From Flavobacteriales bacterium (GTDB taxonomy: Bacteria > Bacteroidota > Bacteroidia > NS11-12g > UBA955), in contig CANMCY010000001.1 of NCBI GenBank assembly GCA_947496375.1, positions 70,756 to 134,755 of the forward strand: a stretch of 64,000 nt of DNA, given 5' to 3'. The notes beneath the pieces are model-generated. The model did not search any database, had not been told where the DNA came from, and saw only the letters and a program-made list of their open reading frames with translations. The number at the start of each line of letters is the position of its first letter. Positions within the stretch are counted from its first letter, which is position 1. The position numbers and the translations under genes are program-made. Below, piece by piece: positions 1-64,000 of this stretch.

Positions 1-887
1 AGCAGACAAGCCCTGGTGCCGTTCATGTAGGCCGAGAATTCGTCCATGATTCCGTAAATACCACTCAAATTGGCGGATACGCTTGATCCTTTGGATACAT
101 AGGTGTTGTAGCGAAATATTTGTGATGCCAAATCTTTGGTGATATACCGGCTGAACTCCTCTGACTTGCAGATTTCTGTTTCATTCACCGGTATAACGAT
201 TCCCGGAATAATCAGATAGCGATCATGATTGAACTTGTGCACCGATTCGTGTATGACCGTATTCAAATCGTCAAAAAGCGCCTCCTCGCTGGTGTCCTTA
301 TTCCATGGCACCAATTGACCGTTGATATAGGTAGTATATTGTCCCGGTCCACAGTAATTATCTTGCAAGATGGTCTGATAACCCGGTGCGTAATGTTGTG
401 CAGTATGGATGAAGTACCTTTTGGCGTTCTCTATTGCATCGGGATTTTCAGGTTTTTTTTCGGATTTGATTTGCGTATTAACGGCACTCTCCTCAGTTTT
501 TTGGGTTAAAGGATTGAAGTTCCAGGGTTTATCAAAATCATCATTTTGGACGGTAAAGTAGTCAGGAGAACCGCCTATTATGCCTTTCAAGGGTTTGAGG
601 TAGATTCCCTTTTTGCCTTTGAACACTGACTTTTGGGTAAGCGGATTGAATCCATGCTTTTTTTCGGTGGAAATGAACCTGATTTTTTTGTGACCTTTGA
701 AAATACCTGTGTCGCGCTGAATGCGGTTGGGTTTGTAACGACAAAAATTATAGGTATGGTCGGGATATAATTTCAGCACATTCAAACTTTTTTTGGAAGT
801 TTTTTGCGTGTAAATGCCGGGCTTGAGAATTTCCGGTGTCGGGTGGGCTGAGGTGTTGACCAGCAATACAATGGCGATGATGTTCAT
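1..887 (-). CDS. Partial CDS running off the window start, with signal peptide MNIIAIVLLVNTSAHP and an HEXXH motif (IHESVHKF); putative secreted zinc metallopeptidase-like protein
   Basis: Manual reverse-complement translation from ATG at 887 stays open to the window edge. It is absent from the ORF track because there is no stop in the window. HESVH was found in frame at about 251..237. Confidence 0.45.
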   Translation of the reverse strand, partial: MNIIAIVLLVNTSAHPTPEILKPGIYTQKTSKKSLNVLKLYPDHTYNFCRYKPNRIQRDTGIFKGHKKIRFISTEKKHGFNPLTQKSVFKGKKGIYLKPLKGIIGGSPDYFTVQNDDFDKPWNFNPLTQKTEESAVNTQIKSEKKPENPDAIENAKRYFIHTAQHYAPGYQTILQDNYCGPGQYTTYINGQLVPWNKDTSEEALFDDLNTVIHESVHKFNHDRYLIIPGIVIPVNETEICKSEEFSRYITKDLASQIFRYNTYVSKGSSVSANLSGIYGIMDEFSAYMNGTRACL

Positions 888-1021
888 AATGCATGATTTT
901 AAATGTTGATTTAACAGAATGGGCTTCTTTTGGATAACGAACAATAGCTAAAGAATATTGGCTCAAAATGAAATCCTGTGGTAAATTGAGGAATTTACTT
1001 GCAAAAGTTCCGAAGATTTTA

Positions 1022-1029
1022 TAGATTTG
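1022..1029 (+). promoter_or_regulatory. Candidate Bacteroidota -7 promoter box TAgaTTTG followed by CACCCCC, 21 nt upstream of rpmH
   Basis: Matches the TAnnTTTG consensus of Bacteroidota sigma-A promoters. The TTTGCACC extension is shared with the boxes at 1889 and 4728. Confidence 0.3.
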
Positions 1030-1050
1030 CACCCCCAATCAAGGATTGAC

Positions 1051-1212
1051 ATGACCAAGCGTACCTACCAACCTTCGAAAACCAAGCGCAGAAACCGTCA
1101 CGGATTCCGCAAGCGCATGAGCTCAGCAAACGGCCAACGCGTACTGGCTGCGCGCCGCGCCAGGGGCCGTCACAAACTCACTACCTCCGACGAAAGAGGC
1201 CACAAGGGTTAA
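1051..1212 (+). CDS. rpmH: 50S ribosomal protein L34
   Basis: [44 protein letters not shown] is the canonical L34 sequence. The ORF-track start at 1027 is probably too far upstream. Confidence 0.9.
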
Positions 1213-1233
1213 TGATCGAAAGGACGGTGCAGA

Positions 1234-1644
1234 TTGACACCTCCAACGCCGCTGCAACGATACAAACTGCCCAGAAATAAAATTCTGCGCAGTCAAAAAG
1301 CCATTACCGGGTTATTTCAGCCCGGTTTTTTTGTTAGCAGCTACCCGCTTCGCATCAATTATCAGTTTATTAACAGACAAGCAGGTGATGCCGAGGTTTT
1401 GGTGCTATTCAGCGTAAGCAAAAGAAGATTTAAAAAGGCCACACAGCGCAATCGCATTAAACGCCTCATGCGCGAAGTTTACCGGCTGAATCAGCAGCAA
1501 CTGCAAGCATTAGACATTCCTCAAGACCGTCAACTGACCATGGCGTTGATTTACACCGGGCAGGAACTTCTGACTTTTCAGGTGATCAAATCCGCGTTTT
1601 TGCTGTGCATTCAAAAAATGGAGAGGAAAATAAATCATGCGTAG
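1234..1644 (+). CDS. rnpA: Ribonuclease P protein component
   Basis: Basic protein of about 135 aa immediately after rpmH, with an [22 protein letters not shown] motif; conserved rpmH-rnpA-yidD synteny. Confidence 0.8.
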
Positions 1645-1846
1645 GGTGGCCATTTTTTTTATTCGGATATACCAGTATGTGCTTAGCCCGCTATTCCCCA
1701 AAAGCTGTCGTTATGAGCCATCCTGCAGTGAATACGGGGTGCAGGCGTTTAAGAAACATGGTTTTTTTAAGGGATTTAAACTCACGGCTAAACGAATCGG
1801 ACGTTGTCATCCCTGGGGTGGAAGCGGATATGATCCGGTTCCCTAA
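1637..1846 (+). CDS. yidD: Membrane protein insertion efficiency factor YidD
   Basis: 69 aa with the hallmark [22 protein letters not shown]...[15 protein letters not shown]; overlaps rnpA by 8 nt. Confidence 0.9.
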
Positions 1847-1888
1847 TCGAATATTCCGATTTTCCTTTGAAATATCAAGTATTTCCCC

Positions 1889-1896
1889 TATTTTTG
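1889..1896 (+). promoter_or_regulatory. Candidate -7 promoter box TAttTTTG followed by CACCCCC upstream of rpsF
   Basis: TAnnTTTG consensus 25 nt upstream of the rpsF ATG; same extended motif as 1022 and 4728. Confidence 0.3.
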
Positions 1897-1921
1897 CACC
1901 CCCTAAAAAAGCACTTTTACA

Positions 1922-2296
1922 ATGAACCACAATCAGTATGAAACCGTGATCATTTTAACACCCGTGCTCTCTGAACAACAGATGAAAGATGCTGTTAAAG
2001 GCTACAGAGAGCTGATCACAGGTAACGGTGGGGAGATGGTCCACGAAGAAAACTGGGGCCTGACCAAATTAGCCTATCCCATCGACAAAAAAGGCACGGG
2101 ATTTTATCATTTGTTTGAATTCAAAGCCAATCCTGAGTTCATCAAAACCTTCGAACTGGCATTCCGCCGTGACGAGCGCATCATGCGCTACCTCACCGTG
2201 AGACTGGACAAGTGGGGTGTTGATTACAACGACAGGAAGCGCAAAGGTGAATTCAACCAACCTAAAACTGTAGCTGTAGAGGAGGCCGCATCATGA
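1922..2296 (+). CDS. rpsF: 30S ribosomal protein S6
   Basis: N-terminal [14 protein letters not shown] and an S6-like fold motif; followed by rpsR and rplI in conserved order. Confidence 0.85.
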
Positions 2297-2556
2297 GCAA
2301 AGAAGTAAACTTTATCTTCAACCAGACACCCCAGGTGTTGCAGAAGAAAAAATACTGCCGCTTCAAGAAGCACGGTATCCGCTACATCGACTACAAAGAC
2401 AAAGACTTTCTGCTGAAGTTTGTGAATGAGCAGGGAAAAATTCTTCCCCGCCGCATCACCGGTACTTCACTCAAGTTTCAACGTAAAATTTCCGTAGCTA
2501 TTAAGCGCGCAAGACACTTGTCTCTGTTGCCTTTCGTGGCTGACGGCCTAAAATAA
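2293..2556 (+). CDS. rpsR: 30S ribosomal protein S18
   Basis: YCRFKK...IDYKD...LPRRITG S18 signature; ATGA overlap with rpsF. Confidence 0.9.
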
Positions 2557-2572
2557 GAAGGAGGAGAAAATC

Positions 2573-3013
2573 ATGAAAATCATCCTGACACAAGACGTGA
2601 AAAACCTGGGCCACAAAGACGATGTGGTAGTAGTAAAAGACGGCTACGGACGCAATTACCTCATCCCCAAAGGAATGGCCAAACTGGCTACCGACGGCGC
2701 GATGAAAATGCTGGCCGAAGACATCCGTCAGCGCGCATTTAAAGTAGAAAAGCTGCGCAAAGATGCCGAGCAAATCTCTGCCAAATTGAATGGCGCTTCT
2801 GTTACCGTGAAAACCAAAGCCGGCGCTTCCGGTAAGATCTTCGGATCAGTTACAGGTCTTCAGATTGCCAACGCACTGAAAGAACAGGGTTATGACGTAG
2901 ATCGCCGTAAAATTGCGGTTGACGACATCAAAAACCTGGGAACCTACACTGCCGATATCAACCTGTTTAAAGATATCACCGCTGCTATTACTGTAGAGGT
3001 AGTTGCAGAGTAA
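2573..3013 (+). CDS. rplI: 50S ribosomal protein L9
   Basis: MKIILTQDVKNLG...YGRNYLIP is the L9 N-terminal domain; ribosome-binding-site-like GGAGGAG upstream. Confidence 0.9.
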   Translation: MKIILTQDVKNLGHKDDVVVVKDGYGRNYLIPKGMAKLATDGAMKMLAEDIRQRAFKVEKLRKDAEQISAKLNGASVTVKTKAGASGKIFGSVTGLQIANALKEQGYDVDRRKIAVDDIKNLGTYTADINLFKDITAAITVEVVAE

Positions 3014-3034
3014 GGTTTTTTAAAACGAACATTG

Positions 3035-3061
3035 AAAAGCCGCCTTATGGCGGCTTTTTTT
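3035..3061 (+). terminator. Rho-independent terminator after rplI
   Basis: Stem GCCGCC/GGCGGC with loop TTAT followed by a T7 tract. Confidence 0.8.
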
Positions 3062-3141
3062 ATGGTTATTGCTCAAATGGATAGCAGAGATTACAAGGGT
3101 TAATTACATGGAGAATATTGTAGCGAAAATTGTAAAAAATA

Positions 3142-3834
3142 TTAAAGTTTACTAATTCTTGCCGTGTGCTTAACCCCGCTAACAGTGGTTACTTCCAGCC
3201 AATACATGCCCGTGGCAATGGCTTGCAGGTCAAATGCATCGGTTTGTAAACGGCTGCTGCATATTTTTTTACCTTGCATATCATACAGACAAACGGTATT
3301 TCCGGTCTGTATGTAGTCACCCATTAATTTGTCTGTGGCCGGATTGGGATAGAAACGCATTGTGTTTTTGGGTGATGCTGTATTCAGGTAGGATATATGC
3401 ACCATGGGAATACAGGTTTCGTTGTTTTTCCTCATTTCGGAAGTTTCTTTAATGATGGAATCTTTTTTGTTTACCCAGTATATTCTGTAAATCTCCGCGC
3501 ATATCTCTGTTCGGTAGTTGGTGGCGTCAAAGCGGCAAGGCAGGTTGTTTTTCGCAATTATGCTGTCTCCCGGTGGAACATCTCTTCCAAAATTTCCGCT
3601 TAGGGGTGGAAAAACCATATTTCCAAAAGCAATTTTCAGCGTGTATCCGTCATTGTATCTGATGGTGTCGGGGCCAAGGTTAATCACAGCATATTTACCG
3701 GAATAGTCTGCCGGGGAAACCAGGGTATCATACGCTTTGGGTTCAAGCACACGGGTAGTTAAATCGATTTTTCGCTGGCCGAATGCAGTGCCTACGCATA
3801 ATGTGATTAATAGAAACGTTGTAATGTTTTTCAT
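3142..3834 (-). CDS. Secreted protein with T9SS C-terminal sorting domain (Por_Secre_tail)
   Basis: Signal peptide; C-terminal FYPNPATDKL...YWLEVTT...ARISKL is the typical type IX CTD. Paralog of the upstream gene (shared IDL...NLGPD N-terminus). Confidence 0.65.
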   Translation of the reverse strand: MKNITTFLLITLCVGTAFGQRKIDLTTRVLEPKAYDTLVSPADYSGKYAVINLGPDTIRYNDGYTLKIAFGNMVFPPLSGNFGRDVPPGDSIIAKNNLPCRFDATNYRTEICAEIYRIYWVNKKDSIIKETSEMRKNNETCIPMVHISYLNTASPKNTMRFYPNPATDKLMGDYIQTGNTVCLYDMQGKKICSSRLQTDAFDLQAIATGMYWLEVTTVSGVKHTARISKL

Positions 3835-4532
3835 GATTTAATAAATACACCCTGCCTTTTGATAATGCCGTCTTGCGTTATTCCTTCCATAAAATACACG
3901 CCCGGCGGTAGTGTGGAAATATTCAGTGTTGCCGTAGGTTTGGGAATTGCCAATACTTTTTGACCTGTGGTGTTGTAGATGCTGATGTCAGAGTAATTTT
4001 GTTTTAAATGCAATACATCTGCTGCCGGATTGGGGTAGAAAAAACCGTTATCGGGGGCCTGTGCTTGAGGTCTTGCAGAAATATTGTTTCTTCTGATTTT
4101 AACGACAATGTCTGGTCGGTTGTTGTATACTTTCGGGGCAAATTCCACTTTAATGCTATCTGCACTTAAATTATAAACAAGACAGGATAATCCAATTCCA
4201 TAAAAATCAGCATCAAACTCTGCGTTTATGGGTATATTGTGGTTCACGGTAAAAGATTCACCGGGTAAATAATTGGCAGTAAGGGTATATTTAAAAGCTC
4301 CCCTCGTTCCGGTATCGGTGTTCCAGGTATAAAACCTAAAGATATCGCCGGGCTTTAACGCATCAGGTCCGTTATTTTTTACCCTGAATTGTAATGGGTA
4401 CTGGGTGGGCACATAAATAATTTCGTTCGTATCGGGTTTAATGAAAGTGACTTCCAGGTCAATATCACGGGCGGTTTGGGCCATCAGGCAAGTGTTGGCA
4501 ATGAGTGCGAGTACTAAAAAGGGTGGCCTCAT
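3831..4532 (-). CDS. Secreted protein with T9SS C-terminal sorting domain; tandem paralog of 3142..3834
   Basis: Signal peptide MRPPFLVLALIANTCLMAQ; C-terminal FFYPNPAADVLHLK...GVYFMEG...IKS; ATGA overlap with the downstream gene. Confidence 0.65.
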   Translation of the reverse strand: MRPPFLVLALIANTCLMAQTARDIDLEVTFIKPDTNEIIYVPTQYPLQFRVKNNGPDALKPGDIFRFYTWNTDTGTRGAFKYTLTANYLPGESFTVNHNIPINAEFDADFYGIGLSCLVYNLSADSIKVEFAPKVYNNRPDIVVKIRRNNISARPQAQAPDNGFFYPNPAADVLHLKQNYSDISIYNTTGQKVLAIPKPTATLNISTLPPGVYFMEGITQDGIIKRQGVFIKS

Positions 4533-4727
4533 ATTACTTATTTTTGATTTATAAGCTACATGTAAAAATAGTTAATAAAATTTACATTTAAAATCTATAA
4601 ATAAAATATTGCACTAATGTTACAGTCTTTATACAGTTAATCTTAGGAGTAATGTTGAAAACCGACTTTTGTTAAAGGGATAAATGTATCCAATGGGTGA
4701 AATGGGTGCGATTTGAACTGTTAGCCC

Positions 4728-4735
4728 TATTTTTG
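4728..4735 (+). promoter_or_regulatory. Candidate -7 promoter box TAttTTTG followed by CACC, ending 7 nt before the ATG of the MMPL exporter gene (possible leaderless transcript)
   Basis: Exact TAnnTTTG match. The 15-mer CCCTATTTTTGCACC is identical to the one upstream of rpsF. Confidence 0.3.
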
Positions 4736-4742
4736 CACCTTT

Positions 4743-7097
4743 ATGTGGGATCGCATAGCAACCTATATTCTTAAAAACCGCAATTTTTTTGTTATACTCA
4801 TCCTCGCATTTGCCGGGGCTGCCGGATACTTTGCCACCAAGGCCGAAATGGCCTATGATATGCAAAAACTGGTACCCCAGGATGACCCTGAGTACAATGC
4901 CTACATGGCTTTCAAAAAAACCTTTGGCGAAGATGGCAATAAGGTGGTTATCGGGTTTAAGCATAAAGACATTTTCTCCCTCCCACTCTATCAGGATTAC
5001 TATAAACTATGTGATGATATTCAAAAGCAGGCCGGTGTTATGGATCTGCTGTCGCCGGCACGGGTGTTTAACCTGGTGATAGACACCACTACAGATATGT
5101 ATGCCGTGCAGCCGCTTTTGGCCCGCATGCCGCAATCCCAGCAGGAGCTTGATAGTGTATCAGCCAAATTCAAATCCCTCAAATTCTATGAAGGATTGCT
5201 CTATAACGATACAGCGCATGTGGCACTGATGGTGATTTCTCTGAATGACAGCACACTTAACAGCAAAGGCCGAATCACCCTCATTCGGAATATAGAAAAG
5301 CGCTGCGAGGCATTTGGCGTAAAACACGGCATAGAAATGCGCTACAGCGGCCTGCCTTTCATTCGTACGGAATTTGCCACCAAGGTAAAGAGCGAAATTG
5401 TGTTGTTTACCATTATCGCATTTGCGGTAACAGCTTTGCTCATTCTGGGGTTTTTCCGCAGCATCAGCACCCTGGCCATTTCCCTGTTTTTCATCGCCAT
5501 TGGCGTGGTTACCATGCTATCTGTGGCAGGTTTGCTTGGCTATAAACTCACCATGCTCACCGGAACCCTCCCGCCGTTGCTGGTGGTGATTGGGGTGCAA
5601 AATACCATTTACCTCATTAATAAATACCATGAGGAATACCGCAGACACGGCAATAAAGCGCGTGCGCTCACCCGCATTATTTCGCGTATTGGGGTGGCCA
5701 CTTTCCTCATCAACTTTACCACTGCTGTTGGCTTCGGGACGTTTTATTTTACCAAAACCATGATGCTGGAGCAGTTTGGTGTGGTGGCATTTATTACCAT
5801 CAACATCATTTTCTTCATCAACATTATCGGTATTCCGGTTTTGTACAGTTACCTGCCGGCTCCAACAGAAAAGCAAACCGCCCATCTGGACAATAAAAAT
5901 GTCAATAATTTCCTCAATTGGGTGAGATTTAATGCGTTTAACCGCAAGCGGTCCATTTATTTCTGGAGCATTGCCTTTACCGTATTAAGTAGCATTTATA
6001 TCGTCCGATTGAGGCCTCTGGCCTTTATCCTGGATGATGTACCCAAATCCAGCAAAATATACAGAGACCTGGTCTTTTTTCAGCAGAATTTTCGTGGGGT
6101 GATGCCCTTTGAAATCCTCATTACCTGTCATACTGAGGGTGGAGCAAACTCCGCAGAAGTTCTCAATAAGGCCTCCAGTCTGCAGAAATCCCTGCGCCGT
6201 TATGAAGAATTCAGCAAGCCCATGAGTCTGGTGGAAATGGTGAGTTTTGCCAATCAGGCCTACAATGGGGGTGATGAGCGCCAATACCGTGTGCCCAAAG
6301 CCACCGATCTGGGTGACATTTCAACCCGTATGCCCACCCCGGTACCAGGCAAAAAAAGCATTGTGAATGGCATGATCGATACATCATTGACCAAACTTCG
6401 AATCAGTTACCAAATGGCCGATGTGGGCTCTATTCGCATGGATAGTATCAGCAGCCAGGTGAAAACCATTGCCGGTAAAATCTTCCCTGAAGAACAATAT
6501 GAGGTTAAAATCACAGGCACTTCTGCCATATTCCTGCAAGGTAACCGATACCTGTATGACAGTCTTATAAGCAGCACCCTGTGGAGTTTACTGATTATCA
6601 GTCTTACCATGGGATTGCTGTTTCCCAGCATTAAAATGATCATTATTTCGGTTATCCCAAATGTTTTGCCTCTGGTAATTACTGCAGGTTTGATGGGTTT
6701 TCTGAATATCCCCCTGAAACCCAGTACCATACTGGTTTTCAGCATAGCATTTGGTATAACCATCGATGCAACAACCCATTTTATGAGCACGTTCCGGCGA
6801 GAGTTACTGCATACCAAAAAATCGCTTCGTGAAGCGCTCAGTCATACCATTATGGAAGTGGGCCTGAGTATGATTTATACCATGGTAGCACTATTTGCCG
6901 GGTATATGATTTTCATGTTCAGCCGTTTTGAAGGCACACAGGCCCTGGGATGGCTCACGGCAGTTACCTTGCTTTCCGGTCTGGTGGCGAATTTATTCTT
7001 GCTGCCTGCACTGATTCTTACATTTGAAAAAGGCCTCAACCCCAAAGAGGAACTGAAAGAAACGGTAATAGAGCTACCCGACGAAACGGAGGATTAA
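4743..7097 (+). CDS. MMPL / RND-superfamily exporter (two 6-TM bundles with large periplasmic loops)
   Basis: 784 aa. It has two hydrophobic blocks (about aa 200-360 and 600-760) with sterol-sensing-domain-like segments (GFFRSISTLAISLFFIAIG; TILVFSIAFGITIDATTHF) typical of MMPL/HpnN-type exporters. Confidence 0.7.
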   Translation: MWDRIATYILKNRNFFVILILAFAGAAGYFATKAEMAYDMQKLVPQDDPEYNAYMAFKKTFGEDGNKVVIGFKHKDIFSLPLYQDYYKLCDDIQKQAGVMDLLSPARVFNLVIDTTTDMYAVQPLLARMPQSQQELDSVSAKFKSLKFYEGLLYNDTAHVALMVISLNDSTLNSKGRITLIRNIEKRCEAFGVKHGIEMRYSGLPFIRTEFATKVKSEIVLFTIIAFAVTALLILGFFRSISTLAISLFFIAIGVVTMLSVAGLLGYKLTMLTGTLPPLLVVIGVQNTIYLINKYHEEYRRHGNKARALTRIISRIGVATFLINFTTAVGFGTFYFTKTMMLEQFGVVAFITINIIFFINIIGIPVLYSYLPAPTEKQTAHLDNKNVNNFLNWVRFNAFNRKRSIYFWSIAFTVLSSIYIVRLRPLAFILDDVPKSSKIYRDLVFFQQNFRGVMPFEILITCHTEGGANSAEVLNKASSLQKSLRRYEEFSKPMSLVEMVSFANQAYNGGDERQYRVPKATDLGDISTRMPTPVPGKKSIVNGMIDTSLTKLRISYQMADVGSIRMDSISSQVKTIAGKIFPEEQYEVKITGTSAIFLQGNRYLYDSLISSTLWSLLIISLTMGLLFPSIKMIIISVIPNVLPLVITAGLMGFLNIPLKPSTILVFSIAFGITIDATTHFMSTFRRELLHTKKSLREALSHTIMEVGLSMIYTMVALFAGYMIFMFSRFEGTQALGWLTAVTLLSGLVANLFLLPALILTFEKGLNPKEELKETVIELPDETED

Positions 7098-8110
7098 TTT
7101 TCAGAAACCAATAGGTTGCAGCCCCGCACTTCGCTTTGGTCGTGGCGTCCCAGTACTTCAAAGCTGCCGTCATCGTGGAGTTTGCCAAGATCCTGAGTGG
7201 CAATGAAACTGCAGCTTTGCACATTGGCCAGATCTACCACACATATTAACCCGGTTTTGCCAAATGCCATCCAGTTACCGGGGTCGCTGATATCGCGAAT
7301 CATGATTTTCATCCATGGCGGACAAATAAATCTTCCATTTCCTTTGCTGTAGGCCTGGCTCAGGAGTTCGGTCATGCCGTATTCGCTGTGAATTTCCTGC
7401 ACGCCAAAACGTTTACACCAGTTATGATGCAATTCGGAGCGTGTAAGTTCCGGCCCGCGACCTTTCATACCGCCGGTTTCCATGATGATGGTGTTTTTTA
7501 GTGGTGGACCGGAGTAAATTTTGGCAAGTTCTTGCAGGGCGAAGGTTACACCCAGCAATATTCCGGGGGTATCGTTCTGCTCATTTTTTTCGATTTGTTG
7601 AATGAGTTTCGGGTAATCATACAGATAGAAATCACTGCCGGGCAGGCCGTTTTTTACAAAATCATCGGCCATGTACACCAAACTGCTATTTTTACGTTCG
7701 AGGTAACCGGGCAGCAAGCAAAGCCAGGCGTAACGGGAAGCAGGTCCGTATTGCAGTTCAAAGCATTTGCGAAAATTGCCAATGTAATGTTCCGGGTTTT
7801 GCAAAAAATGCTTGGATGTGCCGGATTGACCTGTGCCGCTGCTTTCAAAAACTATCGCATCGGGCGGATTGTAGCCGGCCACGCGGTAATGCTTAAAAAA
7901 ATCGATAGGCAGAAAAGGGATATCCGTTAATTGTTGGGGTTCCGGATTGCCGTTTACAGACAGCCATTTGGCAAATATGGGATTTTGCTGACGCTGGTAA
8001 TGGAAGATTTCTAATGCCAATGTAGTAAATTTGACATCAGCTGTGTTCCAGACCCTGTTAAAAATATCCGTCATTGCGTGTGTGGTGCTGTTTGCCTGCA
8101 GGCCCGACAA
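7094..8110 (-). CDS. LuxE-like acyl-protein synthetase / adenylate-forming enzyme; true start possibly Met13 at 8074
   Basis: The N-terminus LALEIFHYQRQQNPIFAKW resembles LuxE. It has a TGGMKG-type nucleotide motif and a C-terminal adenylation-like region. It is monocistronic, convergent with the exporter gene. Confidence 0.55.
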   Translation of the reverse strand: MSGLQANSTTHAMTDIFNRVWNTADVKFTTLALEIFHYQRQQNPIFAKWLSVNGNPEPQQLTDIPFLPIDFFKHYRVAGYNPPDAIVFESSGTGQSGTSKHFLQNPEHYIGNFRKCFELQYGPASRYAWLCLLPGYLERKNSSLVYMADDFVKNGLPGSDFYLYDYPKLIQQIEKNEQNDTPGILLGVTFALQELAKIYSGPPLKNTIIMETGGMKGRGPELTRSELHHNWCKRFGVQEIHSEYGMTELLSQAYSKGNGRFICPPWMKIMIRDISDPGNWMAFGKTGLICVVDLANVQSCSFIATQDLGKLHDDGSFEVLGRHDQSEVRGCNLLVSEN

Positions 8111-8567
8111 AAATAAGTTCTCTGAGGTGCCTTTTTTGCAAATTAAAGGTGCATATATTTATAATAATGGATTTGATAAGGACAGTTTTATAGAGTTGGT
8201 GATGCATTACCGCGATGGAGATGGTGACATTGGCTTGGATCCGGGTGATACTGCACCTCCCTTTAATAACGGCGGATGGGCATTCTATAATTTAAAGATC
8301 TGGATGTGGGAGAAGGTAAACGGCCAATGGATTAAGCCCATCAATTTGCTTGCAAACCCACCGGATACCCTCAATTTTCACGAACGCATTCCGCGTATTA
8401 CGCCTACAGGCAGGGCAAAATGGATAGAAGGTGACCTGAGTGTGAAAATTCCCGCAGAACCTTACGGGCTAAAACCTGATACGGTGAAATTACAGGTGAT
8501 GCTTATGGACAGAAAGCTTCAAAGCAGCGGATGGCTGGAATCGGAAGAATTATTGCTGAAGCATTAG
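8031..8567 (+). CDS. Hypothetical lipoprotein
   Basis: Signal peptide with lipobox VVLFAC; no recognisable domain. Overlaps the 5' end of the divergent LuxE-like ORF. Confidence 0.45.
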   Translation: MTSAVFQTLLKISVIACVVLFACRPDKNKFSEVPFLQIKGAYIYNNGFDKDSFIELVMHYRDGDGDIGLDPGDTAPPFNNGGWAFYNLKIWMWEKVNGQWIKPINLLANPPDTLNFHERIPRITPTGRAKWIEGDLSVKIPAEPYGLKPDTVKLQVMLMDRKLQSSGWLESEELLLKH

Positions 8568-8637
8568 TACAGTACCTGCAATTCATTTATTTTCGCATCT
8601 CCTTTACCTTTGGCACAGGGTTTGGAATAGATACAAC

Positions 8638-9183
8638 ATGAGAACATTATTTTTCATACTCGCGTTTTTAACATTGGCTCCATTGGCAGCCCAAAAAACG
8701 GGTTTTATTGACAGTGATCTGATTCTGGGTAAAATGCCTGAATACAAATCGGCACAAAAACAGCTCGATGATTTCGCCGCCAAATGGCAACAGGATGCTG
8801 CAGATATGCAGCAAAAACTGGATCAGATGTACAAGGATTACAAGGCAGAAGAGGTTTTGTTAACCTCGGATCAAAAGAGAAAAAGGGAAGAAGCCATTGT
8901 GGGTAAGGAAAAGGAACTTTTTCAGTTTCGCGAAGATAAATTTGGCCAGACAGGAGAACTTTTCAAAAAGCGCGAAGAACTGGTAAAACCCGTTCAGGAT
9001 AAGGTATATGATGCAGTGCAAAAAGTAGCCAAAAAAGAAGGCCTGGATTTTATCTTTGATAAAGCCGGTGGTGCACTGATGATGTATGCCAACGCTAAAT
9101 ACGACAAAACCTTTGAGGTGATGGAAGAACTGGGAATCCCTACGGATGCCCCCGGCACCACACCCGGTAATTCCGGAAAATAA
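8638..9183 (+). CDS. skp: OmpH/Skp family periplasmic chaperone
   Basis: Signal peptide; Lys/Glu/Gln-rich coiled-coil, about 180 aa; first of the two tandem ompH genes typical of Bacteroidota. Confidence 0.8.
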   Translation: MRTLFFILAFLTLAPLAAQKTGFIDSDLILGKMPEYKSAQKQLDDFAAKWQQDAADMQQKLDQMYKDYKAEEVLLTSDQKRKREEAIVGKEKELFQFREDKFGQTGELFKKREELVKPVQDKVYDAVQKVAKKEGLDFIFDKAGGALMMYANAKYDKTFEVMEELGIPTDAPGTTPGNSGK

Positions 9184-9195
9184 CAACAACACTAT

Positions 9196-9750
9196 ATGAA
9201 AAAAATTCTCTCATTGCTGGCGGTTGCAACACTTTTTATCGGTGCTGCGAGCGCACAAAAAATTGCTTATCTCAACATGCAGACCGTGCTCGATACGCTT
9301 CCTGAAACTGACAGTGTTCGCGAACAACTGTACAAATATGCAGGTAAATTGCAGCAGGATCTTACCGAACTGGCCGGTGAAATTGATAAGGCAAAGGCCA
9401 ATTATGACGCCATTAGTGCAGACCCTGCCACTTCTCAGGTTCGTAAAGAACTGCTGGCCAAGCGCTATCAGACCCTGGTAGAAGAATACCAGCGCACTGA
9501 GCAGGACGCTCAAAAGCAGCTGATGGATAAAGAGAAAGAAAAAATGCAGCCAGTATATGACATGATTAAAAAGGCCTCCGGCGAAGTGGCCAAATCCAAA
9601 GGATATACGCTGGTGCTGAACAATACTGCCGGAATGGTGCTGTTTAACCTGAATGATGCTGATGATATCACAGCGGCTGTGATCAAGTACATGCTGGCAA
9701 AAAATCCTACCCCTAAGCCTGCTGCAGGTAAGCCAGCCGGTCAAAAATAA
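9196..9750 (+). CDS. skp: OmpH/Skp family periplasmic chaperone (second copy)
   Basis: Same features as the first copy; the tandem arrangement is conserved in Bacteroidota. Confidence 0.8.
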   Translation: MKKILSLLAVATLFIGAASAQKIAYLNMQTVLDTLPETDSVREQLYKYAGKLQQDLTELAGEIDKAKANYDAISADPATSQVRKELLAKRYQTLVEEYQRTEQDAQKQLMDKEKEKMQPVYDMIKKASGEVAKSKGYTLVLNNTAGMVLFNLNDADDITAAVIKYMLAKNPTPKPAAGKPAGQK

Positions 9751-9771
9751 AATTAATTGTAAAGAATATAA

Positions 9772-9804
9772 AAAGTCCTGATTACTGCATCAGGACTTTT
9801 TTAT
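9772..9804 (+). terminator. Rho-independent terminator after the skp pair
   Basis: Stem AGTCCTGAT/ATCAGGACT with loop TACTGC, then TTTTTTA. Confidence 0.8.
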
Positions 9805-9832
9805 TTGGGTTGCCGCACCTTGTTTTGCAGTT

Positions 9833-10663
9833 GTGGAGCTAAATGCAGCACCGATTGGCGTTTTTGATTCCGGATACGGTGGATTGACCGTACTGAAGGA
9901 ACTGGAAAAAGCGATGCCCGGGTATGATTATTTATACCTGGGTGATAATGCCCGTGCTCCTTACGGTACCCGCTCCTTCGATACCGTTTATGAATATACC
10001 CTTCAGGCCGTAAAATGGCTTTTTGATAAGGGATGTCCGTTGGTTATTCTGGCCTGTAATACCGCCTCAGCAAGAGCCCTGCGGAGTATTCAGCAAAATG
10101 ATCTGTCCGGTATGGACCCATCAAAACGGGTGCTTGGGGTTATCAGGCCCACTGCTGAAATAGCCGGTAAGTTCACAAACACCGGGAGTATTGGCATATT
10201 GGGAACTGAGGGAACGGTAACCTCTCATTCGTACATATTGGAACTGCAAAAATTCTTTCCTGAAGTAAAAGTTTACCAGGAAGCCTGTCCCATGTGGGTA
10301 CCGCTTGTGGAGAATCATGAGCACGATAAACCCGGTGCAGACTATTTTGTAAGGCAACATATAGATCGGTTGACGCAACAATGTGCCGATATTGATGCAA
10401 TATTCCTCGCCTGCACACATTACCCGCTGCTATTGGATAAAATCATGAGATACATACCGGAAGGTATGCAGGTTTTTTCCCAGGGAAGCATCGTTGCAGA
10501 CAGTTTGAAACAGTATTTAGAGCGTCACCCTGAAATTCAGTCGCGGCTTAGTACCGGTTCGAACTGCTATTTTACCACCACAGACCGGGCAGAAACTTTT
10601 GACAGGCAGGCAGCTGTTTTTTATGGGAAGTCAGTTGCGTCGCATCGCATAGAATTGCTGTAA
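9833..10663 (+). CDS. murI: Glutamate racemase
   Basis: IGVFDSGYGGLTVL...ACNTASA...ACTHYP hallmark motifs. GTG start according to the ORF track. Confidence 0.9.
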   Translation: MELNAAPIGVFDSGYGGLTVLKELEKAMPGYDYLYLGDNARAPYGTRSFDTVYEYTLQAVKWLFDKGCPLVILACNTASARALRSIQQNDLSGMDPSKRVLGVIRPTAEIAGKFTNTGSIGILGTEGTVTSHSYILELQKFFPEVKVYQEACPMWVPLVENHEHDKPGADYFVRQHIDRLTQQCADIDAIFLACTHYPLLLDKIMRYIPEGMQVFSQGSIVADSLKQYLERHPEIQSRLSTGSNCYFTTTDRAETFDRQAAVFYGKSVASHRIELL

Positions 10664-10671
10664 CAGCGGAT

Positions 10672-12486
10672 ATGCAGGATCTGTTAAAACAAAGGTTGAG
10701 AACTTTGCCCGAGAAACCCGGGGTTTATAAGTATTTCGACGAAAATGGCGTGATAATATATGTGGGCAAGGCACGTAACCTCAAAAAGCGTGTAAACAGT
10801 TATTTTACCAAGCAGCACGACAACCGAAAAACCGAGGTGCTAGTGAGAAAAATAGCCCATATAGATTTCACCGTAGTAGAAAATGAATGGGATGCTTTAT
10901 TGCTGGAAAATAGTCTGATTAAAGAATTTCAGCCACGGTACAACATCAACCTCAAAGATGATAAAAGCTATCCCTACATTCGGGTAACCAACGAACCCTT
11001 TCCCAAGATTTATGCCATGCGTAACCCTGTTCGGGATGGTTCGCTGTATTTCGGGCCGTATGCTTCCCCCAAGGTAATGCATACCGTGCTGGACCTGGCG
11101 CGAAAACTATATCCCACCAGGAATTGTAATCTTCAGATGACACCCGAAAAAATCGCGCAGGGCAAATTTTCCATCTGCCTGGAGTATCAGATAGGCAACT
11201 GTTTGGGACCCTGTGAGGGGAAACAGTCTGAGGATGACTACAATAACAGTATTCAACAAATAAAACTGCTATTGCGGGGTAATCTTAGCGAAATCAAAAA
11301 ACACCTTCGCACAGAGATGCAGCAAGCTGCTGAATCGCTTAGGTTTGAGGCGGCACAGGTATTTAAAGAAAAGCTGGATGCATTGGAAAACTACCGTCAT
11401 AAAAGCACGGTGGTAACTTCGCTCACCGGAAATGTGGCTGTGTTTAGTGTGTGCAGCACCGAAAAATATGCATTTGTTAATGTTCTTTATGTCGCGGAAG
11501 GAATCATTGTTCGCACCCATAACCTGGAAGTGAGAAAAAAGCTGGATGAAAACGATACGGATATCATGCATCAGGCCATCGCTGAAATGCACATTTTGTA
11601 TGCCGATGAGATACCGGATGAGTGGATTCTGCCATTTCCCCCGGGCCAGGACGAAAATCCGGTTATAAACTGGTCTGTTCCCAAGGCGGGTGACCGAAAA
11701 AAAATTCTGGATCTGAGCGTAAAGAATGCTATGCTATTCCGACAGGAAAAGCTCAATCAATATGAAAAATTGAACCCGGAGGTGCGCATAGACCGTTTAA
11801 TGGAACTAATGCGAAAAGACCTGCGTTTACAGGAGCAACCCCGCCACATGGAGTGTTTTGATAACAGTAATTTTCAGGGGAGCTATCCTGTTTCGGCCTG
11901 TGTGGTTTTTAGAGATGGTAAACCTGCGAAATCCGAGTACAGACATTTCAACGTTAGAACCGTGGAGGGACCTAATGATTTTGCCACCATGCAGGAGGTG
12001 ATAGAACGCCGCTACCGAAGGTTGCTCGAGGAGAACAAGGCATTGCCTCAGCTAATTATTATCGATGGAGGAAAGGGCCAATTGAGTGCAGCGGTGGAAG
12101 TGCTGAAAAAAATGGGCGTTTACGGCAGCGTGGCGGTCATTGGCATCGCTAAACGCCTGGAGGAACTTTATTATCCCGAGGATACCCTGCCACTGTACCT
12201 TGATAAAAAATCAGAAACCCTAAAGGTGATTCAGCAAATGCGCGATGAAGCCCACCGTTTTGGTATAACCCACCATCGCAACAGAAGGAGCAAAGGTCTG
12301 GTGAAATCAAACCTGACTGATATACCCGGAATAGGCCCTGAAACGGCCAGAATGTTGCTTAAAACCTTTAAATCTGCTGCCAAGGTAGGTGTGGCGGGTT
12401 TGGGAGAATTATCTGCCGTTATAGGCGAAAAAAAGGCATCTTTGGTGCATCGGCATTTTCACCCTGAAACCCATGCAAACGGATAA
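10672..12486 (+). CDS. uvrC: Excinuclease ABC subunit C
   Basis: GIY-YIG N-terminus (PGVYKYFD...IIYVGKA), UvrBC region, C-terminal HhH; 604 aa. Confidence 0.9.
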   Translation: MQDLLKQRLRTLPEKPGVYKYFDENGVIIYVGKARNLKKRVNSYFTKQHDNRKTEVLVRKIAHIDFTVVENEWDALLLENSLIKEFQPRYNINLKDDKSYPYIRVTNEPFPKIYAMRNPVRDGSLYFGPYASPKVMHTVLDLARKLYPTRNCNLQMTPEKIAQGKFSICLEYQIGNCLGPCEGKQSEDDYNNSIQQIKLLLRGNLSEIKKHLRTEMQQAAESLRFEAAQVFKEKLDALENYRHKSTVVTSLTGNVAVFSVCSTEKYAFVNVLYVAEGIIVRTHNLEVRKKLDENDTDIMHQAIAEMHILYADEIPDEWILPFPPGQDENPVINWSVPKAGDRKKILDLSVKNAMLFRQEKLNQYEKLNPEVRIDRLMELMRKDLRLQEQPRHMECFDNSNFQGSYPVSACVVFRDGKPAKSEYRHFNVRTVEGPNDFATMQEVIERRYRRLLEENKALPQLIIIDGGKGQLSAAVEVLKKMGVYGSVAVIGIAKRLEELYYPEDTLPLYLDKKSETLKVIQQMRDEAHRFGITHHRNRRSKGLVKSNLTDIPGIGPETARMLLKTFKSAAKVGVAGLGELSAVIGEKKASLVHRHFHPETHANG

Positions 12487-13690
12487 TCACCATACATTGC
12501 TGAAATTGCTGGCAGAGGCACGAAACCACCCTGTGGCCTGTATTTGCCTGTCAAATGGATTTGAAGATCCTTACGGGCAATATGACATCCTGGCAGGGTT
12601 TGGTGCAGTTGCAGAATATCACTCTCCGGAAGAACTGGATAAAAATGATGCACTGAAGCTGGGTTTTTGCAGCTATGACCTAAAAAACATAATAGAACCT
12701 TTAAACTCAGGGCATCCTCAGGCGGTATCGGTTCCGGATTGTTACTTTTTTGAACCTCAGCGGTACTTTAAGCTGAAACGTAACAGCAATAAAGCCGAAA
12801 CCAATATGCAGCTACCTGAGCCGGTGTCCTGCACTCAAACCCGGATCACGCCGGAATTTACCTGCAGCTCTCCTAAAGAACTTTATCTGAATAACGTGGA
12901 CAGCATAAAGGAGTGCATTAGAAACGGGGATTTTTATGAGATGAATTATTGCTTGCAGTTCGAGTGCAACACATGTCTTGATCCGTATTCGCTGTTCGCC
13001 GAATTGAACCAAACGGCTCCGGCTCCATTCGCTGTCTTTTTTAAGTATTTCGATAAATTTTTATTGTGCTCCAGCCCCGAACGGTTTCTCGCCAAAAGAA
13101 AGGATGCACTGACGGCTCAGCCCATCAAGGGAACACGAAAAAGGCATGCAGACGTAACGCAGGATTGGCAGGTTAAAACCGCATTATCAAACAGTGAAAA
13201 AGACCGTGCAGAGAATATTATGATCGTAGACCTGCTTAGAAATGATATGAGTCGTGTCTGCATGCCCGGTTCTGTGCAGGTTCCTGAATTATGTAAAGTA
13301 TATTCATTCAGCCATGTGCATCAGATGATCAGTACTGTTACCGGTCAGTTGCAGGCGAATAAAGGGTTTTCAGATATCATTAAGGCCACTTTTCCTATGG
13401 GTAGCATGACCGGAGCCCCGAAAATTCAGGTCATGAAAGATGTTGAACGGTTTGAAAATTTTAGCCGTGGCTGGTATTCAGGCAGCGTGGGTTACTGGGA
13501 AAACGGTGATTTTGATTTCAATGTAATCATTCGCTCAATTCAGATGGATACGGGCCGCGAGACCATGTATTATCATGTGGGCGGAGCTATCACCTCAGAC
13601 AGTGTTCCGGAAGATGAGTACAAGGAATGTATGGAAAAGGCCGCGGGGTTGTTGCAAACCCTAAAAAATCAGGCCGCTTCGAATTTATAG
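12473..13690 (+). CDS. pabB: Aminodeoxychorismate / anthranilate synthase component I family (chorismate-binding enzyme)
   Basis: Chorismate-binding C-terminal motifs (ENIMIVDLLRND...GSMTGAPK...GGAITSDS); overlaps the uvrC end by 14 nt. Confidence 0.65.
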   Translation: MQTDNHHTLLKLLAEARNHPVACICLSNGFEDPYGQYDILAGFGAVAEYHSPEELDKNDALKLGFCSYDLKNIIEPLNSGHPQAVSVPDCYFFEPQRYFKLKRNSNKAETNMQLPEPVSCTQTRITPEFTCSSPKELYLNNVDSIKECIRNGDFYEMNYCLQFECNTCLDPYSLFAELNQTAPAPFAVFFKYFDKFLLCSSPERFLAKRKDALTAQPIKGTRKRHADVTQDWQVKTALSNSEKDRAENIMIVDLLRNDMSRVCMPGSVQVPELCKVYSFSHVHQMISTVTGQLQANKGFSDIIKATFPMGSMTGAPKIQVMKDVERFENFSRGWYSGSVGYWENGDFDFNVIIRSIQMDTGRETMYYHVGGAITSDSVPEDEYKECMEKAAGLLQTLKNQAASNL

Positions 13691-14358
13691 CCAACGCCTT
13701 TTACCGTGTATATGTAACGTTCATCCAGTTTTTCCCGGATTTTACGCACATGCACATCGATGGTGCGGTCTACCACCAATACCTCATTTCCCCAAACATT
13801 TTCCAATATCTCATCACGACTGAAAACCCTGCCGGGACGGCTTGCCAAAAACGACAGCAATTCAAATTCTTTGCGTGGAAATTGAAGCGATTTGCCCATG
13901 AATTCTACCACGAAACGCTCTCTGTCTATTTTTAAATCTCCAAACTCCAGTGTCTCATGGGAGCTTGACTGGATTGCATTTCTGCGGCGGAGAATGGCCT
14001 TGAGTCTGGACATTAGCACGCGGGGACGTATGGGCTTGGATATATAATCATCTGCGCCTGCTTCGAATCCTGCCAGCTCAGCAAATTCTTCGCTTCTGGC
14101 AGTAAGAAACACGATGGGTATGTTTTTGGTGTCAGTATCTTCCTTTAATTGCCTGCATGCCTCCATTCCATCCATCACAGGCATCATCACGTCCATTAAT
14201 ATCAAATCCGGTTTGATTTTACGGGTTTGCTCAAGTGCCTGAAAGCCATTGGCGGCAATGTGTACCTCAAATCCTTCTTTGTTCAGGGCGTGCCTGATAA
14301 TCTCCAGAATGTCAAGCTCGTCATCAACAACGAGAATTTTTGGCATATTTTTTATCAT
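13669..14358 (-). CDS. OmpR-family two-component response regulator (receiver plus winged-helix); no cognate histidine kinase adjacent
   Basis: ILVVDDELDILE...DLILMDVMMP receiver motifs and a C-terminal wHTH (VDVHVRKIREKL). Confidence 0.85.
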   Translation of the reverse strand: MIKNMPKILVVDDELDILEIIRHALNKEGFEVHIAANGFQALEQTRKIKPDLILMDVMMPVMDGMEACRQLKEDTDTKNIPIVFLTARSEEFAELAGFEAGADDYISKPIRPRVLMSRLKAILRRRNAIQSSSHETLEFGDLKIDRERFVVEFMGKSLQFPRKEFELLSFLASRPGRVFSRDEILENVWGNEVLVVDRTIDVHVRKIREKLDERYIYTVKGVGYKFEAA

Positions 14359-14368
14359 AACAATTCAA

Positions 14369-14386
14369 AACAATGATGTGATTGTT
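14369..14386. promoter_or_regulatory. Inverted repeat AACAAT-N6-ATTGTT immediately upstream of the response-regulator start
   Basis: Perfect 6-bp arms seen directly, 11 nt upstream of the minus-strand ATG at 14358. Confidence 0.25.
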
Positions 14387-14435
14387 ATTGACCCGTGATG
14401 CAAATATTAAGGTATTGTTAATAGCGACTGATATC

Positions 14436-15656
14436 CTATTTTGCAAATACCTCTTGCAGTTTGGCGTAAAGGTTTTCACCCCTCAGCCCTTTGGCGATAA
14501 TTTTTCCATCTTTATCCAGCAAATAAGTGGCGGGAATGCTGCTTACCTGATACATCTTCGCCGGTGCACTTTGCCAGCCACCCAGATCACTCACATGCTT
14601 CCATGCAAGTGAATCGGCTGCAATCGCGCTTTTCCATCGTCCTGCGTCACTGTCAAGCGATACCCCGAAGATTTCAAATCCTTTGTCTTTAAAATCAGCA
14701 TACATTTTTCGGTTGAAAGGATTCTCTCTTCTGCAAGGTCCGCACCATGAAGCCCAGAAATCAATTAATACCACCTTGCCGCGCAAGCTGCTCAGGGCAA
14801 GTTCAGTTCCATCCGGTTGTTTAAGTTTGATATCGGGGGCAACTGCACCGATGGCAAGCAGTTTCTCTTTTTCATAGCGCGATGTCATTTCGGCCATGTA
14901 TTTGCTGCTGGGTGAAAATGCTTTTAGCGACAGGTATGCATGCTCCAGCAAGGGGAATTCAATTTCCTCCAGCATTTGGGTTGCAAGAACAAAGTAGGGT
15001 ACGGGTGACTTTTTCATGCCCAGAACGAGTTTTGTAATGTCTTTTTTTCGTTCACTTAACAATTGGTAATACTCTTTCTGCAGCTGCTGCCCGATGGCAT
15101 AATTTTCGGCGGTATTGGTCAAACCTCTCGCCCTGTTCTCAATGTTCTGAAGTTTGATTATGTAGGATGCATTTAAATCCACCAGCTGTTTCAGCTCAGA
15201 ACTGTTTTCAATGCCTTTGCCTGATAGGGCATAGCTTACATCAAGTCCGCTGCCCGAACATTCTACTTTCGCCTGGGTCTTGTTGTCTATAATCATGTAA
15301 ACCAGACTGTTCTCATCCCACTGCAACTGACAAATAATACTTTCCGTAACATTACCCGTGATGGTAAAATTGCCTGAGCCATCCGTGCGTGCACTATCAA
15401 TGAGCTGCTGCCCACCGGATGTTACCTCCAGTAACACTACCAGATTATTGGGCTTGTTTTTAATATTTCCTTGAATGGTAAATCCATCCTTAACTTTTTC
15501 CAGTGATCCTTCTCTACGGGTTAATAGTTCATTAATCCATAATTCAAATCGAGTAGAGGCGTTACCTGCTTTGGCGTTATTACAGGACGCTATAGTAGGT
15601 GATATTAGCACCAAAGCCAATATGCAGATAATGAGTTGGAGTCTGTTAAAAAGCAT
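14436..15656 (-). CDS. TlpA-like thiol-disulfide oxidoreductase (thioredoxin fold, AhpC/TSA/Redoxin) with an N-terminal DUF4369-like domain
   Basis: VVLIDFWASWCGPCRRENP CxxC active site; signal peptide. Confidence 0.8.
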   Translation of the reverse strand: MLFNRLQLIICILALVLISPTIASCNNAKAGNASTRFELWINELLTRREGSLEKVKDGFTIQGNIKNKPNNLVVLLEVTSGGQQLIDSARTDGSGNFTITGNVTESIICQLQWDENSLVYMIIDNKTQAKVECSGSGLDVSYALSGKGIENSSELKQLVDLNASYIIKLQNIENRARGLTNTAENYAIGQQLQKEYYQLLSERKKDITKLVLGMKKSPVPYFVLATQMLEEIEFPLLEHAYLSLKAFSPSSKYMAEMTSRYEKEKLLAIGAVAPDIKLKQPDGTELALSSLRGKVVLIDFWASWCGPCRRENPFNRKMYADFKDKGFEIFGVSLDSDAGRWKSAIAADSLAWKHVSDLGGWQSAPAKMYQVSSIPATYLLDKDGKIIAKGLRGENLYAKLQEVFAK

Positions 15657-15704
15657 TATAATCTAGATTAAGCAAATATCGTCCCAAACTTCAGAAAGGT
15701 CAAA

Positions 15705-16388
15705 TTATTTTTCTGTCTGGGGTTTGCGGATTTCTTCAAGCTCTTTGGGGTGGACCGAATTTTCAAGCCGATGTTGTCCAATTCGGGTGCGGCATAGTGC
15801 AGAAAGGTGCCCGCCGCTGCCCAGTGCCAACGCAAAATCATGGGCCAGCGAGCGAATATAAGTTCCCTTGCTGCAAACTACCCGAAAATGGATTTCGGGC
15901 AGGTCTATTCCGGTAATCTCAAATGATTTAATGGTGATTTCCCTGGGCTTCAACTCTGCGGAAACACCTTCTCTTGCCAGCTTGTAAGCCCTTTTTCCAT
16001 CTACTTTAATGGCAGAAAAAATAGGAGGTAATTGTGAAATTAAGCCGGTAAATAATGTGGTTTTTTCCCGTATCTGAGTAGCTGTAATATGGTCAAACGG
16101 GAAGAACTCGTTGGGCTCTGTTTCTAAATCATAACTGGGAGTGGTATTTCCCAGGGTTATAGTACCGGTATACTCTTTCTCCTGATTCTGTAGCTCTTCA
16201 ATCCTGCGGGTGCTGCCTTCGGTGCAAACCAGCAACAGGCCGGTTGCCAGCGGATCCAGTGTACCCGCATGTCCTACTCGCTTGGCTTTGGTAATCCACT
16301 TGATTTTTTTTACAACCTGAAAAGAGGTCCAGCCGTAGGGCTTATTGATGAGTAGAATTTCGCCCGGAGGCCTCGGTTCACTGCTCAC
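15705..16388 (-). CDS. truB: tRNA pseudouridine(55) synthase
   Basis: GHAGTLDPLATGLLLVC catalytic motif. Confidence 0.9.
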   Translation of the reverse strand: MSSEPRPPGEILLINKPYGWTSFQVVKKIKWITKAKRVGHAGTLDPLATGLLLVCTEGSTRRIEELQNQEKEYTGTITLGNTTPSYDLETEPNEFFPFDHITATQIREKTTLFTGLISQLPPIFSAIKVDGKRAYKLAREGVSAELKPREITIKSFEITGIDLPEIHFRVVCSKGTYIRSLAHDFALALGSGGHLSALCRTRIGQHRLENSVHPKELEEIRKPQTEK

Positions 16389-18253
16389 TGTATAATGATT
16401 TTTTGACTGCGAACAACCACATTGTCTGCGGTTAATTGTAAAAAATAAGTTCCTGCTGCAAGTTGCCCCGCGTCAATTTTTAGTTTGTGTATCCCCTCGC
16501 TTAATGGAAGGTTTAACTGGCTTTTTACGGTTTGTCCAAGCATGTTGACCATTTGGGCCTTGTACACGGCCGGTTTTCCCACTTTTACTTCAATAAACAG
16601 ACTTTCATTGGCCGGAACAGGGAAAATGCGCACATCCGAAACAGGTGCATTTAACAGGGGGTCTGAGAGGGTAATCCTAGAAATCCAGGCATTCATGGAA
16701 TTGTTTTTTCCGTAGGAACCCACGGTATAGAAAACCCCCGGCTCATTATATTTGGCCTGTATGCCCTCGTAGTCTCCCCATCTTTGCTCTCCTTTAGGCA
16801 AACCGGAGTAATTGATTAACGTGCCTCCCTGAACCAGTTTAACTTTTTGACTGTATTCTCCGAGTCGGTTTCTGTAAATCACAGCGGTTCCCGGATAGTG
16901 CCACGGACTGCTGTAAACAAAGGTGATTACGGTGCTGGGATCATCGGTGTTTTTACCGGCAGCAGCAATGGCAGGATAGCCCATATCCAGTGAATCATCG
17001 GTAATCATGCCGGCCTCAATCACGGGCTTATCGTCGATATGGAAAATGGTGTTGTGGGTTAGGTGGGCCTGCATGGTTTTAAAATTCATGGTGTTTTGCA
17101 GGTACTGAATTTGATTACCAATACGTACCGCACTTAAAACGCGGGCATCATTGGTTCTTAATTTGTATGACGTATCCGGTTGCAGTGCACTGGGCGGAAA
17201 TCCATACTTCATGGGTGAAACCAATACTTTCATACTCAGCTCGGCCTGTCCGCTCTGCTGGGTGTTATTGATGTGCAGTAGGAATACAGAATCATTAACT
17301 TTGTCTATGGGTTTCACACTGATGAAATAATTGTCATTCCCTTCAGGCATAGGACCATTTTGTATGGCGCAGATACTTCTCAGCGATTTTCCTTCATGTT
17401 TTATGTTGGAATAAAAATCCTTTCTAAGGGAATCGCCTTTGAAGCCGTCGGCTTTATTGAGCTGCCATATAATGGCTTCGGTAAAACCCTCTTCCCAGGA
17501 AGCCCCGTTCCCGATGAGGTTAACCGTAAAGAACATGTCATGGCTGTTTTGTGATACGATGGGGTAATCGCTCCAGATTAAGTCTTGGGTAGGTTTGCCC
17601 GGTATTTTGTAGACATTCCATGGCTGCAAGGGATCGCCACTTTGGCTAAAAGCAACTACGATGAAGCTTTTTGTATCTACTACACCATGCATAAATAATA
17701 TGATAAATCGGTCTGCGACAGGATCGTAGAGTACCCTTGGGTCATACACACGATCGAGTGCCGGAAAGGCATCAATTTTTTTCTGAACGTTTACAAATTG
17801 AATCAGCCCCCATTGTTTTTTGAAAGCGCCTTGTTCATCATAAACCCTGATAATGGTATTAAGTACGCTGATGACGGCGCCGCCATTGCTGACAGCAATA
17901 TGATTATCATTTGGGGTTCCGGATCCTGCAGTGCCATCCCATCCCTTGTTATCTGTCGGAGCTATGGAAGCCGGTGGGGTAGGGTTGCCCGTATAGTTAC
18001 CACGGCGGTGCATGTTGCGCTGGTTAAAACGGCTGCGTTCTGCATCCACGGCTCTTCTCAAGGATTCCTTCATTCCGGAAGGCAAGGGCATTTCATGGTC
18101 AGCTTGTACTTTGCTTAACCAAGCATCCTCAACATTAGAAGGGTCAAAAACCTGAAAAAGCGGAGTTTTGTGGTTACGGATGATTTCAAACCCCTGTCCC
18201 GTTGCAACGGTTGAAGTAAGAAATAAGCAAAAACCGAAGAAGAAATTTTTCAT
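16385..18253 (-). CDS. Secreted 622-aa protein with T9SS C-terminal sorting domain; function unknown
   Basis: Signal peptide; the C-terminal roughly 80 aa (IFPVPANESLFIE...GTYFLQLTADNVVVRSQKIIIQ) match the Por_Secre_tail pattern. Confidence 0.6.
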   Translation of the reverse strand: MKNFFFGFCLFLTSTVATGQGFEIIRNHKTPLFQVFDPSNVEDAWLSKVQADHEMPLPSGMKESLRRAVDAERSRFNQRNMHRRGNYTGNPTPPASIAPTDNKGWDGTAGSGTPNDNHIAVSNGGAVISVLNTIIRVYDEQGAFKKQWGLIQFVNVQKKIDAFPALDRVYDPRVLYDPVADRFIILFMHGVVDTKSFIVVAFSQSGDPLQPWNVYKIPGKPTQDLIWSDYPIVSQNSHDMFFTVNLIGNGASWEEGFTEAIIWQLNKADGFKGDSLRKDFYSNIKHEGKSLRSICAIQNGPMPEGNDNYFISVKPIDKVNDSVFLLHINNTQQSGQAELSMKVLVSPMKYGFPPSALQPDTSYKLRTNDARVLSAVRIGNQIQYLQNTMNFKTMQAHLTHNTIFHIDDKPVIEAGMITDDSLDMGYPAIAAAGKNTDDPSTVITFVYSSPWHYPGTAVIYRNRLGEYSQKVKLVQGGTLINYSGLPKGEQRWGDYEGIQAKYNEPGVFYTVGSYGKNNSMNAWISRITLSDPLLNAPVSDVRIFPVPANESLFIEVKVGKPAVYKAQMVNMLGQTVKSQLNLPLSEGIHKLKIDAGQLAAGTYFLQLTADNVVVRSQKIIIQ

Positions 18254-18287
18254 GTTTTATGCAAATTAAGCCAAAAATCAACCAAAC

Positions 18288-19322
18288 TCAACGGGTATTA
18301 ACCTCCATCTCAAGTTTTACCTGAAATTTTGTAAAAATATCCTCTACAATATCATGGGCCAAAGTCAGCACTTCCGTCCCGGTCGCATTCCCATAGTTCA
18401 CAAGCACCAGGGCCTGTTTTGCGTGCACGCCTGCATCGCCGCGGCGGTAACCCTTCCATCCGGCTTTCTCAATAAGCCATCCGGCTGCAATTTTCACCGT
18501 GCCGTCCGGTTGATCAAAGCGCTTGGCGTCCGGGTGGGCGGCGCTGAGTTTGTCGGCATCATCCTTACTTACCACAGGATTTTTAAAAAAACTTCCGCAA
18601 TTGCCCAGCTCCGCCGGATCGGGTAGTTTCGATTTTCTGATATGTATTACTGCCCTGCTTACATCGGCAATGCCCGGACGGGTAATGCCCCATTCTGCAA
18701 TGGTGGCCGCAATGTCTCCATATTTGACATTCACCTCTGGGTTTTTGTGAAGTCGTAAAGTAACATGGGTGATAAAATAACGTCCTTTGCCAGACTGTTT
18801 GAAAATACTATCCCGATAGCCAAATTCACATTCTTCGGCTGTTAGTTTTACCATCTGTCCATGCAACAAATCAAAGGCATCGAGTTCCTCAAAAACATCT
18901 TTCAGTTCCGCGCCATACGCCCCGATATTCTGAATGGGCGATGCCCCGATTGTACCGGGAATGAGACTCATGTTTTCCAATCCTCCCCAGTTGTGCTGTA
19001 CGGCATGCATAACCACATTGTGCCATATTTCGCCGCCACCGCAGCGCAGCCATACATGGTGTTCGGTTTCTTTTACAACCTCCTTGCCCGATAAGCGATT
19101 GTGTAATACAAGACCGGGATAATTGCTTTTAAACAGTATATTGCTACCACCACCCAATATCAACGGGCTGCTCAAACTCAAAAGGTTGGTTTTCCATACC
19201 TTTTTTAGAATATCTATGTCTGCCACAGGCAAAAACAACGATGCTTCTGCATCAAAACCAAACGTATTCAGCGCTTTTAAAGTTATGTGGCGTTGTAGCA
19301 TGTACTGCAAATTAACATGCAT
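18288..19322 (-). CDS. murB: UDP-N-acetylenolpyruvoylglucosamine reductase
   Basis: FAD-binding GGGSNILF motif and MurB C-terminal domain; 344 aa. Confidence 0.85.
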   Translation of the reverse strand: MHVNLQYMLQRHITLKALNTFGFDAEASLFLPVADIDILKKVWKTNLLSLSSPLILGGGSNILFKSNYPGLVLHNRLSGKEVVKETEHHVWLRCGGGEIWHNVVMHAVQHNWGGLENMSLIPGTIGASPIQNIGAYGAELKDVFEELDAFDLLHGQMVKLTAEECEFGYRDSIFKQSGKGRYFITHVTLRLHKNPEVNVKYGDIAATIAEWGITRPGIADVSRAVIHIRKSKLPDPAELGNCGSFFKNPVVSKDDADKLSAAHPDAKRFDQPDGTVKIAAGWLIEKAGWKGYRRGDAGVHAKQALVLVNYGNATGTEVLTLAHDIVEDIFTKFQVKLEMEVNTR

Positions 19323-19413
19323 CCATGACTGCGGGGCGTATTTTTTATCAACGCAGGTGGGAAATAATCTGATTTGTATCAGTTATTCCATGGAATTTTA
19401 AAAATATTGGTTA

Positions 19414-19460
19414 TTTTGTGTAATATTTGTTCCTTGGTTTCACAAACCTTTTACACAAAA
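19414..19460. promoter_or_regulatory. Perfect 10-bp inverted repeat TTTTGTGTAA-N27-TTACACAAAA in the murB/crtZ divergent intergenic region, with a nested GGTTT-cac-AAACC mini-palindrome in the spacer
   Basis: Seen directly; the right arm ends 16 nt before the crtZ ATG. Confidence 0.4.
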
Positions 19461-19476
19461 CCGTGTTTCTTTCAAA

Positions 19477-19929
19477 ATGAGTATTCTGTCCCATACGCTT
19501 ATCACACTCTTTTTTTTCATACTAATGGAAGGAGTGGCCTGGTTTACCCACAAATATATTATGCACGGATTCGGATGGGTCTGGCACCAAAGTCATCATG
19601 AGCCCCGCAAAGGAAAATTAGAGTTGAATGATTTGTACGGGATGGTATTCGCAGTGCCTTCATGTCTACTGATTATTTATGGTAGTGAAAATATGGATTG
19701 GCGCTTTTCAGCAGGTTTGGGAATCGCCTTATATGGATTGGCGTATTTTTTGGTTCACGATGTTTTTGTTCACCAAAGGGTTAAATGGCTAACCAAAACC
19801 CAGGTGCCCTATTTCAGAGCCATGCGTCTAACCCATCATCTGCATCACGCCGTGCATACCAAAGAAGGGGCAGAAGCATTTGGATTTTTGTTCGTGTTGC
19901 CAAAATATGTGAGGAGGTTCCGTGGCTAA
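19477..19929 (+). CDS. crtZ: Beta-carotene 3-hydroxylase
   Basis: Four His boxes (HKYIMH, HQSHH, HDVFVH, HHLHH) of the sterol desaturase / CrtZ family; 150 aa. Confidence 0.85.
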   Translation: MSILSHTLITLFFFILMEGVAWFTHKYIMHGFGWVWHQSHHEPRKGKLELNDLYGMVFAVPSCLLIIYGSENMDWRFSAGLGIALYGLAYFLVHDVFVHQRVKWLTKTQVPYFRAMRLTHHLHHAVHTKEGAEAFGFLFVLPKYVRRFRG

Positions 19930-21403
19930 GAAGGTAATCATTGCAGGAGCAGGTCTGGGAGGCCTCAGCACAGCGCTGCGACTTGCCTATGCGGGATATG
20001 AGGTTGAATTGCTGGAACAGCATCACCGACCTGGCGGGAGGCTCAATTTGCTGGAAAAAGATGGTTTCACATTCGATATTGGACCCTCGTTTTTTAGCAT
20101 GAGTTATGAATTCCACGAGTTGTTCAACAGCATAGGAGAGCCCATGCCTTTTGAGCTAAACGAGTTGAATCCTCTCTATACTGTTAATATTGAAGGCCGC
20201 GACAAGGTTTATCGTATTTTCAAGGACCTGGAAAAACTGGCTCAGGAATTTAGTGCCATCGAGCCCGATTTTGAGCGAAAAGCGGAGAAATATCTCAAAA
20301 GAGCCGGTGAAGTTTTTCATGATACGGAATACCGAATCGTAAAGAAAAATTTCAACGGCATGCTTCCATTTCTGCTCAGTATGGCATCAGTGCCCAAAAA
20401 ACATCTCCCCAAAATGTTTCGCAGCTTTTGGGCCGAGTTGGAAAGGCACTTCGAAAGTGAAGATGTGAAAATTATTTTTTCTCTGGTGGCATTTTTCTTG
20501 GGTGCTACGCCTTTTAATACACCCTCAGTTTATAATCTACTCAATTATACGGAACTAAAACATGATGGTTACTGGAATGTGAAGGGTGGTATGTATAAAA
20601 TCGCTGAGGGCATTATTTCACTGTTGAATAAAAAAGGGGTAAAAATTCATTGCAATACCCGCGTAGTATCTGTTCAGGAGAAACATGGTAAAATGGTTTC
20701 ACTAACCGATCAAAACGGTAAAATCTGGACAGCGGATTTGTTCGTTATCAATGCTGATGCGGCATCATTCCGAGGTAAATTCCTCAACAGACCTGCGTTT
20801 ACCGAGAAAAAACTGGATAAAATGGACTGGACCCTTGCACCTTTCACGATCTATTTGGGGGTGAAGGGTAAAATGGATGGCATTGCACACCATAATTATT
20901 TCCTGGGCAACAACTTCAGGCAGTACGCCGATACCATTTTCAGAAGCACAGTAGCACCGGATAAACCCTACTATTATGTGAATGTGGCCAGTAAAAGCAA
21001 TCCTGAATGTGCGCCTGAGGGGTGTGAGAATTTATTCATTTTGTGCCCCGTACCCGACCGCCGTGTGAAACCTGACTGGAACGATGCGAATAAACTGGCC
21101 GATGATATCATCGCGGATTTAAGTAAACGCGTAGGATATGATATTGCGGCCAATACCCTCACACGAACCATCTATACACCGGTGGAATGGGAGCAGATGT
21201 TTTCGCTTTATCGCGGCAGCGGACTGGGTCTGGCCCATGGCATGAATCAAATTGGGGCTTTTCGTCCCGCCAACAAAGACGAAAAGCTGAATAATGTATA
21301 TTATGTTGGGGCAAGCACCCACCCGGGTACCGGTTTGCCCATTGTTGTAATAGGTTCTAAATTAATAACTGAAAAAATCACCCATGAGCATCCAGCTGTT
21401 TGA
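19922..21403 (+). CDS. crtI: Phytoene desaturase
   Basis: N-terminal GAGLGGL Rossmann motif, ELLEQHHRPGGR, 493 aa; overlaps crtZ by 8 nt. Confidence 0.85.
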   Translation: MAKKVIIAGAGLGGLSTALRLAYAGYEVELLEQHHRPGGRLNLLEKDGFTFDIGPSFFSMSYEFHELFNSIGEPMPFELNELNPLYTVNIEGRDKVYRIFKDLEKLAQEFSAIEPDFERKAEKYLKRAGEVFHDTEYRIVKKNFNGMLPFLLSMASVPKKHLPKMFRSFWAELERHFESEDVKIIFSLVAFFLGATPFNTPSVYNLLNYTELKHDGYWNVKGGMYKIAEGIISLLNKKGVKIHCNTRVVSVQEKHGKMVSLTDQNGKIWTADLFVINADAASFRGKFLNRPAFTEKKLDKMDWTLAPFTIYLGVKGKMDGIAHHNYFLGNNFRQYADTIFRSTVAPDKPYYYVNVASKSNPECAPEGCENLFILCPVPDRRVKPDWNDANKLADDIIADLSKRVGYDIAANTLTRTIYTPVEWEQMFSLYRGSGLGLAHGMNQIGAFRPANKDEKLNNVYYVGASTHPGTGLPIVVIGSKLITEKITHEHPAV

Positions 21404-22229
21404 TAAGACATCTTCAGATATAAGCAAGCGTGTAGCCCTTAATTATAGCACCAGTTTCTCGCTGGGTATACGTTTATTGTCCAAAGAATACCGCTGGGCG
21501 GTTTTTGCTATATACGGGTTTGTGCGTGTGGCCGATGAAATCGTGGATACCTTCCATAACCACGACAAAAGAAAACTGCTGGAAGAATTTAAACATCAAA
21601 CCTATGCCGCCATCGACGCGGGTATTAGCACCAATCCTGTTTTGCATTCATTCCAGCTGGCTGTACATAATTTTGGTATTGGCAAAGACCTAATAGAGCC
21701 ATTTTTTGTTTCTATGGCCCTGGATCTGGATAAAAATACTTACGACAATGACGGATATGAAACCTACATCTATGGCAGCGCCGAGGTGGTAGGCCTCATG
21801 TGTTTAAGGGTGTTTTGCAATAACAACGCTGAACAATATGAACGTCTATTACCCCATGCAAGAAGTCTGGGTGCCGCTTTCCAGAAAGTAAATTTTCTTC
21901 GCGATCTAAAAAGTGATGTGGACGATAGAGGTCGGGTTTATTTCCCCGGTGTGGATTTTAATGCGTTCAGCGAAAATGACAAAAATCAAATTATTGCCGA
22001 CATAAAAAAGGATTTTTCTCATGCTTTCGAGGGAATTAAAAAACTTCCTGTGGGTTGCCGTCTTGGCGTGTATACAGCGTATATCTATTACCTGAAACTC
22101 CTAGAAAAGATACAGCGCAGTTCGGCAGAAGAAATTGCCGGAAGCCGCATTCGTATACCCAATGGCCAAAAATTGATGCTGCTGGCCAAAAGCTACGTGA
22201 AAGAGCGCATGATGCGCGCTGCCTTATAA
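21384..22229 (+). CDS. crtB: Phytoene synthase
   Basis: Squalene/phytoene synthase motifs (YGFVRVADEIVD; FQKVNFLRDLKSD); overlaps crtI by 20 nt. Confidence 0.85.
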   Translation: MSIQLFDKTSSDISKRVALNYSTSFSLGIRLLSKEYRWAVFAIYGFVRVADEIVDTFHNHDKRKLLEEFKHQTYAAIDAGISTNPVLHSFQLAVHNFGIGKDLIEPFFVSMALDLDKNTYDNDGYETYIYGSAEVVGLMCLRVFCNNNAEQYERLLPHARSLGAAFQKVNFLRDLKSDVDDRGRVYFPGVDFNAFSENDKNQIIADIKKDFSHAFEGIKKLPVGCRLGVYTAYIYYLKLLEKIQRSSAEEIAGSRIRIPNGQKLMLLAKSYVKERMMRAAL

Positions 22230-22235
22230 TTCTGT

Positions 22236-23594
22236 TTATCCAAAAAGCCAGGAAAACATCTCATCTACCCGGCTGAATTGTCTTACTTTTATTTTCCCTT
22301 TTAAGGCAGGAATTTTGCAGTATTTGGAAACAATGATTTCTTCAAATCCGAGTTTTTCGGCTTCTGATATTCGTTGTTCAGCCCGCTGAACAGCCCTGAT
22401 TTCTCCGCTTAGGCCAATTTCTCCGGAAAAAACGGTTTTTGATGGAATGCATATACCCTGGTAGCTGCTCATAATGGCGGCCACAGCGGCCAGGTCCAGC
22501 GCCGGGTCTTCAATCCGAATACCTCCGGCAAGGTTGATGAAAACATCCTGAGCGCCCAGCCGAAAACCACAGCGTTTTTCTAAAACTGCCAGCAGCATGT
22601 TCAGTCTGCGCAGATCAAAACCGGTGCAGGAACGTTGTGGTGTTCCATAAACTGCAGTGCTTACCAACGACTGTGTTTCCAGCAAAATGGGTCGTACTCC
22701 CTCCATGGCCACGGCTATGGCCACGCCTGAAATATCCTCATCCCGCTCTACCAAAAAAACCTGGGAAGGATTTTTGACGGTAGACAGGCCACTGCCGCTC
22801 ATTTCGTAAATTCCCATCTCATGGGTGCTCCCAAATCGATTTTTCAGGGTTCTTAGCAAACGGAAATGATAGTTTCTGTCCCCTTCAAATTGCAAAACAG
22901 TATCTACCATGTGTTCCAGTATTTTTGGTCCTGCGATGCTTCCATCCTTCGTAATGTGCCCAATTAAAAATACCGAAACCTGGTTTTCTTTGGCAAAACG
23001 CAGCAATTGCCCTGCACATTCCCTGATTTGTGAAACACTTCCGGGTGTGGCCTCGAGCAGGTCACTGTAAAGGGTTTGTATTGAGTCTATAATGACAACC
23101 TCAGGTTTCAGGGTTTGCATGGTTTGCAAAACCGCCTCCAGCCGTGTCTCCGTAATAACCATACATTGTTCGTTGTCTATCCCAATCCGGTCGGCACGCA
23201 ACTTTACCTGTTCGGCACTTTCTTCTCCTGAAACATAGGCGACCGGTAACTTAAGCTTGAGCGCGATTTGTAGCAACAGTGTGCTTTTGCCAATGCCGGG
23301 CTCTCCACCAAGAAGTACCAGACTCCCGGGAACCAGTCCGCCACCCAGCACCAGATTGAGTTCATCGTCCGGCATGGCTACCCGCTCTGTTTTTTCTGAC
23401 GTTATCTCCTTCACATTTTGGGGAATGGATTTTTCCCCTGTTGTGGATTTGGTCCATCCACTGGGACCGGTTTTTATAGATACAACCTCCTCCTTGAGTG
23501 AGTTCCATGCCCCACAAGCGTTGCATTTGCCGGCCCACTTGGAACTTTCTGCTCCACATTCACCGCAGAAGAATACCGTTTTGCTTTTGGCCAT
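22236..23594 (-). CDS. radA: DNA repair protein RadA/Sms
   Basis: N-terminal C4 zinc finger (CGECGAESSKWAGKCNACGAW), Walker A GEPGIGKST, KNRFG motif, Lon-like C-terminus. Confidence 0.9.
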   Translation of the reverse strand: MAKSKTVFFCGECGAESSKWAGKCNACGAWNSLKEEVVSIKTGPSGWTKSTTGEKSIPQNVKEITSEKTERVAMPDDELNLVLGGGLVPGSLVLLGGEPGIGKSTLLLQIALKLKLPVAYVSGEESAEQVKLRADRIGIDNEQCMVITETRLEAVLQTMQTLKPEVVIIDSIQTLYSDLLEATPGSVSQIRECAGQLLRFAKENQVSVFLIGHITKDGSIAGPKILEHMVDTVLQFEGDRNYHFRLLRTLKNRFGSTHEMGIYEMSGSGLSTVKNPSQVFLVERDEDISGVAIAVAMEGVRPILLETQSLVSTAVYGTPQRSCTGFDLRRLNMLLAVLEKRCGFRLGAQDVFINLAGGIRIEDPALDLAAVAAIMSSYQGICIPSKTVFSGEIGLSGEIRAVQRAEQRISEAEKLGFEEIIVSKYCKIPALKGKIKVRQFSRVDEMFSWLFG

Positions 23595-23713
23595 GTCGCA
23601 ATTTATGATGGCAATCGGGTTGGTTTGTTATCAACTTTTGCACGTTTTTTATTTAGAAAGATTATAAACAATTAACCCAAATGTCTGTTTAATGCTTAAT
23701 TTTGTACTAGATT

Positions 23714-24283
23714 ATGGAAACCACAGCGGATAACTTTGTAACCATTTACGCGGAGGCAACACCCAATCCTGAAAGCATGAAGTTTGTTTCAAGCAAGATG
23801 CTGCTCCCAAATGACAGTGCCGATTTCAGAACGGCAGATTCAGCCACTGATTCTGAGTTGGCGAAAGCTTTGTTTGAAATGCCTTTCGTGAAAGGGGTTT
23901 TTATCATGAATAATTTTGTTTCGGTTACCAAAAACAACGATTACGAGTGGTTTGATCTGATTCCCGATTTACGTCAGTTTTTTCAGGAATGGATACAGGA
24001 GGGAAAATCCATTGTTTCGCCCAAAAAAGAACTTACACCAGAGCAGGAGGGTGAAGTGGAGCGTAAAATCCGGCAGCTGCTGGAAGACCATGTTCGTCCG
24101 GCAGTAGAAATGGATGGTGGAGCCATTGATTTTAAAAGTTTCCAAAACGGAATTGTCACTGTGCAAATGAAAGGCAGCTGTTCCGGTTGTCCGTCCTCTA
24201 CCATGACGCTAAAAGCGGGTATTGAAAATCTACTGAAACGGATGGTGCCTGAGGTGCAGTCTGTGGAAGCAGAGGCCGGTTGA
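23714..24283 (+). CDS. NifU-like Fe-S cluster scaffold/carrier (Nfu N-terminal domain plus NifU C-terminal CxxC domain)
   Basis: C-terminal MKGSCSGCPSSTMTLK motif. Candidate -7 box TAatTTTG at 23697..23704, 9 nt upstream of the ATG. Confidence 0.7.
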   Translation: METTADNFVTIYAEATPNPESMKFVSSKMLLPNDSADFRTADSATDSELAKALFEMPFVKGVFIMNNFVSVTKNNDYEWFDLIPDLRQFFQEWIQEGKSIVSPKKELTPEQEGEVERKIRQLLEDHVRPAVEMDGGAIDFKSFQNGIVTVQMKGSCSGCPSSTMTLKAGIENLLKRMVPEVQSVEAEAG

Positions 24284-24352
24284 GAATAGAATATTTTGAT
24301 GTGCAATGCGATTATCGTTGCATTTCCTTTTATTTGCTGTTAAATCTTTCTT

Positions 24353-26242
24353 ATGTCCAATACCTTACCCAAAGAATTCAAAGATCCTGATTTCAAATCA
24401 CTGCATCAGTTTTTTCTTAATTCAGCCCATCATATTCACACCCCTGATACGGTTTATTTAACCCGCAAGGAGTCCGGTAAATGGGTGGATTATACCTACC
24501 GCGATTTATTAAGCTACGTGGATTGCCTTACCGGCTGGCTGATGAGCCGCGGTTTGCAAAAAGGAGACCGCGTGGCACTCATTCTTGAAAATAGTCCTGA
24601 ATTTTATTGCATAGATCAGGCCCTGCAAAAATTGGGCATTATCAACGTGAGCATATATCCTACCCTCACAGCAGATGAAACAGCTTTTATACTGAATGAT
24701 TCAGGAGCCAGAATTCTTTTTGTGGGAAATCCTTTCCTGCTGAAGAAGTTTAAGAAGGTAGAAGATAAATGTGCTGCGGTTGAGGTGGTGGTGAGTTTTC
24801 CGGAAGATGTGGAAACCGATGAAAAGTTGGTTACCTACAGGCAGATTCTGGAACAGGGAAGAGCATTATTTCCTGCATGGAGTGAGCAGATTGAATCTAG
24901 GTTTCAAGAAGTGGGTCATGATGATATTGCTACCCTGATTTACACATCGGGCACAACCGGTGTTCCCAAGGGTGCAATGCTCACACATTACAATTTTTTG
25001 AGCAACTGCTATGATGCCAATGATCTGGTGCCGGATATCACCAAAGATGATAAATTTTTGAGCTTCTTGCCCCTAAGTCATGTATTTGAGCGTATGGCCT
25101 ATTATCTCACTACCTACCTGGGATCCTCCGTGGCGTTTGCCGAAAATATTGATAAAGTGGCACAAAATATAGCTGAAGTGAAACCCACCCTCATGGCTGC
25201 GGTTCCACGATTGCTGGAAAGAGTGCACGATAGGGTAATGAAAACCGGTACTGAGGCAGGTGGAATGAAGGCTAATATTTTCCTGTGGGCGCTCTCGGTA
25301 GGGGAGAAGGCACGCAAAACCAAAGATGAAGGTAAATCACGCGGCCCTTGGTTATCGGTCCGATATGCCATAGCAGAGAAGCTGGTCTTTTCCAAGATTA
25401 AACAAAAAATGGGTGGCCGCCTAAAGTTGTTTGTATCCGGTGGTGGAGCACTGCCCCCGCATGTTGGCGAGTTTTTTGCCAACCTGGGTATTCAGGTGCA
25501 GGAAGGGTTCGGACTCACCGAAACTTCTCCTTTCATCACGGTGAATGAGTACAATCGCCAGGTTTACGGCACTGTAGGCCGCGTTGCCCCCCGTCAGCAG
25601 GTAGCCATTCAAAACCCCGACACCAAAGAAATTTATACGGTTCAGACTTACCATACGTTTAAACCCGATTTTGTATCTGAGGAAGGAGAAATTCTCTCAA
25701 AGGGACCCAATGTGATGAAGGGATATTGGAAGAATCAGACAGAGACAGACAAGGTTTTTGATCAGGACGGCTGGTTCCATACCGGAGATATTGGCCGCTT
25801 TGAAAAGGGATACCTTAAAATTACCGATCGACTGAAAAACATGTTGGTTACCTCTTTGGGTAAGAATATTTATCCTACACAGCTGGAAAACAATTTCCTC
25901 AAAAGCCCTAAGATTGAGCAGATTTTCATTATTGGTGATAAGCAGGAATTTGTAACCGCCATCATTGTTCCTGCCATGGAAGAGGCCATTGCCCGTGGCA
26001 TTCCTGCTTCAGTATTTGAACATGAAGATGCCTTCATCGAAAATGATGAACTGAGGCAATGGCTGGGAGAAGATGTGAAAAAATACAATGAAAACCTGGC
26101 CAAATTTGAGCGGGTTAAAGATTTCCTAATTAAAAGGACTCCTTTTTCCATTGAGGATGGAGATATGACCATTACCCTGAAAGTGAAGCGCAAGGTGGTG
26201 ATGGAGAAATTCAATGACGCCATCAACAAGCTTTATGCGTGA
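24353..26242 (+). CDS. Long-chain fatty-acid--CoA ligase (AMP-dependent synthetase)
   Basis: AMP-binding motif IYTSGTTGVPKGAMLTH; GDIGRFEKGYLKITDRLKN. Confidence 0.8.
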   Translation: MSNTLPKEFKDPDFKSLHQFFLNSAHHIHTPDTVYLTRKESGKWVDYTYRDLLSYVDCLTGWLMSRGLQKGDRVALILENSPEFYCIDQALQKLGIINVSIYPTLTADETAFILNDSGARILFVGNPFLLKKFKKVEDKCAAVEVVVSFPEDVETDEKLVTYRQILEQGRALFPAWSEQIESRFQEVGHDDIATLIYTSGTTGVPKGAMLTHYNFLSNCYDANDLVPDITKDDKFLSFLPLSHVFERMAYYLTTYLGSSVAFAENIDKVAQNIAEVKPTLMAAVPRLLERVHDRVMKTGTEAGGMKANIFLWALSVGEKARKTKDEGKSRGPWLSVRYAIAEKLVFSKIKQKMGGRLKLFVSGGGALPPHVGEFFANLGIQVQEGFGLTETSPFITVNEYNRQVYGTVGRVAPRQQVAIQNPDTKEIYTVQTYHTFKPDFVSEEGEILSKGPNVMKGYWKNQTETDKVFDQDGWFHTGDIGRFEKGYLKITDRLKNMLVTSLGKNIYPTQLENNFLKSPKIEQIFIIGDKQEFVTAIIVPAMEEAIARGIPASVFEHEDAFIENDELRQWLGEDVKKYNENLAKFERVKDFLIKRTPFSIEDGDMTITLKVKRKVVMEKFNDAINKLYA

Positions 26243-26342
26243 AAAAGTAGAATATTATCAATTATCCACAATTTGTTGATATTAATCAGATGTTAGCGGT
26301 TAATTAAAGCTTACTTTTGTGTAAGTTTTAAGGATAACCCAT

Positions 26343-27362
26343 TTGAATATTTACCTCGCTCTTGGTTTATTTTCGGTGTGCAGTGCGGGTGCTGTGCTTT
26401 TTTTGAAACTAGCCAGAATGTATGGTCTGCACGATCACCCCGGCGGCAGAAGCTCACACTGGAAGCCAACGGTTACCGGAATGGGCTTGATAGTGGCTCT
26501 GTCATTAATCACTTATCTTATTTGGCATCCCTACCAGCTCCCTGAATATTTTGTGGCCGGATTTTTCATTATTTCTGCAGTAAGTTTCCTCGATGACCTC
26601 TTTTTTCTGAAGCACTCATTCAGGTTGCTTGTTCAGATGCTCACCATGGCCATGCTTATGGCGCAAATGCCATTTCATAGTTTTGGAGCAGAGGTTATTC
26701 CTATTTACCTGGCATCTTTCATCTTTGGAATTGGGGTATTAAATGCCTACAACTTTATGGATGGGGTGAATGGCATGCTCACACTGCACGCTTTGCTGGT
26801 ATTCAGCGGACTTTATTATCTTAATCAGCACATTACGGATATGCAGGGTAACGCCATCCCCTTTACAGATTCTAATTTTATCCTTAGTATCATTATTCCT
26901 CTTGCCATTTTTGGGTTTTTCAATATACGCAAGTCCGCCATTGCTTTTATGGGTGATGTAGGTAGTATATCGATTGCCTTCATCACCGTTTTTCTGATTT
27001 ACTCGCTTATTTTTAAAACCGGTAATTACATGTACCTGCTGATGTTTAGCGTGTTTGGCGCGGATGCAGCACTCACAGTGTGTTATAAACTATTGCTGGG
27101 AGAAAATATCTTCGTTCCCCACCGTGATTTTTTGTTTAAGAAATTGGTTCACATCCGCAAATGGTCACACTTGAAAGTGAGCTTCTGGTATTTCGCAGTG
27201 CAAGCCATCATCAACCTGATTGTGATTGGTTTATTCCCGACTACGCCTAAATTAAGCACTCAGATTTCTGTACTTTTCATAGGATGCATTTTATTGATTG
27301 GTTTATACGTATATGTTCAGTCACGTATGCCCAGGAAGCAAATTGCCAGGTCAAAACCATAG
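26343..27362 (+). CDS. Glycosyltransferase family 4 (WecA/MraY-like polyprenyl-phosphate sugar-1-phosphate transferase)
   Basis: Multi-TM protein with DDLFFL and NAYNFMDGVNG motifs; candidate -7 box TActTTTG at 26312..26319. Confidence 0.7.
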   Translation: MNIYLALGLFSVCSAGAVLFLKLARMYGLHDHPGGRSSHWKPTVTGMGLIVALSLITYLIWHPYQLPEYFVAGFFIISAVSFLDDLFFLKHSFRLLVQMLTMAMLMAQMPFHSFGAEVIPIYLASFIFGIGVLNAYNFMDGVNGMLTLHALLVFSGLYYLNQHITDMQGNAIPFTDSNFILSIIIPLAIFGFFNIRKSAIAFMGDVGSISIAFITVFLIYSLIFKTGNYMYLLMFSVFGADAALTVCYKLLLGENIFVPHRDFLFKKLVHIRKWSHLKVSFWYFAVQAIINLIVIGLFPTTPKLSTQISVLFIGCILLIGLYVYVQSRMPRKQIARSKP

Positions 27363-28019
27363 TTTGATGGCGATGAAAAACACCATCTGAATTATCAGCA
27401 GAGAAGTTGCAATCGCATTTCTTTCCGGTTTCACCATCATCAGATACAAGCGTATCAGCACAAAGGAACACAAAAACCATGCAATGTAATTTTGCAATGG
27501 GATATTGCCGCCTTGCCAATACCACATGCCCATTTTAACCGCCGCAGGTTCCATCACAAAATCATAAAGGGTCATGATGCAGGCCCCTGCCAGCGATATT
27601 AACCACGCATTCCCAATTCTGCCGGATAAAGTTGATACCACAAAATAAATTAGCATCGCCCAGTTTAAACCTATAAGGTATGGGATTCCTTCCCAGTCGG
27701 GCCCCAACGTTTTTCCATAAAAATATTGCCCAAAAATCAATCCGGTATGTACGCCGGCATACTCAATAAAGAAACCGCATAATCCCGAACAAATCAGTCC
27801 CATAAACAGTCCCGGGTTCCATTTTTTTTGAAAAACCAGGGGCACGATAAAGGATAAGATCAGGTTTAGCGGTGTAAGCCCAATTACCTGTGGTCGGGTT
27901 GCCTGAAATAAAAGCCCGGTCAAGCCCACAGCATATACAATACCGGCAATCCCTACTACCCGTTTTTCAGCGCTTTGCATGGTGTTTTTGAATGATGATG
28001 TCGCTTGCAATATTACCAC
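27351..28019 (-). CDS. Carotenoid biosynthesis membrane protein (DUF422 / CruF-like putative carotenoid 1',2'-hydratase)
   Basis: 222-aa polytopic membrane protein adjacent to, and overlapping, the crtD-like desaturase gene. The family assignment is from memory of DUF422 genes in carotenoid clusters. Confidence 0.45.
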   Translation of the reverse strand: MVILQATSSFKNTMQSAEKRVVGIAGIVYAVGLTGLLFQATRPQVIGLTPLNLILSFIVPLVFQKKWNPGLFMGLICSGLCGFFIEYAGVHTGLIFGQYFYGKTLGPDWEGIPYLIGLNWAMLIYFVVSTLSGRIGNAWLISLAGACIMTLYDFVMEPAAVKMGMWYWQGGNIPLQNYIAWFLCSFVLIRLYLMMVKPERNAIATSLLIIQMVFFIAIKLWF

Positions 28020-29427
28020 CTAAAACGCATAAAGGGATGCCTCCTCCGGGATGCACGCTGCCACCGCAAAAATAAAGTTCCCGTGTGGCAGCAGAAAAAT
28101 TGGCCTGCCTGAAAAATGCCGACATAAGGTTATTGCTACTGCTTCCGTATAGTGACCCGAAGGTGCTTCCCGTTTGCTTTTCAATGCGAACCGGGTCTAA
28201 AAATTCTTCAAAAACGATCAAAGGGCCTATTTCACATTGCAGCATTTTACTAATCTTCCTTAAAATTAATTCCTTCGCTTTTTGTCTGTATGCTTCCCAG
28301 TTTTGTCCTTTATTAGCCGGAGCGTTTATCATCACAAACCAGTTTTCACATCCCTCCGGTGCATCTGTAGGTTCTTCTTTACTGCTGATATTGATGTATA
28401 CAGTTGGGTCTTTACACAATGTTCCTCGATCAAAAATGCTTTCAAATTCCTCCTTGTAATCACTGCTGAAAAAGATATTGTGCAAATCCAATGAAGGGAA
28501 AGTGCCTTTGATTCCCCAGTAAAAAATGAGGGCCGAGCTGCTTGGCTCAGATTTTTTTATTTTGGCAGGCAGTGACTGATTGAGCAGTTGATACGTCAAT
28601 CTCACATCCAGATTGGAAACTACCATATCCGATTCATGCGTTATACCATTGGCTACCAAACCGGTGATTTGATTGTGCTTTTGGGTGATTGAAGATATGC
28701 TGTGTTTAAAGTGAAATTTCACCCCCAGTAATTCGGCCTGCTTTTGAAGCGCACGGGCTATCGAGATCATACCTCCCTTTGGGAAATAGGCCCCCATACC
28801 CATTTCCAGGTGGGGGATTACATTCAGTGTGGATGGAGCCTTCCAGGGATTAGATCCATTATAGGTTGCGTATCTGTTAAAAAGTTGTATGAGGTTTGGG
28901 TTTTTAAATCGCTTGCTATTGGCTTTGTGCATACTGCGGTGAATGCCTATGAAAGGTAAATTGACTATTCCGCGAAGTCCTGTTGCAGTGGTGTATGTAG
29001 ATCGTTTGTGAAGGCTTTTTTCAAGGAAAACCGGTGCCGTAATTTCATACAAATACTTGCTGTATTTAAGGTGGTTATTTATGGCATTTTTATCCTCATT
29101 GAATATTTTCGCTGCCTGAACCGTGAAGATTTCAGGTTCGGCAGGGCATGGAAAGAAGGTTCCATCGGCGAAAAAATAGTGGCAGAGGGTGTTTAATTTT
29201 TTAAATTGGAATGAAATATCCTCCGATAACAGGTTTTTTATGTAATGCGGCATGGTAAACAGAGAAGGGCCTGCATCGAAGCGAAAACCCGACCCTGATA
29301 TTTCTGCAAGTTTTCCGCCGGCTACATCTTTTTGCTCAAACACATGCACTTCAAAACCTTCTCTGGCAAGTCTTATAGCCGCTGTGAGCCCGCCTATTCC
29401 GGCGCCTGCTATACACACCTTTTTCAC
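27967..29427 (-). CDS. crtD: Phytoene-desaturase-family carotenoid desaturase (CrtD-like 3',4'-desaturase)
   Basis: N-terminal GAGIGGLTAAIRLAREGFEVHVFEQ Rossmann motif, 486 aa; CrtI family but distinct from the crtI at 19922. Confidence 0.65.
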   Translation of the reverse strand: MKKVCIAGAGIGGLTAAIRLAREGFEVHVFEQKDVAGGKLAEISGSGFRFDAGPSLFTMPHYIKNLLSEDISFQFKKLNTLCHYFFADGTFFPCPAEPEIFTVQAAKIFNEDKNAINNHLKYSKYLYEITAPVFLEKSLHKRSTYTTATGLRGIVNLPFIGIHRSMHKANSKRFKNPNLIQLFNRYATYNGSNPWKAPSTLNVIPHLEMGMGAYFPKGGMISIARALQKQAELLGVKFHFKHSISSITQKHNQITGLVANGITHESDMVVSNLDVRLTYQLLNQSLPAKIKKSEPSSSALIFYWGIKGTFPSLDLHNIFFSSDYKEEFESIFDRGTLCKDPTVYINISSKEEPTDAPEGCENWFVMINAPANKGQNWEAYRQKAKELILRKISKMLQCEIGPLIVFEEFLDPVRIEKQTGSTFGSLYGSSSNNLMSAFFRQANFSAATRELYFCGGSVHPGGGIPLCVLGGNIASDIIIQKHHAKR

Positions 29428-29600
29428 TGTGCAAATAACCGAAAAATGGGTTTAATTGTTTGAAAAATATGCTTTTAAAATTGCCTTGAGTGTAGAAACG
29501 GAAACTTTTTTATAAAAAAAATAAAAAAAAAATATGGAAAGTATTGCATTTTTATTTTTCACTTTTATTTTTGCCGCACATTTAATCAGGAAAACACAAA

Positions 29601-29798
29601 ATGAAAAAGATCTATTTCGCTATCGCTGCTTGCGCTATGTTCGCTTTCGCAGCTTGTTCAGGTAACAGCGGCACTTCAGATGCTGACACTACCAAGGTTG
29701 ACACTGCTGCTGCTGCTACTGTAGACACAGCTGCCGCTGCTACTGCAGACACTTCTGCTGCTGCTGCTGACACAACTAAAGCCGCTGAGAAGAAGTAA
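29601..29798 (+). CDS. Small Ala/Thr-repeat lipoprotein (65 aa)
   Basis: Lipobox FAACSG; (VDTAAAAT)n repeats; candidate -7 box TAttTTTG at 29566..29573 and a strong downstream terminator. Confidence 0.5.
   Translation: MKKIYFAIAACAMFAFAACSGNSGTSDADTTKVDTAAAATVDTAAAATADTSAAAADTTKAAEKK
29697..29786 (+). repeat. Imperfect tandem repeat of a 24-nt unit (GTNGACACNGCTGCNGCTGCTACT), about 3.7 copies, inside the small lipoprotein gene
   Basis: Seen directly in the sequence; in-frame (8 codons per unit). Confidence 0.7.
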
Positions 29799-29819
29799 TT
29801 CATCTCTCGAGAAAAATTT

Positions 29820-29849
29820 AAGGGCACTTGCAAAAGTGCCCTTTTTTTG
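29820..29849 (+). terminator. Rho-independent terminator
   Basis: Stem GGGCACTT/AAGTGCCC with loop GCAA, then a T7 tract. Confidence 0.8.
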
Positions 29850-29869
29850 TTATATTTGCAGTAGAACCA

Positions 29870-30240
29870 TGGTTAGAAAACTACTTTGCCTATTATTGTT
29901 GTTCTCTGCCGGAAGCGCCTATCTTCCATTGTTTGCGCGCACTTTTCCTCCCAATACCATTGTTGAGCCGGGCCCGGGTTTTACCTTACACCCCAACCCC
30001 GTAACAGGTACCTGGTTTCACATCAATCTAGCCTTTTCAGAATCCGACTATCCCAATGCTAAGTTCTCCATCAGCAACGTTTTGGGAGAAGTTATTTACG
30101 CCGCCCCCATCAAAAAGACTGAGTTTGCCGGTGCCAAAGTACGCGTAGATGTTGCCGACCTAAAGCTCGACAGAGGGGTTTACTTTGTTCAGGTGTCCGG
30201 AGGCGATAAATCCAGGATACTTCGATTGATCGTTCGATAA
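29870..30240 (+). CDS. Small secreted protein with T9SS C-terminal sorting domain
   Basis: Signal peptide MVRKLLCLLLLFSAGSA. The ORF-track start at 29836 overlaps the terminator, so ATG 29870 is preferred. C-terminal GVYFVQVSGGDKSRILRLIV. Confidence 0.55.
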
Positions 30241-30242
30241 GC

Positions 30243-30707
30243 ATGTCTTCTGTTTCTTTTGTAGTCAGAACTGCTGTTCAGGCAGATGTTAACGCTATTT
30301 TTCAGCTTATTAACGAGCTGGCAGTATTTGAAAAAGCCCCCCATGAAGTAATCAACACACCTGAGGGCCTATTGCATGATGGATTTACCATCAATCCTCC
30401 GCTGTATACCGCGCAGGTGTCCGAAAATGCCGAGGGTGTCATTTTGGGATTTTCCTTATGCTACATTCGCTACAGCACCTGGAAGGGGCCCGTATTATAC
30501 CTTGAAGACCTTTATGTGAAAGAATCATTTAGAGGCAATGGTATCGGTAAAGCGCTGTTTGAGTCCTGCATAGAATATGCGAAAGCTAATGGCTATAAAA
30601 GACTTACCTGGCAAGTGTTGGACTGGAACCGGACAGCCATTGATTTTTACAAAAAATGGAACGCGGTACTGGATCCGGAATGGATTAACGGCTCTCTGAA
30701 CTTTTAA
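30243..30707 (+). CDS. GNAT family N-acetyltransferase
   Basis: Acetyl-CoA-binding motif RGNGIGKALFESCIEYAKANGY. Confidence 0.8.
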   Translation: MSSVSFVVRTAVQADVNAIFQLINELAVFEKAPHEVINTPEGLLHDGFTINPPLYTAQVSENAEGVILGFSLCYIRYSTWKGPVLYLEDLYVKESFRGNGIGKALFESCIEYAKANGYKRLTWQVLDWNRTAIDFYKKWNAVLDPEWINGSLNF

Positions 30708-30710
30708 TCA

Positions 30711-31346
30711 GTGAAGACCCTCAGAAAACCGCTGTTACTGGCATTGTTTATTTCAGCAATTCCTGTCGTAATATTTTACTTTTTTCAGTTTCATCATGGG
30801 CTTTCATATTCATGGGGCCTTTTCCCCGGCGATAAAAGCCATTTTCAGGGGGTATTTCTTATGCCATTGGTGCATAAGGATTCTGCTCATTTGTGGGGTA
30901 ATACCGTGCAATTGTTTTTTGGTGCTCTGCTGATTGTCATTCATTTTCGTCATTTAACCGCTGTAATTCTATCATCAGTATGGATTTTAGCAGGATTGCT
31001 TCTTTTTTTCATGGGCAATCCGGATTCCATACACATAGGTAGCAGTGGAATTATTTATGGATTATTCAGCTATCTGATTACCGCGGGCTTTAATGCCGGT
31101 AACCGACGTTTGCGGCTATTGTCTTTTATGTTACTTATGTACTACGGCAGTATGTTTTGGGGGATATTTCCCTGGCAGGAAAAAGTTTCCTGGGAAGGAC
31201 ATCTCTCCGGTGCAATTGCCGGTTTGTTATTGGCAATGATTCTCAGGAAACGCTACCGCCGTTTTACCCTGGATTCAGTTCCGGGATGGTTTATGGATGC
31301 TGACAAAAGGGAAGATCCTTATGCGCGTTTTGATAAAAGGGCTTAA
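30711..31346 (+). CDS. Rhomboid family intramembrane serine protease
   Basis: HLWGN, GSSGIIYGL (GxSG) and HLSGAIAG catalytic His motifs in a multi-TM protein. Confidence 0.7.
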   Translation: MKTLRKPLLLALFISAIPVVIFYFFQFHHGLSYSWGLFPGDKSHFQGVFLMPLVHKDSAHLWGNTVQLFFGALLIVIHFRHLTAVILSSVWILAGLLLFFMGNPDSIHIGSSGIIYGLFSYLITAGFNAGNRRLRLLSFMLLMYYGSMFWGIFPWQEKVSWEGHLSGAIAGLLLAMILRKRYRRFTLDSVPGWFMDADKREDPYARFDKRA

Positions 31347-32599
31347 TGCACAATGCTTGTCGGTGTTTCCTTTAATGGCTCATCCTTGAAGAGAAACAAA
31401 AACAAAAGTGCTGTTACAAGGGCATAACCTGAAAAGCCCAACCAGATGGCATGCCAGTCTTTTTCATTGCCGTGCAAATAAAATCGGTCAATTAACCAAC
31501 CGCTGGTTTTACTACCCAAAAATGCACCCACGCCATTGGTCATCATCATAAACAATCCCTGTGCGCTGGATCGAATGCCGGATTCCGTGTTGGTTTCAAT
31601 GAATAATGACCCTGAAATATTGAAAAAATCAAAGGCCATTCCATACACCACGCAGCTGAGAATGATCATCCATAGTCCTTCTGCCGGATTACCAAAAGAA
31701 AACAATCCAAATCTTAGCACCCATGCAAACATGGCGAAAAGCATCACCTTTTTAATTCCAAATCGCTTGAGGAAGAAGGGTATAGCCAGAATAAACAATG
31801 TTTCCGATACCTGAGAAATGGACATAATGATAGTGGAGTATTTCACCACAAATGATTCGGGACCATACAACGGATTGTTTTTGAAATCGTCCAGAAAGGT
31901 ATCGCCATACATATTGGTGAGCTGAAGAGCGGCCCCTAGAAACATGGAGAATATAAAAAACAATGCCATTCTGTATCGGGCAAACAGTTTAAAAGCATCC
32001 AGTCCGAGCTGGGAAAAAATACTGTTGTTGCCTGCCTTGGTGTTGGTGGGTTTGCAGGCGGGTAGCGTAAAAGCATAAATCCCCAGGGCGATTGCGGCTG
32101 TGCCTGCGATTAAAAATTGCTGTGCATTGGCCTTGCTTCCTGTAAGGTTGGTTACCCACATGGCCACGATAAATCCAATGGTGCCCCAAACCCTGATGGG
32201 AGGGAACATTCTGATTACATCATACCCCCTTTGGGTAAGCAAAGTGTAAGAAATGGAATTAGATAGTGAAATGGTGGGCATGTAGCAGAACATGGCTGCC
32301 ATGATTAACCAATACAATTCATCGGCAGACTTCATTTCCGGAACCAGCCAAAGAAGAGCGCCATATAAAATCTGCAATATCCCGTATAGCCGCTCTGCAT
32401 TAATCCAACGGTCTGCGATGATGCCGGTTATGGCAGGCATGACCATAGAGGAAATAGCCAGTGTGGAGAAAATAGCCCCAAATTGCTCGCTGCTGCCCAG
32501 CTTATTAACAAAAAAATACGTTCCTATGGTGATGAGCCATGCACCCCACACAAAGAACTGCATAAAGCTGAGTAAGATTAAACGGAAGCGGATATCCAT
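31343..32599 (-). CDS. MFS transporter, nucleoside:H+ symporter (NHS) family
   Basis: 12-TM protein with N-terminal MDIRFRLILLSFMQFFVWGAW, typical of NupG/XapB-like transporters. Confidence 0.65.
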   Translation of the reverse strand: MDIRFRLILLSFMQFFVWGAWLITIGTYFFVNKLGSSEQFGAIFSTLAISSMVMPAITGIIADRWINAERLYGILQILYGALLWLVPEMKSADELYWLIMAAMFCYMPTISLSNSISYTLLTQRGYDVIRMFPPIRVWGTIGFIVAMWVTNLTGSKANAQQFLIAGTAAIALGIYAFTLPACKPTNTKAGNNSIFSQLGLDAFKLFARYRMALFFIFSMFLGAALQLTNMYGDTFLDDFKNNPLYGPESFVVKYSTIIMSISQVSETLFILAIPFFLKRFGIKKVMLFAMFAWVLRFGLFSFGNPAEGLWMIILSCVVYGMAFDFFNISGSLFIETNTESGIRSSAQGLFMMMTNGVGAFLGSKTSGWLIDRFYLHGNEKDWHAIWLGFSGYALVTALLFLFLFKDEPLKETPTSIVH

Positions 32600-32638
32600 G
32601 CAGGCGAAAATATCAAATTGCCTGCATAAAACAATAAA

Positions 32639-33217
32639 TTACTTCAAAACCAGCTGTTCAATGCTGTCAATCAAAGCATGAATTACTTTGATGTGTATTT
32701 CCTGCGCGCGATCGGCATAGTCAGACTTGGGTGCCCTGATTTCTATGTCACATAACGGAGCCATCTGGCCGCCATCCTTTCCGGTAAGGCCTATGGTTTT
32801 CATGCCCTGATTTTTTGCAGCTTCCATAGCCAGTATGATGTTGCGGCTGTTGCCACTGCTGCTGATTCCAAGTAAAATATCACCGGGTTTACCCAGCCCT
32901 TCTATGTAACGGCTGAAAATAAATTCATATCCGTAATCATTGCCAACACAGCTTATGTGGCTCGGGTCGCTGATGGCGATTGCTGCCAAAGCCCTGCGAT
33001 TGCCCCGATAGCGGCCGCTCAGCTCCTCTGCAAAATGCATGGCATCGCAGTGACTGCCCCCATTGCCGCAACTGATGATTTTACCGCCATTCAACAAGCA
33101 TTCGGCCATCATCGCGGCTGCTTGAGCTATTCGCTGCATGTTTTGTTCATCTTCTGTGAACAAACGCAGTGTTTCTGCCGCTTCGGTAAAATGCTGTTTG
33201 ATTCGTTCCTGTGTCAT
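32639..33217 (-). CDS. gmhA: SIS-domain phosphoheptose isomerase (GmhA/DiaA family)
   Basis: [28 protein letters not shown] and [11 protein letters not shown] motifs. Confidence 0.7.
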
Positions 33218-35325
33218 GGCTGTATTTTTTTGAATTCGCTGATTCCGTTTTGTAAAAACACCTTGAATTTTTCAGCATTGTAATCAAAGGTCTCTGCACT
33301 CCCGGGGTGTTGGAGCAGAATTTCATCCCCTGTCATTAGAACGTATAGTGGCTGACTGTTGCTGTTGAAATAACATGCCTGTATCTCCGCATTCTTTTCT
33401 CCCAGGGTTGTAATCATTTTACCCGAAAACTTACCCTTGAATTGCTCAGATTCGCTCAGTTTTATCTTTTTATCATCTACATATAATGAAACAACCACAT
33501 AGTCGTTCTTCAACAATTTCAACACTTCCGGGTTGCTCCACACTTTCTCTTCCATCTTTCGGCAGTTTACACAACCATGTCCGGTGAAATCGATAAACAG
33601 GGGTTTTTTCTGTGCTTTGGCACATGCCAGTGCTTCTTCATAATCAAAATACCCCTGAATACCATGTGGTATATGCAATTGTCCGGCGTATTTGGGTGTG
33701 TTGCAGTTTGCTGCTGTTATCTCCGTAACATCAGATTCGTTACCCAAGCGGAAATCCTGGGTATGCATAGGGGGCAAATAGCCGGCCAGAGATTTTAACG
33801 GAGCGCCCCAAAGTCCCGGTATCAGGTATACTACAAATGACCAGGTAGCAATGACAAGCATCAATCGGGTAACCGACCAGTAAGGAATATCACTGTCGTG
33901 CGAAAATTTGATTTTACCCATCAGGTAAATGGCCATCAGCGAAAAAATGACAATCCAAAGGGCCAGGTAGATTTCGCGGTCCAGCAGCCCCCAATGGTAG
34001 GTTTGATCTGCAGTACTCAAAAATTTGAGGGCAAATGCAAGTTCAATAAAGCCCAAAACCACCTTTACACTATTCAGCCATCCTCCGCTTTTGGGCAGAC
34101 TTTTCATATAGCTGGGAAAAATCACCAGCAGGCCAAAGGGGAGGGCAAAAGCCAGGGAAAATCCAAGCATGGCAATGATGGGAGTGCTAAGGCCACCCTT
34201 CGCGCTTTCAACCAGAACACTGCCGACAATAGGACCTGTGCACGAAAAAGAAACCAGTGCAATGGTCAGTGCCATGAATACAGGACCTGCAATTCCACCC
34301 TTGTCGGCCCTTTTGTCTATGGCGTTCACCCACGATGCAGGCAAAACCAGTTCGAAGGCACCAAAAAAACTGGCCGCAAACACGATGAAAATAACGAAAA
34401 AGAAAACATTGGGTATCCAGTGCGTGCTAAGCCAGTTGGCTGCATCGGGGCCCACCAGTTTGCTTACCAGTGTTCCGATAATGACATAAATAAGAATGAT
34501 GGCTGCAGCAAACACAATCCCATCTCGTATCGATTTTTTCTTGTCTTCATTTTTTAAGAAAAAGGCAACCGTCATCGGAATCATAGGAAATACGCAAGGG
34601 GTGAGAAGCGCCAATAATCCGGAGGTAAAGGCAAGCCAGAATACCAGCCCCAGGCCTTTGTTGGCGGTTTCGTTTTTAGCGCTTCCCAGGTTACCGGTAT
34701 ATTTCAGCTCAGTGCAGTTGCCGGTTCCCGATTTGTATGAGGTTTTTTCTCCTGATTTGAGGGTTGGGGTATCCGTGAAGTTGCTGCTTTTCAAGGTGTC
34801 CGAATTGATTAACGCTGTCGGTGCCTCTTCAGCAGGGCCCTCTGCAGTTACGGGATTCTGTGCTTCCAGTGTTTCTTCTATCTTCACACACTGGCTTTCG
34901 TCGCACATCTGACCACTAAAACTGCATACCAGCTTTTGAATACTCCCGGTAACTTTAATTTTTTGTTTGAAAACCGCTTTGGCCTGAAATACACCCGTTT
35001 TACAGTTGATTTTGTCTAATTCAGCCAGCTCATCGGTTTTCATTTCATCGCCTATGCCATAGCTTTTGCCTACCGGAATAAAATGGTCTCCGCTAAAGGT
35101 GAGTGAAGCCCTGGTGTAGCCCACATCTTCTGCACAGGTGCTTTTTTCGCTGTAAATATGCATTCCGGATGCCGGCGATAAGCTGACTGTGATCTCAATG
35201 ATGTCGCCCACTTTAACCTTTGATGCGGAAAAAGTCATGCTTTTGGCTGTGGGCTTTTTCATTTGTGCTGTCAACGGTAACGAAATGACCGACAACAAAA
35301 GGACGATGTAAGACTGTATTTTCAT
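33214..35325 (-). CDS. dsbD: Thiol:disulfide interchange protein DsbD (N-terminal domain, cytochrome-c-biogenesis TM core, C-terminal thioredoxin)
   Basis: TM core with [11 protein letters not shown]; C-terminal [14 protein letters not shown] thioredoxin CxxC. Confidence 0.85.
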
Positions 35326-35493
35326 GTAATTACTGCAAAAAAACGAAATTTTCAGGACTATTCATGTAACCAGTGTAACACTATATGGTAACAAACAGAT
35401 GTGAATTATTCCATTTTCGTTGCATTGCTTATGCACTTTTGTGTGAAAAAGAATAGAAGCATTGTTTTTTCGTTCTGTATTTTTGAACAACCC

Positions 35494-36948
35494 ATGCATC
35501 TCCTTCGTTGTACCCTTTTGCTCACGCTGCATTTGTTTTTGTGCTTTAATATCAAGGCACAAAAGATGAATACGGTCCAATACATAGAGGAGTTCAAGTT
35601 TGCCGCCATGCAGGAAATGAAGATTTATGGGATACCGGCTTCGGTTACCCTGGCCCAGGGGATTTTGGAAAGTGCAAGTGGAAATAGCAAGCTGGCCAAA
35701 GACTGTAACAACCATTTTGGTATTAAATGTCGTAAAAACTGGACAGGCAATTATTGCCTGGCCGATGATGATGCACCGGATGAATGCTTCAGGGGTTATG
35801 GCAGCGCCATGGAAAGTTATCGAGACCACAGTCTTTTTCTGAAAGGAGCATCTCGGTATGATTTTTTATTTAGTTTGCCCGCCACAGACTACAAGGCATG
35901 GGCCCATGGGCTCAGGCAGGCAGGTTATGCCACCAATCCGGCTTATGGAAACATTATCATCAGTGTGGTGGACAGGTATCGCCTTTCCATGTATGACAGC
36001 ATGACCATTTTGGGTGATGATTACGATACTCCGGACACAGCTGCAAGCCGGCTGATACAAAAACATGGTCTACCTGCGGTAATTGCATTGAAGAGTCAAA
36101 AACCGGAAGATATAGCCAAGCTATATGATTTGGGCTCATGGCAAATTTATAAATATAACGACCTAAAGAATGGCGAGGATCTGAAACCGGGCGAAATAAT
36201 ATACCTGAAGCCCAAAAAGCGCAGGGCTACTGCAGATTTTCATGCTGTGAGGGAAGGAGAAACCCTTCGAGATATCAGTCAGCAACATGCGGTCAAACTC
36301 AAAAAACTGGAAAAATTCAATCAGATTGTGGCATCAAAACCCCTGAAGCCGGGTGAGATTATTTACCTGCGAGAAAAAAGATTGAATGACTCCCTCAAGA
36401 AAGAAGCAATAAAACGGCAGTCAGAAGTGCAAGAGGAAAGCGATTCCGTATTAAGAATAGCGAAGGAAGGCGATACGTGGCAGAGTCTGGGAAGTCAAAA
36501 TGGAAAGCGGCCTGAAGAACTGAAAAAAAATAATGCAGACATAGAACGTCCGGTGCCGGGGCAGGTTGTGCTGATTTCATCGGAAAAAATCACCGATAAA
36601 ACGGTTGCTGATATGCCGTCAACTGCCGGCAAGATCATGTTTCATTCGGTAATTAAGGGTGAGACCGTATACAGTATTTCCCGGCTTTATAAAATTTCGC
36701 CGGATTCATTGATAAAATGGAACAAAATTAAAGATCATCAAATTAGGGGGGGGCAGGAGTTACAGGTTCAAAGCCCCGATAGCAATGTCCAAGGCAAACA
36801 AAATCAAACACATACGGTATCTGCTGGTGAAACCCTGTTTCAGATTTCGCGTCGGTATGGAGTTTCTGTGGCTGATTTACAGCAGCAAAATGGGCTGAAA
36901 GGCACTGAAATTAAGGTTGGACAACGGATTGTGATTGTGCGGTATTGA
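35494..36948 (+). CDS. Peptidoglycan hydrolase: N-terminal glucosaminidase (FlgJ-like) domain plus four LysM repeats
   Basis: GIPASVTLAQGILESASG is a glucosaminidase motif; four LysM repeats. Start chosen at the internal ATG (MHLLRCTLLL signal peptide) rather than the ORF-track 35401. Confidence 0.7.
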   Translation: MHLLRCTLLLTLHLFLCFNIKAQKMNTVQYIEEFKFAAMQEMKIYGIPASVTLAQGILESASGNSKLAKDCNNHFGIKCRKNWTGNYCLADDDAPDECFRGYGSAMESYRDHSLFLKGASRYDFLFSLPATDYKAWAHGLRQAGYATNPAYGNIIISVVDRYRLSMYDSMTILGDDYDTPDTAASRLIQKHGLPAVIALKSQKPEDIAKLYDLGSWQIYKYNDLKNGEDLKPGEIIYLKPKKRRATADFHAVREGETLRDISQQHAVKLKKLEKFNQIVASKPLKPGEIIYLREKRLNDSLKKEAIKRQSEVQEESDSVLRIAKEGDTWQSLGSQNGKRPEELKKNNADIERPVPGQVVLISSEKITDKTVADMPSTAGKIMFHSVIKGETVYSISRLYKISPDSLIKWNKIKDHQIRGGQELQVQSPDSNVQGKQNQTHTVSAGETLFQISRRYGVSVADLQQQNGLKGTEIKVGQRIVIVRY

Positions 36949-37079
36949 TGGGTTCTTAACAGAAAAGTCATATTTCTGTCATAAGCGGAAACTTTTTTTT
37001 AAAATTTATGCAACCTTTGGGGGGTATAGCGTCATTTTTTTAGCTATAATTGCAACAACTACAAACAAATTTTCATACT

Positions 37080-40000
37080 ATGAAGCTAACAATTACCAAA
37101 ATCACCAGAGCGCTAGGCCTTATGGGCATTGGCTTTCTGGCCATGATGCCGGGTGGTTCAAAGGGGCAAATCTGCACCGCAACGAACTCCTGGGGTTGTG
37201 GACACAACTACGGTGGTAACATCGTGGAAATCAAAATCAGCGACAATGGCGGAACGCTTGCAAGCTATTCAGGCTTGGCTTGTTCAACCACCGCAGCAAC
37301 TAACAACGTGCTGGTTAACTCCGGAAATCCTATCGACATTACTGCCGGCCAGGATCTTACCCTGGAAATCACCGGTTCAGTAGATGCTTACGGTTGGGGT
37401 TACCTTACCCGTGTAGGCATCTGGCTTGATTACGATCGCAACAACAGCTTTTCTGCTGCAGAGTGTATCGCCAGTCCTTCCAGCGGTCCTTGGGCCTCTA
37501 TCGGAACCACAGCGGTGAAATCTACGCTGAAGTTGCCTTGCTGGTCTGCTACTGGTGCCAGCACCATGCGTTTCCGTGGTTTCTACTACTACTCTACTGT
37601 AAACACCAGCATGGGTTGCGGTTCACAGAATACCTATGGAAACATTATTGATGTTGCTGTAAACTTAAAAGTGGGTGCTCCTCCTGTGGCCAATTTCATT
37701 GTTCCTACAGGTCCTAACTACGAGAACACTGTGGTTAAGTTTAACGCTGCTAACCCTAACTCAGCTTACACCTACACCTGGACTTATTCAGGTCCTAATG
37801 TAACCCCTGTTTCTACAACCGGAACCGTAGGCCGTGCTATCTGGACCCCCCCCTCGCCACCTGCCACATTCGACGTGAATATGCTGGTGAGCTATTGCGG
37901 TATTAAAGACTCAATTTCAAAATCAGTTACCATTGTTAGTCCTATCAATGTTCCAACGGCTGATTTTATTGCTAAAGCGAATTCCGTGGAAATCTACTAT
38001 GATGCGGAAATGCTGGATCTTTCTACCAACGGTGCATACAAATGGAGCTGGGAAGCAACTTCTCCATCGGGCTCTCTGTATACCAGCACCACTCAAAATG
38101 CTAAATTCTTCATGGATGAAATAGGTAAGTGGGATTTCTGTCTGACTGCTGAAAACAGCAAAGGCGCTTCTACTAAGACCTGCAAAACTCAGTATGTTGA
38201 ATGTACTCCTCCTTCAGAATTTTATATTGGTATCACCACCCTGGGTGAAAACAAAAAAGGTACCCTGTATGATCATGCCGGTCCAACCGCCAACTACAGC
38301 TCAAACCGTAAAACCAGTATCGATTATTTTAAAATTCTCCCTTGCGGTGCCAAAGAAATTCGTTTGAAGTTCAAACAGATTCGTTTTGCTGATGCCAACG
38401 ACCGTCTCCGTATCTACGATGCAGGTCAGGCAGACGCAGGCAAAGAACTGACACCTGCTGCAGGTATCACCAGCGCTAACCAGGCTACTTACCGTAGTTC
38501 AACCTTCACTGCCAAGAGCGGTGCTATGTATATCACTTTCGAATCTAACGCATCAGGTCAGGATTCAGGTTTCATCGCTACATGGGATTCAGATCTCGCT
38601 CCTCCCGTTAAGCCAAATCCATCTTGGTCTACCGTGTACAACCCTGCCGCTATCGGCACTCAGGTTGAATTCAAGAATACTTCTTCCAATGTACAGGGTG
38701 CACCTGCTTGGGAATGGAGCATCGACGGAAATCCTGAAGCTGTTTCAGAAAGCTACACCCGTGTATTCCCCGCAGACGGTACCTACAACGTATGTCTTTC
38801 AGCCACTACCTGTGATGGTGCTGACACTTTCTGCAAAACCATCGATATCGTAACCCCTACTAAGCCAGGTTCATTGGACTTCACTGCCAGCAACGTTCGT
38901 CCTGATGCCGGTAAGACAGTTGACTTTACCATTACTTCTGACTATGCTACCAATTTTGAGTGGAACATTTTCCCAACCAGCTACACTGTAGTTTCAGGTT
39001 CATTGGTAGGTACCAGCAAGAAATTGACTCTTCGTTTCGATCAGGGTGGTTGCTATACCTTTACCCTCAAGGGCTGGAACGCTGCTGAAAACCCTGCAGG
39101 TTCTACCGAGAAAAAAGTGATCAAGAACAAATACGTTTGTGCATTGAACTACTGCATTCCTCTGGTTGATCTTTTAAGTTCTGATATCGGAATCAACAAG
39201 GTTACTTTGACCAAAGGTTCTACTACACTCATCAAAAACGAAACAACCAGCGGTGAAAAAGCATACTCTGATTTCTCAACAACTCAGAAAGCTACCCTCA
39301 CCTTCGGTGCAACTTACACCCTGGATGTAGCTCGTCTGACCAACAGTAACAGTCTTAACTATAAGGCATGGATCGACTTTAACGTTGATGGTGACTTCAA
39401 CGATGCCGGTGAAGAAATCATGAGCACCGGTATGATTAGCGGTTTGGATGCTACTACTACCTTCACAGTTCCTAACAAGTCTGCCAGCTTCGAAGGCAAC
39501 ACACGTCTGCGTGTAGCCAGCAGCTATGGTAACTTTACCAATACCCCCTGCGGTGTAAATACTGTAGGTGAGTATGAAGACTATGGCATTACCCTTGCTA
39601 ATGATGGTGCTGCACCTGTAATTACCCTGATTGGTAAAGATACTCTTTATGTTGAGCGTACCGGTACTTCAAACGGTTGCTGGGCTGAAGTTGCTACTAC
39701 TACTTACACTGCCAATGACCCAACTGAAGGTGACATGACTTCTAAAGTTAATGTTAACTCTGATCTGGATTGTACCATCCCCGGTATCTACAGCATTGAA
39801 TTTACCCTTTCTGATGCTTCAGGCAACAATGCTGTAACTAAGCGTCGTACAGTATACGTAGTACTTGACAGAACTGCTCCTACACTTACCTTGAACGGAA
39901 ATGCAGTTGAGAAAGTAGAACAGTGCGGTACCTACAGCGAGCCCGGTGCAATTGCAACTGACGCAGTTGATGGTAACCTTACTACTGCTGTAATTATCAG

Positions 40001-41150
40001 CGGTTCCGTAAATACCTCAAAAGTTGGTGACTATGTAATGACTTACACCGTAAGTGACGCTCAGGGTAACACTGCTACTAAGACCCGCACAGTTCAGGTA
40101 CGTGATACCAAGAAGCCAGGTATCTTTAGCGTAGGTAACCGTATCGTTAACAACACCATTGTTAAGGTTCAAATCAACAGCGTGTTTGTAGATAATGTCT
40201 ATGCTCAGGATGAGTGTAATGGTGCTATCGATGTAGTTAAGACTGCCGGCTTTAACGGCCCTGTTAATACTGCCATTCGTGCTACTTACCCCATCGTATA
40301 CACTGCTGTAGATCCTAATGGAAACACTGCCGATGAAGATGGTTTCGTAATTAACTATCAGGTGGATGATTACATTGCACCCGAAGTTTCTCTGAACACT
40401 GAGTCTGTAATTTTCCACGACGTAAATACTCCTTATGTATCTCGTAATGTTACCGTAAGTGATAACTTCTACCCGCTGAACAAAGTGAGTGTTGTTAAAA
40501 CCGGAACTGTAGATCCATATACACTGGGTACCTACACTGAAAGCTACACTGCTACCGATGAAAGCGGAAACACCACTACTGCAGTTCGTACAGTAAACGT
40601 GGTAGATCGCATTGCTCCTCAGATTCTTGCTCCTGCCATGAACGTGTGCGTAGGTACTCCTTTCTGGGCCATGAGCGGTCTGGTAATCAGCGACAACTAC
40701 TACTCACCTTCTACCCTGTCTCCTCTGGTATCAGTGTTGAACCACAACGTCAACATTTACGAAGCTGGTGTTTACTACATCAACTATACTCTTTCTGATC
40801 CTAGCGGCAACAAGGCCATGATGGTAACACGTCCTGTGTTCGTAAACTATCCTCCTAACTGTCAGAATACTTACCTGAGCACAGCTAATGTTAGTCTGGA
40901 AGATGCAGTAAGTGTGTTCCCTAACCCTACCAGCGGTAAGGTAACCCTCAGCTACATGCTTCAGAACAGCAAGCCCGTGAGCGTGGAAGTGTTCAACGTG
41001 TCAGGCAGCAAAGTTGCTTCGTTCAATAACCTGAAATCAGGTCTCGGTCACACCGAAATCAACCTGGCTCAGTATGGTAACGGAGTTTACATGATCCGCC
41101 TGAGCAACGACGGACAGACCACAACCAAGCGTGTTGTAGTTAGAAACTAA
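37080..41150 (+). CDS. Giant T9SS cargo protein, paralog 1: signal peptide, Cys-rich NSWGC module, PKD-like modules, CUB-like domain, GEVED-type module (GEYEDYGI), DUF5011-like Ig repeats, Por_Secre_tail CTD
   Basis: Start taken at ATG 37080 (MKLTITKITRALGLMGIGFLAMMPGG) rather than the TTG at 37050. CUB signature RFADANDRLRIYDAG; DUF5011 signature VEQCGTYSEPGAIATDAVDGNLT; CTD FPNPTSGKVTLSY...VYMIRL. Confidence 0.75.
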   Translation: MKLTITKITRALGLMGIGFLAMMPGGSKGQICTATNSWGCGHNYGGNIVEIKISDNGGTLASYSGLACSTTAATNNVLVNSGNPIDITAGQDLTLEITGSVDAYGWGYLTRVGIWLDYDRNNSFSAAECIASPSSGPWASIGTTAVKSTLKLPCWSATGASTMRFRGFYYYSTVNTSMGCGSQNTYGNIIDVAVNLKVGAPPVANFIVPTGPNYENTVVKFNAANPNSAYTYTWTYSGPNVTPVSTTGTVGRAIWTPPSPPATFDVNMLVSYCGIKDSISKSVTIVSPINVPTADFIAKANSVEIYYDAEMLDLSTNGAYKWSWEATSPSGSLYTSTTQNAKFFMDEIGKWDFCLTAENSKGASTKTCKTQYVECTPPSEFYIGITTLGENKKGTLYDHAGPTANYSSNRKTSIDYFKILPCGAKEIRLKFKQIRFADANDRLRIYDAGQADAGKELTPAAGITSANQATYRSSTFTAKSGAMYITFESNASGQDSGFIATWDSDLAPPVKPNPSWSTVYNPAAIGTQVEFKNTSSNVQGAPAWEWSIDGNPEAVSESYTRVFPADGTYNVCLSATTCDGADTFCKTIDIVTPTKPGSLDFTASNVRPDAGKTVDFTITSDYATNFEWNIFPTSYTVVSGSLVGTSKKLTLRFDQGGCYTFTLKGWNAAENPAGSTEKKVIKNKYVCALNYCIPLVDLLSSDIGINKVTLTKGSTTLIKNETTSGEKAYSDFSTTQKATLTFGATYTLDVARLTNSNSLNYKAWIDFNVDGDFNDAGEEIMSTGMISGLDATTTFTVPNKSASFEGNTRLRVASSYGNFTNTPCGVNTVGEYEDYGITLANDGAAPVITLIGKDTLYVERTGTSNGCWAEVATTTYTANDPTEGDMTSKVNVNSDLDCTIPGIYSIEFTLSDASGNNAVTKRRTVYVVLDRTAPTLTLNGNAVEKVEQCGTYSEPGAIATDAVDGNLTTAVIISGSVNTSKVGDYVMTYTVSDAQGNTATKTRTVQVRDTKKPGIFSVGNRIVNNTIVKVQINSVFVDNVYAQDECNGAIDVVKTAGFNGPVNTAIRATYPIVYTAVDPNGNTADEDGFVINYQVDDYIAPEVSLNTESVIFHDVNTPYVSRNVTVSDNFYPLNKVSVVKTGTVDPYTLGTYTESYTATDESGNTTTAVRTVNVVDRIAPQILAPAMNVCVGTPFWAMSGLVISDNYYSPSTLSPLVSVLNHNVNIYEAGVYYINYTLSDPSGNKAMMVTRPVFVNYPPNCQNTYLSTANVSLEDAVSVFPNPTSGKVTLSYMLQNSKPVSVEVFNVSGSKVASFNNLKSGLGHTEINLAQYGNGVYMIRLSNDGQTTTKRVVVRN

Positions 41151-41205
41151 TTAAGCGTTAGCTTATAAAATAAAAAGCCCGGCCTAGTGCCGGGCTTTTT
41201 ATTTT
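40920..41205 (+). repeat. Copy A of a 286-nt near-identical direct repeat (CTD-coding 3' end plus terminator), shared with 45323..45608
   Basis: Only three mismatches noticed (40928 T vs C, a T vs C in TTCAATAAC/TTCAACAAC, a T vs C in GTAGTTAGA/GTAGTCAGA). Confidence 0.85.
41172..41205 (+). terminator. Rho-independent terminator after paralog 1
   Basis: Stem GCCCGGC/GCCGGGC with loop CTAGT, then TTTTTATTTT. Confidence 0.85.
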
Positions 41206-41272
41206 GATAATGTAAGATTAAGTTTTTCATTACATGGTGTATTTATTCTTGTGGCACACAAAACTTTAATGT

Positions 41273-44200
41273 ATGAAAAACAAAAAATTACTTTCATTGC
41301 TCCTGGCGATAATAGCTTTGGGCATCAGTTTCACCGAACTTAAGGCGCAATGCTCTGCCAACAACTCCTGGGGTTGTAACAGTTGGTATGGTGGCTGGGT
41401 TCGCAACATCGGAATCAAGGATGCTGCCGGAGGGACACTTGCCAGCTACACAGGTTTAGGATGTCAATCTTCCAATTCCACCATTAATTCAGGCAGTGCA
41501 ATTGATTTGGTTGCAGGCCAGCAGATCACCATTGAGTTGAACACTGAGTGTTGCCATAACTGGAGCACCGGTGTAGGTATCTGGTTGGATCAGGACAGAA
41601 ATGGAGATTTTACTACCTCAGAATGTATTTTAGATCCTCAGTCATCTTTCTATTCCATTTCCAACAATGCTTCATCGCCTTCGCGAGTAACGTTAACCCT
41701 GCCTTGTTTTACCGGTTCAGGTAAAAGTTTTTTGCGTTTCCGTGCCCAGTCCCATTACAATGGCTACAGACTTTACAATTATCAAGGATGCGGTACCGCA
41801 GATTTCTACGGTAGCACCTATGATGTAGAAGTTAACCTAAAGCGCCTGCCCGATCCTGTGGCTGACTTTGGCGTGCCTACCGGACCCAATTACGAAAAGA
41901 CTACCATTAAATTTCCGGCAACTACCCAGGAAAAGGCCAATTCTTATAGCTGGACCTTTCAGGGTCCGAATGAAACCCCTGTGGTTAATAATGCTCCAAC
42001 AGGCAGAGCCAAATGGTCTCCTGCCTCACCACCCTCTACTCATGATGTAACGCTGAATGTGTCTTATTGTGGTAAAACCAGCACCAAAACCAAAAAGGTA
42101 ACTATAGTTAGACCTACAGCAGCTCCGGTTGCTGATTTTATTGCTAAAAGCAACAGTGTAGAAATTTACAATAACGCCGAGCTGATTGATTTGTCTACCA
42201 ATGGTCCTTACATCTGGGCATGGGAAGCTACTTCACCCACAGGAAATAAATATACATCTTCTCAGGAAGAACCTAAGTTTTATCTGGACGAGGAAGGTAA
42301 ATGGTCTTTCTGCCTTACCTCAGAAAATGGTCTGGGTAAATCTACTAAAGTTTGTAAAACACAATATGTTACCTGCACACCTCCTTCAGAATTCTATATG
42401 GGTCCACAGACTGAAGGACGCAGTGTTAAAGGACTTTTATATGACCATAACGGTCCATCCAGCAACTATGGTAATAATCGCAGAACCAGCATCGATTACT
42501 TTTTGATCAATCCCTGCGATGCCAAAGAAATTCGTCTTAAATTCAAAAGCTTGCGTTTTTGTGATTATCAGGACAGACTTCGTATCTATGACGGTGACCA
42601 AGCCGATCCTGCAAAACTGCTGACCGGCCCAGAGGGTATTAACGGTAATACCTGGTGGAATGACCGCACTAAAACCTATGTGGCCAAATCCGGAAAGATG
42701 TATCTATCTTTTGAAAGCGATAACAATGGCTGTACTGACTCAGGCTGGATTGCCACTTGGGAAACCGATCAGTTTAAGCCGGTTCAAACCATCGCATCTT
42801 ATACCACCAATTACGACACCATCGCAGAAGGTGTAAACCTGGCCATGTTGAACAAAACATTGATAACAGGAACACCAAAATGGTCATGGAGAGTAAATGG
42901 TTCTGAAGAATCCATCTCAAAAGATTTTACCCGTGCATTCAACACGGCTGGTGTTCAGCGTGTTTGTCTGGCTGCCACCAACTGCAGCACTACCGATACC
43001 TTCTGCAAGAATATCCGCGTAGTAACTCCGGTGAGCTCAATGAACAAAATTGACTTCATTACCGACAAAACCCGCAGCGTGCCCGGCGAGAATGTAACGT
43101 TAACCGCCGAGACCAACTACGCAAATAATCTTACCTGGACTATCACGCCCAATACCTATACGTTGGTATCAGGCAGTCTTACGGGTAATTCATCTCAACT
43201 ATTGGTTAGGTTCACTGCCGGTGGTTGTTACACAGTAGAACTGAAGGGGTACAACACTGCCTTAGGTTCTGGTACCACCCGCACCGTTACCAAGAAAGAC
43301 ATTATTTGTGCTATTGACTATTGCACCCCTGTGGTAGATTTGACCAATAGTGATGTGGGAATCAACATGGTTCAGCTATCTTCAAAAGGCAACAACCTGA
43401 TAAACAGAATCAGCAACAGCGGTGTGTCATACACCAATTACGCAGCAACAGACAATGCCACCCTATATTATGGCTCTACTTACAAAGTTAAGGTGGGTAG
43501 AAATACCAACCTGAATCCAATCAACTACAAGGTATGGATTGACTACAACTTTGACGGTGATTTCAATGACAGTGGAGAAACTGTGATGAACAGCGGACGC
43601 ATCAATGGTGTGATTGACAGTGCCTCATTCAAAGTCCCCATGCACACAAATGCGTACCTGGGAAATACCCGCATGCGTGTTGGTGCAAGCTATGGCGCTA
43701 TGTCTAACACACCCTGCGGACTGAACGTGGTAGGTGAGTTTGAAGATTATAGCGTGACATTGACACGGGATAATTCTCAGCCGGTAATCACGCTTACAGG
43801 TTTGGATACGATGTACATAGAGAAAACAGTAGGCGCTACTGCTTGCTGGTCTGAAATCAAGAAAACCACCTACATGGGCGATGATGCCGATCAGGGTGAC
43901 TTGACAGACAGCGTTAAAGTGACCGGTACTTACGATTGCAGCACACCCGGTACTTACAAGCTTACTTTCAATTTGACAGACGCTTCCGGCAATAAGGCCA
44001 TGACCAAAAACCGCGTTCTGATTGTAGAAAACGACCGTACTGCCCCGACCATTGCCCTGCGTGGTAACTCAGTAGAAATGGTAGAACAGTGCGGAATCTT
44101 CTATGATTCAACTGCTACAGCTTATGATATCACCGATGGAAATCTGACCGATTCAGTGAAAGTTTCTGGCAGCGTAAATACCAAAAATATCGGTGATTAT

Positions 44201-45553
44201 GTATTGACTTATACCGTAAAAGATAAAGTAGGTTTGAGTGCTACTGTTACCCGTCTGGTGAAAGTGCGCGATACCAAAGCACCCGGTATTTACCTCGGCA
44301 GCACCCGTATCGTTGATAGCCAGATTGTGAATGTGCAGATTGGCAGCTTCTTCAATGATTACGTGTATGCTTCTGATGAATGTAACGGCTTCACTGCAAT
44401 CCAGAAAATGCCCGGTGCCAAAGGATATGTAAATCCTATGGTGAAAGGTACTTACCCGACTCAGTATTTTGCTACGGATGTAAACGGAAACGTATCTACA
44501 GAGAATGGTTATACTGTTCTTTATAAGGTGGATGACTACATTGCACCTGAGATTAGTCTGAATACGGAAGACACCATAATGCATGATGTAAAAACGCCTT
44601 ACAGTTCTGTAGCGGTTACCATCACTGAGAACTATACAGCGCAGAGCAAGTTGATTACCAGCAAGGTATCCAATGTAAATGCCAATGTGGTAGGTGTGTA
44701 TACTGAAGTGTATACAGCTGAAGACGAAAGCGGCAACAAAGCAACCAAAACCCGCGTGGTAAAGGTGGTGGACCGTTTCGCTCCCGAATTGTTGTTGAAT
44801 TCAGATGCTTACATGATTCATGATGTTAACACAAACTATGTTTCACGTAACGTATCGGTGAGTGACAATTACAGCCCTGTAAGCAAGATTACCGTAGTGA
44901 AAACAGGTACTGTAAATGCTACCGTTCTTGGCACTTACACTGAGACATACACTGCTACCGATGAAAACGGCAACAGCACAACCAAAGTTCGCACTGTGGA
45001 AGTGGTTGACCGTGTTTCTCCCCAGATTCTGGCACCTGCAGTGAATGTATGTATCGGTACTCCTTTCTGGGCAATGAGTGGCCTTACCATCACAGATAAC
45101 TATTATTCTGCTTCTGTATTAGCTCCTTTGGTGACGATCCTGGGTCAAAACATCAATATCTGGGAAGCCGGTGTGTACCATGTTGATTACAGCCTGACTG
45201 ACCCGAGCGGAAACAAGGCCGTGCTGGTAACCCGCCCAGTGTATGTGAATTATCCTCCAAATTGCCAGAACACATTCCTGAACACACAAGACATGGATCT
45301 GGACAAAGCGGTGAGCATTTCGCCTAACCCCACCAGCGGTAAGGTAACCCTCAGCTACATGCTTCAGAACAGCAAGCCCGTGAGCGTGGAAGTGTTCAAC
45401 GTGTCAGGCAGCAAAGTTGCTTCGTTCAACAACCTGAAATCAGGTCTCGGTCACACCGAAATCAACCTGGCTCAGTATGGTAACGGAGTTTACATGATCC
45501 GCCTGAGCAACGACGGACAGACCACAACCAAGCGTGTTGTAGTCAGAAACTAA
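41273..45553 (+). CDS. Giant T9SS cargo protein, paralog 2 (1426 aa; same architecture, one extra DUF5011-like repeat)
   Basis: QCSANNSWGC N-terminal module; CUB motif FCDYQDRLRIYDGD; GEFEDYSV; CTD identical to paralog 1. Confidence 0.8.
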   Translation: MKNKKLLSLLLAIIALGISFTELKAQCSANNSWGCNSWYGGWVRNIGIKDAAGGTLASYTGLGCQSSNSTINSGSAIDLVAGQQITIELNTECCHNWSTGVGIWLDQDRNGDFTTSECILDPQSSFYSISNNASSPSRVTLTLPCFTGSGKSFLRFRAQSHYNGYRLYNYQGCGTADFYGSTYDVEVNLKRLPDPVADFGVPTGPNYEKTTIKFPATTQEKANSYSWTFQGPNETPVVNNAPTGRAKWSPASPPSTHDVTLNVSYCGKTSTKTKKVTIVRPTAAPVADFIAKSNSVEIYNNAELIDLSTNGPYIWAWEATSPTGNKYTSSQEEPKFYLDEEGKWSFCLTSENGLGKSTKVCKTQYVTCTPPSEFYMGPQTEGRSVKGLLYDHNGPSSNYGNNRRTSIDYFLINPCDAKEIRLKFKSLRFCDYQDRLRIYDGDQADPAKLLTGPEGINGNTWWNDRTKTYVAKSGKMYLSFESDNNGCTDSGWIATWETDQFKPVQTIASYTTNYDTIAEGVNLAMLNKTLITGTPKWSWRVNGSEESISKDFTRAFNTAGVQRVCLAATNCSTTDTFCKNIRVVTPVSSMNKIDFITDKTRSVPGENVTLTAETNYANNLTWTITPNTYTLVSGSLTGNSSQLLVRFTAGGCYTVELKGYNTALGSGTTRTVTKKDIICAIDYCTPVVDLTNSDVGINMVQLSSKGNNLINRISNSGVSYTNYAATDNATLYYGSTYKVKVGRNTNLNPINYKVWIDYNFDGDFNDSGETVMNSGRINGVIDSASFKVPMHTNAYLGNTRMRVGASYGAMSNTPCGLNVVGEFEDYSVTLTRDNSQPVITLTGLDTMYIEKTVGATACWSEIKKTTYMGDDADQGDLTDSVKVTGTYDCSTPGTYKLTFNLTDASGNKAMTKNRVLIVENDRTAPTIALRGNSVEMVEQCGIFYDSTATAYDITDGNLTDSVKVSGSVNTKNIGDYVLTYTVKDKVGLSATVTRLVKVRDTKAPGIYLGSTRIVDSQIVNVQIGSFFNDYVYASDECNGFTAIQKMPGAKGYVNPMVKGTYPTQYFATDVNGNVSTENGYTVLYKVDDYIAPEISLNTEDTIMHDVKTPYSSVAVTITENYTAQSKLITSKVSNVNANVVGVYTEVYTAEDESGNKATKTRVVKVVDRFAPELLLNSDAYMIHDVNTNYVSRNVSVSDNYSPVSKITVVKTGTVNATVLGTYTETYTATDENGNSTTKVRTVEVVDRVSPQILAPAVNVCIGTPFWAMSGLTITDNYYSASVLAPLVTILGQNINIWEAGVYHVDYSLTDPSGNKAVLVTRPVYVNYPPNCQNTFLNTQDMDLDKAVSISPNPTSGKVTLSYMLQNSKPVSVEVFNVSGSKVASFNNLKSGLGHTEINLAQYGNGVYMIRLSNDGQTTTKRVVVRN

Positions 45554-45608
45554 TTAAGCGTTAGCTTATAAAATAAAAAGCCCGGCCTAGTGCCGGGCTT
45601 TTTATTTT
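45323..45608 (+). repeat. Copy B of the 286-nt near-identical direct repeat
   Basis: See copy A. Confidence 0.85.
45575..45608 (+). terminator. Rho-independent terminator after paralog 2 (same hairpin as after paralog 1)
   Basis: GCCCGGC-CTAGT-GCCGGGC, then a T-tract. Confidence 0.85.
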
Positions 45609-45675
45609 ATACACATTTAATGTTACATTTATTTTTTTTATAAATATTGTCATTATTATTGAAAATATTTCAATT

Positions 45676-48600
45676 ATGAAAATAAAAATACTACTTAAGT
45701 TTATTGCTTGGGCGGCATTTATCGGTTTTAATTTACCGGATGCCCATGCTCAGTGTTCTGCCAGCAACTCCTGGGGTTGTGGCGGATGGTACGGGGGTGA
45801 CTTGCAGTCCATTGTGGTGAAAGACGCTGCCGGTGGAACACTGGCCAGCTACACCGGTTTAGGATGTGCCTCATCCAATAGAACTTTAAATACAGGTAAA
45901 CCAATAGATTTGGTTGCAGGCCAGCAAATTACCATTGAAGTTGCAAATAGTGGTGGAAACTGGTCTACCGGCGTAGGTATCTGGCTGGATCAAAATTTTG
46001 ATGGTTCTTTCTCAACCTCAGAGTGTATTTTAAGTCCTACCAGTACTTTTTACACTACCTCCAGTAATCCATCTGCACCTTCCAGGGTAACCATTACCCT
46101 GCCTTGCTGGTCCGGAAGTGGCAAGAGCTGGCTTCGTCTTAGAAGCTTGTCTCACTACACCTATGGCTTAGGCACAGGATCAGGATGTGGTACTGTAACA
46201 GGGTATGGATCTATCAATGATATTGAGGTAAATATGAAGCGTTTACCCAATCCAACTTCAGATTTTAACGTGCCCCGTGGTCCAAACTATGAAAGGACTA
46301 CCATTAAGTTTCCTGCCAGCAGTCAAGATCCTGCTTACACCTATAGCTGGACATTTGCCGGACCTAATGTTACGGTAGTAAATAACGCTTCTTCAATAGG
46401 CCAAGCGAAATGGTCTCCGGTATCACCTCCGAGCACGCATGATGTAACACTGAATGTATCGTATTGTGGTGTATCGGCCACCAAAACCAAACAGATAACG
46501 ATAGAGCAGCCAAAGGCAGCCCCTGTGGCAGATTTCATCGCCAAGAAGAACAGTGTAGAGATCTATAACAATGCAGAACTGGTGGATTTGTCTACCAATG
46601 GGCCTTACAGCTGGGTATGGGAAGCAGTTTCCCCTGCCGGAAATCTGTATACATCAGGGCAGCAGAACCCATTGTTTTTCCTCGATGAGGTGGGTAAATG
46701 GAATTTCTGTCTGACCTCACAAAACGGACTTGGCGTATCTACTAAGGTTTGTAAAAACCAGTATGTGGAATGTACGCCCCCTACAGAATATTACATGGGA
46801 CCGCAGACAGTAGGTGAAAGTTCAATAGGTATGCTGTATGACCATGCAGGTCCGTCACAGAACTATACCAATAACAGACGAAACAGCATTGACTATTTCT
46901 TGATAAAGCCCTGCGATGCGAAAGAGATTAGATTGAAATTTAAGAGTCTGCGTTTTTGCGATAACGGCGATATCTTGAGAATATACGATTCTGAGTTTGC
47001 CGATCCTGCCAAACAGTTAACCCCTTCAACGGGCATCAACGGCAGCAATTGGAATTTCTATAGAACACAGACATTCAAGGCCACCAGCGGCAGGATGTAC
47101 CTGACTTTTGAAAGTAATTCATCATGTGTAGATTCGGGCTTCATTGCGCTATGGGAATCAGACCGTGCTAAACCAATTCCTACACTTAGTTCATTTACCA
47201 ATAAGTACGATACAATTGCAGAGGGAGTAAATTTGACTTTTATTAACAAAACCATTATCACGGGTACGCCCAACTGGTCATGGCGCGTCAATAATACCGA
47301 GGAGTCAACTTCCAAAGAGTTTTCGCGTACGTTTACTGCATCGGGAGCTCAGAAAGTATGTCTGGTTGCCGGCAATTGCAGCAGTTCAGATACATTCTGT
47401 AAAACCATTCGTGTGGTACCGCCTTCATCTTCCATGGCGAAGCTGGATTTTGTTTCAGACAAGGTACGTGTAATTCCCAATGAAACGGTTACCTTAACGG
47501 CGGAGACCAACTTTGCCGATAACCTGGAATGGGTAATCACTCCGAACTCTTATACTTTGGTATCAGGCAATTTGATAGGCAACAGTTCACAGATACAGTT
47601 CAAGCCCACATCGGGTGGATGTTTTACTGTGGAGTTGAAAGGATATAACAGTTTGCTTGGATTTGGTACGGCAAAAACCGTAATCAAAAAAGAGATAGTG
47701 TGTGCAGTTGATTATTGCACGCCTGTGGTAGATCTGACCAATTCAGATGTTGGAATAAACATTGTAGAACTGCTTGAACAGGATACCTTCCGGATCAATA
47801 AGACGAGCGGAAGCGGTGTGTCATACAGCAACTTTATGAGCACGGACAAAGCATCCTTGAACTTTGGCGCGAGCTACAAGGTTAAAGTGGGTCGTTTTAC
47901 CAACATCAACCCGATCAATTACAAGGTATGGATAGATTTTAATATTGATGGAGACTTCGATGATGCGGGAGAAACGGTATTAACCTCGGGTAAAATCAGT
48001 GGATTTACGGACAGTGCTACGTTCCGGGTTCCGCCTTTTGCCCGCGCATTTGAAGGTCTGACCCGCATGCGTGTGGGTGCCAGCTATGGATCGCTGGATA
48101 ACTATCCTTGCGGAGTGAATGTTGTGGGTGAATTTGAGGATTATGGAATTACACTGCTTCGGGATAACTCCAAACCAGAAATTACATTGCTGGGTGGAGA
48201 TACCATCTACGTAGAAAAGATCGGTACAGCAGGTGGCTGCTGGGCTGAAGCTAAGAAAACGACTTACATGGGCGAAGACGGCCATGAGGGCGATTTGACG
48301 GACAGTGTAAAGATTAGCGGAACATTCAATTGCAGTGTGGCCGGAACCTATAAACTGGAGTTCAACCTCACCGATGCATCGGGCAACCAGGCAGATAAAA
48401 AGACGCGCTTACTGATTGTAGAAAATGACCGTACCCGTCCGTCCATCACGCTTCGTGGAAAGGCGCTGGAAAATATTGAGCAGTGCGGAACATTCTATGA
48501 TTCATTGGCCACTGCATTCGATAAGACAGACGGAAACCTAACCGATTCAATCAAAGTGATTGGCAGTGTGAATACCAATGTGATTGGGGATTATGTATTG

Positions 48601-49698
48601 ACCTATACGGTAAAAGATAAAGCCGGATTGACAGCGTCAGTTAAAAGAACAATCAAGGTTCGCGATACCAAAGGTCCCGGTATATTTATCGGAGGCAGCC
48701 GTATACTCGATAGTCAGGTGGTACAGGTGCAGATAGGAACCATCTTCACCGATTATGTATATGCCGAAGACGATTGCAACGGGTATACAGAGATTCGTAA
48801 AATGCCGGGAGCTAAGGGGACTGTGAACGCTACCGCGAAGGGATCGTACCCAACACGCTATTTTGCTACCGATATTAATGGAAATGTATCACCGGAGAAT
48901 GGATACACGCTGATATACAAGGTTGATGACTTTGTAGCCCCTGAGATAGAGCTGAATACACAGGATACAATCTATCATGATGTGAAGACCGATTACGTTT
49001 CACGCAGCGTAACCATCCGCGAGAATTACTCATCACCTCTGTTGGTGAAGACTACCAAGAGCAGCAATGTGAATGAGAATGTTTTGGGTGTGTATCAGGA
49101 GGTGTTCACGGCAGAGGATGAGAGCGGCAATAAGGCCATCAGAACCCGTGTGGTGAAGGTAGTGGACCGCACAGCCCCGGATTTGCTGGGCGGCAACATC
49201 ACAACCTGCGTGGGTGACCCCTTCTGGGCGATGAGCGGCCTTCACGTTATCGATAACTACTACGACTCAGCCGCGCTGATGCCCAGGGTGAAAGTGGTAA
49301 GCCACAACGTGAATATCTGGGTGAAGGGAATCTACTTCATTAATTATTCACTGACAGACCCAAGCGGTAACGCTTCCAAAATGATTAGCCGTGACGTGCA
49401 CGTGTTGCCTCAGGGAGAATGCTCCAGCACTTATTCAGGAGTTAGTAATTTAACCGCTGACGGAATCCGGGTATACCCCAATCCTACTGCTGGTTCGGTA
49501 CAGATAGATGCCGGTAAACTGCAAAGCAGCATAACTGCTGTGGAAGTGTGGGACAACAGTGGTCGCATGCTGCACAGTGTGAAATCTACAGGAAATATAA
49601 CCACCTTGCAGCTGAATGCATACGCAGCGGGTGTATATACCCTGAAAATTAAGACTGCAGACCGCACTTGGGTTAAACCGATCATATTGAATAAATAA
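45676..49698 (+). CDS. Giant T9SS cargo protein, paralog 3 (1340 aa; same architecture, distinct CTD)
   Basis: QCSASNSWGC; CUB motif FCDNGDILRIYDSE; GEFEDYGI; CTD RVYPNPTAGSVQID...VYTLKI. Confidence 0.8.
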   Translation: MKIKILLKFIAWAAFIGFNLPDAHAQCSASNSWGCGGWYGGDLQSIVVKDAAGGTLASYTGLGCASSNRTLNTGKPIDLVAGQQITIEVANSGGNWSTGVGIWLDQNFDGSFSTSECILSPTSTFYTTSSNPSAPSRVTITLPCWSGSGKSWLRLRSLSHYTYGLGTGSGCGTVTGYGSINDIEVNMKRLPNPTSDFNVPRGPNYERTTIKFPASSQDPAYTYSWTFAGPNVTVVNNASSIGQAKWSPVSPPSTHDVTLNVSYCGVSATKTKQITIEQPKAAPVADFIAKKNSVEIYNNAELVDLSTNGPYSWVWEAVSPAGNLYTSGQQNPLFFLDEVGKWNFCLTSQNGLGVSTKVCKNQYVECTPPTEYYMGPQTVGESSIGMLYDHAGPSQNYTNNRRNSIDYFLIKPCDAKEIRLKFKSLRFCDNGDILRIYDSEFADPAKQLTPSTGINGSNWNFYRTQTFKATSGRMYLTFESNSSCVDSGFIALWESDRAKPIPTLSSFTNKYDTIAEGVNLTFINKTIITGTPNWSWRVNNTEESTSKEFSRTFTASGAQKVCLVAGNCSSSDTFCKTIRVVPPSSSMAKLDFVSDKVRVIPNETVTLTAETNFADNLEWVITPNSYTLVSGNLIGNSSQIQFKPTSGGCFTVELKGYNSLLGFGTAKTVIKKEIVCAVDYCTPVVDLTNSDVGINIVELLEQDTFRINKTSGSGVSYSNFMSTDKASLNFGASYKVKVGRFTNINPINYKVWIDFNIDGDFDDAGETVLTSGKISGFTDSATFRVPPFARAFEGLTRMRVGASYGSLDNYPCGVNVVGEFEDYGITLLRDNSKPEITLLGGDTIYVEKIGTAGGCWAEAKKTTYMGEDGHEGDLTDSVKISGTFNCSVAGTYKLEFNLTDASGNQADKKTRLLIVENDRTRPSITLRGKALENIEQCGTFYDSLATAFDKTDGNLTDSIKVIGSVNTNVIGDYVLTYTVKDKAGLTASVKRTIKVRDTKGPGIFIGGSRILDSQVVQVQIGTIFTDYVYAEDDCNGYTEIRKMPGAKGTVNATAKGSYPTRYFATDINGNVSPENGYTLIYKVDDFVAPEIELNTQDTIYHDVKTDYVSRSVTIRENYSSPLLVKTTKSSNVNENVLGVYQEVFTAEDESGNKAIRTRVVKVVDRTAPDLLGGNITTCVGDPFWAMSGLHVIDNYYDSAALMPRVKVVSHNVNIWVKGIYFINYSLTDPSGNASKMISRDVHVLPQGECSSTYSGVSNLTADGIRVYPNPTAGSVQIDAGKLQSSITAVEVWDNSGRMLHSVKSTGNITTLQLNAYAAGVYTLKIKTADRTWVKPIILNK

Positions 49699-49720
49699 TT
49701 GATTGCACCATAGGCAAAAG

Positions 49721-49755
49721 AAAAACCCGACAATTTATTGTCGGGTTTTTCTTTT
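49721..49755. terminator. Bidirectional rho-independent terminator between paralog 3 (+) and convergent lysC (-)
   Basis: Stem ACCCGACAA/TTGTCGGGT with loop TTTA, flanked by an A5 tract on the left and a T-tract on the right. Confidence 0.8.
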
Positions 49756-49829
49756 AGATGCTAACCCACAGAAAGTTCTTTAAATCCCTAGCTTTCCTAT
49801 GGTTGATTATTTGGCTATAAGCCGCTATG

Positions 49830-51095
49830 TTAACTGCGTATAATAAAATGGGAGGTGCTACCGGTGTTTTGCTCCAGAATGACCTCTTTTTGGCCTATAA
49901 CGGCATTTTTAGAGCCCTCAGTTGCATTGTAAATGGTAATAAGTTCCACCAATGCTGTAATTCGGGTTTCAAGACCCAGTTTTTCCATTTCAGCAATCAG
50001 GTGTTGCATTTTATTCTCATTGCTGTCTGCCACAAAACTGAAACTGATGGCAGAGTTTTGAATAATATTACATCTAACCTTGAAATTGGCTAGCAGTCGA
50101 AAAATATGTTCCAGGTTTTGTTCCACAATAAAGGTAAAATCACGGGTTTTTAATTCAACCAGAACCTGATCGTTTTTGAAAATATAGCATGGAACTGAAA
50201 GCGCTTCGCTGTGGTTGCTCACACGAGTACCTTCATGCAGGGGGTGAATAAATGACTTAACCAGCAGCGGAATGTTTTTAGCCATTAGGGGCTGTATGGT
50301 TTTGGGATGGATAACCGAAGCACCGTAATAGGCCAGTTCAATGGCATCAGAATAGCTTAGGTGTGGAATGAGTATGGCGTTTTCTATTTTTTTAGGGTCT
50401 GCATTCATTACCCCGGCCACGTCCTTCCAAATGGTTACCGATTCAGCATTGAGGCAATAGGCGAATATGGCAGCCGAATAGTCGCTGCCCTCACGCCCAA
50501 GCGTGGTAGTCTCATTAACTGGACCTCTGCCGATAAATCCCTGCGTAATTACCGGATGCCTTTCCGCAAGCGGCTTTAGTTTTTTGGCGATTATTTTTTC
50601 GGTTTCATCCCATTGTATGCGCGCATCCCTGTAACGGTCGTCGGTAAGTATAAAATTACGGCTGTCAATCCACTGGTTTTTTATACCCATGTTCAGCAAA
50701 TAATGGCTCACAATTTTTGTGCTGATAAGTTCACCAAAAGAAACAATCTGATCGTAAACGAAATCATATTCTTCGGGCTGTACCGGTGTTTCCGCTAGGC
50801 ATTCCAGTTCCAGAAAAAGATTTTCGATATCATTGGTCATGGCAGTGGAATTAGAAGTTTCCAGACGGGTAAGAATGGAATAATGATAATCTTTTAATTC
50901 TTTGATCAGCGTAGCTGTTTCGCCGGTGCTATGAACACATGCATTGACGATTTTCTCTAAATGGTTGGTGCTTTTCCCCATAGCGCTAATAACCACGACC
51001 AGGTTCTCTCCGCTGTGGTCAGTGAGTATATTGGCTACGTTTTTAACACCATCGGCATCTTTAACTGATGCACCGCCAAACTTGAATATTTTCAT
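49830..51095 (-). CDS. lysC: Aspartate kinase
   Basis: MKIFKFGGASV N-terminus, ACT domains at the C-terminus; 421 aa. Confidence 0.85.
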   Translation of the reverse strand: MKIFKFGGASVKDADGVKNVANILTDHSGENLVVVISAMGKSTNHLEKIVNACVHSTGETATLIKELKDYHYSILTRLETSNSTAMTNDIENLFLELECLAETPVQPEEYDFVYDQIVSFGELISTKIVSHYLLNMGIKNQWIDSRNFILTDDRYRDARIQWDETEKIIAKKLKPLAERHPVITQGFIGRGPVNETTTLGREGSDYSAAIFAYCLNAESVTIWKDVAGVMNADPKKIENAILIPHLSYSDAIELAYYGASVIHPKTIQPLMAKNIPLLVKSFIHPLHEGTRVSNHSEALSVPCYIFKNDQVLVELKTRDFTFIVEQNLEHIFRLLANFKVRCNIIQNSAISFSFVADSNENKMQHLIAEMEKLGLETRITALVELITIYNATEGSKNAVIGQKEVILEQNTGSTSHFIIRS

Positions 51096-51172
51096 TTTAT
51101 TTGGGAAAGACGAACTGCCTGTTGTTTTTTTGCAAAGTTAATTATCAAACTACCCCAAATACGAAATAATTT

Positions 51173-52177
51173 ATGGCACTAAAAGGATTGGTTACGCTGG
51201 AACAATTTATTGTGGATCAGCAGGCGTTATATAAGGATGCAACCGGAGCATTCAGCAAAATGTTTCGAGCGTTGGAGCTGGGGGCGAAAATGGTAAACCG
51301 AGATGTGAGAAAGGCCGGTCTGGTCGATATTTTGGGAGATATGGGTTCCATGAATATTCAGGGAGAGTATCAGAAAAAGCTGGATGTAGTGGCCGATACT
51401 ACATTTATAGAAGTGTTGAGCAGGTGTGGTGAAGTTTGCGCTGTGATTAGCGAAGAACAGGATCATGCCATATTTATTGAAGGGTGCGAAAACAAAGAAT
51501 ATTATGTGGCAATAGACCCGCTGGATGGCAGTACCAATATTGATGTAAATGCCAGCATTGGTACCATATTTTCAATTTACCGCAGAAAAGATACTGCGCA
51601 TGCTCCCAAAACAGAAGATTGTCTTCAGCGTGGCTCTGAGCAGATAGCAGCCGGTTATTTTTTATATGGCACAAGTACCATGCTGATTTACACCACCGGC
51701 AATGGGGTAAACGGATTTACCCTGGATGATACCTTGCAGGAGTTTTGTCTTTCGCACGAAAATATTCGCATTCCTAAGGGTGGAGCCATCTTTTCTTTAA
51801 ATGAAGGTAATACTTCTGATTTCCCGGAAGGGGTCAGGCAGTATGTAGCATGGTGTAAAGAAAAAGACAAGGCAACAGGCCGACCCTACGGAGCCCGGTA
51901 TATTGGTAGTCTCATTGCAGATGTGCACAGAAATTTATTAAGGGGCGGTATATTTATTTACCCGGGAACCGAAAAGAAACCCAGCGGAAAGCTGCGTCTG
52001 ATTTATGAGTGCAATACCATGGCATTTATTGTGGAGCAGGCCGGCGGTATGGCCCATTCAGGGCAGGAACGAATTATGGATATTCTCCCCACCGAATTAC
52101 ATCAGCGCTCACCGTTATTTATCGGCAGCACAGAAATGGTAAACCAGGCCCTGGAATATCTTCATCGTTTTTCCTGA
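51173..52177 (+). CDS. fbp: Fructose-1,6-bisphosphatase class 1
   Basis: FBPase class I motifs (DPLDGSTNID; GSLIADVHRNL); 334 aa. Confidence 0.85.
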   Translation: MALKGLVTLEQFIVDQQALYKDATGAFSKMFRALELGAKMVNRDVRKAGLVDILGDMGSMNIQGEYQKKLDVVADTTFIEVLSRCGEVCAVISEEQDHAIFIEGCENKEYYVAIDPLDGSTNIDVNASIGTIFSIYRRKDTAHAPKTEDCLQRGSEQIAAGYFLYGTSTMLIYTTGNGVNGFTLDDTLQEFCLSHENIRIPKGGAIFSLNEGNTSDFPEGVRQYVAWCKEKDKATGRPYGARYIGSLIADVHRNLLRGGIFIYPGTEKKPSGKLRLIYECNTMAFIVEQAGGMAHSGQERIMDILPTELHQRSPLFIGSTEMVNQALEYLHRFS

Positions 52178-52846
52178 TTAGTTATCCAGTACATCCAGTA
52201 AAATCCTGAAGGTTTTAACATCCTTTCCGGGGAACACAACTGTGCTCATATAGGAGATTAGCTCCTCTGCCAATTTTCTTCGTGTGAAACGGTCTGAGGT
52301 AGGGTTTTCTTTGTTGAGCAGCTGCTGCAGTATAACGCTGTTGTTTACCTCGGTAAATCCTCCCGACCAGCCCGTTTCCATAAACTGTTTGTTTTCCTGT
52401 ATTGAAATAGCATGCCCTGCCGATTCGCATAATTGAATCATAAAGCGATGCAGAAACCATAAATCGGGTTCACTATTGCGATAAAGGCGCGAGAAATCTG
52501 TTTTCACGGACAAAAAAAGGTTTTCATCGGGCATGGCATCCGGTAGGGAATTTCGGATTAGTTCTGTGCATATCAGGGCCATGTTATTGGATAGAAAGTC
52601 TTCACGCATGAACGGTTCCGCCGCTTTGATTTCCTTAGCCCTCAGCAGGTTTTGTTTTTCTGAATGGTAAAATACAATTTCCAAAAACGTACCGGGCCTC
52701 AGCAAGGCACTTTTGCCTTTTTTGCCTTGCACACCGGAAAAAATAAATGACAGAATGCCGTGAGACTGACAAAAAAGATGCACTACGGCAGAATTTTCGC
52801 CGTAAGAAATTTTATGTAAAACAAGGGCATCTGTTTTTACCAGCAT
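52178..52846 (-). CDS. recO: DNA repair protein RecO
   Basis: Size and the N-terminal OB-fold pattern of RecO (TDALVLHKISYGENSAVVHLF). Confidence 0.7.
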   Translation of the reverse strand: MLVKTDALVLHKISYGENSAVVHLFCQSHGILSFIFSGVQGKKGKSALLRPGTFLEIVFYHSEKQNLLRAKEIKAAEPFMREDFLSNNMALICTELIRNSLPDAMPDENLFLSVKTDFSRLYRNSEPDLWFLHRFMIQLCESAGHAISIQENKQFMETGWSGGFTEVNNSVILQQLLNKENPTSDRFTRRKLAEELISYMSTVVFPGKDVKTFRILLDVLDN

Positions 52847-53913
52847 CAGTCAATCCAGTCGGCAACGAAAAGGTTGGTTGCCCTGCCGCCACCATTATTT
52901 CTGTTTGACGAAAATACCAATTGTTTTCCATTGGGCGAAAACATGGGGAAGGAATTGAATATGCTTTCAGTGGTGATTTGTTCCAGATTGCTTCCATCTT
53001 CATTAATCATGTAAAGCTGGAAGTCATATCCACGGGTACTCCTGTGGTTGCTGGAAAATATGATTTTCTTATTGCCAGGATGATAAAAAGGTGCCCAGTT
53101 TGCTTTACCCAGGGAAGTGACCTGTTTAAGATCTGATCCATCTGCGTTTATGGTATAGATTTCCATGTTAGTGGGCTCTACCAGATCCCTTGCGAGCAGT
53201 TCTGTATATTTTTTGATTTCTTCCTCGGTTTTGGGTCTGCTACTGCGAAACACAATCTTTTTGCTGTCGGGACTGAAAAATGCCCCACCATCGTAGCCAA
53301 GGCCAAAAGTGAGTTGCTTTTGGTTTTTACCATCTATATCCATGATCCACAGTTCCAGATCGCCACTTCGGGTGCTGGTAAAAACTATTTTCTTACCATC
53401 AGGGGAAACCGTCGCCTCAGCATCATATCCTGGGGCAGATGTGAGCTGATTTTTGATTTTCCCAGTAAGGTCTGATACAAAAATATCATAGCTTTTATAC
53501 AAAGGCCATACATAGGCGCCTTTGGATTCAGGGGGCAGGGGACAGGATTTGTTGTCTAGATGTGTGCTGGCGAACAGCACGTGCCTGTTGTCTGGCATGA
53601 AATAGGAACATGTGGTTCTACCTTCGCCGGTGCTTATGAGATTGGGCCGATAGGCAGAATCGCCAAAATGTTGCAGTTTGGCTGTGAATATCTGGTCGCA
53701 TTGCAGTCCCCATGCCGGATTATTACTTTGAAAGGTAAGTTGTTTACCATCAAAACTCCAGTATGCCTCCGCATTGTCACCCCCGAAGGTAAGTTGGCGA
53801 ATATTTTTAAGATGTTTCTCATCCTTTCCGGATGGCAGGTGTTTCACGTTTTTATTGATGGCACAGCCCGAACACAAGAGGCCTGTGAGTATCAAAAATC
53901 TTAAATAAAGCAT
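52846..53913 (-). CDS. PD40/TolB-like WD40 beta-propeller lipoprotein
   Basis: Lipobox LLCSGC and repeated PD40 motifs (SPDGKKIVF; FSPDSKKIVF; FSPNGKQLVFSS). Confidence 0.7.
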   Translation of the reverse strand: MLYLRFLILTGLLCSGCAINKNVKHLPSGKDEKHLKNIRQLTFGGDNAEAYWSFDGKQLTFQSNNPAWGLQCDQIFTAKLQHFGDSAYRPNLISTGEGRTTCSYFMPDNRHVLFASTHLDNKSCPLPPESKGAYVWPLYKSYDIFVSDLTGKIKNQLTSAPGYDAEATVSPDGKKIVFTSTRSGDLELWIMDIDGKNQKQLTFGLGYDGGAFFSPDSKKIVFRSSRPKTEEEIKKYTELLARDLVEPTNMEIYTINADGSDLKQVTSLGKANWAPFYHPGNKKIIFSSNHRSTRGYDFQLYMINEDGSNLEQITTESIFNSFPMFSPNGKQLVFSSNRNNGGGRATNLFVADWID

Positions 53914-53973
53914 TTGTTAAAAAGGACTTGCAAAATTAGGGTTTATCAGACGATCAAAGAAGGTTACCCCGGT

Positions 53974-55005
53974 TTATTTCAACAATTCCCACGCGATTTT
54001 TGGGAAGCCCTTCTCGCCTTTATCGTTATAAAAATCAACGAAACGCATTTTGAAGTAGTTCCCCTTGGCATCCAGAATAATGAATATCTTCTTTTGATTA
54101 ACCGTGTATTTATTGGCGGTCAGACTCCATGTTTTCCAGTCGTAACCTATCTCATTGAGATAATTGCTTAATACCAGTGATTTGGCATAGTTCAAATCAA
54201 TCAGATTGAAGTCAATTACATTATTTAGTTCCAGTACCTTTACTTTATTAGGGTTGGTCAATACACCCCTGAGAATGTAGGGCATGGTGGTTCCAAGGGT
54301 TTCTTCCGTAACGGTTTGCTTGTAGGTGGTAATCACCATGTCCCAGTTATCTCTGTTAAATGGTTCGTTATACACTTCTTTTTCAGAGGAGAAGTTGTAG
54401 TACGCATAATTGTATTCGTTTTTAACATTGATAAATACATCATTTTTGGGTACTGTATCCGTTAAAAGGCCCCACTGAAAGTGGTAGGAAGAACCCTCAC
54501 GGCCAAGCAGTCTGAGTTTGATAAATTTTTTGTTTCCAAGAGAATCTGCACCGCGATTAATAATGTAAATCCTGTTCTTAGGTTTTGCTTTACCCATCTG
54601 ATAACTTTCCCAGCAGCCGGAAAATGAGAGAGAGTCGGGGTGTCCGTTAGGGTTGTCAAAAGTCCAGGTGTAGCGGTTGATGTCTATTTGCCGAATGTCT
54701 TTAAAATCAGCGTTTTCAATGTAGGTAGCTGAAAAACCGCTATGCTTACCGCAGTTCAATACAATGCTGTTTTGTTCGCTTAGTGAAAATCCTATATCCC
54801 ACAGGCCAAACGGATTGGATGCGGTCTTCTGCGTGGCAAATTCAAACCATAGCTGATTTTCGTAATTTTCGCCCATGGCAAAGGTGGCAGACTGCGTGCC
54901 AACAGGAACTTCCGGTGCAATGTAGAGAGGTTCGTCCTTCTCGCAGGAAGCCAGGCACATCAATACAATTATGAGACCAATCCAGTATGTATTACTCCCC
55001 CTCAT
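53974..55005 (-). CDS. HmuY-family (heme-binding) lipoprotein, long form
   Basis: Lipobox LASCEK; GLWDIGFSLSEQNSIVLNCG resembles the HmuY NWDMALHRYDVRLNCG core. Confidence 0.5.
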   Translation of the reverse strand: MRGSNTYWIGLIIVLMCLASCEKDEPLYIAPEVPVGTQSATFAMGENYENQLWFEFATQKTASNPFGLWDIGFSLSEQNSIVLNCGKHSGFSATYIENADFKDIRQIDINRYTWTFDNPNGHPDSLSFSGCWESYQMGKAKPKNRIYIINRGADSLGNKKFIKLRLLGREGSSYHFQWGLLTDTVPKNDVFINVKNEYNYAYYNFSSEKEVYNEPFNRDNWDMVITTYKQTVTEETLGTTMPYILRGVLTNPNKVKVLELNNVIDFNLIDLNYAKSLVLSNYLNEIGYDWKTWSLTANKYTVNQKKIFIILDAKGNYFKMRFVDFYNDKGEKGFPKIAWELLK

Positions 55006-57272
55006 TTTATATCGTAACTTAATCTTAAAAACAGGGTTCTTCCCGGGGTTATTGTAACATTCATGCCCTGCTCTGAGTGTGGAGTCAGATTTCTGCGGGT
55101 AGAAGCCAGTGTAGTTACGCCCAGGATATTTTTAACCCCCATGCTTACGTGCAGGTTGGCTTTTGGAAATGCTTTCTGGGCGGTTAAGTCCAGTAGGTAA
55201 AAACCCGCTGTGCGATATCGCTGATAGTTTTCCATATATCCTACAGTGGGGCTGGTATATCTGCTCATCAGGGATACGGCAGCTCTTTGTTTTGCAAATT
55301 TACGGGTAAAGTTGAGTGCAAATTGACCATTGATGTATGAACGTTGATTTACCGTGTCTGCCTGTTCCAGCAAATCATAAACGGTGAGCAGTGTACCTGA
55401 CATTTGCATGAAATACCTGGAATTATGGAACTCGAAATTAGTGCTTAGTCCCTGAGAGCGAAATCTTCCAATGTTGATATAGGTATAATAGTTGGTATTG
55501 AAATCAATGAGTGCCAGGTTGATTTTGTTTCTAATAATATTATTAAACAATGAAAAACTGAAAATGGCGCCGGAAGTGCTGGAGAAGGGGTGTCGGTAAT
55601 CAAAAGACAGGATAAAATTATCGGATATTTCTGCTTTTAAACTATCGTTTCCATGAACATTGTGGCTCATATCTACAAAATAGAAATTCAGTTCTTTGAG
55701 TGAGGGTGCCCTGAAACCTTTGGCATAACTGCCTCTGAAACACAAATGTTTCGACAAGTTGTATTTTACCTGAAGCGAAGGAATCAGCGGGGCCAGGGTT
55801 GCACGATTTCCAAATACGGAGGATAGAATTGGGTTGCCGAATCTGGAATTATGCAGAATGCGAAGGGAGGGGCGAATTTGCCATTCTTTACTGGGTGAAA
55901 ATTCCATGGATCCAAAAACTGCGAGGTCGGTTATCCCCGGGAGGTCGGCCGGTATGCGTTTTCCGGTTGCCGTTTCTCTCACAAAATCATAGCCAGCAGT
56001 CCATGAAATCGAATTGGCCGGATTGCTATTGGTATAAACGCCTCGGGAATTTACCATCGTGAAAATGGAAGTGTCCTGATCTTCTGGTCTGTAGGGTGTT
56101 TCGGCTCCTGTAACAAGATTGCGCTTTAGGGTATTCTTGGCCCTGTTGAAGTAGTTGAACGCATTTTGCCACTCAAACCGGCTGAAAGCATTAATTTTAA
56201 ACACCGAATGAAGCGTGTTGTCCAGTCTGGTAGTGTAGTAAACTGAATTATAGCCGGTAACATTGGCCAAACTATATTCGGCATCACTGCGATCTGAGAG
56301 TTTTTCCTGAAAAACAGAAGATGTAAGCCGGTGATGGCTGTTTTGGGTGTTTAAGAAAAGTGACGCATCCGCAAATTGCTTGGTTTTGGGTTTCCAGTCA
56401 AAGCTGCGGGTTTGCTTATCAAAATCCCTTCCTGAGAAAAAATGCCGGCCTGCATTGAAGGTAAATGGCATTTTTGATGTAATCCTTCCATTGACATTAA
56501 CGTCGTAGTTAAAATTACTTACCGCCGACATGTAGTCGTGAAAGACATTGAGCCGCGAGTTAAAACGCTGATTAGACGGGTTTTTGGTGATAATATTGAT
56601 GACACCTCCCAGGGCATCAGTTCCGTAAACAACGCTCATGGGGCCTTCAATGATTTCAACCCTCTCCACATTGCTGAGGATGATTTGCCCCAAATCTACA
56701 TTCCCATTGATTCTTCCGATGACCGGAATGCCATTGATCAATATTTTGATGTCTTGTCCTCCAATGCCCTGCATGATGGCGTTGCTACCCATAACAGCGT
56801 CTTGTCCTACCTGTATGTTGGCTTCATTGAGCAGCAGTTCACCCAAGTTTTGTGCTCCCATCTGCAGTATTTTTTCCTTCGGAATTACCCGTATAAGATA
56901 CGGATTGTCTGAAATTTGCCTTGGCCCTGTAGCGCCGGTAACGGTCACCGGATTGATGAGCATGTTTTTTTGTTTTAGTATTACCAGTACATCATGATCC
57001 ACTGCGGTGTAGGTAGCATCAAAATTCATCAGGGAATCGTTAGGAGCAATGATGGTGAGCTTAAAAGCTCCGTTTTTTTCCAAGAGAAAAAGTCCCTGAG
57101 CGTCGGTTTTACCAGTGATTAGGGGTGCCTGTGGCCTAAAGTCTGCCAGCACATCGGCGTTGGGTATAGGCGCCCCCGTCTCGTTCTGTACACGGATTGT
57201 TCGCTGTTGTGCGAACAACCATGTGCCTGCAGCCAGGCACGAAAGCAATAATATGGGGCGCTTAAAAAGCAA
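55002..57272 (-). CDS. TonB-dependent outer-membrane receptor (HmuR-like; N-terminal carboxypeptidase-regulatory-like domain, plug, barrel)
   Basis: Signal peptide, a plug domain around aa 130-230 (the TonB box was not located), C-terminal aromatic barrel terminus. Confidence 0.8.
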   Translation of the reverse strand: MLFKRPILLLSCLAAGTWLFAQQRTIRVQNETGAPIPNADVLADFRPQAPLITGKTDAQGLFLLEKNGAFKLTIIAPNDSLMNFDATYTAVDHDVLVILKQKNMLINPVTVTGATGPRQISDNPYLIRVIPKEKILQMGAQNLGELLLNEANIQVGQDAVMGSNAIMQGIGGQDIKILINGIPVIGRINGNVDLGQIILSNVERVEIIEGPMSVVYGTDALGGVINIITKNPSNQRFNSRLNVFHDYMSAVSNFNYDVNVNGRITSKMPFTFNAGRHFFSGRDFDKQTRSFDWKPKTKQFADASLFLNTQNSHHRLTSSVFQEKLSDRSDAEYSLANVTGYNSVYYTTRLDNTLHSVFKINAFSRFEWQNAFNYFNRAKNTLKRNLVTGAETPYRPEDQDTSIFTMVNSRGVYTNSNPANSISWTAGYDFVRETATGKRIPADLPGITDLAVFGSMEFSPSKEWQIRPSLRILHNSRFGNPILSSVFGNRATLAPLIPSLQVKYNLSKHLCFRGSYAKGFRAPSLKELNFYFVDMSHNVHGNDSLKAEISDNFILSFDYRHPFSSTSGAIFSFSLFNNIIRNKINLALIDFNTNYYTYINIGRFRSQGLSTNFEFHNSRYFMQMSGTLLTVYDLLEQADTVNQRSYINGQFALNFTRKFAKQRAAVSLMSRYTSPTVGYMENYQRYRTAGFYLLDLTAQKAFPKANLHVSMGVKNILGVTTLASTRRNLTPHSEQGMNVTITPGRTLFLRLSYDIK

Positions 57273-57282
57273 TATTTAAGCG

Positions 57283-58593
57283 TTAATCAATCACCAGTTT
57301 ACGGGTCAATGACTCTTTGCCCGACTGAATTTGTATCAGGTAGATTCCGGCGGGGATGTCATTTAGGGGAATTGAGTACGCATTCCATGCGGCCTGGGTA
57401 TGTATGGTTTTCGATACCAATGTTTTTCCGTTTAGAGATGCAATGGAAACTTCGCAGGTTTTGGCGACGGGAAGCTCCATGGTGAGGTATACCTCTTTGG
57501 ACGCAGGATTTGGGAATATTTTTACAGAACCGAAACTGCGGCTTTGAACCGACAGACTATTGCGAAGTGCCATGCGGTTAAAAATGATTTTCCCGGAGCC
57601 GGTGCCTGAAAATCCGGTCATGTTGAGGAGCCAGTAAGATGTATCCGCTGTTCTAACGCGCTCAATCAGGTAACTCATGGTATCGCTCAGCGACCATACC
57701 CCACTGAAAGTCTTCCAGTTGGATCCGATTCCTGTAAGGTCATTTTTGAAAGCTTTGGTGTAATCGCCCACAAGCCAGTTGCTATCGGGTTTTAGGTTGT
57801 TGAATGTCTTTCCGAACACTTTGGCTGTGCGTGTGCCGCGTTTGCTTTCAATTCCCATCACAGGGTACATTTCAGGTTTACCGGTTGTGGGATTATTGGC
57901 AAGTTCATAGTAACGGTTGAAGGTGATGTCCCATTCAGTTGAAGCGGGCTCTCTGTTCGGTTTGGTGGTGCCGGTAAACTTGAAATATTTGTACATTTTA
58001 CCGGTGCCGATACTCTGAAACAGGGTGTCGGTAGTTTCTCCGGAGCCATCCAGGTTGGCATATTTAAAAACCAAATCCCCATTGGCTTTTTGAATTACCG
58101 GCCAAAATTTTACAAACTTGGTGAAAGTACCCGGGGCAGCACCTGCCCATGCAAGCAGATACAAGGAGTCTCCGGTAACTTCTTTGGAAGTTACATCATA
58201 CGTTCCCCAGCCGAATTTCCATTTGGGTAAATCTGTGTGGAGACTAAAGGCCCCTTTGTTGTGGTCATGAATATCGTTCCACAGCAACTTCCATGATGAC
58301 CAGCCGGTGGTGTCAAAAGTAGACCATGCATCGGTTTTCCCTTTGGGATATTGAAGAACACGCAATCCACTCATGTGGTTGGCTCTAAGACAGTTATCCC
58401 GGCTTACCGAGGTGTGGGCAATGTCCCAGTTGTTTACCATTGCGGTAGATTTGGTGCCTGTTTTTATGTCATAAAACACCTGGGTTGCATATCCGGGGCC
58501 CATGACGGCAGAGTCTTTGATGATGGCCTGTGCATTCAGCGTCTGACTTGTCAGCAATGCCGCAAATGAAATAAAAGGAAGGATGCGTTTCAT
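57283..58593 (-). CDS. HmuY-like protein carrying a T9SS C-terminal sorting domain
   Basis: VNNWDIAHTSVSRDNCLRAN is an HmuY-core-like motif. C-terminal KIFPNPASKEVYL...GIYLIQIQSGKESLTRKLVID is Por_Secre_tail. Confidence 0.5.
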   Translation of the reverse strand: MKRILPFISFAALLTSQTLNAQAIIKDSAVMGPGYATQVFYDIKTGTKSTAMVNNWDIAHTSVSRDNCLRANHMSGLRVLQYPKGKTDAWSTFDTTGWSSWKLLWNDIHDHNKGAFSLHTDLPKWKFGWGTYDVTSKEVTGDSLYLLAWAGAAPGTFTKFVKFWPVIQKANGDLVFKYANLDGSGETTDTLFQSIGTGKMYKYFKFTGTTKPNREPASTEWDITFNRYYELANNPTTGKPEMYPVMGIESKRGTRTAKVFGKTFNNLKPDSNWLVGDYTKAFKNDLTGIGSNWKTFSGVWSLSDTMSYLIERVRTADTSYWLLNMTGFSGTGSGKIIFNRMALRNSLSVQSRSFGSVKIFPNPASKEVYLTMELPVAKTCEVSIASLNGKTLVSKTIHTQAAWNAYSIPLNDIPAGIYLIQIQSGKESLTRKLVID

Positions 58594-58636
58594 GATTTGG
58601 AATGTAGTTGAATAAATGTTGCTGCAAATTTACCCC

Positions 58637-58659
58637 ATTCATCAAACTTATGGATGAAT
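58637..58659. promoter_or_regulatory. Inverted repeat ATTCATC-N9-GATGAAT upstream of the HmuY-like/TonB-dependent receptor operon
   Basis: Perfect 7-bp arms, 44-66 nt upstream of the minus-strand ATG at 58593. Confidence 0.25.
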
Positions 58660-58780
58660 CTGAACCCGTTCTAATGTCATTTTTGGGTAATGAATTAACA
58701 CGTTATTTTCACCCTAAAAAGAACATTGTGCTTGTCATTGTGTTGTAACTTTGTAAACTTTTAAGTGACTGCGCATCATT

Positions 58781-60643
58781 TTGGGTAAAATCAACATCAA
58801 TATTAAATCGGGAACGCTGGAAAAGGAGGGGTTAATTGTTGGGATTGACCTGGGTACTACCAACAGTATCATTGCCATGGTTAATCCTGAAACAGGCAAA
58901 CCTGAAGTACTGGGTAAGGCGGATGAGTTGCTCGTGCCTTCGGTGGTTCACATCACCGGCGATGGGGTTCCACTGGTGGGAAACCTGGCACGACAGGCCT
59001 TGATTTCGCACCCCCAGAGCACTATTTTTTCGGTTAAGCGCCTCCTGGGCAGAAGTTACAAGGATGTTGAGGCCCACGCACCCTACTACACCTACAGAAT
59101 TCTGGATGAAGAGGATGAGAAACTTGTGAGGATAGAGGTGAACGGGAAATATTTCACTCCCATTGAGTTGAGTGCAGAGATATTGGCAGAATTGAAGCGA
59201 CGGGCGGAAAGTCTTACCGGCAAAACGGTAAACCGAGCGGTTATCACAGTCCCTGCCTATTTTAACGACAGTCAGCGGCAGGCCACCCGAGACGCGGGTA
59301 AAATAGCGGGTCTTGAGGTGCTAAGAATTGTGAACGAGCCCACCGCTGCAAGTCTTGCCTATGGACTGGGATTAAATCCGTCTGAAGCTAAAACCATCAT
59401 GGTGTATGATTTGGGTGGCGGAACATTCGATGTATCTATTTTGCGCATCGAAGAGGGCGTTTTTGAGGTTTTGAGTACCCAGGGCGATACCTATTTGGGT
59501 GGAGATGATTTTGACCGAGAGATTATCCGGTACTGGCAGCATAATGCCCCGGAGAACCTGAAGTCTGAAATGGCTAAAACGCTGCGATTGCTTGCCGAGG
59601 ATGCCAAGAAAACGGTTTGTAACAAGCAAGATTTTCAGAAAAAAATCCTTTTGGGAGGCAGCGAGTTAATCCTTAATCTCGATTATGCCACTTTTGAGGA
59701 CCTGACGAAGCATCACATGGAGAAAACCTTGCACTGCCTGCAACAGGCCATGGTGGACGCAAATTTGGCCCCGAAAGACATTGATGAGGTGGTTCTGGTG
59801 GGCGGAAGCACAAGAATGCCTTTTGTTAAGCAACGGCTATCGGATTTATTTGGTCATATCAAAGTGAATGATACATTAAATCCTGATGAAGTGGTTGCAT
59901 TAGGAGCTGCTGTGGAGGCCGATGTAATCGCCGGCAATAGAAGTGATGTTTTGTTGCTTGATGTTACGCCATTGAGTCTGGGAATTGAAACGGTAGGGGG
60001 TTTAATGGATGTATTGATCACCCGAAATACCAAAATTCCGTGCAAGTTCATAAAATCCTATACCACATCGGTAGATGGTCAGGTAAAAATGAGTATTTCC
60101 GTATACCAGGGAGAGCGTGAACTGGTTTCGGAGAACCGAAAGCTGGGTGAACTATTGTTATCAGGTATTCCTGCCATGCCGGCCGGTTTACCCAAGGTAG
60201 AGGTGGCCTTTATACTCAATGCTGACGGAATTTTAACCGTAGAAGCCAAGGAAATCAGAAGCGGAGTATCCCAACATATTGACATTAAACCGCGGTATGG
60301 GTTGTCTGATGAAGATGTTGAACGAATGCTGCTGGATAGTATCAGCCATGCCAAAGAGGATGTATCGATACGCATGCGTTTGGAGGCCAGGACCGAGGCA
60401 GAGCAGATGATTTACACGGTACAGCGATTTTTGGAAAAAAATGCCGGGTTGCTAAGCGAAGCGGAAATATTAAATACCCACAAATTCTGTGATGATTTGC
60501 AGGGCAGATTGGCAGATGGAGACAAAGACACAATATTGCAGGGCATAGAAGCGTTAAATGAGTATACAAGACCGTTTGCAGAAAGACTGATGAACCAGGC
60601 GGTATCTTCAGCCCTGTCTGGCACCCACATAGATAAAGTATGA
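58781..60643 (+). CDS. Hsp70-family chaperone paralog (HscA/HscC-like, not DnaK)
   Basis: GIDLGTTNS and DLGGGTFD Hsp70 ATPase motifs; 620 aa without the DnaK C-terminal tail. Confidence 0.8.
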   Translation: MGKININIKSGTLEKEGLIVGIDLGTTNSIIAMVNPETGKPEVLGKADELLVPSVVHITGDGVPLVGNLARQALISHPQSTIFSVKRLLGRSYKDVEAHAPYYTYRILDEEDEKLVRIEVNGKYFTPIELSAEILAELKRRAESLTGKTVNRAVITVPAYFNDSQRQATRDAGKIAGLEVLRIVNEPTAASLAYGLGLNPSEAKTIMVYDLGGGTFDVSILRIEEGVFEVLSTQGDTYLGGDDFDREIIRYWQHNAPENLKSEMAKTLRLLAEDAKKTVCNKQDFQKKILLGGSELILNLDYATFEDLTKHHMEKTLHCLQQAMVDANLAPKDIDEVVLVGGSTRMPFVKQRLSDLFGHIKVNDTLNPDEVVALGAAVEADVIAGNRSDVLLLDVTPLSLGIETVGGLMDVLITRNTKIPCKFIKSYTTSVDGQVKMSISVYQGERELVSENRKLGELLLSGIPAMPAGLPKVEVAFILNADGILTVEAKEIRSGVSQHIDIKPRYGLSDEDVERMLLDSISHAKEDVSIRMRLEARTEAEQMIYTVQRFLEKNAGLLSEAEILNTHKFCDDLQGRLADGDKDTILQGIEALNEYTRPFAERLMNQAVSSALSGTHIDKV

Positions 60644-61365
60644 AGTATCTGATTTTTTCACTGTTTTTTTTAGTGCTGGGAAGAGCTACAGGGCAGACCT
60701 GGACTGATGCTGAGATGCTGGAGCGACAAAATTACGGACTGAAACTGGGATTCAATATTTCATCGATGTGGGGCGGCGAATTGCAGAACCCCAGACCCTA
60801 TGTGGGTCCCTCAGCCGGTTTTTTCTGGCACACCAAAGAGACCAAAAAGCCCATCATGTTTCAGACTGGAATTGAAGGAAATATGCGGGGTGGCAATTTT
60901 GCCAATAAAAACGCTGATTTTCCCGGAGGCGGCAACAGCAATTACCGCAGAATCGGTTTAATTACTGCCGATGTTCCCTTGTTGATTAACTATCGGATTG
61001 GCCCTAAAAAAGAGGGGAAAACCCGGGTTGTTCAAATGGGTGCCGTTGTGTCCGGAACCATCAGAAGTACGGTTTATTTGGGTGATGATAAACTGCCCGC
61101 TCAGCATTTTCTTGACAGCACCAGTCACTTATACAAATGGGGAAATCTTCCCCTAAAACCCGTAGAGGTGCTGGGCCTGATTGGCTACCAGGAACGCGGA
61201 TCTGCCGCCGGCTGGCAGATACAATTGCAGGTAGGTATTAACAACCTCAACGATGTAAAGCGGGAAAACGGCAATATCATTCCTTTCATGCCATACGCAT
61301 ACCCATCTACAGGTACAGGCAAGAGAATCAGCACCTGGAATCTGAAAGTGAGTGCATTGTTTTAA
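60640..61365 (+). CDS. Predicted outer-membrane beta-barrel protein (porin-like, OMP_b-brl family)
   Basis: Signal peptide, alternating amphipathic strands, C-terminal aromatic residue; ATGA overlap with the Hsp70 gene. Confidence 0.45.
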   Translation: MKYLIFSLFFLVLGRATGQTWTDAEMLERQNYGLKLGFNISSMWGGELQNPRPYVGPSAGFFWHTKETKKPIMFQTGIEGNMRGGNFANKNADFPGGGNSNYRRIGLITADVPLLINYRIGPKKEGKTRVVQMGAVVSGTIRSTVYLGDDKLPAQHFLDSTSHLYKWGNLPLKPVEVLGLIGYQERGSAAGWQIQLQVGINNLNDVKRENGNIIPFMPYAYPSTGTGKRISTWNLKVSALF

Positions 61366-61403
61366 GGGTAGTCACCATAATTTTTCCTAATTTTGTTGGG
61401 TCG

Positions 61404-62714
61404 ATGGCGAATTCAGTGGCTTTTTACACGCTGGGATGCAAACTCAATTTTGCAGAAACAGGAACCATTGGCAAGCAATTGACGGAGCGTGGTTTTGTTC
61501 GTGCGGAGTTTACCGACGGTGCAGACATGTACGTAATCAATACCTGCAGTGTTACCGACCATGCAGACCGTAAATGTAAAAAGGTAGTGGCCGAGGCCCT
61601 ACGTCATAATCCGGATGCATACATAGTGGTAGTTGGCTGTTATGCACAGCTTAAGCCGGTGGAAATTTCCCGCATACCCGGCGTAGATTTGGTGTTGGGG
61701 GCTGCAGAGAAATTTAATCTGATGGCCCATCTGGGTGAATTGCGCAAAGAATCAGAAGCCCGGGTATTGAATGCCCCCATCAAAGAAACGCGCGATTTTG
61801 TGCCTGGTTTTAGCGAGGGAGAGCGCACCCGTGCCTTTGTGAAAGTGCAGGACGGCTGTGATTACTTTTGTTCGTTTTGCACCATCCCATTGGCCCGTGG
61901 CAGCAGCCGCAGCGCCAACATAGCCGAAACGACAGAAAAAATAAGGCAGGTAGCCAATGGTACTGTCCGGGAAATTGTTCTGACGGGTGTAAATCTTGGC
62001 GATTTTGGAATAAACCACAACGAGGATTTTTATGGTTTAATCACCGAACTTGATAAGTTGGCGGAGGTAGATCGTTTTCGCATTAGCAGTATTGAGCCCA
62101 ATTTGCTTACCGATGAAATTATTGAATTTGTAGCCGGTTCGCAACGTTTTGTTCCCCATTTTCACATACCGCTCCAAAGTGGCAGTGACGAAATACTGGG
62201 CAGAATGCGCCGCCGATATAAAACAGATTTATACAAAAGCCGTATTGAACGGATTATGGAACTCATGCCGCATTGTGCGATTGGTGTGGATGTGATTGTC
62301 GGTTTTCCGGGTGAAACTGAAGAGGAGTTCTTGAAAACCTATCAGTTTCTCAATGAGCTTGAAGTATCTTATCTTCATGTTTTTCCTTACAGTGAGCGGC
62401 CTAACACCACTGCGAAAAAAATGCAGGGTCGCGTTCCGCAGTCTGTGCGACACGAGCGGGTAACCATGCTGAGAACCCTGAGCGAGAAAAAACGGCAGGC
62501 ATTTTACCGAAAGCATCTGGGCACCAAGCGTACAGTGCTTTTTGAAGCAGATGAAAAAGGGGGCTTTATGCACGGTTTTACCGACAATTATATCAAAATG
62601 AAAGCAGTTTACGATCCTTTGCTGGTGAATGAATTGACGGAAATTTCCCTGGACGCGATGAATGACGATGGTACCGTTAGCAGTATGCTTGATTTAGCCA
62701 TTCTCCACCCTTAA
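61404..62714 (+). CDS. mtaB: tRNA threonylcarbamoyladenosine methylthiotransferase (MiaB-like radical SAM, MtaB type)
   Basis: FYTLGCKLN N-terminal MTTase domain, CxxxCxxC radical-SAM motif (CDYFCSFC), TRAM domain. Confidence 0.75.
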   Translation: MANSVAFYTLGCKLNFAETGTIGKQLTERGFVRAEFTDGADMYVINTCSVTDHADRKCKKVVAEALRHNPDAYIVVVGCYAQLKPVEISRIPGVDLVLGAAEKFNLMAHLGELRKESEARVLNAPIKETRDFVPGFSEGERTRAFVKVQDGCDYFCSFCTIPLARGSSRSANIAETTEKIRQVANGTVREIVLTGVNLGDFGINHNEDFYGLITELDKLAEVDRFRISSIEPNLLTDEIIEFVAGSQRFVPHFHIPLQSGSDEILGRMRRRYKTDLYKSRIERIMELMPHCAIGVDVIVGFPGETEEEFLKTYQFLNELEVSYLHVFPYSERPNTTAKKMQGRVPQSVRHERVTMLRTLSEKKRQAFYRKHLGTKRTVLFEADEKGGFMHGFTDNYIKMKAVYDPLLVNELTEISLDAMNDDGTVSSMLDLAILHP

Positions 62715-62723
62715 TTTGCAGTT

Positions 62724-63917
62724 GTGTTTCCCACCTTATATCATTTTATCAGGGATGTATTCGGAATAGAGATTCCGGCCCTACAAATTCTCAATACTTT
62801 CGGTTTTTTTGTTGCCCTTTCCATTGCAGGCGCTTTTTGGGCAATGTCTACCGAAATGAGAAGAAGAACAGCGCTTGGACAGTTTAAGACGGTAGAAGTA
62901 AAAAGCAGGGTTGGTGCGCCCTATCCGCTGTCTGATTACATAGTCAACGGCATTTTTGCTTTTGTTTTTGGATATAAAATTCTATTCCTCATGTTTTCCG
63001 GAAAGGATGGTTTTGTTCCGCAGGAGCACATTTTTACAACCGAAGGCAACTGGATGTATGGTTTATTGTCTGCCTTGGTGGTACTCGGCTGGCGATACCG
63101 CAACGATTTAAAACAAAGATTGCCGGAACCCAGAGTGGAAGTGCAAACGCAATCTGCTGAATGGCACATGGGAAATATCACCACGATAGCGTTGCTGTCG
63201 GGTTTTGCAGGAGCCAAGCTGTTTCATATTCTTGAAAATCCTTCAGGGCTGAGTCTGTTGGCCATTGCTGATGCATTTTTTAGCACCGGCGGTTGGACAT
63301 TCTACGGCGGTCTCATTGCAGGTGGGGCAGGGGTGTTAATTTACTGCTATCGAAAAGGCATCAATTTGTTGCGTATGCTCGATGCCGGTGGGCCGGCCAT
63401 GTTGCTATCCTATGGAATTGGTCGTTTTGGATGTCAGTTTTCAGGCGATGGTGACTGGGGTATTGCCAACACCGGCCCAAAACCCTTAGCATGGATTCCC
63501 GACTGGGCGTGGAGCTATACCTATCCTCACAATGTGTTAGGCGGTCAATCGGGGGGAATGGCACCGGAAGGCATGATTCCAATACCGGGTTGCACTGGCG
63601 ATTATTGCTATGAGCTTGCCGTGCCTGTTTATCCCACCCCACTGTATGAAGCCCTGATGGGGTTGCTGCTGTTTTTTGTTTTATGGAAGTTTCTGCGTCA
63701 TCGCATTCAGGCCCCCGGGAAGCTATTTGCCTGTTATATGGTGTTTGCAGGTGCAGAACGTTTTCTGATTGAGGCCATTCGCGAGCACGGTGAGAGTTTA
63801 TATAGTCTGGGCTCAGTTACCTTTTCTCAGGCACAGATGATATCGCTTCTGTTAATGCTGGGAGGAGTGCTTTGGTTGTTAAAAAAGCCATCCACCGAAA
63901 AAATAAATGTTCAGTAA
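62724..63917 (+). CDS. lgt: Prolipoprotein diacylglyceryl transferase (long Bacteroidota form)
   Basis: Lgt signature GRFGCQFSGDGDWG; multi-TM; 397 aa. Confidence 0.8.
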   Translation: MFPTLYHFIRDVFGIEIPALQILNTFGFFVALSIAGAFWAMSTEMRRRTALGQFKTVEVKSRVGAPYPLSDYIVNGIFAFVFGYKILFLMFSGKDGFVPQEHIFTTEGNWMYGLLSALVVLGWRYRNDLKQRLPEPRVEVQTQSAEWHMGNITTIALLSGFAGAKLFHILENPSGLSLLAIADAFFSTGGWTFYGGLIAGGAGVLIYCYRKGINLLRMLDAGGPAMLLSYGIGRFGCQFSGDGDWGIANTGPKPLAWIPDWAWSYTYPHNVLGGQSGGMAPEGMIPIPGCTGDYCYELAVPVYPTPLYEALMGLLLFFVLWKFLRHRIQAPGKLFACYMVFAGAERFLIEAIREHGESLYSLGSVTFSQAQMISLLLMLGGVLWLLKKPSTEKINVQ

Positions 63918-64000
63918 ATACGTTGTAATGAGAGGAATGCGGATATACACAGGGTTTTTGTTTCTTTTCATTTTAATGGGAGCAAACAGAATATCGGCAC

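Follow-up and report, generated by a model that had tools for sequence, protein, structure and literature searches.

A tandem array of three paralogous T9SS cargo genes with an apparently chimeric middle gene in a freshwater Bacteroidota genome

Described relatives and layout of the array

The proteins considered here are encoded in a 64-kb stretch of DNA (the window). They resemble the T9SS type A cargo of Bacteroidota in their modular, all-beta body between a signal peptide and, at the very C-terminal end, a TIGR04183/PF18962 domain (CTD); the combination of GEVED, PKD and T9SS CTD is a common one in Bacteroidota giants. The full order of modules sets them apart: a Sec signal peptide, a GEVED-type sandwich, two PKD-like modules, a CUB-fold domain, two more PKD-like modules, a canonical GEVED domain, five to six Ig-like modules and the T9SS type A CTD. 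For this order of 13-14 modules we found neither an NCBIfam family-level model nor literature, in agreement with a first-pass annotation of the sequence, which knew of no characterised family with CUB, GEVED and DUF5011 on a T9SS cargo.

GEVED was defined as a partner or stalk domain of the fibrillar adhesin CshA of streptococci (PMC10952558). The window proteins share with CshA/CshB the 'tip, stalk, anchor' plan, with GEVED in a distal non-repeat region, a stalk of beta repeats and a C-terminal anchor. However, the anchor is LPXTG in CshA/CshB and a T9SS CTD in the window proteins, which also have two GEVED-type modules (the N-terminal one without the motif) and a fixed number of stalk repeats. 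The NR2 ligand-binding domain of CshA had no Pfam match at E<=0.01 in the whole proteins or at E<=10 in segments. With respect to the criteria for fibrillar adhesins, stalk-type repeats and an anchor are present, and the tip would be a GEVED-type sandwich with a putative binding role based on fold similarity.

There are three further likenesses. Domain IV of Endo HS-alpha, for which a sugar-binding role has been modelled, is attached to an enzyme, unlike its counterpart in the window proteins; its glycan role is discussed, itself only as a proposal, in PMC12961652. The CUB domains of metazoan proteins (neuropilin, Kremen, PCPE-1, TSG-6, MASP/C1r/C1s, cubilin) share the fold of the window CUB module, but not its bacterial context or its sub-cut-off Pfam score, and the identity is only 13-24%. 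The third likeness is to tandem arrays of surface-protein genes, where unequal crossing-over and gene conversion are a general phenomenon; the locus here has a variable copy number (one to three per slot), a chimeric middle gene, a sharp conversion tract and assemblies that break at the repeat.

The array consists of three complete genes, P1, P2 and P3, which together make up about 20% of the window. The genes and their flanks are as follows.

35401..36948, + strand: upstream flank, a peptidoglycan hydrolase gene (glucosaminidase and LysM), the neighbour in all relatives of slot 1
37080..41150, + strand: P1, 1356 aa; the ORF extends to 37050 if an upstream start is taken
41273..45553, + strand: P2, 1426 aa
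45676..49698, + strand: P3, 1340 aa, whose tail diverges and whose CTD is of a separate type
49830..51095, - strand: downstream flank, an aspartate kinase gene convergent with P3; the neighbour is kept in relatives

All orthologs of P1 begin with MKLT[IF]TK; we therefore placed its start at the ATG at 37080, which gives 1356 aa. The 1366 aa reported earlier had been counted from an upstream TTG, and the lengths of P2 and P3 stood. Similarly, the two spacers are indeed equal, at 122 nt each rather than 123 (the stop-to-start difference), and they share an identical first 50 nt. P1, P2 and P3 align colinearly from end to end, with identities of 55% (P1/P2), 49% (P1/P3) and 64% (P2/P3). ORF analysis and profile searches bore out that the three genes are genuine paralogs encoding T9SS type A cargo with a single shared module order. 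Start, signal peptide, CTD and strong terminator are present separately in each, and slot 1, the position of the array, is a core, syntenic position amid housekeeping genes.

Domain composition of the encoded proteins

Profile searches accounted for every stretch of the three proteins as beta modules, and the Pfam/NCBIfam profiles detected no catalytic domain in any of them. The modules are listed for P2, with the equivalents in P1 and P3 where these were delimited; all are on the + strand.

41348..41857, +: N-terminal module (aa 26-195), a divergent GEVED-type beta-sandwich with a Q-C-x-x-NSWGC start; P1 37170-37691, P3 45751-46257
41858..42397, +: PKD-like modules 1-2 (aa 196-375), sub-threshold PKD_4/Big_7
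42398..42787, +: CUB-fold domain (aa 376-505), sub-threshold in Pfam, from the structure model; P1 38232-38621, P3 46795-47181
42788..43327, +: PKD-like modules 3-4 (aa 506-685), from profile searches
43328..43768, +: central GEVED domain (aa 686-832), with the GEFEDY motif kept
43769..45292, +: Ig-like run, formerly DUF5011 (aa 833-1340), six modules by spacing, five Pfam stretches
45293..45550, +: T9SS type A C-terminal sorting domain, PF18962 and TIGR04183; P1 40890-41147, P3 49450-49695

The DUF5011, GEVED and CTD assignments of the first-pass annotation passed the Pfam/NCBIfam cut-offs in all three proteins. PF16403 (Bact_surface_Ig-like, ex-DUF5011) scored 152.7, 166.4 and 139.4 bits over 4, 5 and 4 stretches in P1, P2 and P3, respectively, and P1 and P3 have one Ig-like module fewer than P2. 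GEVED (PF20009) matched twice per protein, both times above the cut-off of 24.4 bits; the central match reached 66-82 bits, with the motif GE[FY]EDY kept in all three. For the CTD, the scores in P1, P2 and P3 were 48.4, 46.0 and 46.5 bits with TIGR04183 (cut-off 23) and 51.1, 46.9 and 41.5 bits with PF18962, Por_Secre_tail (cut-off 27), and the matches end 1-3 residues short of the stop. The signal peptide can be read directly from the sequence as a basic n-region and a hydrophobic core, then A/G-Q; Q26 and C27 at the predicted cleavage site are nearly invariant among 32 homologs. The PKD-like modules remained below threshold in the window proteins (PF18911/PF00801, 24.4 bits in P1 against a cut-off of 27, and 13.6-15.6 bits in P2 segments), yet precomputed Pfam annotation records PKD_4/PKD matches for most homologs.

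At least two further CTD proteins are encoded in the window, at 16385-18253 and at 57283-58593, the latter recognised via its ortholog.

The second GEVED match falls on the N-terminal module, at 31.7, 29.7 and 33.7 bits, with GSTYDV, GNIIDV and GSINDI at the position of the motif. What had looked like a separate, new Cys-rich 'NSWGC module' is therefore another GEVED-type beta-sandwich, though a divergent one. Among its structural matches, domain IV of Endo HS-alpha, with putative glycan recognition, ranked best, and the fold also resembles other carbohydrate-binding sandwiches, such as the Wzt O-antigen-binding domains (Wzt CBD) and LPMO-like folds. The similarity to domain IV is structural, at 15% identity; at the sequence level the module had no PDB match and no relation to CBM families was found. 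Relatives found via this module were multi-GEVED/PKD T9SS giants. The earlier remark that the N-terminal part is variable was right: the module is the least conserved folded domain family-wide, with a mean pairwise identity of 36% compared to 47-55% for most others, and in lineages L010 and L076 the conserved tail follows an N-terminal half that differs greatly.

For the proposed CUB-like domain, the fold was supported and the Pfam gathering score was not reached. PF00431 scored 17.2-17.3 bits, below the cut-off of 21.4, in an alignment spanning profile positions 14-109 of 110. The AF2 model of the domain had a pLDDT of 94.2, and its top 48 Foldseek matches in the PDB were all CUB domains with probability 1.0 (target TM-score 0.72-0.80 for single-domain entries). 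Two homologs (P0030 and P0103) have a precomputed PF00431 match. Within the module, residues D20, D37, D63 and D69 hardly vary across the family, a pattern compatible with a candidate Ca2+ site.

Copy number, the chimeric middle gene and the conversion tract

A synteny comparison confirmed that copy number varies among related genomes. The same slot holds one copy in L001, L008, L009, L010, L058, L065, L076 and others, two copies in L006 and L051, and three in L005 and the window. Single-copy P1 orthologs occupy the position in many relatives, and the two-copy relatives have P1 plus a P3-type gene; the comparison marks P1 as the ancestral 'core' copy of the slot.

Judged by identities and trees of its segments, P2 is a chimera of its two neighbours. 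Its head (nt 41273-44797, aa 1-1175) is of P3 type and its tail (nt 44798-45553, aa 1176-1426) of P1 type, and where the two meet the fourth Ig module is duplicated. Ig4 of P2 is 70% identical to Ig4 of P3, and Ig4b of P2 is 68% identical to Ig4 of P1, compared to only 48% between Ig4 and Ig4b. In distance-based (NJ) segment trees, built without bootstrap support, the head of P2 grouped with the P3 clade, its tail with the P1 clade, and its CTD fell inside the P1 clade. On this evidence, P2 formed when a P3-type and a P1-type gene recombined out of register. The head of P2 is 63-73% identical to all P3 orthologs, while these are 80-89% identical among themselves; P2 may therefore be either old and lost in L006 and L051, or fast-evolving after duplication.

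The 3' ends of P1 and P2 carry a near-identical tract, which includes the terminator.

40929..41200, + strand: conversion tract, copy 1, which covers the final 221 nt of P1 and the 50 nt that follow, terminator included
45332..45603, + strand: conversion tract, copy 2, the end of P2 and its terminator, located exactly 4403 nt 3' of copy 1
41166..41206, + strand: intrinsic terminator 3' of P1, predicted hairpin fold
45568..45610, + strand: intrinsic terminator 3' of P2, with a stem-loop identical to that of the P1 terminator
49716..49755, no strand assigned: terminator 3' of P3, between P3 and the convergent aspartate kinase gene

The two copies of the tract differ at 2 of 272 nt (99.3% identical), compared to 94-96% identity between orthologs, and the boundaries are sharp: identity is only 60-78% on the 5' side of -222 and about 50% past +50. 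Because paralogs within one genome are closer here than orthologs, and because of these boundaries, we attribute the tract to gene conversion, which, after the formation of P2, evened out the last 221 nt of P1 and P2 plus the terminator. In the window the tract continues through the terminator, a region where the L005 paralogs differ. Homogenisation of the 3' ends, proposed earlier for all three genes, thus holds for P1 and P2 and fails for P3, whose CTD is 27-29% identical to those of P1 and P2. The idea of a concerted scaffold did not survive either: the rest of the sequence is 40-70% identical between paralogs, and the tail and CTD of P3 are the most divergent parts. Unlike in a concerted-evolution family, conversion covers only 272 nt, and the gene bodies are 49-64% identical, each under purifying selection.

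That each gene has its own hairpin terminator was borne out, since all three fold strongly (-24 to -28 kcal/mol, z-scores -6.5 to -8). The P3 terminator may work in both directions because an A-run and a T-run flank it on either side.

The window comes from a metagenome-type assembly, and short-read assemblies break at the array because of the short conversion tract. For example, in the JBEDNI01 MAG the three genes lie on three contigs (L004, L007 and L053), and L003 ends just upstream of P3. One could suspect, then, a single repetitive gene split into three by assembly, or decaying pseudogenes. We consider this effectively refuted. The paralogs differ at 36-51% of residues, too many for collapsed or duplicated reads, and the start, signal peptide, CTD and terminator are separate for each gene. 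The independent assembly L005 (CAYYXG010000011.1) repeats the array, with the same three genes in the same order and slot at 91-95% amino acid identity, so that the mis-assembly raised as a concern in the first-pass annotation is not what we see. Against decay, omega is near 0.04 for all three genes relative to their orthologs, which indicates that selection maintains them.

The locus is a clean example of family growth from one to two to three copies per slot, with a middle gene that is a datable chimera. As an ordinary gene-family expansion, the array leaves current views of T9SS cargo and gene-family evolution unchallenged.

Selection, function and family breadth

Between the window and L005 orthologs, dN/dS was 0.04-0.05 gene-wide and 0.01-0.12 per folded domain, values that point to strong purifying selection on all three copies. 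Diversifying selection, suggested earlier, left no domain-level sign; in the N-terminal module dN/dS was 0.02-0.07.

We infer function from architecture and fold. With a probability of about 0.7, the array encodes three functional paralogs of a conserved Bacteroidota surface family with a chimeric-middle-gene history, acting as surface-anchored binding proteins, probably adhesins. After Sec export and cleavage before the near-invariant Gln, the T9SS would recognise the CTD, which would be removed, and the C-terminus would be attached to the outer surface or the protein released. The N-terminal GEVED-type sandwich, probably together with the CUB domain, would bind a ligand at the tip of a stalk of about a dozen domains. 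Given the fold matches, our best guess for the ligand is a glycan. Three copies would present three different tips.

Fast evolution and a variable number of repeats are usual in adhesins. We observed that the near-fixed length and very low dN/dS of this family could point to a more structural role. A surface coat or envelope scaffold, that is, a fixed-length T9SS-anchored layer linked to cell-wall processing rather than ligand-specific adhesins, would agree with the near-constant domain count and length across more than 100 clusters, with the low dN/dS and with the core position amid housekeeping genes. It would also fit the gene order in two conserved, mutually independent slots, where a hydrolase gene for peptidoglycan (glucosaminidase-LysM or Amidase_3) lies directly 5' of the family gene on the same strand. 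However, slots L083, L084 and L085 have no hydrolase neighbour, the gaps of 114-326 nt are no sign of a tight operon, and the N-terminal module, the most variable folded domain, differs strongly between paralogs and between some lineages, which suits a specificity tip more than a uniform coat; we regard a coat as unlikely. Slightly less likely again is that the proteins are released and capture carbohydrate or other substrates, aiding polysaccharide acquisition without cell anchoring, with the CTD serving export only. Some flavobacterial cargo with a type A CTD leaves the cell as soluble protein, and the resemblance of the N-terminal fold to the Wzt CBD, LPMO-like folds and domain IV of Endo HS-alpha would suit such a role. 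Conversely, slot 1 has no glycoside hydrolase or SusC/D partner beside it, the missing sequence-level tie to CBM families counts against the idea, and the Ig-like run of about 500 aa adjoining the CTD resembles a spacer that would keep the other modules at a distance from the cell. Also improbable, in our view, is that the family is no set of interchangeable adhesins but a strongly conserved surface structure with a fixed architecture, tied in function to peptidoglycan remodelling in streamlined freshwater Bacteroidota. The hydrolase gene directly 5' of it in two slots would fit such a tie, and CUB plus double GEVED would then be a bacterial recognition unit not recognised before.

All family members found so far come from uncultured organisms; none is characterised, and NCBI names them only 'DUF5011 domain-containing protein'. 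The family is often multi-copy and multi-locus in many abundant uncultured freshwater Bacteroidota, so its binding target, if known, could help explain attachment to particles, algae or polymers in lakes. The same Pfam set is carried by more than 100 full-length clusters from uncultured freshwater Bacteroidota, with a length that stays close to 1340-1390 aa, and GTDB species representatives contain 437 stretches that encode relatives.

Gene layout and modular architecture

The array consists of three tandem paralogous genes for T9SS cargo proteins, P1 to P3, each an ORF:

37080-41150 (37050 if the upstream TTG start is used), + strand: P1, 1356 aa
41273-45553, + strand: P2, 1426 aa
45676-49698, + strand: P3, 1340 aa

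All P1 orthologs begin at the Met equivalent to position 37080, and we therefore took P1 as 1356 aa long. The first-pass annotation had correctly described three genes on one strand, but its length of 1366 aa for P1 was counted from the upstream TTG. The similar spacing it had reported was also observed, with both spacers 122 rather than 123 nt long, and its claim of a separate terminator for each gene was borne out: a strong hairpin with a T-run was found 3' of each of the three genes, with folding energies from -24 to -28 kcal/mol and z-scores from -6.5 to -8. None of the three upstream spacers contained a site for the Bacteroidota -7 promoter box TAnnTTTG, whose count across the whole window equaled chance expectation, and matches in a sigma-70 promoter scan were no commoner than chance. 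The base composition of the array did not differ from that of the remaining window. End-to-end alignment of the proteins gave 55% identity for P1/P2, 49% for P1/P3 and 64% for P2/P3.

Domains were called at the Pfam and NCBIfam curated cut-offs on whole proteins and, additionally, in a segment-by-segment scan. The DUF5011, GEVED and T9SS sorting domain assignments made from the sequence passed these cut-offs in all three proteins. PF16403 (Bact_surface_Ig-like, formerly DUF5011; here, the Ig module) matched 4, 5 and 4 stretches in P1, P2 and P3, respectively, GEVED (PF20009) matched two stretches in each, and the T9SS type A sorting domain (PF18962/TIGR04183; here, the CTD) was at the extreme C-terminus. 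The proposed CUB-like domain did not reach the Pfam threshold (17 bits versus 21.4), but its predicted fold supported it. Against the PDB, the AlphaFold model (pLDDT 94) matched CUB domains exclusively; among its 48 best matches were Kremen, neuropilins, PCPE-1, TSG-6, MASPs and C1r/s, and target TM-scores for single-domain entries were 0.72-0.80; on this basis, the module is assigned a CUB fold by its predicted structure. The four modules of ~90 aa that flank it in pairs are PKD-like, sub-threshold in P1, P2 and P3, with PKD matches present in homologs. Thus annotated, the whole length of all three proteins was assignable to beta-sandwich modules; the Pfam and NCBIfam scans of whole proteins and segments found no catalytic domain anywhere in them, and a sequence search of the PDB with whole P2 returned generic Ig and CTD matches only. 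Two other genes in the window, at 16385-18253 (-) and 57283-58593 (-), encode proteins with a T9SS CTD; the 621-aa window CTD protein had no further recognisable Pfam domain.

The N-terminal segment, previously described as a separate Cys-rich NSWGC module, turned out to be a GEVED-family domain, with segment-scan scores of 30-34 bits (cut-off 24.4). Over ~150 aligned residues it was 21-24% identical to the central GEVED module, whose GE[FY]EDY motif has been lost here, whereas cysteines have been gained. When the three N-terminal modules were combined into a profile, it gave only 341 matches at E<=0.001 among 1.84 billion representative proteins. Of six more distant matches that we scanned, five were large proteins carrying between four and eight GEVED stretches, and a T9SS CTD was present in five of the six. 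The predicted mature N-terminus of the family is a nearly invariant Gln-Cys; a reading of the module as an LPMO was rejected, as this terminus is not His. Exported Bacteroidota proteins usually begin with Gln once the signal peptide has been cleaved.

Sequence searches of the PDB with the N-terminal module and with a six-module GEVED profile gave no match, so the link between this module and PDB entry 9x1i (Endo HS-alpha) is structural only. The 9x1i structure has a unique jelly-roll "domain IV" with similarity to Wzt, proposed from docking only to aid N-glycan recognition (PMC12961652). Since domain IV and the N-terminal module are both Wzt-like, the match of the predicted module was tentatively assigned to domain IV.

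Origin and divergence of the array

Segment identities and trees indicate that P2 is a mosaic of a P3-type head and a P1-type tail. Residues 1-1175 clustered with the P3 clade (63-73% identity to all P3 orthologs), while residues 1176-1340 clustered with the P1 clade (about 70-73%), within which the P2 CTD was nested. P2 also has one Ig module more than P1, P3 and the syntenic relatives compared. Of the two Ig modules at the junction, one matched the fourth Ig module of P3 (70% identity) and the other that of P1 (68%), compared to only 48% between the two. An out-of-register crossover joining a P3-type to a P1-type gene (A-B to A-B/A-B) is expected to give just such a product. Relatives with two genes could plausibly represent either the precursor state or a deletion product. 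The P2 head and P3 differed more than P3 orthologs do among themselves; therefore, P2 may be old and have been lost in some lineages, or may have evolved fast early on.

P1 and P2 differed at 2 of 272 positions in a tract that begins 221 nt before the stop codon and extends 50 nt past it, compared to identities of 60-78% immediately 5' of the tract and about 50% farther 3'. In this tract, paralogs within a genome were closer than orthologs between genomes. At L005, a relative's locus with three copies, the paralogs share the upstream tract boundary but diverge in the 22 nt immediately following the stop, a stretch in which the window copies are identical. The tract is one of recent gene conversion, superimposed on the mosaic. 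Its two copies form direct repeats at a distance of 4403 nt, and recombination between them would remove P2 precisely. The earlier claim of homogenised 3' ends thus holds for P1 and P2 but fails for P3, whose CTD was at most 29% identical to any other in the window; the same figure speaks against its borrowing from another CTD protein of the window.

Against the L005 orthologs (Nei-Gojobori, dS 0.6-1.1), gene-wide omega was 0.04, 0.05 and 0.04 for P1, P2 and P3, and per-domain averages were 0.01-0.12 throughout the folded domains, with 0.02, 0.07 and 0.03 for the N-terminal modules. These low values indicate that all three genes have been kept by strong purifying selection; averaged over domains, no signal of diversifying selection was seen. 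Over deeper time, the N-terminal module was the least conserved folded domain (36% mean pairwise identity versus 47-55% for most others). The first-pass annotation, accurate as an observation, was only partly supported in its evolutionary interpretation, a concerted scaffold under diversifying selection: the tip does differ among copies and lineages, but the domain-level rates give no sign of diversifying selection. Possibly the tip varies through replacement; each version is then conserved.

For example, the genes at L010 (9926-14035) and L076 (9968-14077), at the same chromosomal position in relatives, had tails 84-91% identical to P1, but in the N-terminal module identity was only 42%. The genes flanking them were as near to the window as those of L001, where the N-terminal module was 88% identical. 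This suggests that their N-terminal half was replaced or is mosaic between lineages. The CTD of P3 (49450-49695) was 74% identical to the L005 ortholog compared to 89-96% for other domains, with omega 0.12, and evolves faster than the remaining protein.

Distribution of the family and its genomic slots

More than 100 clusters of full-length homologs (~1340-1390 aa) had the identical Pfam set, all of metagenomic or MAG origin and with no names other than "DUF5011 domain-containing protein" or "PKD repeat protein". Among GTDB species representatives, 437 stretches encoded a relative. Lakes and rivers (e.g., Baikal, Erken) were indicated by many of the record titles and sample names.

In the window, the array is flanked by housekeeping genes (DsbD, glucosaminidase-LysM hydrolase, aspartate kinase, FBPase, RecO). 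Its position between the hydrolase and aspartate kinase genes, slot 1, carried one, two or three copies among relatives.

Family genes at slot 1 in relatives
One copy, always P1-type: L001, L002, L057, L008, L009, L010, L049, L058, L065, L067, L076, L077
Two copies, P1-type and P3-type: L006, L051
Three copies: L005 (94%, 95% and 91% identity to P1, P2 and P3)

In one MAG the three genes were scattered over three contigs, as is typical when a repeat breaks a short-read assembly. A distant lineage (L070, 1-10506) had at least three tandem family genes at slot 1, two of which were mutual closest relatives, which makes this an independent expansion. The P1-like gene of L051 (8341-12457) and the P3-like gene of L053 (1-3982) were each split into two overlapping ORFs, which could reflect frameshift, pseudogenisation or assembly error. 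Downstream of slot 1, an HmuY-like gene adjoining a TonB-dependent receptor gene (window 53974-57272, -) was conserved in relatives and is likely a haem-uptake pair. Several MAGs with the same Bacteroidota synteny (L006, L012, L020, L023, L038 and others) carry evidently wrong titles: Sphingomonadales, Rhizobium, Bifidobacterium, Chitinophaga pinensis or Chryseobacterium gleum.

A second conserved slot had the order LptD, Amidase_3, family gene, MlaD (37 loci). In one MAG (L082, 10001-19685) a second family copy followed the MlaD gene, so copy number varies in slot 2 too. Family genes lay directly 3', on the same strand, of the glucosaminidase-LysM gene in slot 1 (24 loci; window 35401-36948, +) and of Amidase_3 in slot 2 (37 loci; e.g., L080 9068-9886, +, also L081 and L082). 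This adjacency to a peptidoglycan hydrolase gene in two unrelated slots could be coincidence or a functional link; three other slots had no such neighbor. Further slots adjoin other large PKD-type T9SS cargo genes, and at L083 (5244-24032) and L085 (5519-18115) family genes occurred within runs of several PKD-rich T9SS cargo genes of 1300-1500 aa, so that genes for large surface proteins are clustered there.

Likely role

Each protein combines a signal peptide and a T9SS type A CTD with an all-beta modular body that has no enzyme domain. By analogy with other type A cargo, P1, P2 and P3 would be exported by Sec and pass through the T9SS by means of the CTD, which would be cleaved off, the protein then being covalently attached to the cell surface or released. 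With the anchor C-terminal, the GEVED-type sandwich and then the CUB domain would be most distal, carried outward by a row of about a dozen modules. The overall design resembles that of fibrillar adhesins. The streptococcal adhesin CshA, from which the GEVED domain was first defined (PMC10952558), has this domain in common with the proteins; the ligand-binding NR2 domain of CshA was not detected in any of the three. We consider surface-anchored, fibrillar-adhesin-like binding proteins the most probable overall picture (probability about 0.7). A glycan is our best guess for the ligand from the structural matches, with much lower confidence in any specific one.

Fixed protein length, low omega and the location 3' of cell-wall hydrolase genes in two slots would also suit a structural role at the surface or envelope, which we regard as unlikely beside the adhesin-like reading. 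Slightly less probable still is a binding protein that is released rather than anchored, the other outcome of type A secretion. That the array is an assembly artefact is effectively excluded by the data.

Literature searches on GEVED, DUF5011, CUB with T9SS, and adhesins of freshwater Flavobacteriales yielded nothing published about this family. T9SS cargo made up of PKD, Ig and GEVED modules is well known, and so is the shaping of tandem paralogs through unequal crossing-over and conversion; the particular family had no earlier characterisation. A mildly unusual detail is the bacterial CUB-fold domain flanked by two GEVED-type modules.

Follow-up and report, generated by a model that had tools for sequence, protein, structure and literature searches.

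The window (i.e., the whole 64,000-nucleotide stretch of DNA analyzed here) contains three tandem paralogous genes, the products of which are giant multidomain proteins (paralogs 1 to 3; Table 1). The ATG at position 37080 is the likelier start of paralog 1. From its N terminus to its C terminus, this protein comprises a putative signal peptide, a GEVED domain, a PKD-like domain, the CUB segment that is the main subject here, two PKD domains, a second GEVED domain, five Bact_surface_Ig-like/HYR repeats, and a T9SS C-terminal domain. A hydrophobic N terminus is visible in the sequence of each paralog, and all three proteins have two GEVED modules, PKD domains flanking the CUB segment, and five or six Bact_surface_Ig-like/HYR repeats. 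The Pfam and NCBIfam scans detected no catalytic domain in any of them. The sorting domains, which end 1 to 3 residues from the C terminus in all three paralogs, score 46 to 48 bits against TIGR04183 (cut-off, 23) and 41.5 to 51.1 bits against PF18962 (cut-off, 27), and the DNA encoding those of paralogs 1 and 2 is 96% identical. The putative signal peptide and the type A T9SS sorting domain together point to non-enzymatic multidomain proteins that would be exported via the T9SS by a freshwater Flavobacteriales-type bacterium and, most likely, presented at its cell surface.

The genes flanking the three paralogs are housekeeping genes (encoding a DsbD-like protein, a LysM glucosaminidase, aspartokinase, FBPase, and RecO) and give no pointer to paralog function; the locus is not a polysaccharide-utilization locus. 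Related loci with up to 96% identity occur in metagenome-assembled genomes (MAGs) of freshwater Bacteroidota/Flavobacteriales. In public records, the window proteins and their orthologs are named "hypothetical protein," "PKD repeat protein," or "DUF5011 domain-containing protein." The CUB segments of the three paralogs are about 132 amino acids long and show 60 to 62% pairwise identity. The peptide quoted for paralog 1 in a preliminary description of this DNA is the exact frame 1 translation of window positions 38199 to 38596. The equivalent segments that it reported in the other two paralogs are present, but its position of "about 42374" is 3 nt off, and that of 46770 is 2 nt off and out of frame.

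Table 1. Genes and domains of the three tandem paralogs (window coordinates)
Feature	Position	Strand	Residues	Basis and remarks
Paralog 1	37050..41150	+	1366 aa as listed	ORF; Pfam/NCBIfam domains
Paralog 2	41273..45553	+	1426 aa	Architecture of paralog 1 plus one more Ig-like repeat
Paralog 3	45676..49698	+	1340 aa	Architecture as in paralog 1
PKD-like Ig domain (weak), paralog 1	37980..38198	+	aa 311-383	Directly 5' of CUB; PKD_4 E 0.0088 (segment scanned alone)
Predicted CUB domain, paralog 1	38199..38594	+	aa 384-515	Pfam, hhalign, AF2, Foldseek
PKD domain, paralog 1	38613..38849	+	aa 522-600	Directly 3' of CUB; PKD_4 31.6 bits (above cut-off, 27)
T9SS type A C-terminal sorting domain, paralog 1	40914..41144	+	aa 1289-1365	Por_Secre_tail 51.1 bits; TIGR04183 48.4 bits (cut-off, 23)
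Predicted CUB domain, paralog 2	42371..42769	+	aa 367-499	Pfam, AF2, Foldseek
T9SS C-terminal domain, paralog 2	45317..45547	+	aa 1349-1425	Pfam/NCBIfam
Predicted CUB domain, paralog 3	46768..47163	+	aa 365-496	Pfam, alignment
T9SS C-terminal domain, paralog 3	49471..49689	+	aa 1266-1338	Pfam/NCBIfam

Sequence and structural evidence on the CUB segments

The preliminary description had proposed a CUB-like domain in all three proteins. CUB was absent from the whole-protein Pfam scan of the paralogs at E≤1. When the segments were scanned in isolation, Pfam CUB (PF00431) was the sole match for each, but the bare sequences, with E values near 0.01, score 16.9, 16.7, and 16.4 bits and so miss the Pfam gathering threshold of 21.4 bits, which is an operational annotation criterion and not a biological feature; significance was reached once profiles were used. 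The Pfam match runs from profile position 14 or 28 to position 108-109 of 110. A single-sequence phmmer search of the PDB gave zero matches, a six-sequence profile (A2) gave non-significant PDB matches only (fibrinogen gamma, E 0.06; enteropeptidase CUB, E 0.15), and a word-indexed protein search found only three relatives. An ortholog of the same architecture (P0014; 1,360 amino acids) scores 27.5 bits against CUB at the position of the window domain, above the Pfam cut-off.

A profile made from the three paralogs and three close relatives was searched against 1.84 billion representative proteins. This window-subfamily profile matched 1,612 protein clusters (50% identity) at E≤1e-3, of which 458 remained at E≤1e-10; many of the matched proteins have multiple copies of the domain. 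A Pfam scan of 10 such homologs identified 9 as strong CUB proteins (e.g., 506.8 bits over eight domains and 334.9 bits over six domains), most of which also carry Por_Secre_tail. Searched against the PDB, a 50-sequence family profile matched 43 distinct sequences, every one of them a CUB protein, including cubilin (E 1e-52), PCPE-1, neuropilins, enteropeptidase, TSG-6, MASPs, C1r/C1s, Kremen, and GPR126. As a control that removes dependence on the classic bacterial CUBs, a subfamily-only profile of 17 divergent sequences was also run against the PDB and matched cubilin (E 3.5e-13), enteropeptidase (1.7e-4), neuropilin-2 (2.3e-4), and TSG-6 (3.2e-4). One match of this profile to a non-CUB protein, levansucrase (E 0.0019), was treated as spurious. 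Alignment of the subfamily with eight metazoan CUBs by hhalign gave 97.5% probability and an E value of 7.8e-12 over 103 columns.

Structure prediction led to the same family. The AF2 model of the paralog 1 domain, which was based on the 50-sequence alignment, is all-beta (pLDDT, 96.6; pTM, 0.90), and the model of the paralog 2 domain, for which only the 17 subfamily sequences were used as a control, has the same strand pattern (pLDDT, 93.2; pTM, 0.88). Each model has eight strands of at least 3 residues, besides short bridges and a single short helix; strands spanning residues 6-10 and 20-24 precede the L3 Tyr (i.e., beta1/beta2 are kept). The top 50 Foldseek matches in the PDB were exclusively CUB structures for either model, among them Kremen, neuropilin, PCPE-1, C1s/C1r, TSG-6, cubilin, MASP, enteropeptidase, GPR126, and the spermadhesins 1SPP and 1SFP, the first of which had been named beforehand as a structure for comparison. 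The E values reached 1.8e-7, and the TM scores were 0.60-0.70 relative to the query and 0.70-0.77 relative to single-domain targets, with 10-24% sequence identity to the animal CUBs in these lists. The predicted fold is the CUB jelly-roll, a beta-sandwich of two antiparallel sheets that in CUB domains spans about 110 residues. On both points named beforehand as possible refutations (the CUB HMM match and the fold), the outcome favors CUB, with the reservation that the Pfam match of the raw sequence is sub-threshold.

The profile searches, hhalign, and the two AF2 models all converge on CUB only, by which each tandem paralog is assigned one genuine but divergent CUB domain that was previously unannotated, and the proposal of such a domain in all three T9SS proteins is borne out. 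A chance likeness on another beta-sandwich (a carbohydrate-binding module, MAM, or discoidin), for which the sub-threshold Pfam score, the empty single-sequence PDB search, and the low identity to animal CUBs might speak, has next to no probability and is effectively refuted by this convergence, to which the two models contribute independently.

Peculiarities of the subfamily and possible roles of the domain

The window subfamily and the animal CUBs of PF00431 have the same jelly-roll fold, significant profile homology, an extracellular setting (predicted for the bacterial proteins), and several motifs in common (x-Y in L3, D-x-L-x-I-Y-D-G, and the C-terminal G-F-x-A-x-W). The window domain is about 20 residues longer and has an extra N-terminal stretch (E-C-T-P-P...), which supplies the strands corresponding to beta1/beta2, a 4-residue insertion in the beta2-beta3/L3 region (NRKTSIDYF), and a 4-residue deletion in L5 exactly at the cysteine of the animal C-x-Y-D motif, which belongs to the second disulfide. 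It also differs from the animal CUBs in its host, a bacterium, and in being part of T9SS cargo. Four conserved cysteines forming two disulfides (C1-C2 and C3-C4) are typical of CUB domains but not universal, and some CUBs lack one of the pairs. According to the family alignment and hhalign, the C3 segment is deleted and C4 is absent in the window domains, which leaves them without a C3-C4 disulfide. A cysteine pair peculiar to the subfamily (Cys2/Cys49) is present, to which paralogs 2 and 3 add a pair in L5 and L9. The cysteine that paralog 2 had been said to retain (in FCDYQD, with a counterpart in paralog 3) is a different residue from the canonical one, because the segment with the C-x-Y-D cysteine is deleted in the subfamily; it aligns with the Glu that serves as a Ca2+ ligand.

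Two further groups of CUB proteins resemble the window domain in part. Classic bacterial multi-CUB T9SS cargo (e.g., P0045 with eight CUBs and P0077 with six) was found directly by the window-subfamily profile, occurs in the same phylum-level setting, with Por_Secre_tail and associated PKD domains, and shares the signature YD-x-GGP-x-x-NY. However, its CUBs are tandem repeats that score far above the Pfam cut-off and mostly keep an L-E-x-x-x-D ... S-D Ca2+ motif, whereas those of the window subfamily are single-copy and sub-threshold, with the ECTPP N-terminal extension and an ADxxD core. The spermadhesins (PSP-I/PSP-II, 1SPP; aSFP, 1SFP) also keep beta1/beta2 and have no complete Ca2+ motif, but they are free-standing single-domain animal proteins, whereas the window domain lies inside a protein of about 1,400 amino acids; identity between them is 7-14%.

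Animal CUBs bind their ligands at a Ca2+ site located on the long odd-numbered loops, between which the ion is held (PMC8051872). Among the loop residues, D25, G28, P29, N32, Y33, R37, D42, D65, D68, and E115 are invariant, and in the proposed arrangement D25, R37, D42, D65, D68, and E115 would form a set of subfamily-specific conserved residues on the odd-loop face. We consider it highly probable that the domain, taken as a whole, is a divergent CUB in surface adhesin-like T9SS cargo, in which a jelly-roll of about 130 amino acids with beta1/beta2, placed between PKD/Ig-like domains, would serve as a recognition module via this face or as a rigid spacer. The protein- or glycan-binding function put forward in the preliminary description is a plausible candidate role. 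CUB1-2 of ADAMTS13 provide a precedent for CUBs without Ca2+ ligands that use other surfaces (PMC8051872); these domains, however, lack beta1/beta2 and act in intramolecular latency, and no such partner is evident for the window CUBs.

A narrower reading holds that the CUB fold is a rigid spacer only, like the adjacent PKD/Ig domains, and itself binds no ligand. Its place within a string of Ig-like modules would fit this, as would the degenerate Ca2+ motif (see below) and the stacking of up to 34 CUB copies in relatives, which is typical of stalk-like repeats. Exactly one copy is present per protein, however, at a fixed position that is conserved across orthologs from many MAGs, and the many invariant loop residues listed above go beyond what upkeep of the fold would call for, which makes a spacer without a ligand rather unlikely.

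The Ca2+-binding CUBs have Tyr/Glu/Asp/Asp ligands on L3, L5, and L9 (Gaboriaud et al. 2011, cited in PMC8051872) and are typically without beta1/beta2, while spermadhesins keep these strands and bind no Ca2+ (PMC8051872). The Ca-binding residues, singled out earlier as a point to examine, form an incomplete motif in all three paralogs. The four columns read Y-A-D-N in paralog 1 (Y33, A64 with D65 adjacent, D68, and N117), with no Cys in L5 or L9; Y-C-D-D in paralog 2, with an L5 Cys in RFCDYQD and an L9 Cys in FESDNNGCTDSGW; and Y-C-D-N in paralog 3, with an L5 Cys in RFCDNGD and an L9 Cys in FESNSSCVDSGF. An Asp immediately after the lost Glu is invariant in all three domains. Neither the Tyr/Glu/Asp/Asp motif nor the absence of beta1/beta2 is thus found in the window domains, which look like members of the non-Ca2+-binding class of CUBs, although an alternative acidic site is possible. 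In the family alignment, a census of 899 near-full-length domains from 156 proteins gave Tyr in 880, Glu in the Glu column in 441, and the first Asp in 858; the column of the second Asp holds 523 Asp and 279 Asn residues, and Y-(E/D)-D-D is intact in 363 (40%) of these related bacterial domains.

If the window domains were canonical Ca2+-binding CUBs, as in C1r/C1s, MASP, and cubilin, a protein ligand would be held through one of its basic residues by a Ca2+ ion on L5/L9. The frequency of the complete motif among bacterial relatives speaks for this, as do the retention of Tyr33 and Asp68, the L9 Asp of paralog 2, and the possibility that the invariant Asp65 substitutes for the neighboring Glu. 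We nevertheless regard it as improbable in view of the Ala (paralog 1) or Cys (paralogs 2 and 3) in the Glu column, the Asn in place of the L9 Asp in paralogs 1 and 3, the presence of beta1/beta2, the absence of which is a hallmark of Ca2+-binding CUBs (PMC8051872), and the paired L5/L9 cysteines of paralogs 2 and 3, which point to another way of fixing the loops. In the favored reading of a divergent CUB on an adhesin-like surface protein, the subfamily has lost the L5 segment with the second-disulfide Cys and, with these substitutions, the Glu and in part the Asp of the Ca2+ site.

In subfamily domains, the L5 Cys occurs only together with an L9 Cys (FESNSSC-DSGF or FESDNNGC-DSGW). Of 23 such domains (from the window and related loci), both cysteines are present in 5 and absent from the other 18 (Fisher p 3e-5); in the wide set, an L9 Cys is present in 4 of the 5 domains with an L5 Cys versus 18 of the 894 without (Fisher p 1.3e-6), counts that are not phylogenetically independent. 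They represent few independent lineages, and the types of paralogs 2 and 3 are themselves paralogs. Two of the four wide-set domains with both cysteines belong to an unrelated giant protein (P0096), i.e., to an independent lineage. The pairing suggests that a disulfide takes over from the Ca2+ site in paralogs 2 and 3, which is the natural reading because Ca2+ bridges L5 and L9 in animal CUBs; such a disulfide probably staples the loops that the metal holds there.

Distribution, origin, and significance of the bacterial CUBs

The statement in the preliminary description that CUB domains are rare in bacteria was overstated, since CUB is a frequent module of Bacteroidota T9SS cargo. In addition to the 1,612 matching clusters, the 153 homologs examined carry 1 to 34 CUB-type domains each (median, 5; at least 5 in 87 homologs), which, together with the 3 window proteins, gives a total of 927 domains in 156 proteins. 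A T9SS C-terminal domain was detected by a local iterative HMM search in 111 of these 156 proteins, and many of the remaining proteins are contig fragments. The papers searched contain nothing relevant on CUB domains together with the T9SS, and prokaryotic CUBs appear in them only as "eukaryotic-like" curiosities, e.g., in sponge Thaumarchaeota (PMC7848895).

This description, and the prominence of CUB in the extracellular proteins of metazoans, could suggest that the window CUB was recently acquired from an animal by horizontal transfer. Such a transfer was rejected as very improbable because of the size of the family, which is deeply diversified in bacteria, and because of the identity levels, which are 23-62% to bacterial relatives versus 10-24% to animal CUBs; the bacterial family also has its own signature (YD-x-GGP-x-x-NY). 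By these sequence comparisons, the domain belongs to a large bacterial CUB radiation that is found mainly on T9SS cargo and is not a recent animal acquisition. A bolder version, which we offer as speculation, is that T9SS cargo of Bacteroidota may carry a very extensive CUB radiation that has gone virtually undescribed, within which the window subfamily exchanged the Ca2+ site for a disulfide between L5 and L9. If this were true, and if bacterial CUBs were as old and diverse as those of animals, then the CUB fold would not have been invented by metazoans, and the replacement of Ca2+ by a disulfide would be a natural experiment on how a ligand-binding face is stabilized.

At its core the finding holds, and it improves the annotation, yet it is fairly ordinary, because it concerns divergent CUBs in bacterial surface proteins of a kind where this family is common; the understanding of CUB domains and of the T9SS is unchanged by it. 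It provides a correct domain assignment for proteins that are recorded as hypothetical or named after PKD repeats or DUF5011, and it reveals a CUB subfamily that escapes the Pfam cut-off. The paired cysteines in L5 and L9 give rise to a modest, testable idea of how a Ca2+ site may be replaced, and CUB emerges as a common building block of the T9SS surface proteins of Bacteroidota rather than as a bacterial rarity.

DNA identity at the 3' ends of paralogs 1 and 2

The 3' ends of the genes for paralogs 1 and 2, two of the three tandem giant T9SS proteins, are 96% identical over approximately 300 nt (window positions 40895-41194 and 45298-45597), a stretch that codes for the T9SS C-terminal domain and extends 44 nt beyond the stop codons. 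Because the remainder of the two genes shares only about 70% identity, this pattern at the DNA level indicates that the sorting domain has recently undergone gene conversion.

N-terminal module and start of paralog 1

The Cys-rich N-terminal module (QCSA-NSWGC...; see the table) of each paralog contains a first GEVED domain (amino acids 122-201 in paralog 1; 29.5 bits), bringing the number of GEVED domains to two per protein. The open reading frame (ORF) of paralog 1 as listed begins with TTG, but within the region 37050-37082 translation more likely starts from the ATG of codon 11 (37080; MKLTITK...). The protein collection searched had no entry with exactly the 1,366-aa sequence of paralog 1, although paralogs 2 and 3 were both found there.

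Neighboring genes

The 155-aa ORF that overlaps the glucosaminidase gene is probably spurious. The HmuY-like protein and the adjoining TonB-dependent receptor represent a probable heme-uptake pair.

Features of the paralogs and neighboring genes (window coordinates)
Feature	Position	Strand	Location
Cys-rich N-terminal module, paralog 1	37050-37700		
Cys-rich N-terminal module, paralog 2	41273-41900		
Cys-rich N-terminal module, paralog 3	45676-46300		
DsbD-like thiol:disulfide interchange protein	33214-35325	minus	immediately upstream of paralogs
LysM-containing glucosaminidase	35401-36948	plus	immediately upstream of paralogs
155-aa ORF	35362-35829	minus	overlaps glucosaminidase gene
HmuY-like protein, TonB-dependent receptor	53974-57272	minus	adjoining

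Related loci and a giant homolog

Three loci related to the paralogs (L005, L013, and L019) lie on contigs with Bacteroidota-type T9SS cargo in MAGs labeled Sphingomonadales, Rhizobium, and Bifidobacteriaceae; either these contigs were misbinned or the bins are mislabeled, probably. In P0096, a CUB-bearing homolog of 5,432 aa, the CUB domains at 2406-2516 and 3795-3912 carry Cys at the alignment position of the Ca2+-ligand Glu, and loop L9 of these domains contains a CCC cluster. Here the L5/L9 loop cysteines occur independently, in a giant protein other than the window paralogs.

Follow-up and report, generated by a model that had tools for sequence, protein, structure and literature searches.

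We conclude, with a probability of about 0.9, that a 286-nt repeat closing the tandem genes p1 and p2 is the footprint of a recent non-reciprocal interlocus gene conversion, the last 286 bases of the two genes being nearly identical because the end of one was recently copied over that of the other. Both genes lie in the 64-kb stretch of DNA that was analysed, hereafter the window. The original prediction of a recent conversion limited to the CTD end and the terminator is supported by the grouping of the paralogs within the tract, orthology in its flanks, a CTD dS of 0.059 and an overwritten non-coding spacer.

The tandem array and its repeat

The paralogs p1, p2 and p3 are tandem genes that, judged from their sequences, encode giant secreted surface proteins, predicted cargo of the T9SS. 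The features referred to below are as follows.

40920..41205, + strand: first repeat copy, the donor for the 3′ part at least; comprises the 76 final p1 codons (T9SS type A CTD), stop codon, 21-nt spacer and terminator
45323..45608, + strand: repeat copy 2, recipient; the same module closing p2
37080..41150, + strand: paralog p1 coding sequence, 1356 aa; putative signal peptide, two GEVED domains, PKD, four Bact_surface_Ig-like domains, Por_Secre_tail
41273..45553, + strand: paralog p2 coding sequence, 1426 aa; p1 architecture but five Ig-like domains; mosaic
45676..49698, + strand: paralog p3 coding sequence, 1340 aa; own divergent type A CTD, outside the repeat
41151..41171, + strand: p1 post-stop spacer (TTAAGCGTTAGCTTATAAAAT), non-coding; copied into p2 at 45554-45574 and identical in both window copies
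41172..41205, + strand: p1 predicted intrinsic terminator; stem AAAAAGCCCGGC / GCCGGGCTTTTT, loop CTAGT, T-tract to 41205
45575..45608, + strand: p2 predicted intrinsic terminator, same sequence as that of p1
49716..49755, + strand: p3 predicted terminator (AAAAACCCGACAA-TTTA-TTGTCGGGTTTTT), sequence unlike the p1/p2 terminator
44774..44800, + strand: approximate p2 mosaic junction (…VVKVVDR / FAPELLLNS…), between Ig-like domains 4 and 5

For p1, the mechanical open reading frame opens at TTG 37050, and the ATG at 37080 agrees with the MKLTITKITRAL start of the orthologs. Putative Sec signal peptides are visible as hydrophobic N-termini in the paralog translations, e.g. MKNKKLLSLLLAIIALGISFTELKAQ. 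Look-ups by exact protein sequence of p1, p2 and P0003 matched no record. At their extreme C-termini, the three proteins match TIGR04183 (p1 48.4, p2 46.0 and p3 46.5 bits against a curated cut-off of 23; E = 2.7e-12 for p3), and they likewise match Pfam PF18962 (51.1, 46.9 and 41.5, cut-off 27), such that each carries a T9SS type A CTD, a domain that is removed on export. The CTD and terminator of p3 had both been predicted to be unrelated to those of p1 and p2; the terminator does differ in sequence, but the p3 CTD, at 28-30% protein identity to the p1/p2 CTD, belongs to the same family and is therefore not unrelated. As members of TIGR04183 and PF18962 the window domains are ordinary, with p1/p2 and p3 forming two sub-types, about 30% identical, that evolve at very different rates.

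The predicted terminators of p1 and p2 each consist of a GC-rich hairpin followed by a T-tract, 3′ of the stop codon, which is the form of a Rho-independent terminator. Their RNA folds were calculated at -30.5 kcal/mol (z = -5.9) for p1 and -31.3 kcal/mol (z = -6.9) for p2, and both were also found by a terminator scan. A sigma-70 promoter scan was uninformative, with 25 matches versus 25.4 expected; Bacteroidota promoters use motifs other than the sigma-70 type.

Compared without gaps at an offset of 4403, 40920-41205 and 45323-45608 are identical at 283 of 286 nt, as predicted for a near-identical repeat with three differences. The mismatches, at 40928, 41027 and 41141, are each T versus C and all fall on synonymous third-codon positions. 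The p1/p2 alignment that had been proposed for mapping the breakpoint shows identity collapsing at both tract edges: the 5′ edge is at codon 40917-40919 (TTC Phe versus TCG Ser), placing the start of the repeat two codons inside the Pfam Por_Secre_tail match (from residue 1279 on), and the 3′ edge is at 41206 (G versus A), directly after the T-tract, where identity had been expected to stop. In 20-nt blocks flanking the repeat, identity is 50-85% upstream and about 30-50% downstream. An earlier figure of 70-80% p1/p2 identity upstream proved too high, since the whole genes are 60% identical and the last 300-400 nt before the tract 66-71%.

Chance is excluded as the source of this identity. At the local background identity of 0.66, at least 283 matches in 286 have a binomial probability of 1e-46; the p1/p2 coding alignment has a longest perfect run of 113 nt, whereas 2000 column permutations gave none above 31 nt and the rest of the gene pair has none above 18 nt. 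A separate repeat search of the window reported the same 40920/45323 pair (family D1).

Outside the repeat, p2 is an old mosaic, with a p3-like 5′ part up to about 44776, a p1-like 3′ part from about 44800 and one extra Ig-like domain. Its Ig4 shares 70% identity with p3 Ig4 and 53% with p1 Ig4; for its Ig5, the values are 67% with p1 Ig4 and 47% with p3 Ig4.

Paralogs, orthologs and rival readings

Here W_p1 and W_p2 denote p1 and p2 of the window, and L0xx the loci or assemblies of relatives. Across the 228 nt of the CTD, W_p1 and W_p2 show 3 differences, versus 11-22 from their orthologs (12-17 for W_p1, 11-21 for W_p2). In the 300 nt upstream of the tract the relation is reversed, with the paralogs differing at 96 sites and orthologs at 27-37; such closeness of paralogs within the tract and of orthologs outside it is the pattern of concerted evolution. 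Between p1 and p2 of the window (NG86), the CTD has a dS of 0.059 and a dN of 0, whereas in the gene bodies, which encode the mature surface proteins and are ~55% identical in protein sequence, dS is saturated and dN is 0.45. Homogenisation thus extends to synonymous and non-coding positions, the 21-nt spacer and the terminator being identical.

The same grouping emerges from comparison with relatives. In a four-sequence alignment with L002, the CTD contains only site patterns in which the paralogs are alike and none that sorts by orthology. In neighbour-joining trees, the position of p2 changes between the N-terminal, Ig, post-Ig and CTD segments, and only its CTD nests within the p1 clade, adjoining the p1 of the same genome, while p2 Ig5 and the post-Ig domain branch outside all p1 orthologs. 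Incongruence of this kind between tract and flanks marks interlocus gene conversion. At 0-5 differences, the closest sequence to that of the W_p2 tract is the same lineage's p1.

The conversion is fixed in every assembly sampled from the window's lineage, five in number and derived from different samples and pipelines (the window, L024, L025, L028 and L029), and is absent from the sister lineage. It occurred after the split from the closest sampled sister lineage (L026/L027/JBEDNI), and three later point substitutions now separate the copies. L002 carries its own homogenisation, independent of the window's, which is older and partly decayed (7/228 differences) and has the same 5′ edge.

A reading without conversion, in which very strong purifying selection on the protein, and perhaps on the RNA, kept the CTD and terminator from ever diverging, is very unlikely. 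Conservation of this segment is considerable: the p1-type CTD is 93-99% identical in protein across species versus 66-94% for the gene bodies, the terminator hairpin is kept in all p1-type orthologs, and CTD dS is below body dS in several between-species pairs (0.22 against 0.6-0.9 between the window and L002), such that part of the p1/p2 similarity is due to conservation and not to conversion. The reading is nevertheless already contradicted by the L026/L027 and L002 comparisons. The within-genome CTD dS of 0.059 is far below the CTD dS of 0.22-0.30 from the closest relatives, the p2 CTD of L026/L027 differs from its own p1 at 23/228 sites, and the non-coding spacer is the same in p1 and p2 of the window but different in L002 and L026. 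Among distant p1 orthologs, the CTD also does not stand out in fourfold-site identity from the remainder of the gene's 3′ third, and an Rfam search of the whole window returned nothing. Long cross-species identical stretches had prompted the idea of a hidden RNA element or 3′-derived sRNA in the CTD-coding region, which we rejected on these two grounds and on a third: the contrast that L007 seems to show is due to the unusual divergence of its gene body, which its flanking genes do not share. Of lower probability still is a leftover of duplication, in which the 3′ part of p2 came from p1 by ancient unequal crossover and the CTD and terminator have yet to diverge. Ig5, the post-Ig domain and the CTD of p2 are indeed of p1 ancestry, and the intergenic region that follows p2 matches the spacer between p1 and p3 in two-gene arrays, but dS is saturated in the neighbouring p1-derived segment and 32% of its nucleotides differ, which makes the duplication an old one. 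The p2 spacer, moreover, differed in the common ancestor with L026 and L002, and similarity within the genome exceeds similarity to orthologs. These points contradict duplication as the sole explanation; it is likely the origin of the homology that later conversions used.

The repeat does trouble assemblers, which speaks for its collapse or cross-polishing in a short-read metagenome assembly: several metagenome contigs of the family break in or near the CTD, with L025 beginning within the p1 CTD, L018 and L023 terminating within it, and L004 stopping 76 nt past it. We regard such an artefact as highly improbable, because the converted p2 end is fixed in five independent, concurring assemblies and absent in the sister lineage. 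In the window and L024, where both copies are fully covered, T at 40928 is confined to p1 and C at 41141 to p2; L024 is the only one of the four other assemblies to cover the relevant part of p1, and it has the window's bases at both positions. The partly decayed homogenisation of L002 likewise argues against an artefact. Equally hard to credit is a mobile or genome-wide 3′ cassette of CTD and terminator that each gene gained separately from some third source: the ends that encode CTDs are modular, and tract and domain share an edge, but every relative has a p1 end orthologous to that of the window, the repeat search found no third copy of the module within the 64-kb window, and no inverted or direct repeats flank the tract. 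A CTD-only protein search yielded only two short fragments, and a degenerate 39-nt CTD pattern matched only 10 metagenome contigs, with p1-type sequence in 9/9 readable upstream regions; sharing of the cassette with other gene families was rejected, as this DNA scan of metagenomes gave p1-type genes only.

Direction, extent and proposed course of the transfer

For the 3′ part of the tract, the direction of gene conversion was from p1 to p2. The p2 spacer of L002, L026 and L027 is of the TAATCCGAATAAGTTATCAC type, while W_p2 has the p1-type spacer, which is also present in L002_p1, L004/L026_p1 and L010_a; in L002 and L026, the p1 spacer differs from the genome's own p2 spacer. The TAATCCGAATAAGTTATCAC-type spacer of the sister lineages (L026/L027, L002) is the ancestral p2 spacer. 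Site 41129 agrees, being G in all p1 genes and W_p2, and A in L026_p2 and L002_p2. W_p1 retains its own spacer and downstream intergenic region, the region downstream of W_p2 is orthologous to that of L002 and L026 from 45609 onward, and the window lacks the p2-type spacer found in L002, L026 and L027, showing that the transfer was non-reciprocal. In the 5′ half, at 40969 and 41006, the window has the state of L026_p2 and not that of L026_p1 and L002_p1, so the history may include an earlier transfer from p2 to p1, or homoplasy. We estimate that the conversion tract spans at least about 40949-41175 and at most 40920-41205; the precise limits of the most recent event are indistinguishable from the borders of an older homogenised block.

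In the course that we propose, the p1 3′ module (CTD codons, stop codon, 21-nt spacer and terminator) was copied over its p2 counterpart. Strong purifying selection and earlier homogenisation may have left the p1-type CTD as the only stretch similar enough for RecA-type recombination, which could explain the domain-sized tract. The conserved terminator hairpin would provide a second homology anchor on the 3′ side, enabling the heterologous spacer to be carried across. We infer this pathway together with its homology-limited edges and an intragenomic donor, though the donor p1 could formally have come from a closely related cell via transformation rather than from the resident copy.

The repeats had also been proposed as substrates for deletion or duplication of the intervening 4.4 kb. 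This is plausible. Array copy number ranges from 1 to 3 among related species, but the two deletions that could be reconstructed (L010 and L007) did not use the CTD repeats, and the three-gene layout is identical in all five assemblies of the window's lineage. Spacer types as a means of telling a CTD-CTD deletion of p2 from the ancestral state in two-gene arrays (L003, L011) were dropped, because the L003/L021 spacer is about as similar to one type as to the other.

The converted CTD has a GC3 of 0.63-0.67, compared with 0.42-0.45 in the gene bodies, and GC3 is highest in genomes with two copies of the p1-type CTD, an elevation similar to that of GC-biased gene conversion in bacteria (PMC4450053). 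As a cause, GC-biased conversion is only suggestive here: GC3 is likewise 0.62 in the single-copy species L007, and a higher GC3 is general in the 3′ parts of these genes.

Known systems and meaning for the family

Interlocus gene conversion and concerted evolution of bacterial paralogs are known from tufA/tufB in Salmonella and from rRNA operons. The window case is a clean, ordinary bacterial gene conversion, with no new mechanism or system; it shares with known cases its non-reciprocal and homology-dependent character, paralogs closer than orthologs within the tract, sharp breakpoints and synonymous homogenisation. It is unlike them in that the tract comprises one terminal domain and a non-coding terminator in paralogs that are otherwise saturated, and carries a 21-nt heterologous spacer between two homology anchors. 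Interlocus (ectopic) gene conversion has been surveyed prokaryote-wide (PMC6053082). The RgpA/Kgp/HagA proteins of Porphyromonas gingivalis are T9SS cargo paralogs whose adhesin modules are shuffled and whose CTD is conserved (PMC5266723), and have in common with the window that Bacteroidota T9SS surface paralogs swap domains by homologous recombination while keeping a CTD of ~80 aa. In P. gingivalis, however, adhesin modules are exchanged between dispersed loci, whereas in the window the CTD and terminator are exchanged between tandem genes with divergent mature parts.

The independent events in the window and L002, which share a 5′ edge at the CTD boundary, raise the question of whether homogenisation is recurrent and selected and more than a neutral consequence of residual homology, with p1 and p2 kept to one and the same sorting signal, itself cleaved off (and to one terminator sequence in the window's lineage), their exposed parts free to diversify, and p3 on a second, fast-evolving CTD type. 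We consider this unlikely. If it were true, selection could favour, for example, a shared T9SS sorting or attachment route or one expression level, and the repeats would double as the hinge at which array members are gained and lost.

At this locus, the repeat breaks short-read assemblies or confuses them, and T9SS cargo trees built on the CTD will mislead. Because p2 is a mosaic, orthologs and paralogs of these giant surface proteins need to be called segment by segment. In an uncultured freshwater Flavobacteriales without any genetics, the p1/p2 conversion is a well-resolved natural example of how short bacterial conversion tracts can be, and of how a conserved terminal domain and a terminator hairpin can serve as two homology anchors.

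The repeat at the ends of p1 and p2

p1 gene, 37080-41150, same strand as p2 and p3, tandem
p2 gene, 41273-45553, same strand as p1 and p3, tandem
p3 gene, 45676-49698, same strand as p1 and p2, tandem

The products of the three genes are 1340-1426 aa long and contain, besides GEVED domains, four or five 'bacterial surface Ig-like' (DUF5011-type) domains (PKD matches in p1 are weak), and each product carries a C-terminal T9SS type A sorting domain (CTD; PF18962 and TIGR04183 above cut-offs). The mechanical ORF of p1 runs from TTG 37050, and the ATG at 37080 (MKLTITKITRAL…) is the start conserved in all orthologs.

The original prediction held that the 3′ ends of p1 and p2 are near-identical over 286 nt with three differences, and a pairwise nucleotide comparison bears this out. 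Aligned without gaps at an offset of 4403, 40920-41205 and 45323-45608 match at 283/286 positions, and the mismatches (40928, 41027 and 41141) are all T/C changes at synonymous third-codon positions. The breakpoints lie at codon 40917-40919, TTC Phe in p1 and TCG Ser in p2, and at 41206, immediately past the T-tract, where the identity had indeed been placed to end. In 20-nt blocks beyond the tract, identity is 50-85% upstream and at random levels downstream. Against a local background of 0.66 identity, 283 or more matches in 286 would arise by chance with a probability of ~1e-46. Perfect matching in the p1/p2 codon alignment extends for up to 113 nt, whereas 2000 permutations gave at most 31 and the rest of the gene pair at most 18. 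An automated repeat search recovers the same pair of intervals.

The repeat starts two codons inside the Pfam CTD match and takes in the remaining CTD codons, the stop codon, a 21-nt spacer and, at its 3′ end, an intrinsic terminator (AAAAAGCCCGGC-CTAGT-GCCGGGCTTTTT plus the T-tract), with predicted folds of -30.5 and -31.3 kcal/mol for p1 and p2 (z ~ -6 to -7). Since the T9SS CTD is cleaved off during export, the homogenised segment codes for no part of the mature protein. The CTD and terminator of p3 had been described as unrelated; its terminator is indeed separate and of different sequence, but its CTD belongs to the same family, divergent at 28-30% protein identity to those of p1 and p2.

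Over whole codon alignments, p1/p2 share 60% nucleotide and 55% protein identity, p2/p3 63% and 64%, and p1/p3 54% and 49%, with third-position identity among the paralogs of ~0.35-0.43, near saturation. The 70-80% nucleotide identity claimed for p1 and p2 upstream of the repeat is too high overall, because only the final 300-400 nt ahead of the tract reach 66-71%.

Comparative evidence and alternative explanations

Related loci were collected from a scan of species-representative genomes, with further assemblies from cluster members of p2. MAGs of uncultured freshwater Flavobacteriales/Bacteroidota carry the syntenic locus (DsbD-like, LysM/glucosaminidase, array, amino-acid kinase, FBPase, RecO) with between one and three genes in the array; across the loci L003, L005, L006, L007, L010, L011, L015, L021 and the window, the number varies by species and the neighbourhood is conserved. 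The window's own lineage is represented by L024, L025, L028 and L029, its sister lineage by L026 and L027 (the same as MAG JBEDNI: L001, L004, L008), and L002 is the next relative after that.

The window's p1 and p2 differ at 3 sites in the 228-nt CTD and at 96 in the 300 nt upstream, whereas p1 differs from its own orthologs at 12-17 and 27-29 sites, respectively, and p2 from its own at 11-21 and 28-37; the relationship therefore inverts between tract and flank. In a four-sequence alignment of the window and L002, every site pattern in the CTD unites same-genome paralogs against the other genome, and patterns supporting orthology, abundant in the flank, number zero. By the Nei-Gojobori method, p1/p2 dS is 0.059 and dN 0 in the CTD, versus saturated dS and a dN of 0.45 in the body, while CTD dS between the window and its closest orthologs is 0.22-0.30. 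Segment trees place the p2 CTD within the p1 clade, beside the same-genome p1, and the adjoining p2 segments outside all p1 orthologs. Together with the spacer described below, these data support the proposal of recent gene conversion limited to the CTD end and terminator.

Pure conservation of a constrained CTD and terminator fails as an explanation: synonymous and non-coding sites are homogenised as well, L026 and L027 do not share the pattern, and fourfold-site identity among distant p1 orthologs is unexceptional in the CTD. An Rfam search returned zero matches. Simple retention of similarity since duplication is contradicted by the neighbouring p1-derived segment, which is saturated, and by the ancestral p2 spacer, which differed. 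A mobile or shared CTD cassette is not supported either, as in the scans made only p1-type genes carry this CTD and no third copy of the repeat lies within the 64-kb window.

An assembly artefact deserves weighing, since several metagenome contigs are visibly broken by the repeat. It is unlikely, however, as the converted end of p2 recurs in five assemblies built from different samples, and the copy-specific bases are common to L024 and the window, each of which spans both copies. The start of L025 and the ends of L018, L023, L004 and L001 lie inside or adjoining the CTD repeat, which thus fragments short-read assemblies of the locus. Contig L017 (Ga0256307_1002152; region 4069-4262), 97% identical to window 37064-41131, departs from the CTD 19 nt ahead of the stop codon into unrelated GC-rich sequence, which probably reflects chimeric joining of metagenome sequences at the repeat.

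Direction, age and recurrence of conversion

The spacer past the p2 stop codon in L002, L026 and L027 reads TAATCCGAATAAGTTATCAC..., unlike the p1 spacer of the same genome. In the window and four sibling assemblies, the p2 spacer is instead of the p1 type (…CGTTAGCTTA…), which also follows p1 in L002, L004/L026 and L010. Site 41129 is G in all p1 genes and in the window's p2 and A in the p2 genes of L026 and L002, and therefore the 3′ part was copied from p1 to p2. This direction is firm for the 3′ part only, because 40969 and 41006 in the 5′ half fit either homoplasy or a prior transfer from p2 to p1. p1 retains its own spacer and downstream intergenic region, and the sequence that follows p2, from 45609 on, is the ortholog of the spacer between p2 and p3 in L002 and L026; thus the exchange was non-reciprocal.

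The latest event spans at least about 40949-41175 (sites necessarily overwritten or co-inherited) and at most 40920-41205. In the L026 lineage, where flanking orthologs diverge by ~9%, p1 and p2 differ at 23/228 CTD sites; the event is younger than the split from that lineage and took place before, or as, the five assemblies sampled from the window's lineage diversified. Only the window's p1 has its base at 41027, while the T of p1 at 40928 and the C of p2 at 41141, each specific to its copy, recur in L024. This is the pattern expected of mutations that arose after conversion.

A separate homogenised block is present in L002 (7/228 differences between p1 and p2, dS 0.12), with the same 5′ edge as the window's and a 3′ end at the stop codon, which is why the p2 spacer of L002 is still p2-type; no recent conversion event was seen in L026/L027. 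The simplest reading, we infer, has three steps. An old homogenised block, kept from diverging because the p1-type CTD is under strong purifying selection (dN across species 0.006-0.05), would be the sole stretch identical enough for homologous recombination; later events would for that reason fill the block to its edge; and the conserved terminator hairpin would, in the window's lineage, have acted as a second anchor, allowing the heterologous spacer to be replaced. If events fill an old block in this way, the shared 5′ edge does not require independent events to have ended at the same point.

History of the array and relation to known systems

Segment by segment, p2 is an older mosaic of a p3-like 5′ part and a p1-like 3′ part. 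Its N-terminal ~1090 aa (68% identical to p3, 51% to p1) and Ig-like domain 4 cluster with p3, whereas Ig-like domain 5 and the post-Ig domain (68% identical to p1, 38% to p3) cluster with p1, and its CTD is p1-like. The junction, at ~44774-44800, is out of register by one domain, which accounts for the fifth Ig-like domain, and the intergenic region downstream of p2 matches the p1-type/p3-type inter-gene spacer of two-gene arrays (L003, L011). Such a structure fits the product expected of an out-of-register unequal crossover in a p1-p3 tandem. The segments of p2 nevertheless branch more deeply than the orthologs sampled, so that its history may have been either an old three-gene array with later losses or fast divergence after a later duplication.

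Deletion scars are present in two relatives: in L010 (14038-14610) a p3 pseudogene joins ~90 N-terminal codons, which contain stops, to the final ~35 p3-type CTD codons and the p3 terminator, and in L007 (14035-14185) a p1 terminator is followed ~20 nt on by a p3-type terminator. These single-gene states are therefore derived, and the CTD repeats were not used in either deletion. The proposal that the repeats could serve as substrates for array copy-number change is plausible; among the assemblies of the window's lineage, neither a deletion of p2 nor a p1/p2 chimera was seen.

The L007 p1 ortholog (9956-14035) has 66-69% protein identity to the window's p1 and 93% in the CTD, between flanking DsbD and FBPase genes 84-94% identical to the window's; its body appears hypervariable or replaced, with the CTD kept. 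The p3-type CTD (window 49471-49695 versus L002) evolves fast, with dN of 0.164 against 0.038 for the p3 body, whereas the p1-type CTD is almost frozen (dN 0.006-0.011), so one array holds two type A sorting domains in opposite evolutionary regimes. In L026/L027, the terminator loops after both p1 and p2 are CCTTGT, not the CCTAGT that follows p1 in the close relative L004, which may reflect very short terminator-only homogenisation or coincidence.

GC3 of the converted CTD (40920-41147, 45323-45550) is 0.63-0.67, above the 0.42-0.45 of gene bodies and the 0.45 of the p3 CTD. It peaks in genomes with two copies of the p1-type CTD, though single-copy L007 also has 0.62. The raised GC3 resembles GC-biased conversion (PMC4450053), which may be its source.

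Familiar bacterial examples of interlocus gene conversion and concerted evolution are the tuf genes and rRNA operons. The process has been described for bacterial paralogs (PMC6053082), and the p1/p2 tract displays every testable defining feature of it. The nearest biological parallel is the RgpA/Kgp/HagA group of P. gingivalis, T9SS cargo proteins that combine a conserved CTD with modules that recombine (PMC5266723); in that group the exchange affects modules of the mature protein, but in p1/p2 it affects the sorting signal. The gene-conversion reading of the p1/p2 ends is supported, with direction, bounds, timing and recurrence added, and the tract is a clean new case of a well-known type of event. 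It matters to how these genes are annotated, assembled and placed in phylogenies, not to mechanism.
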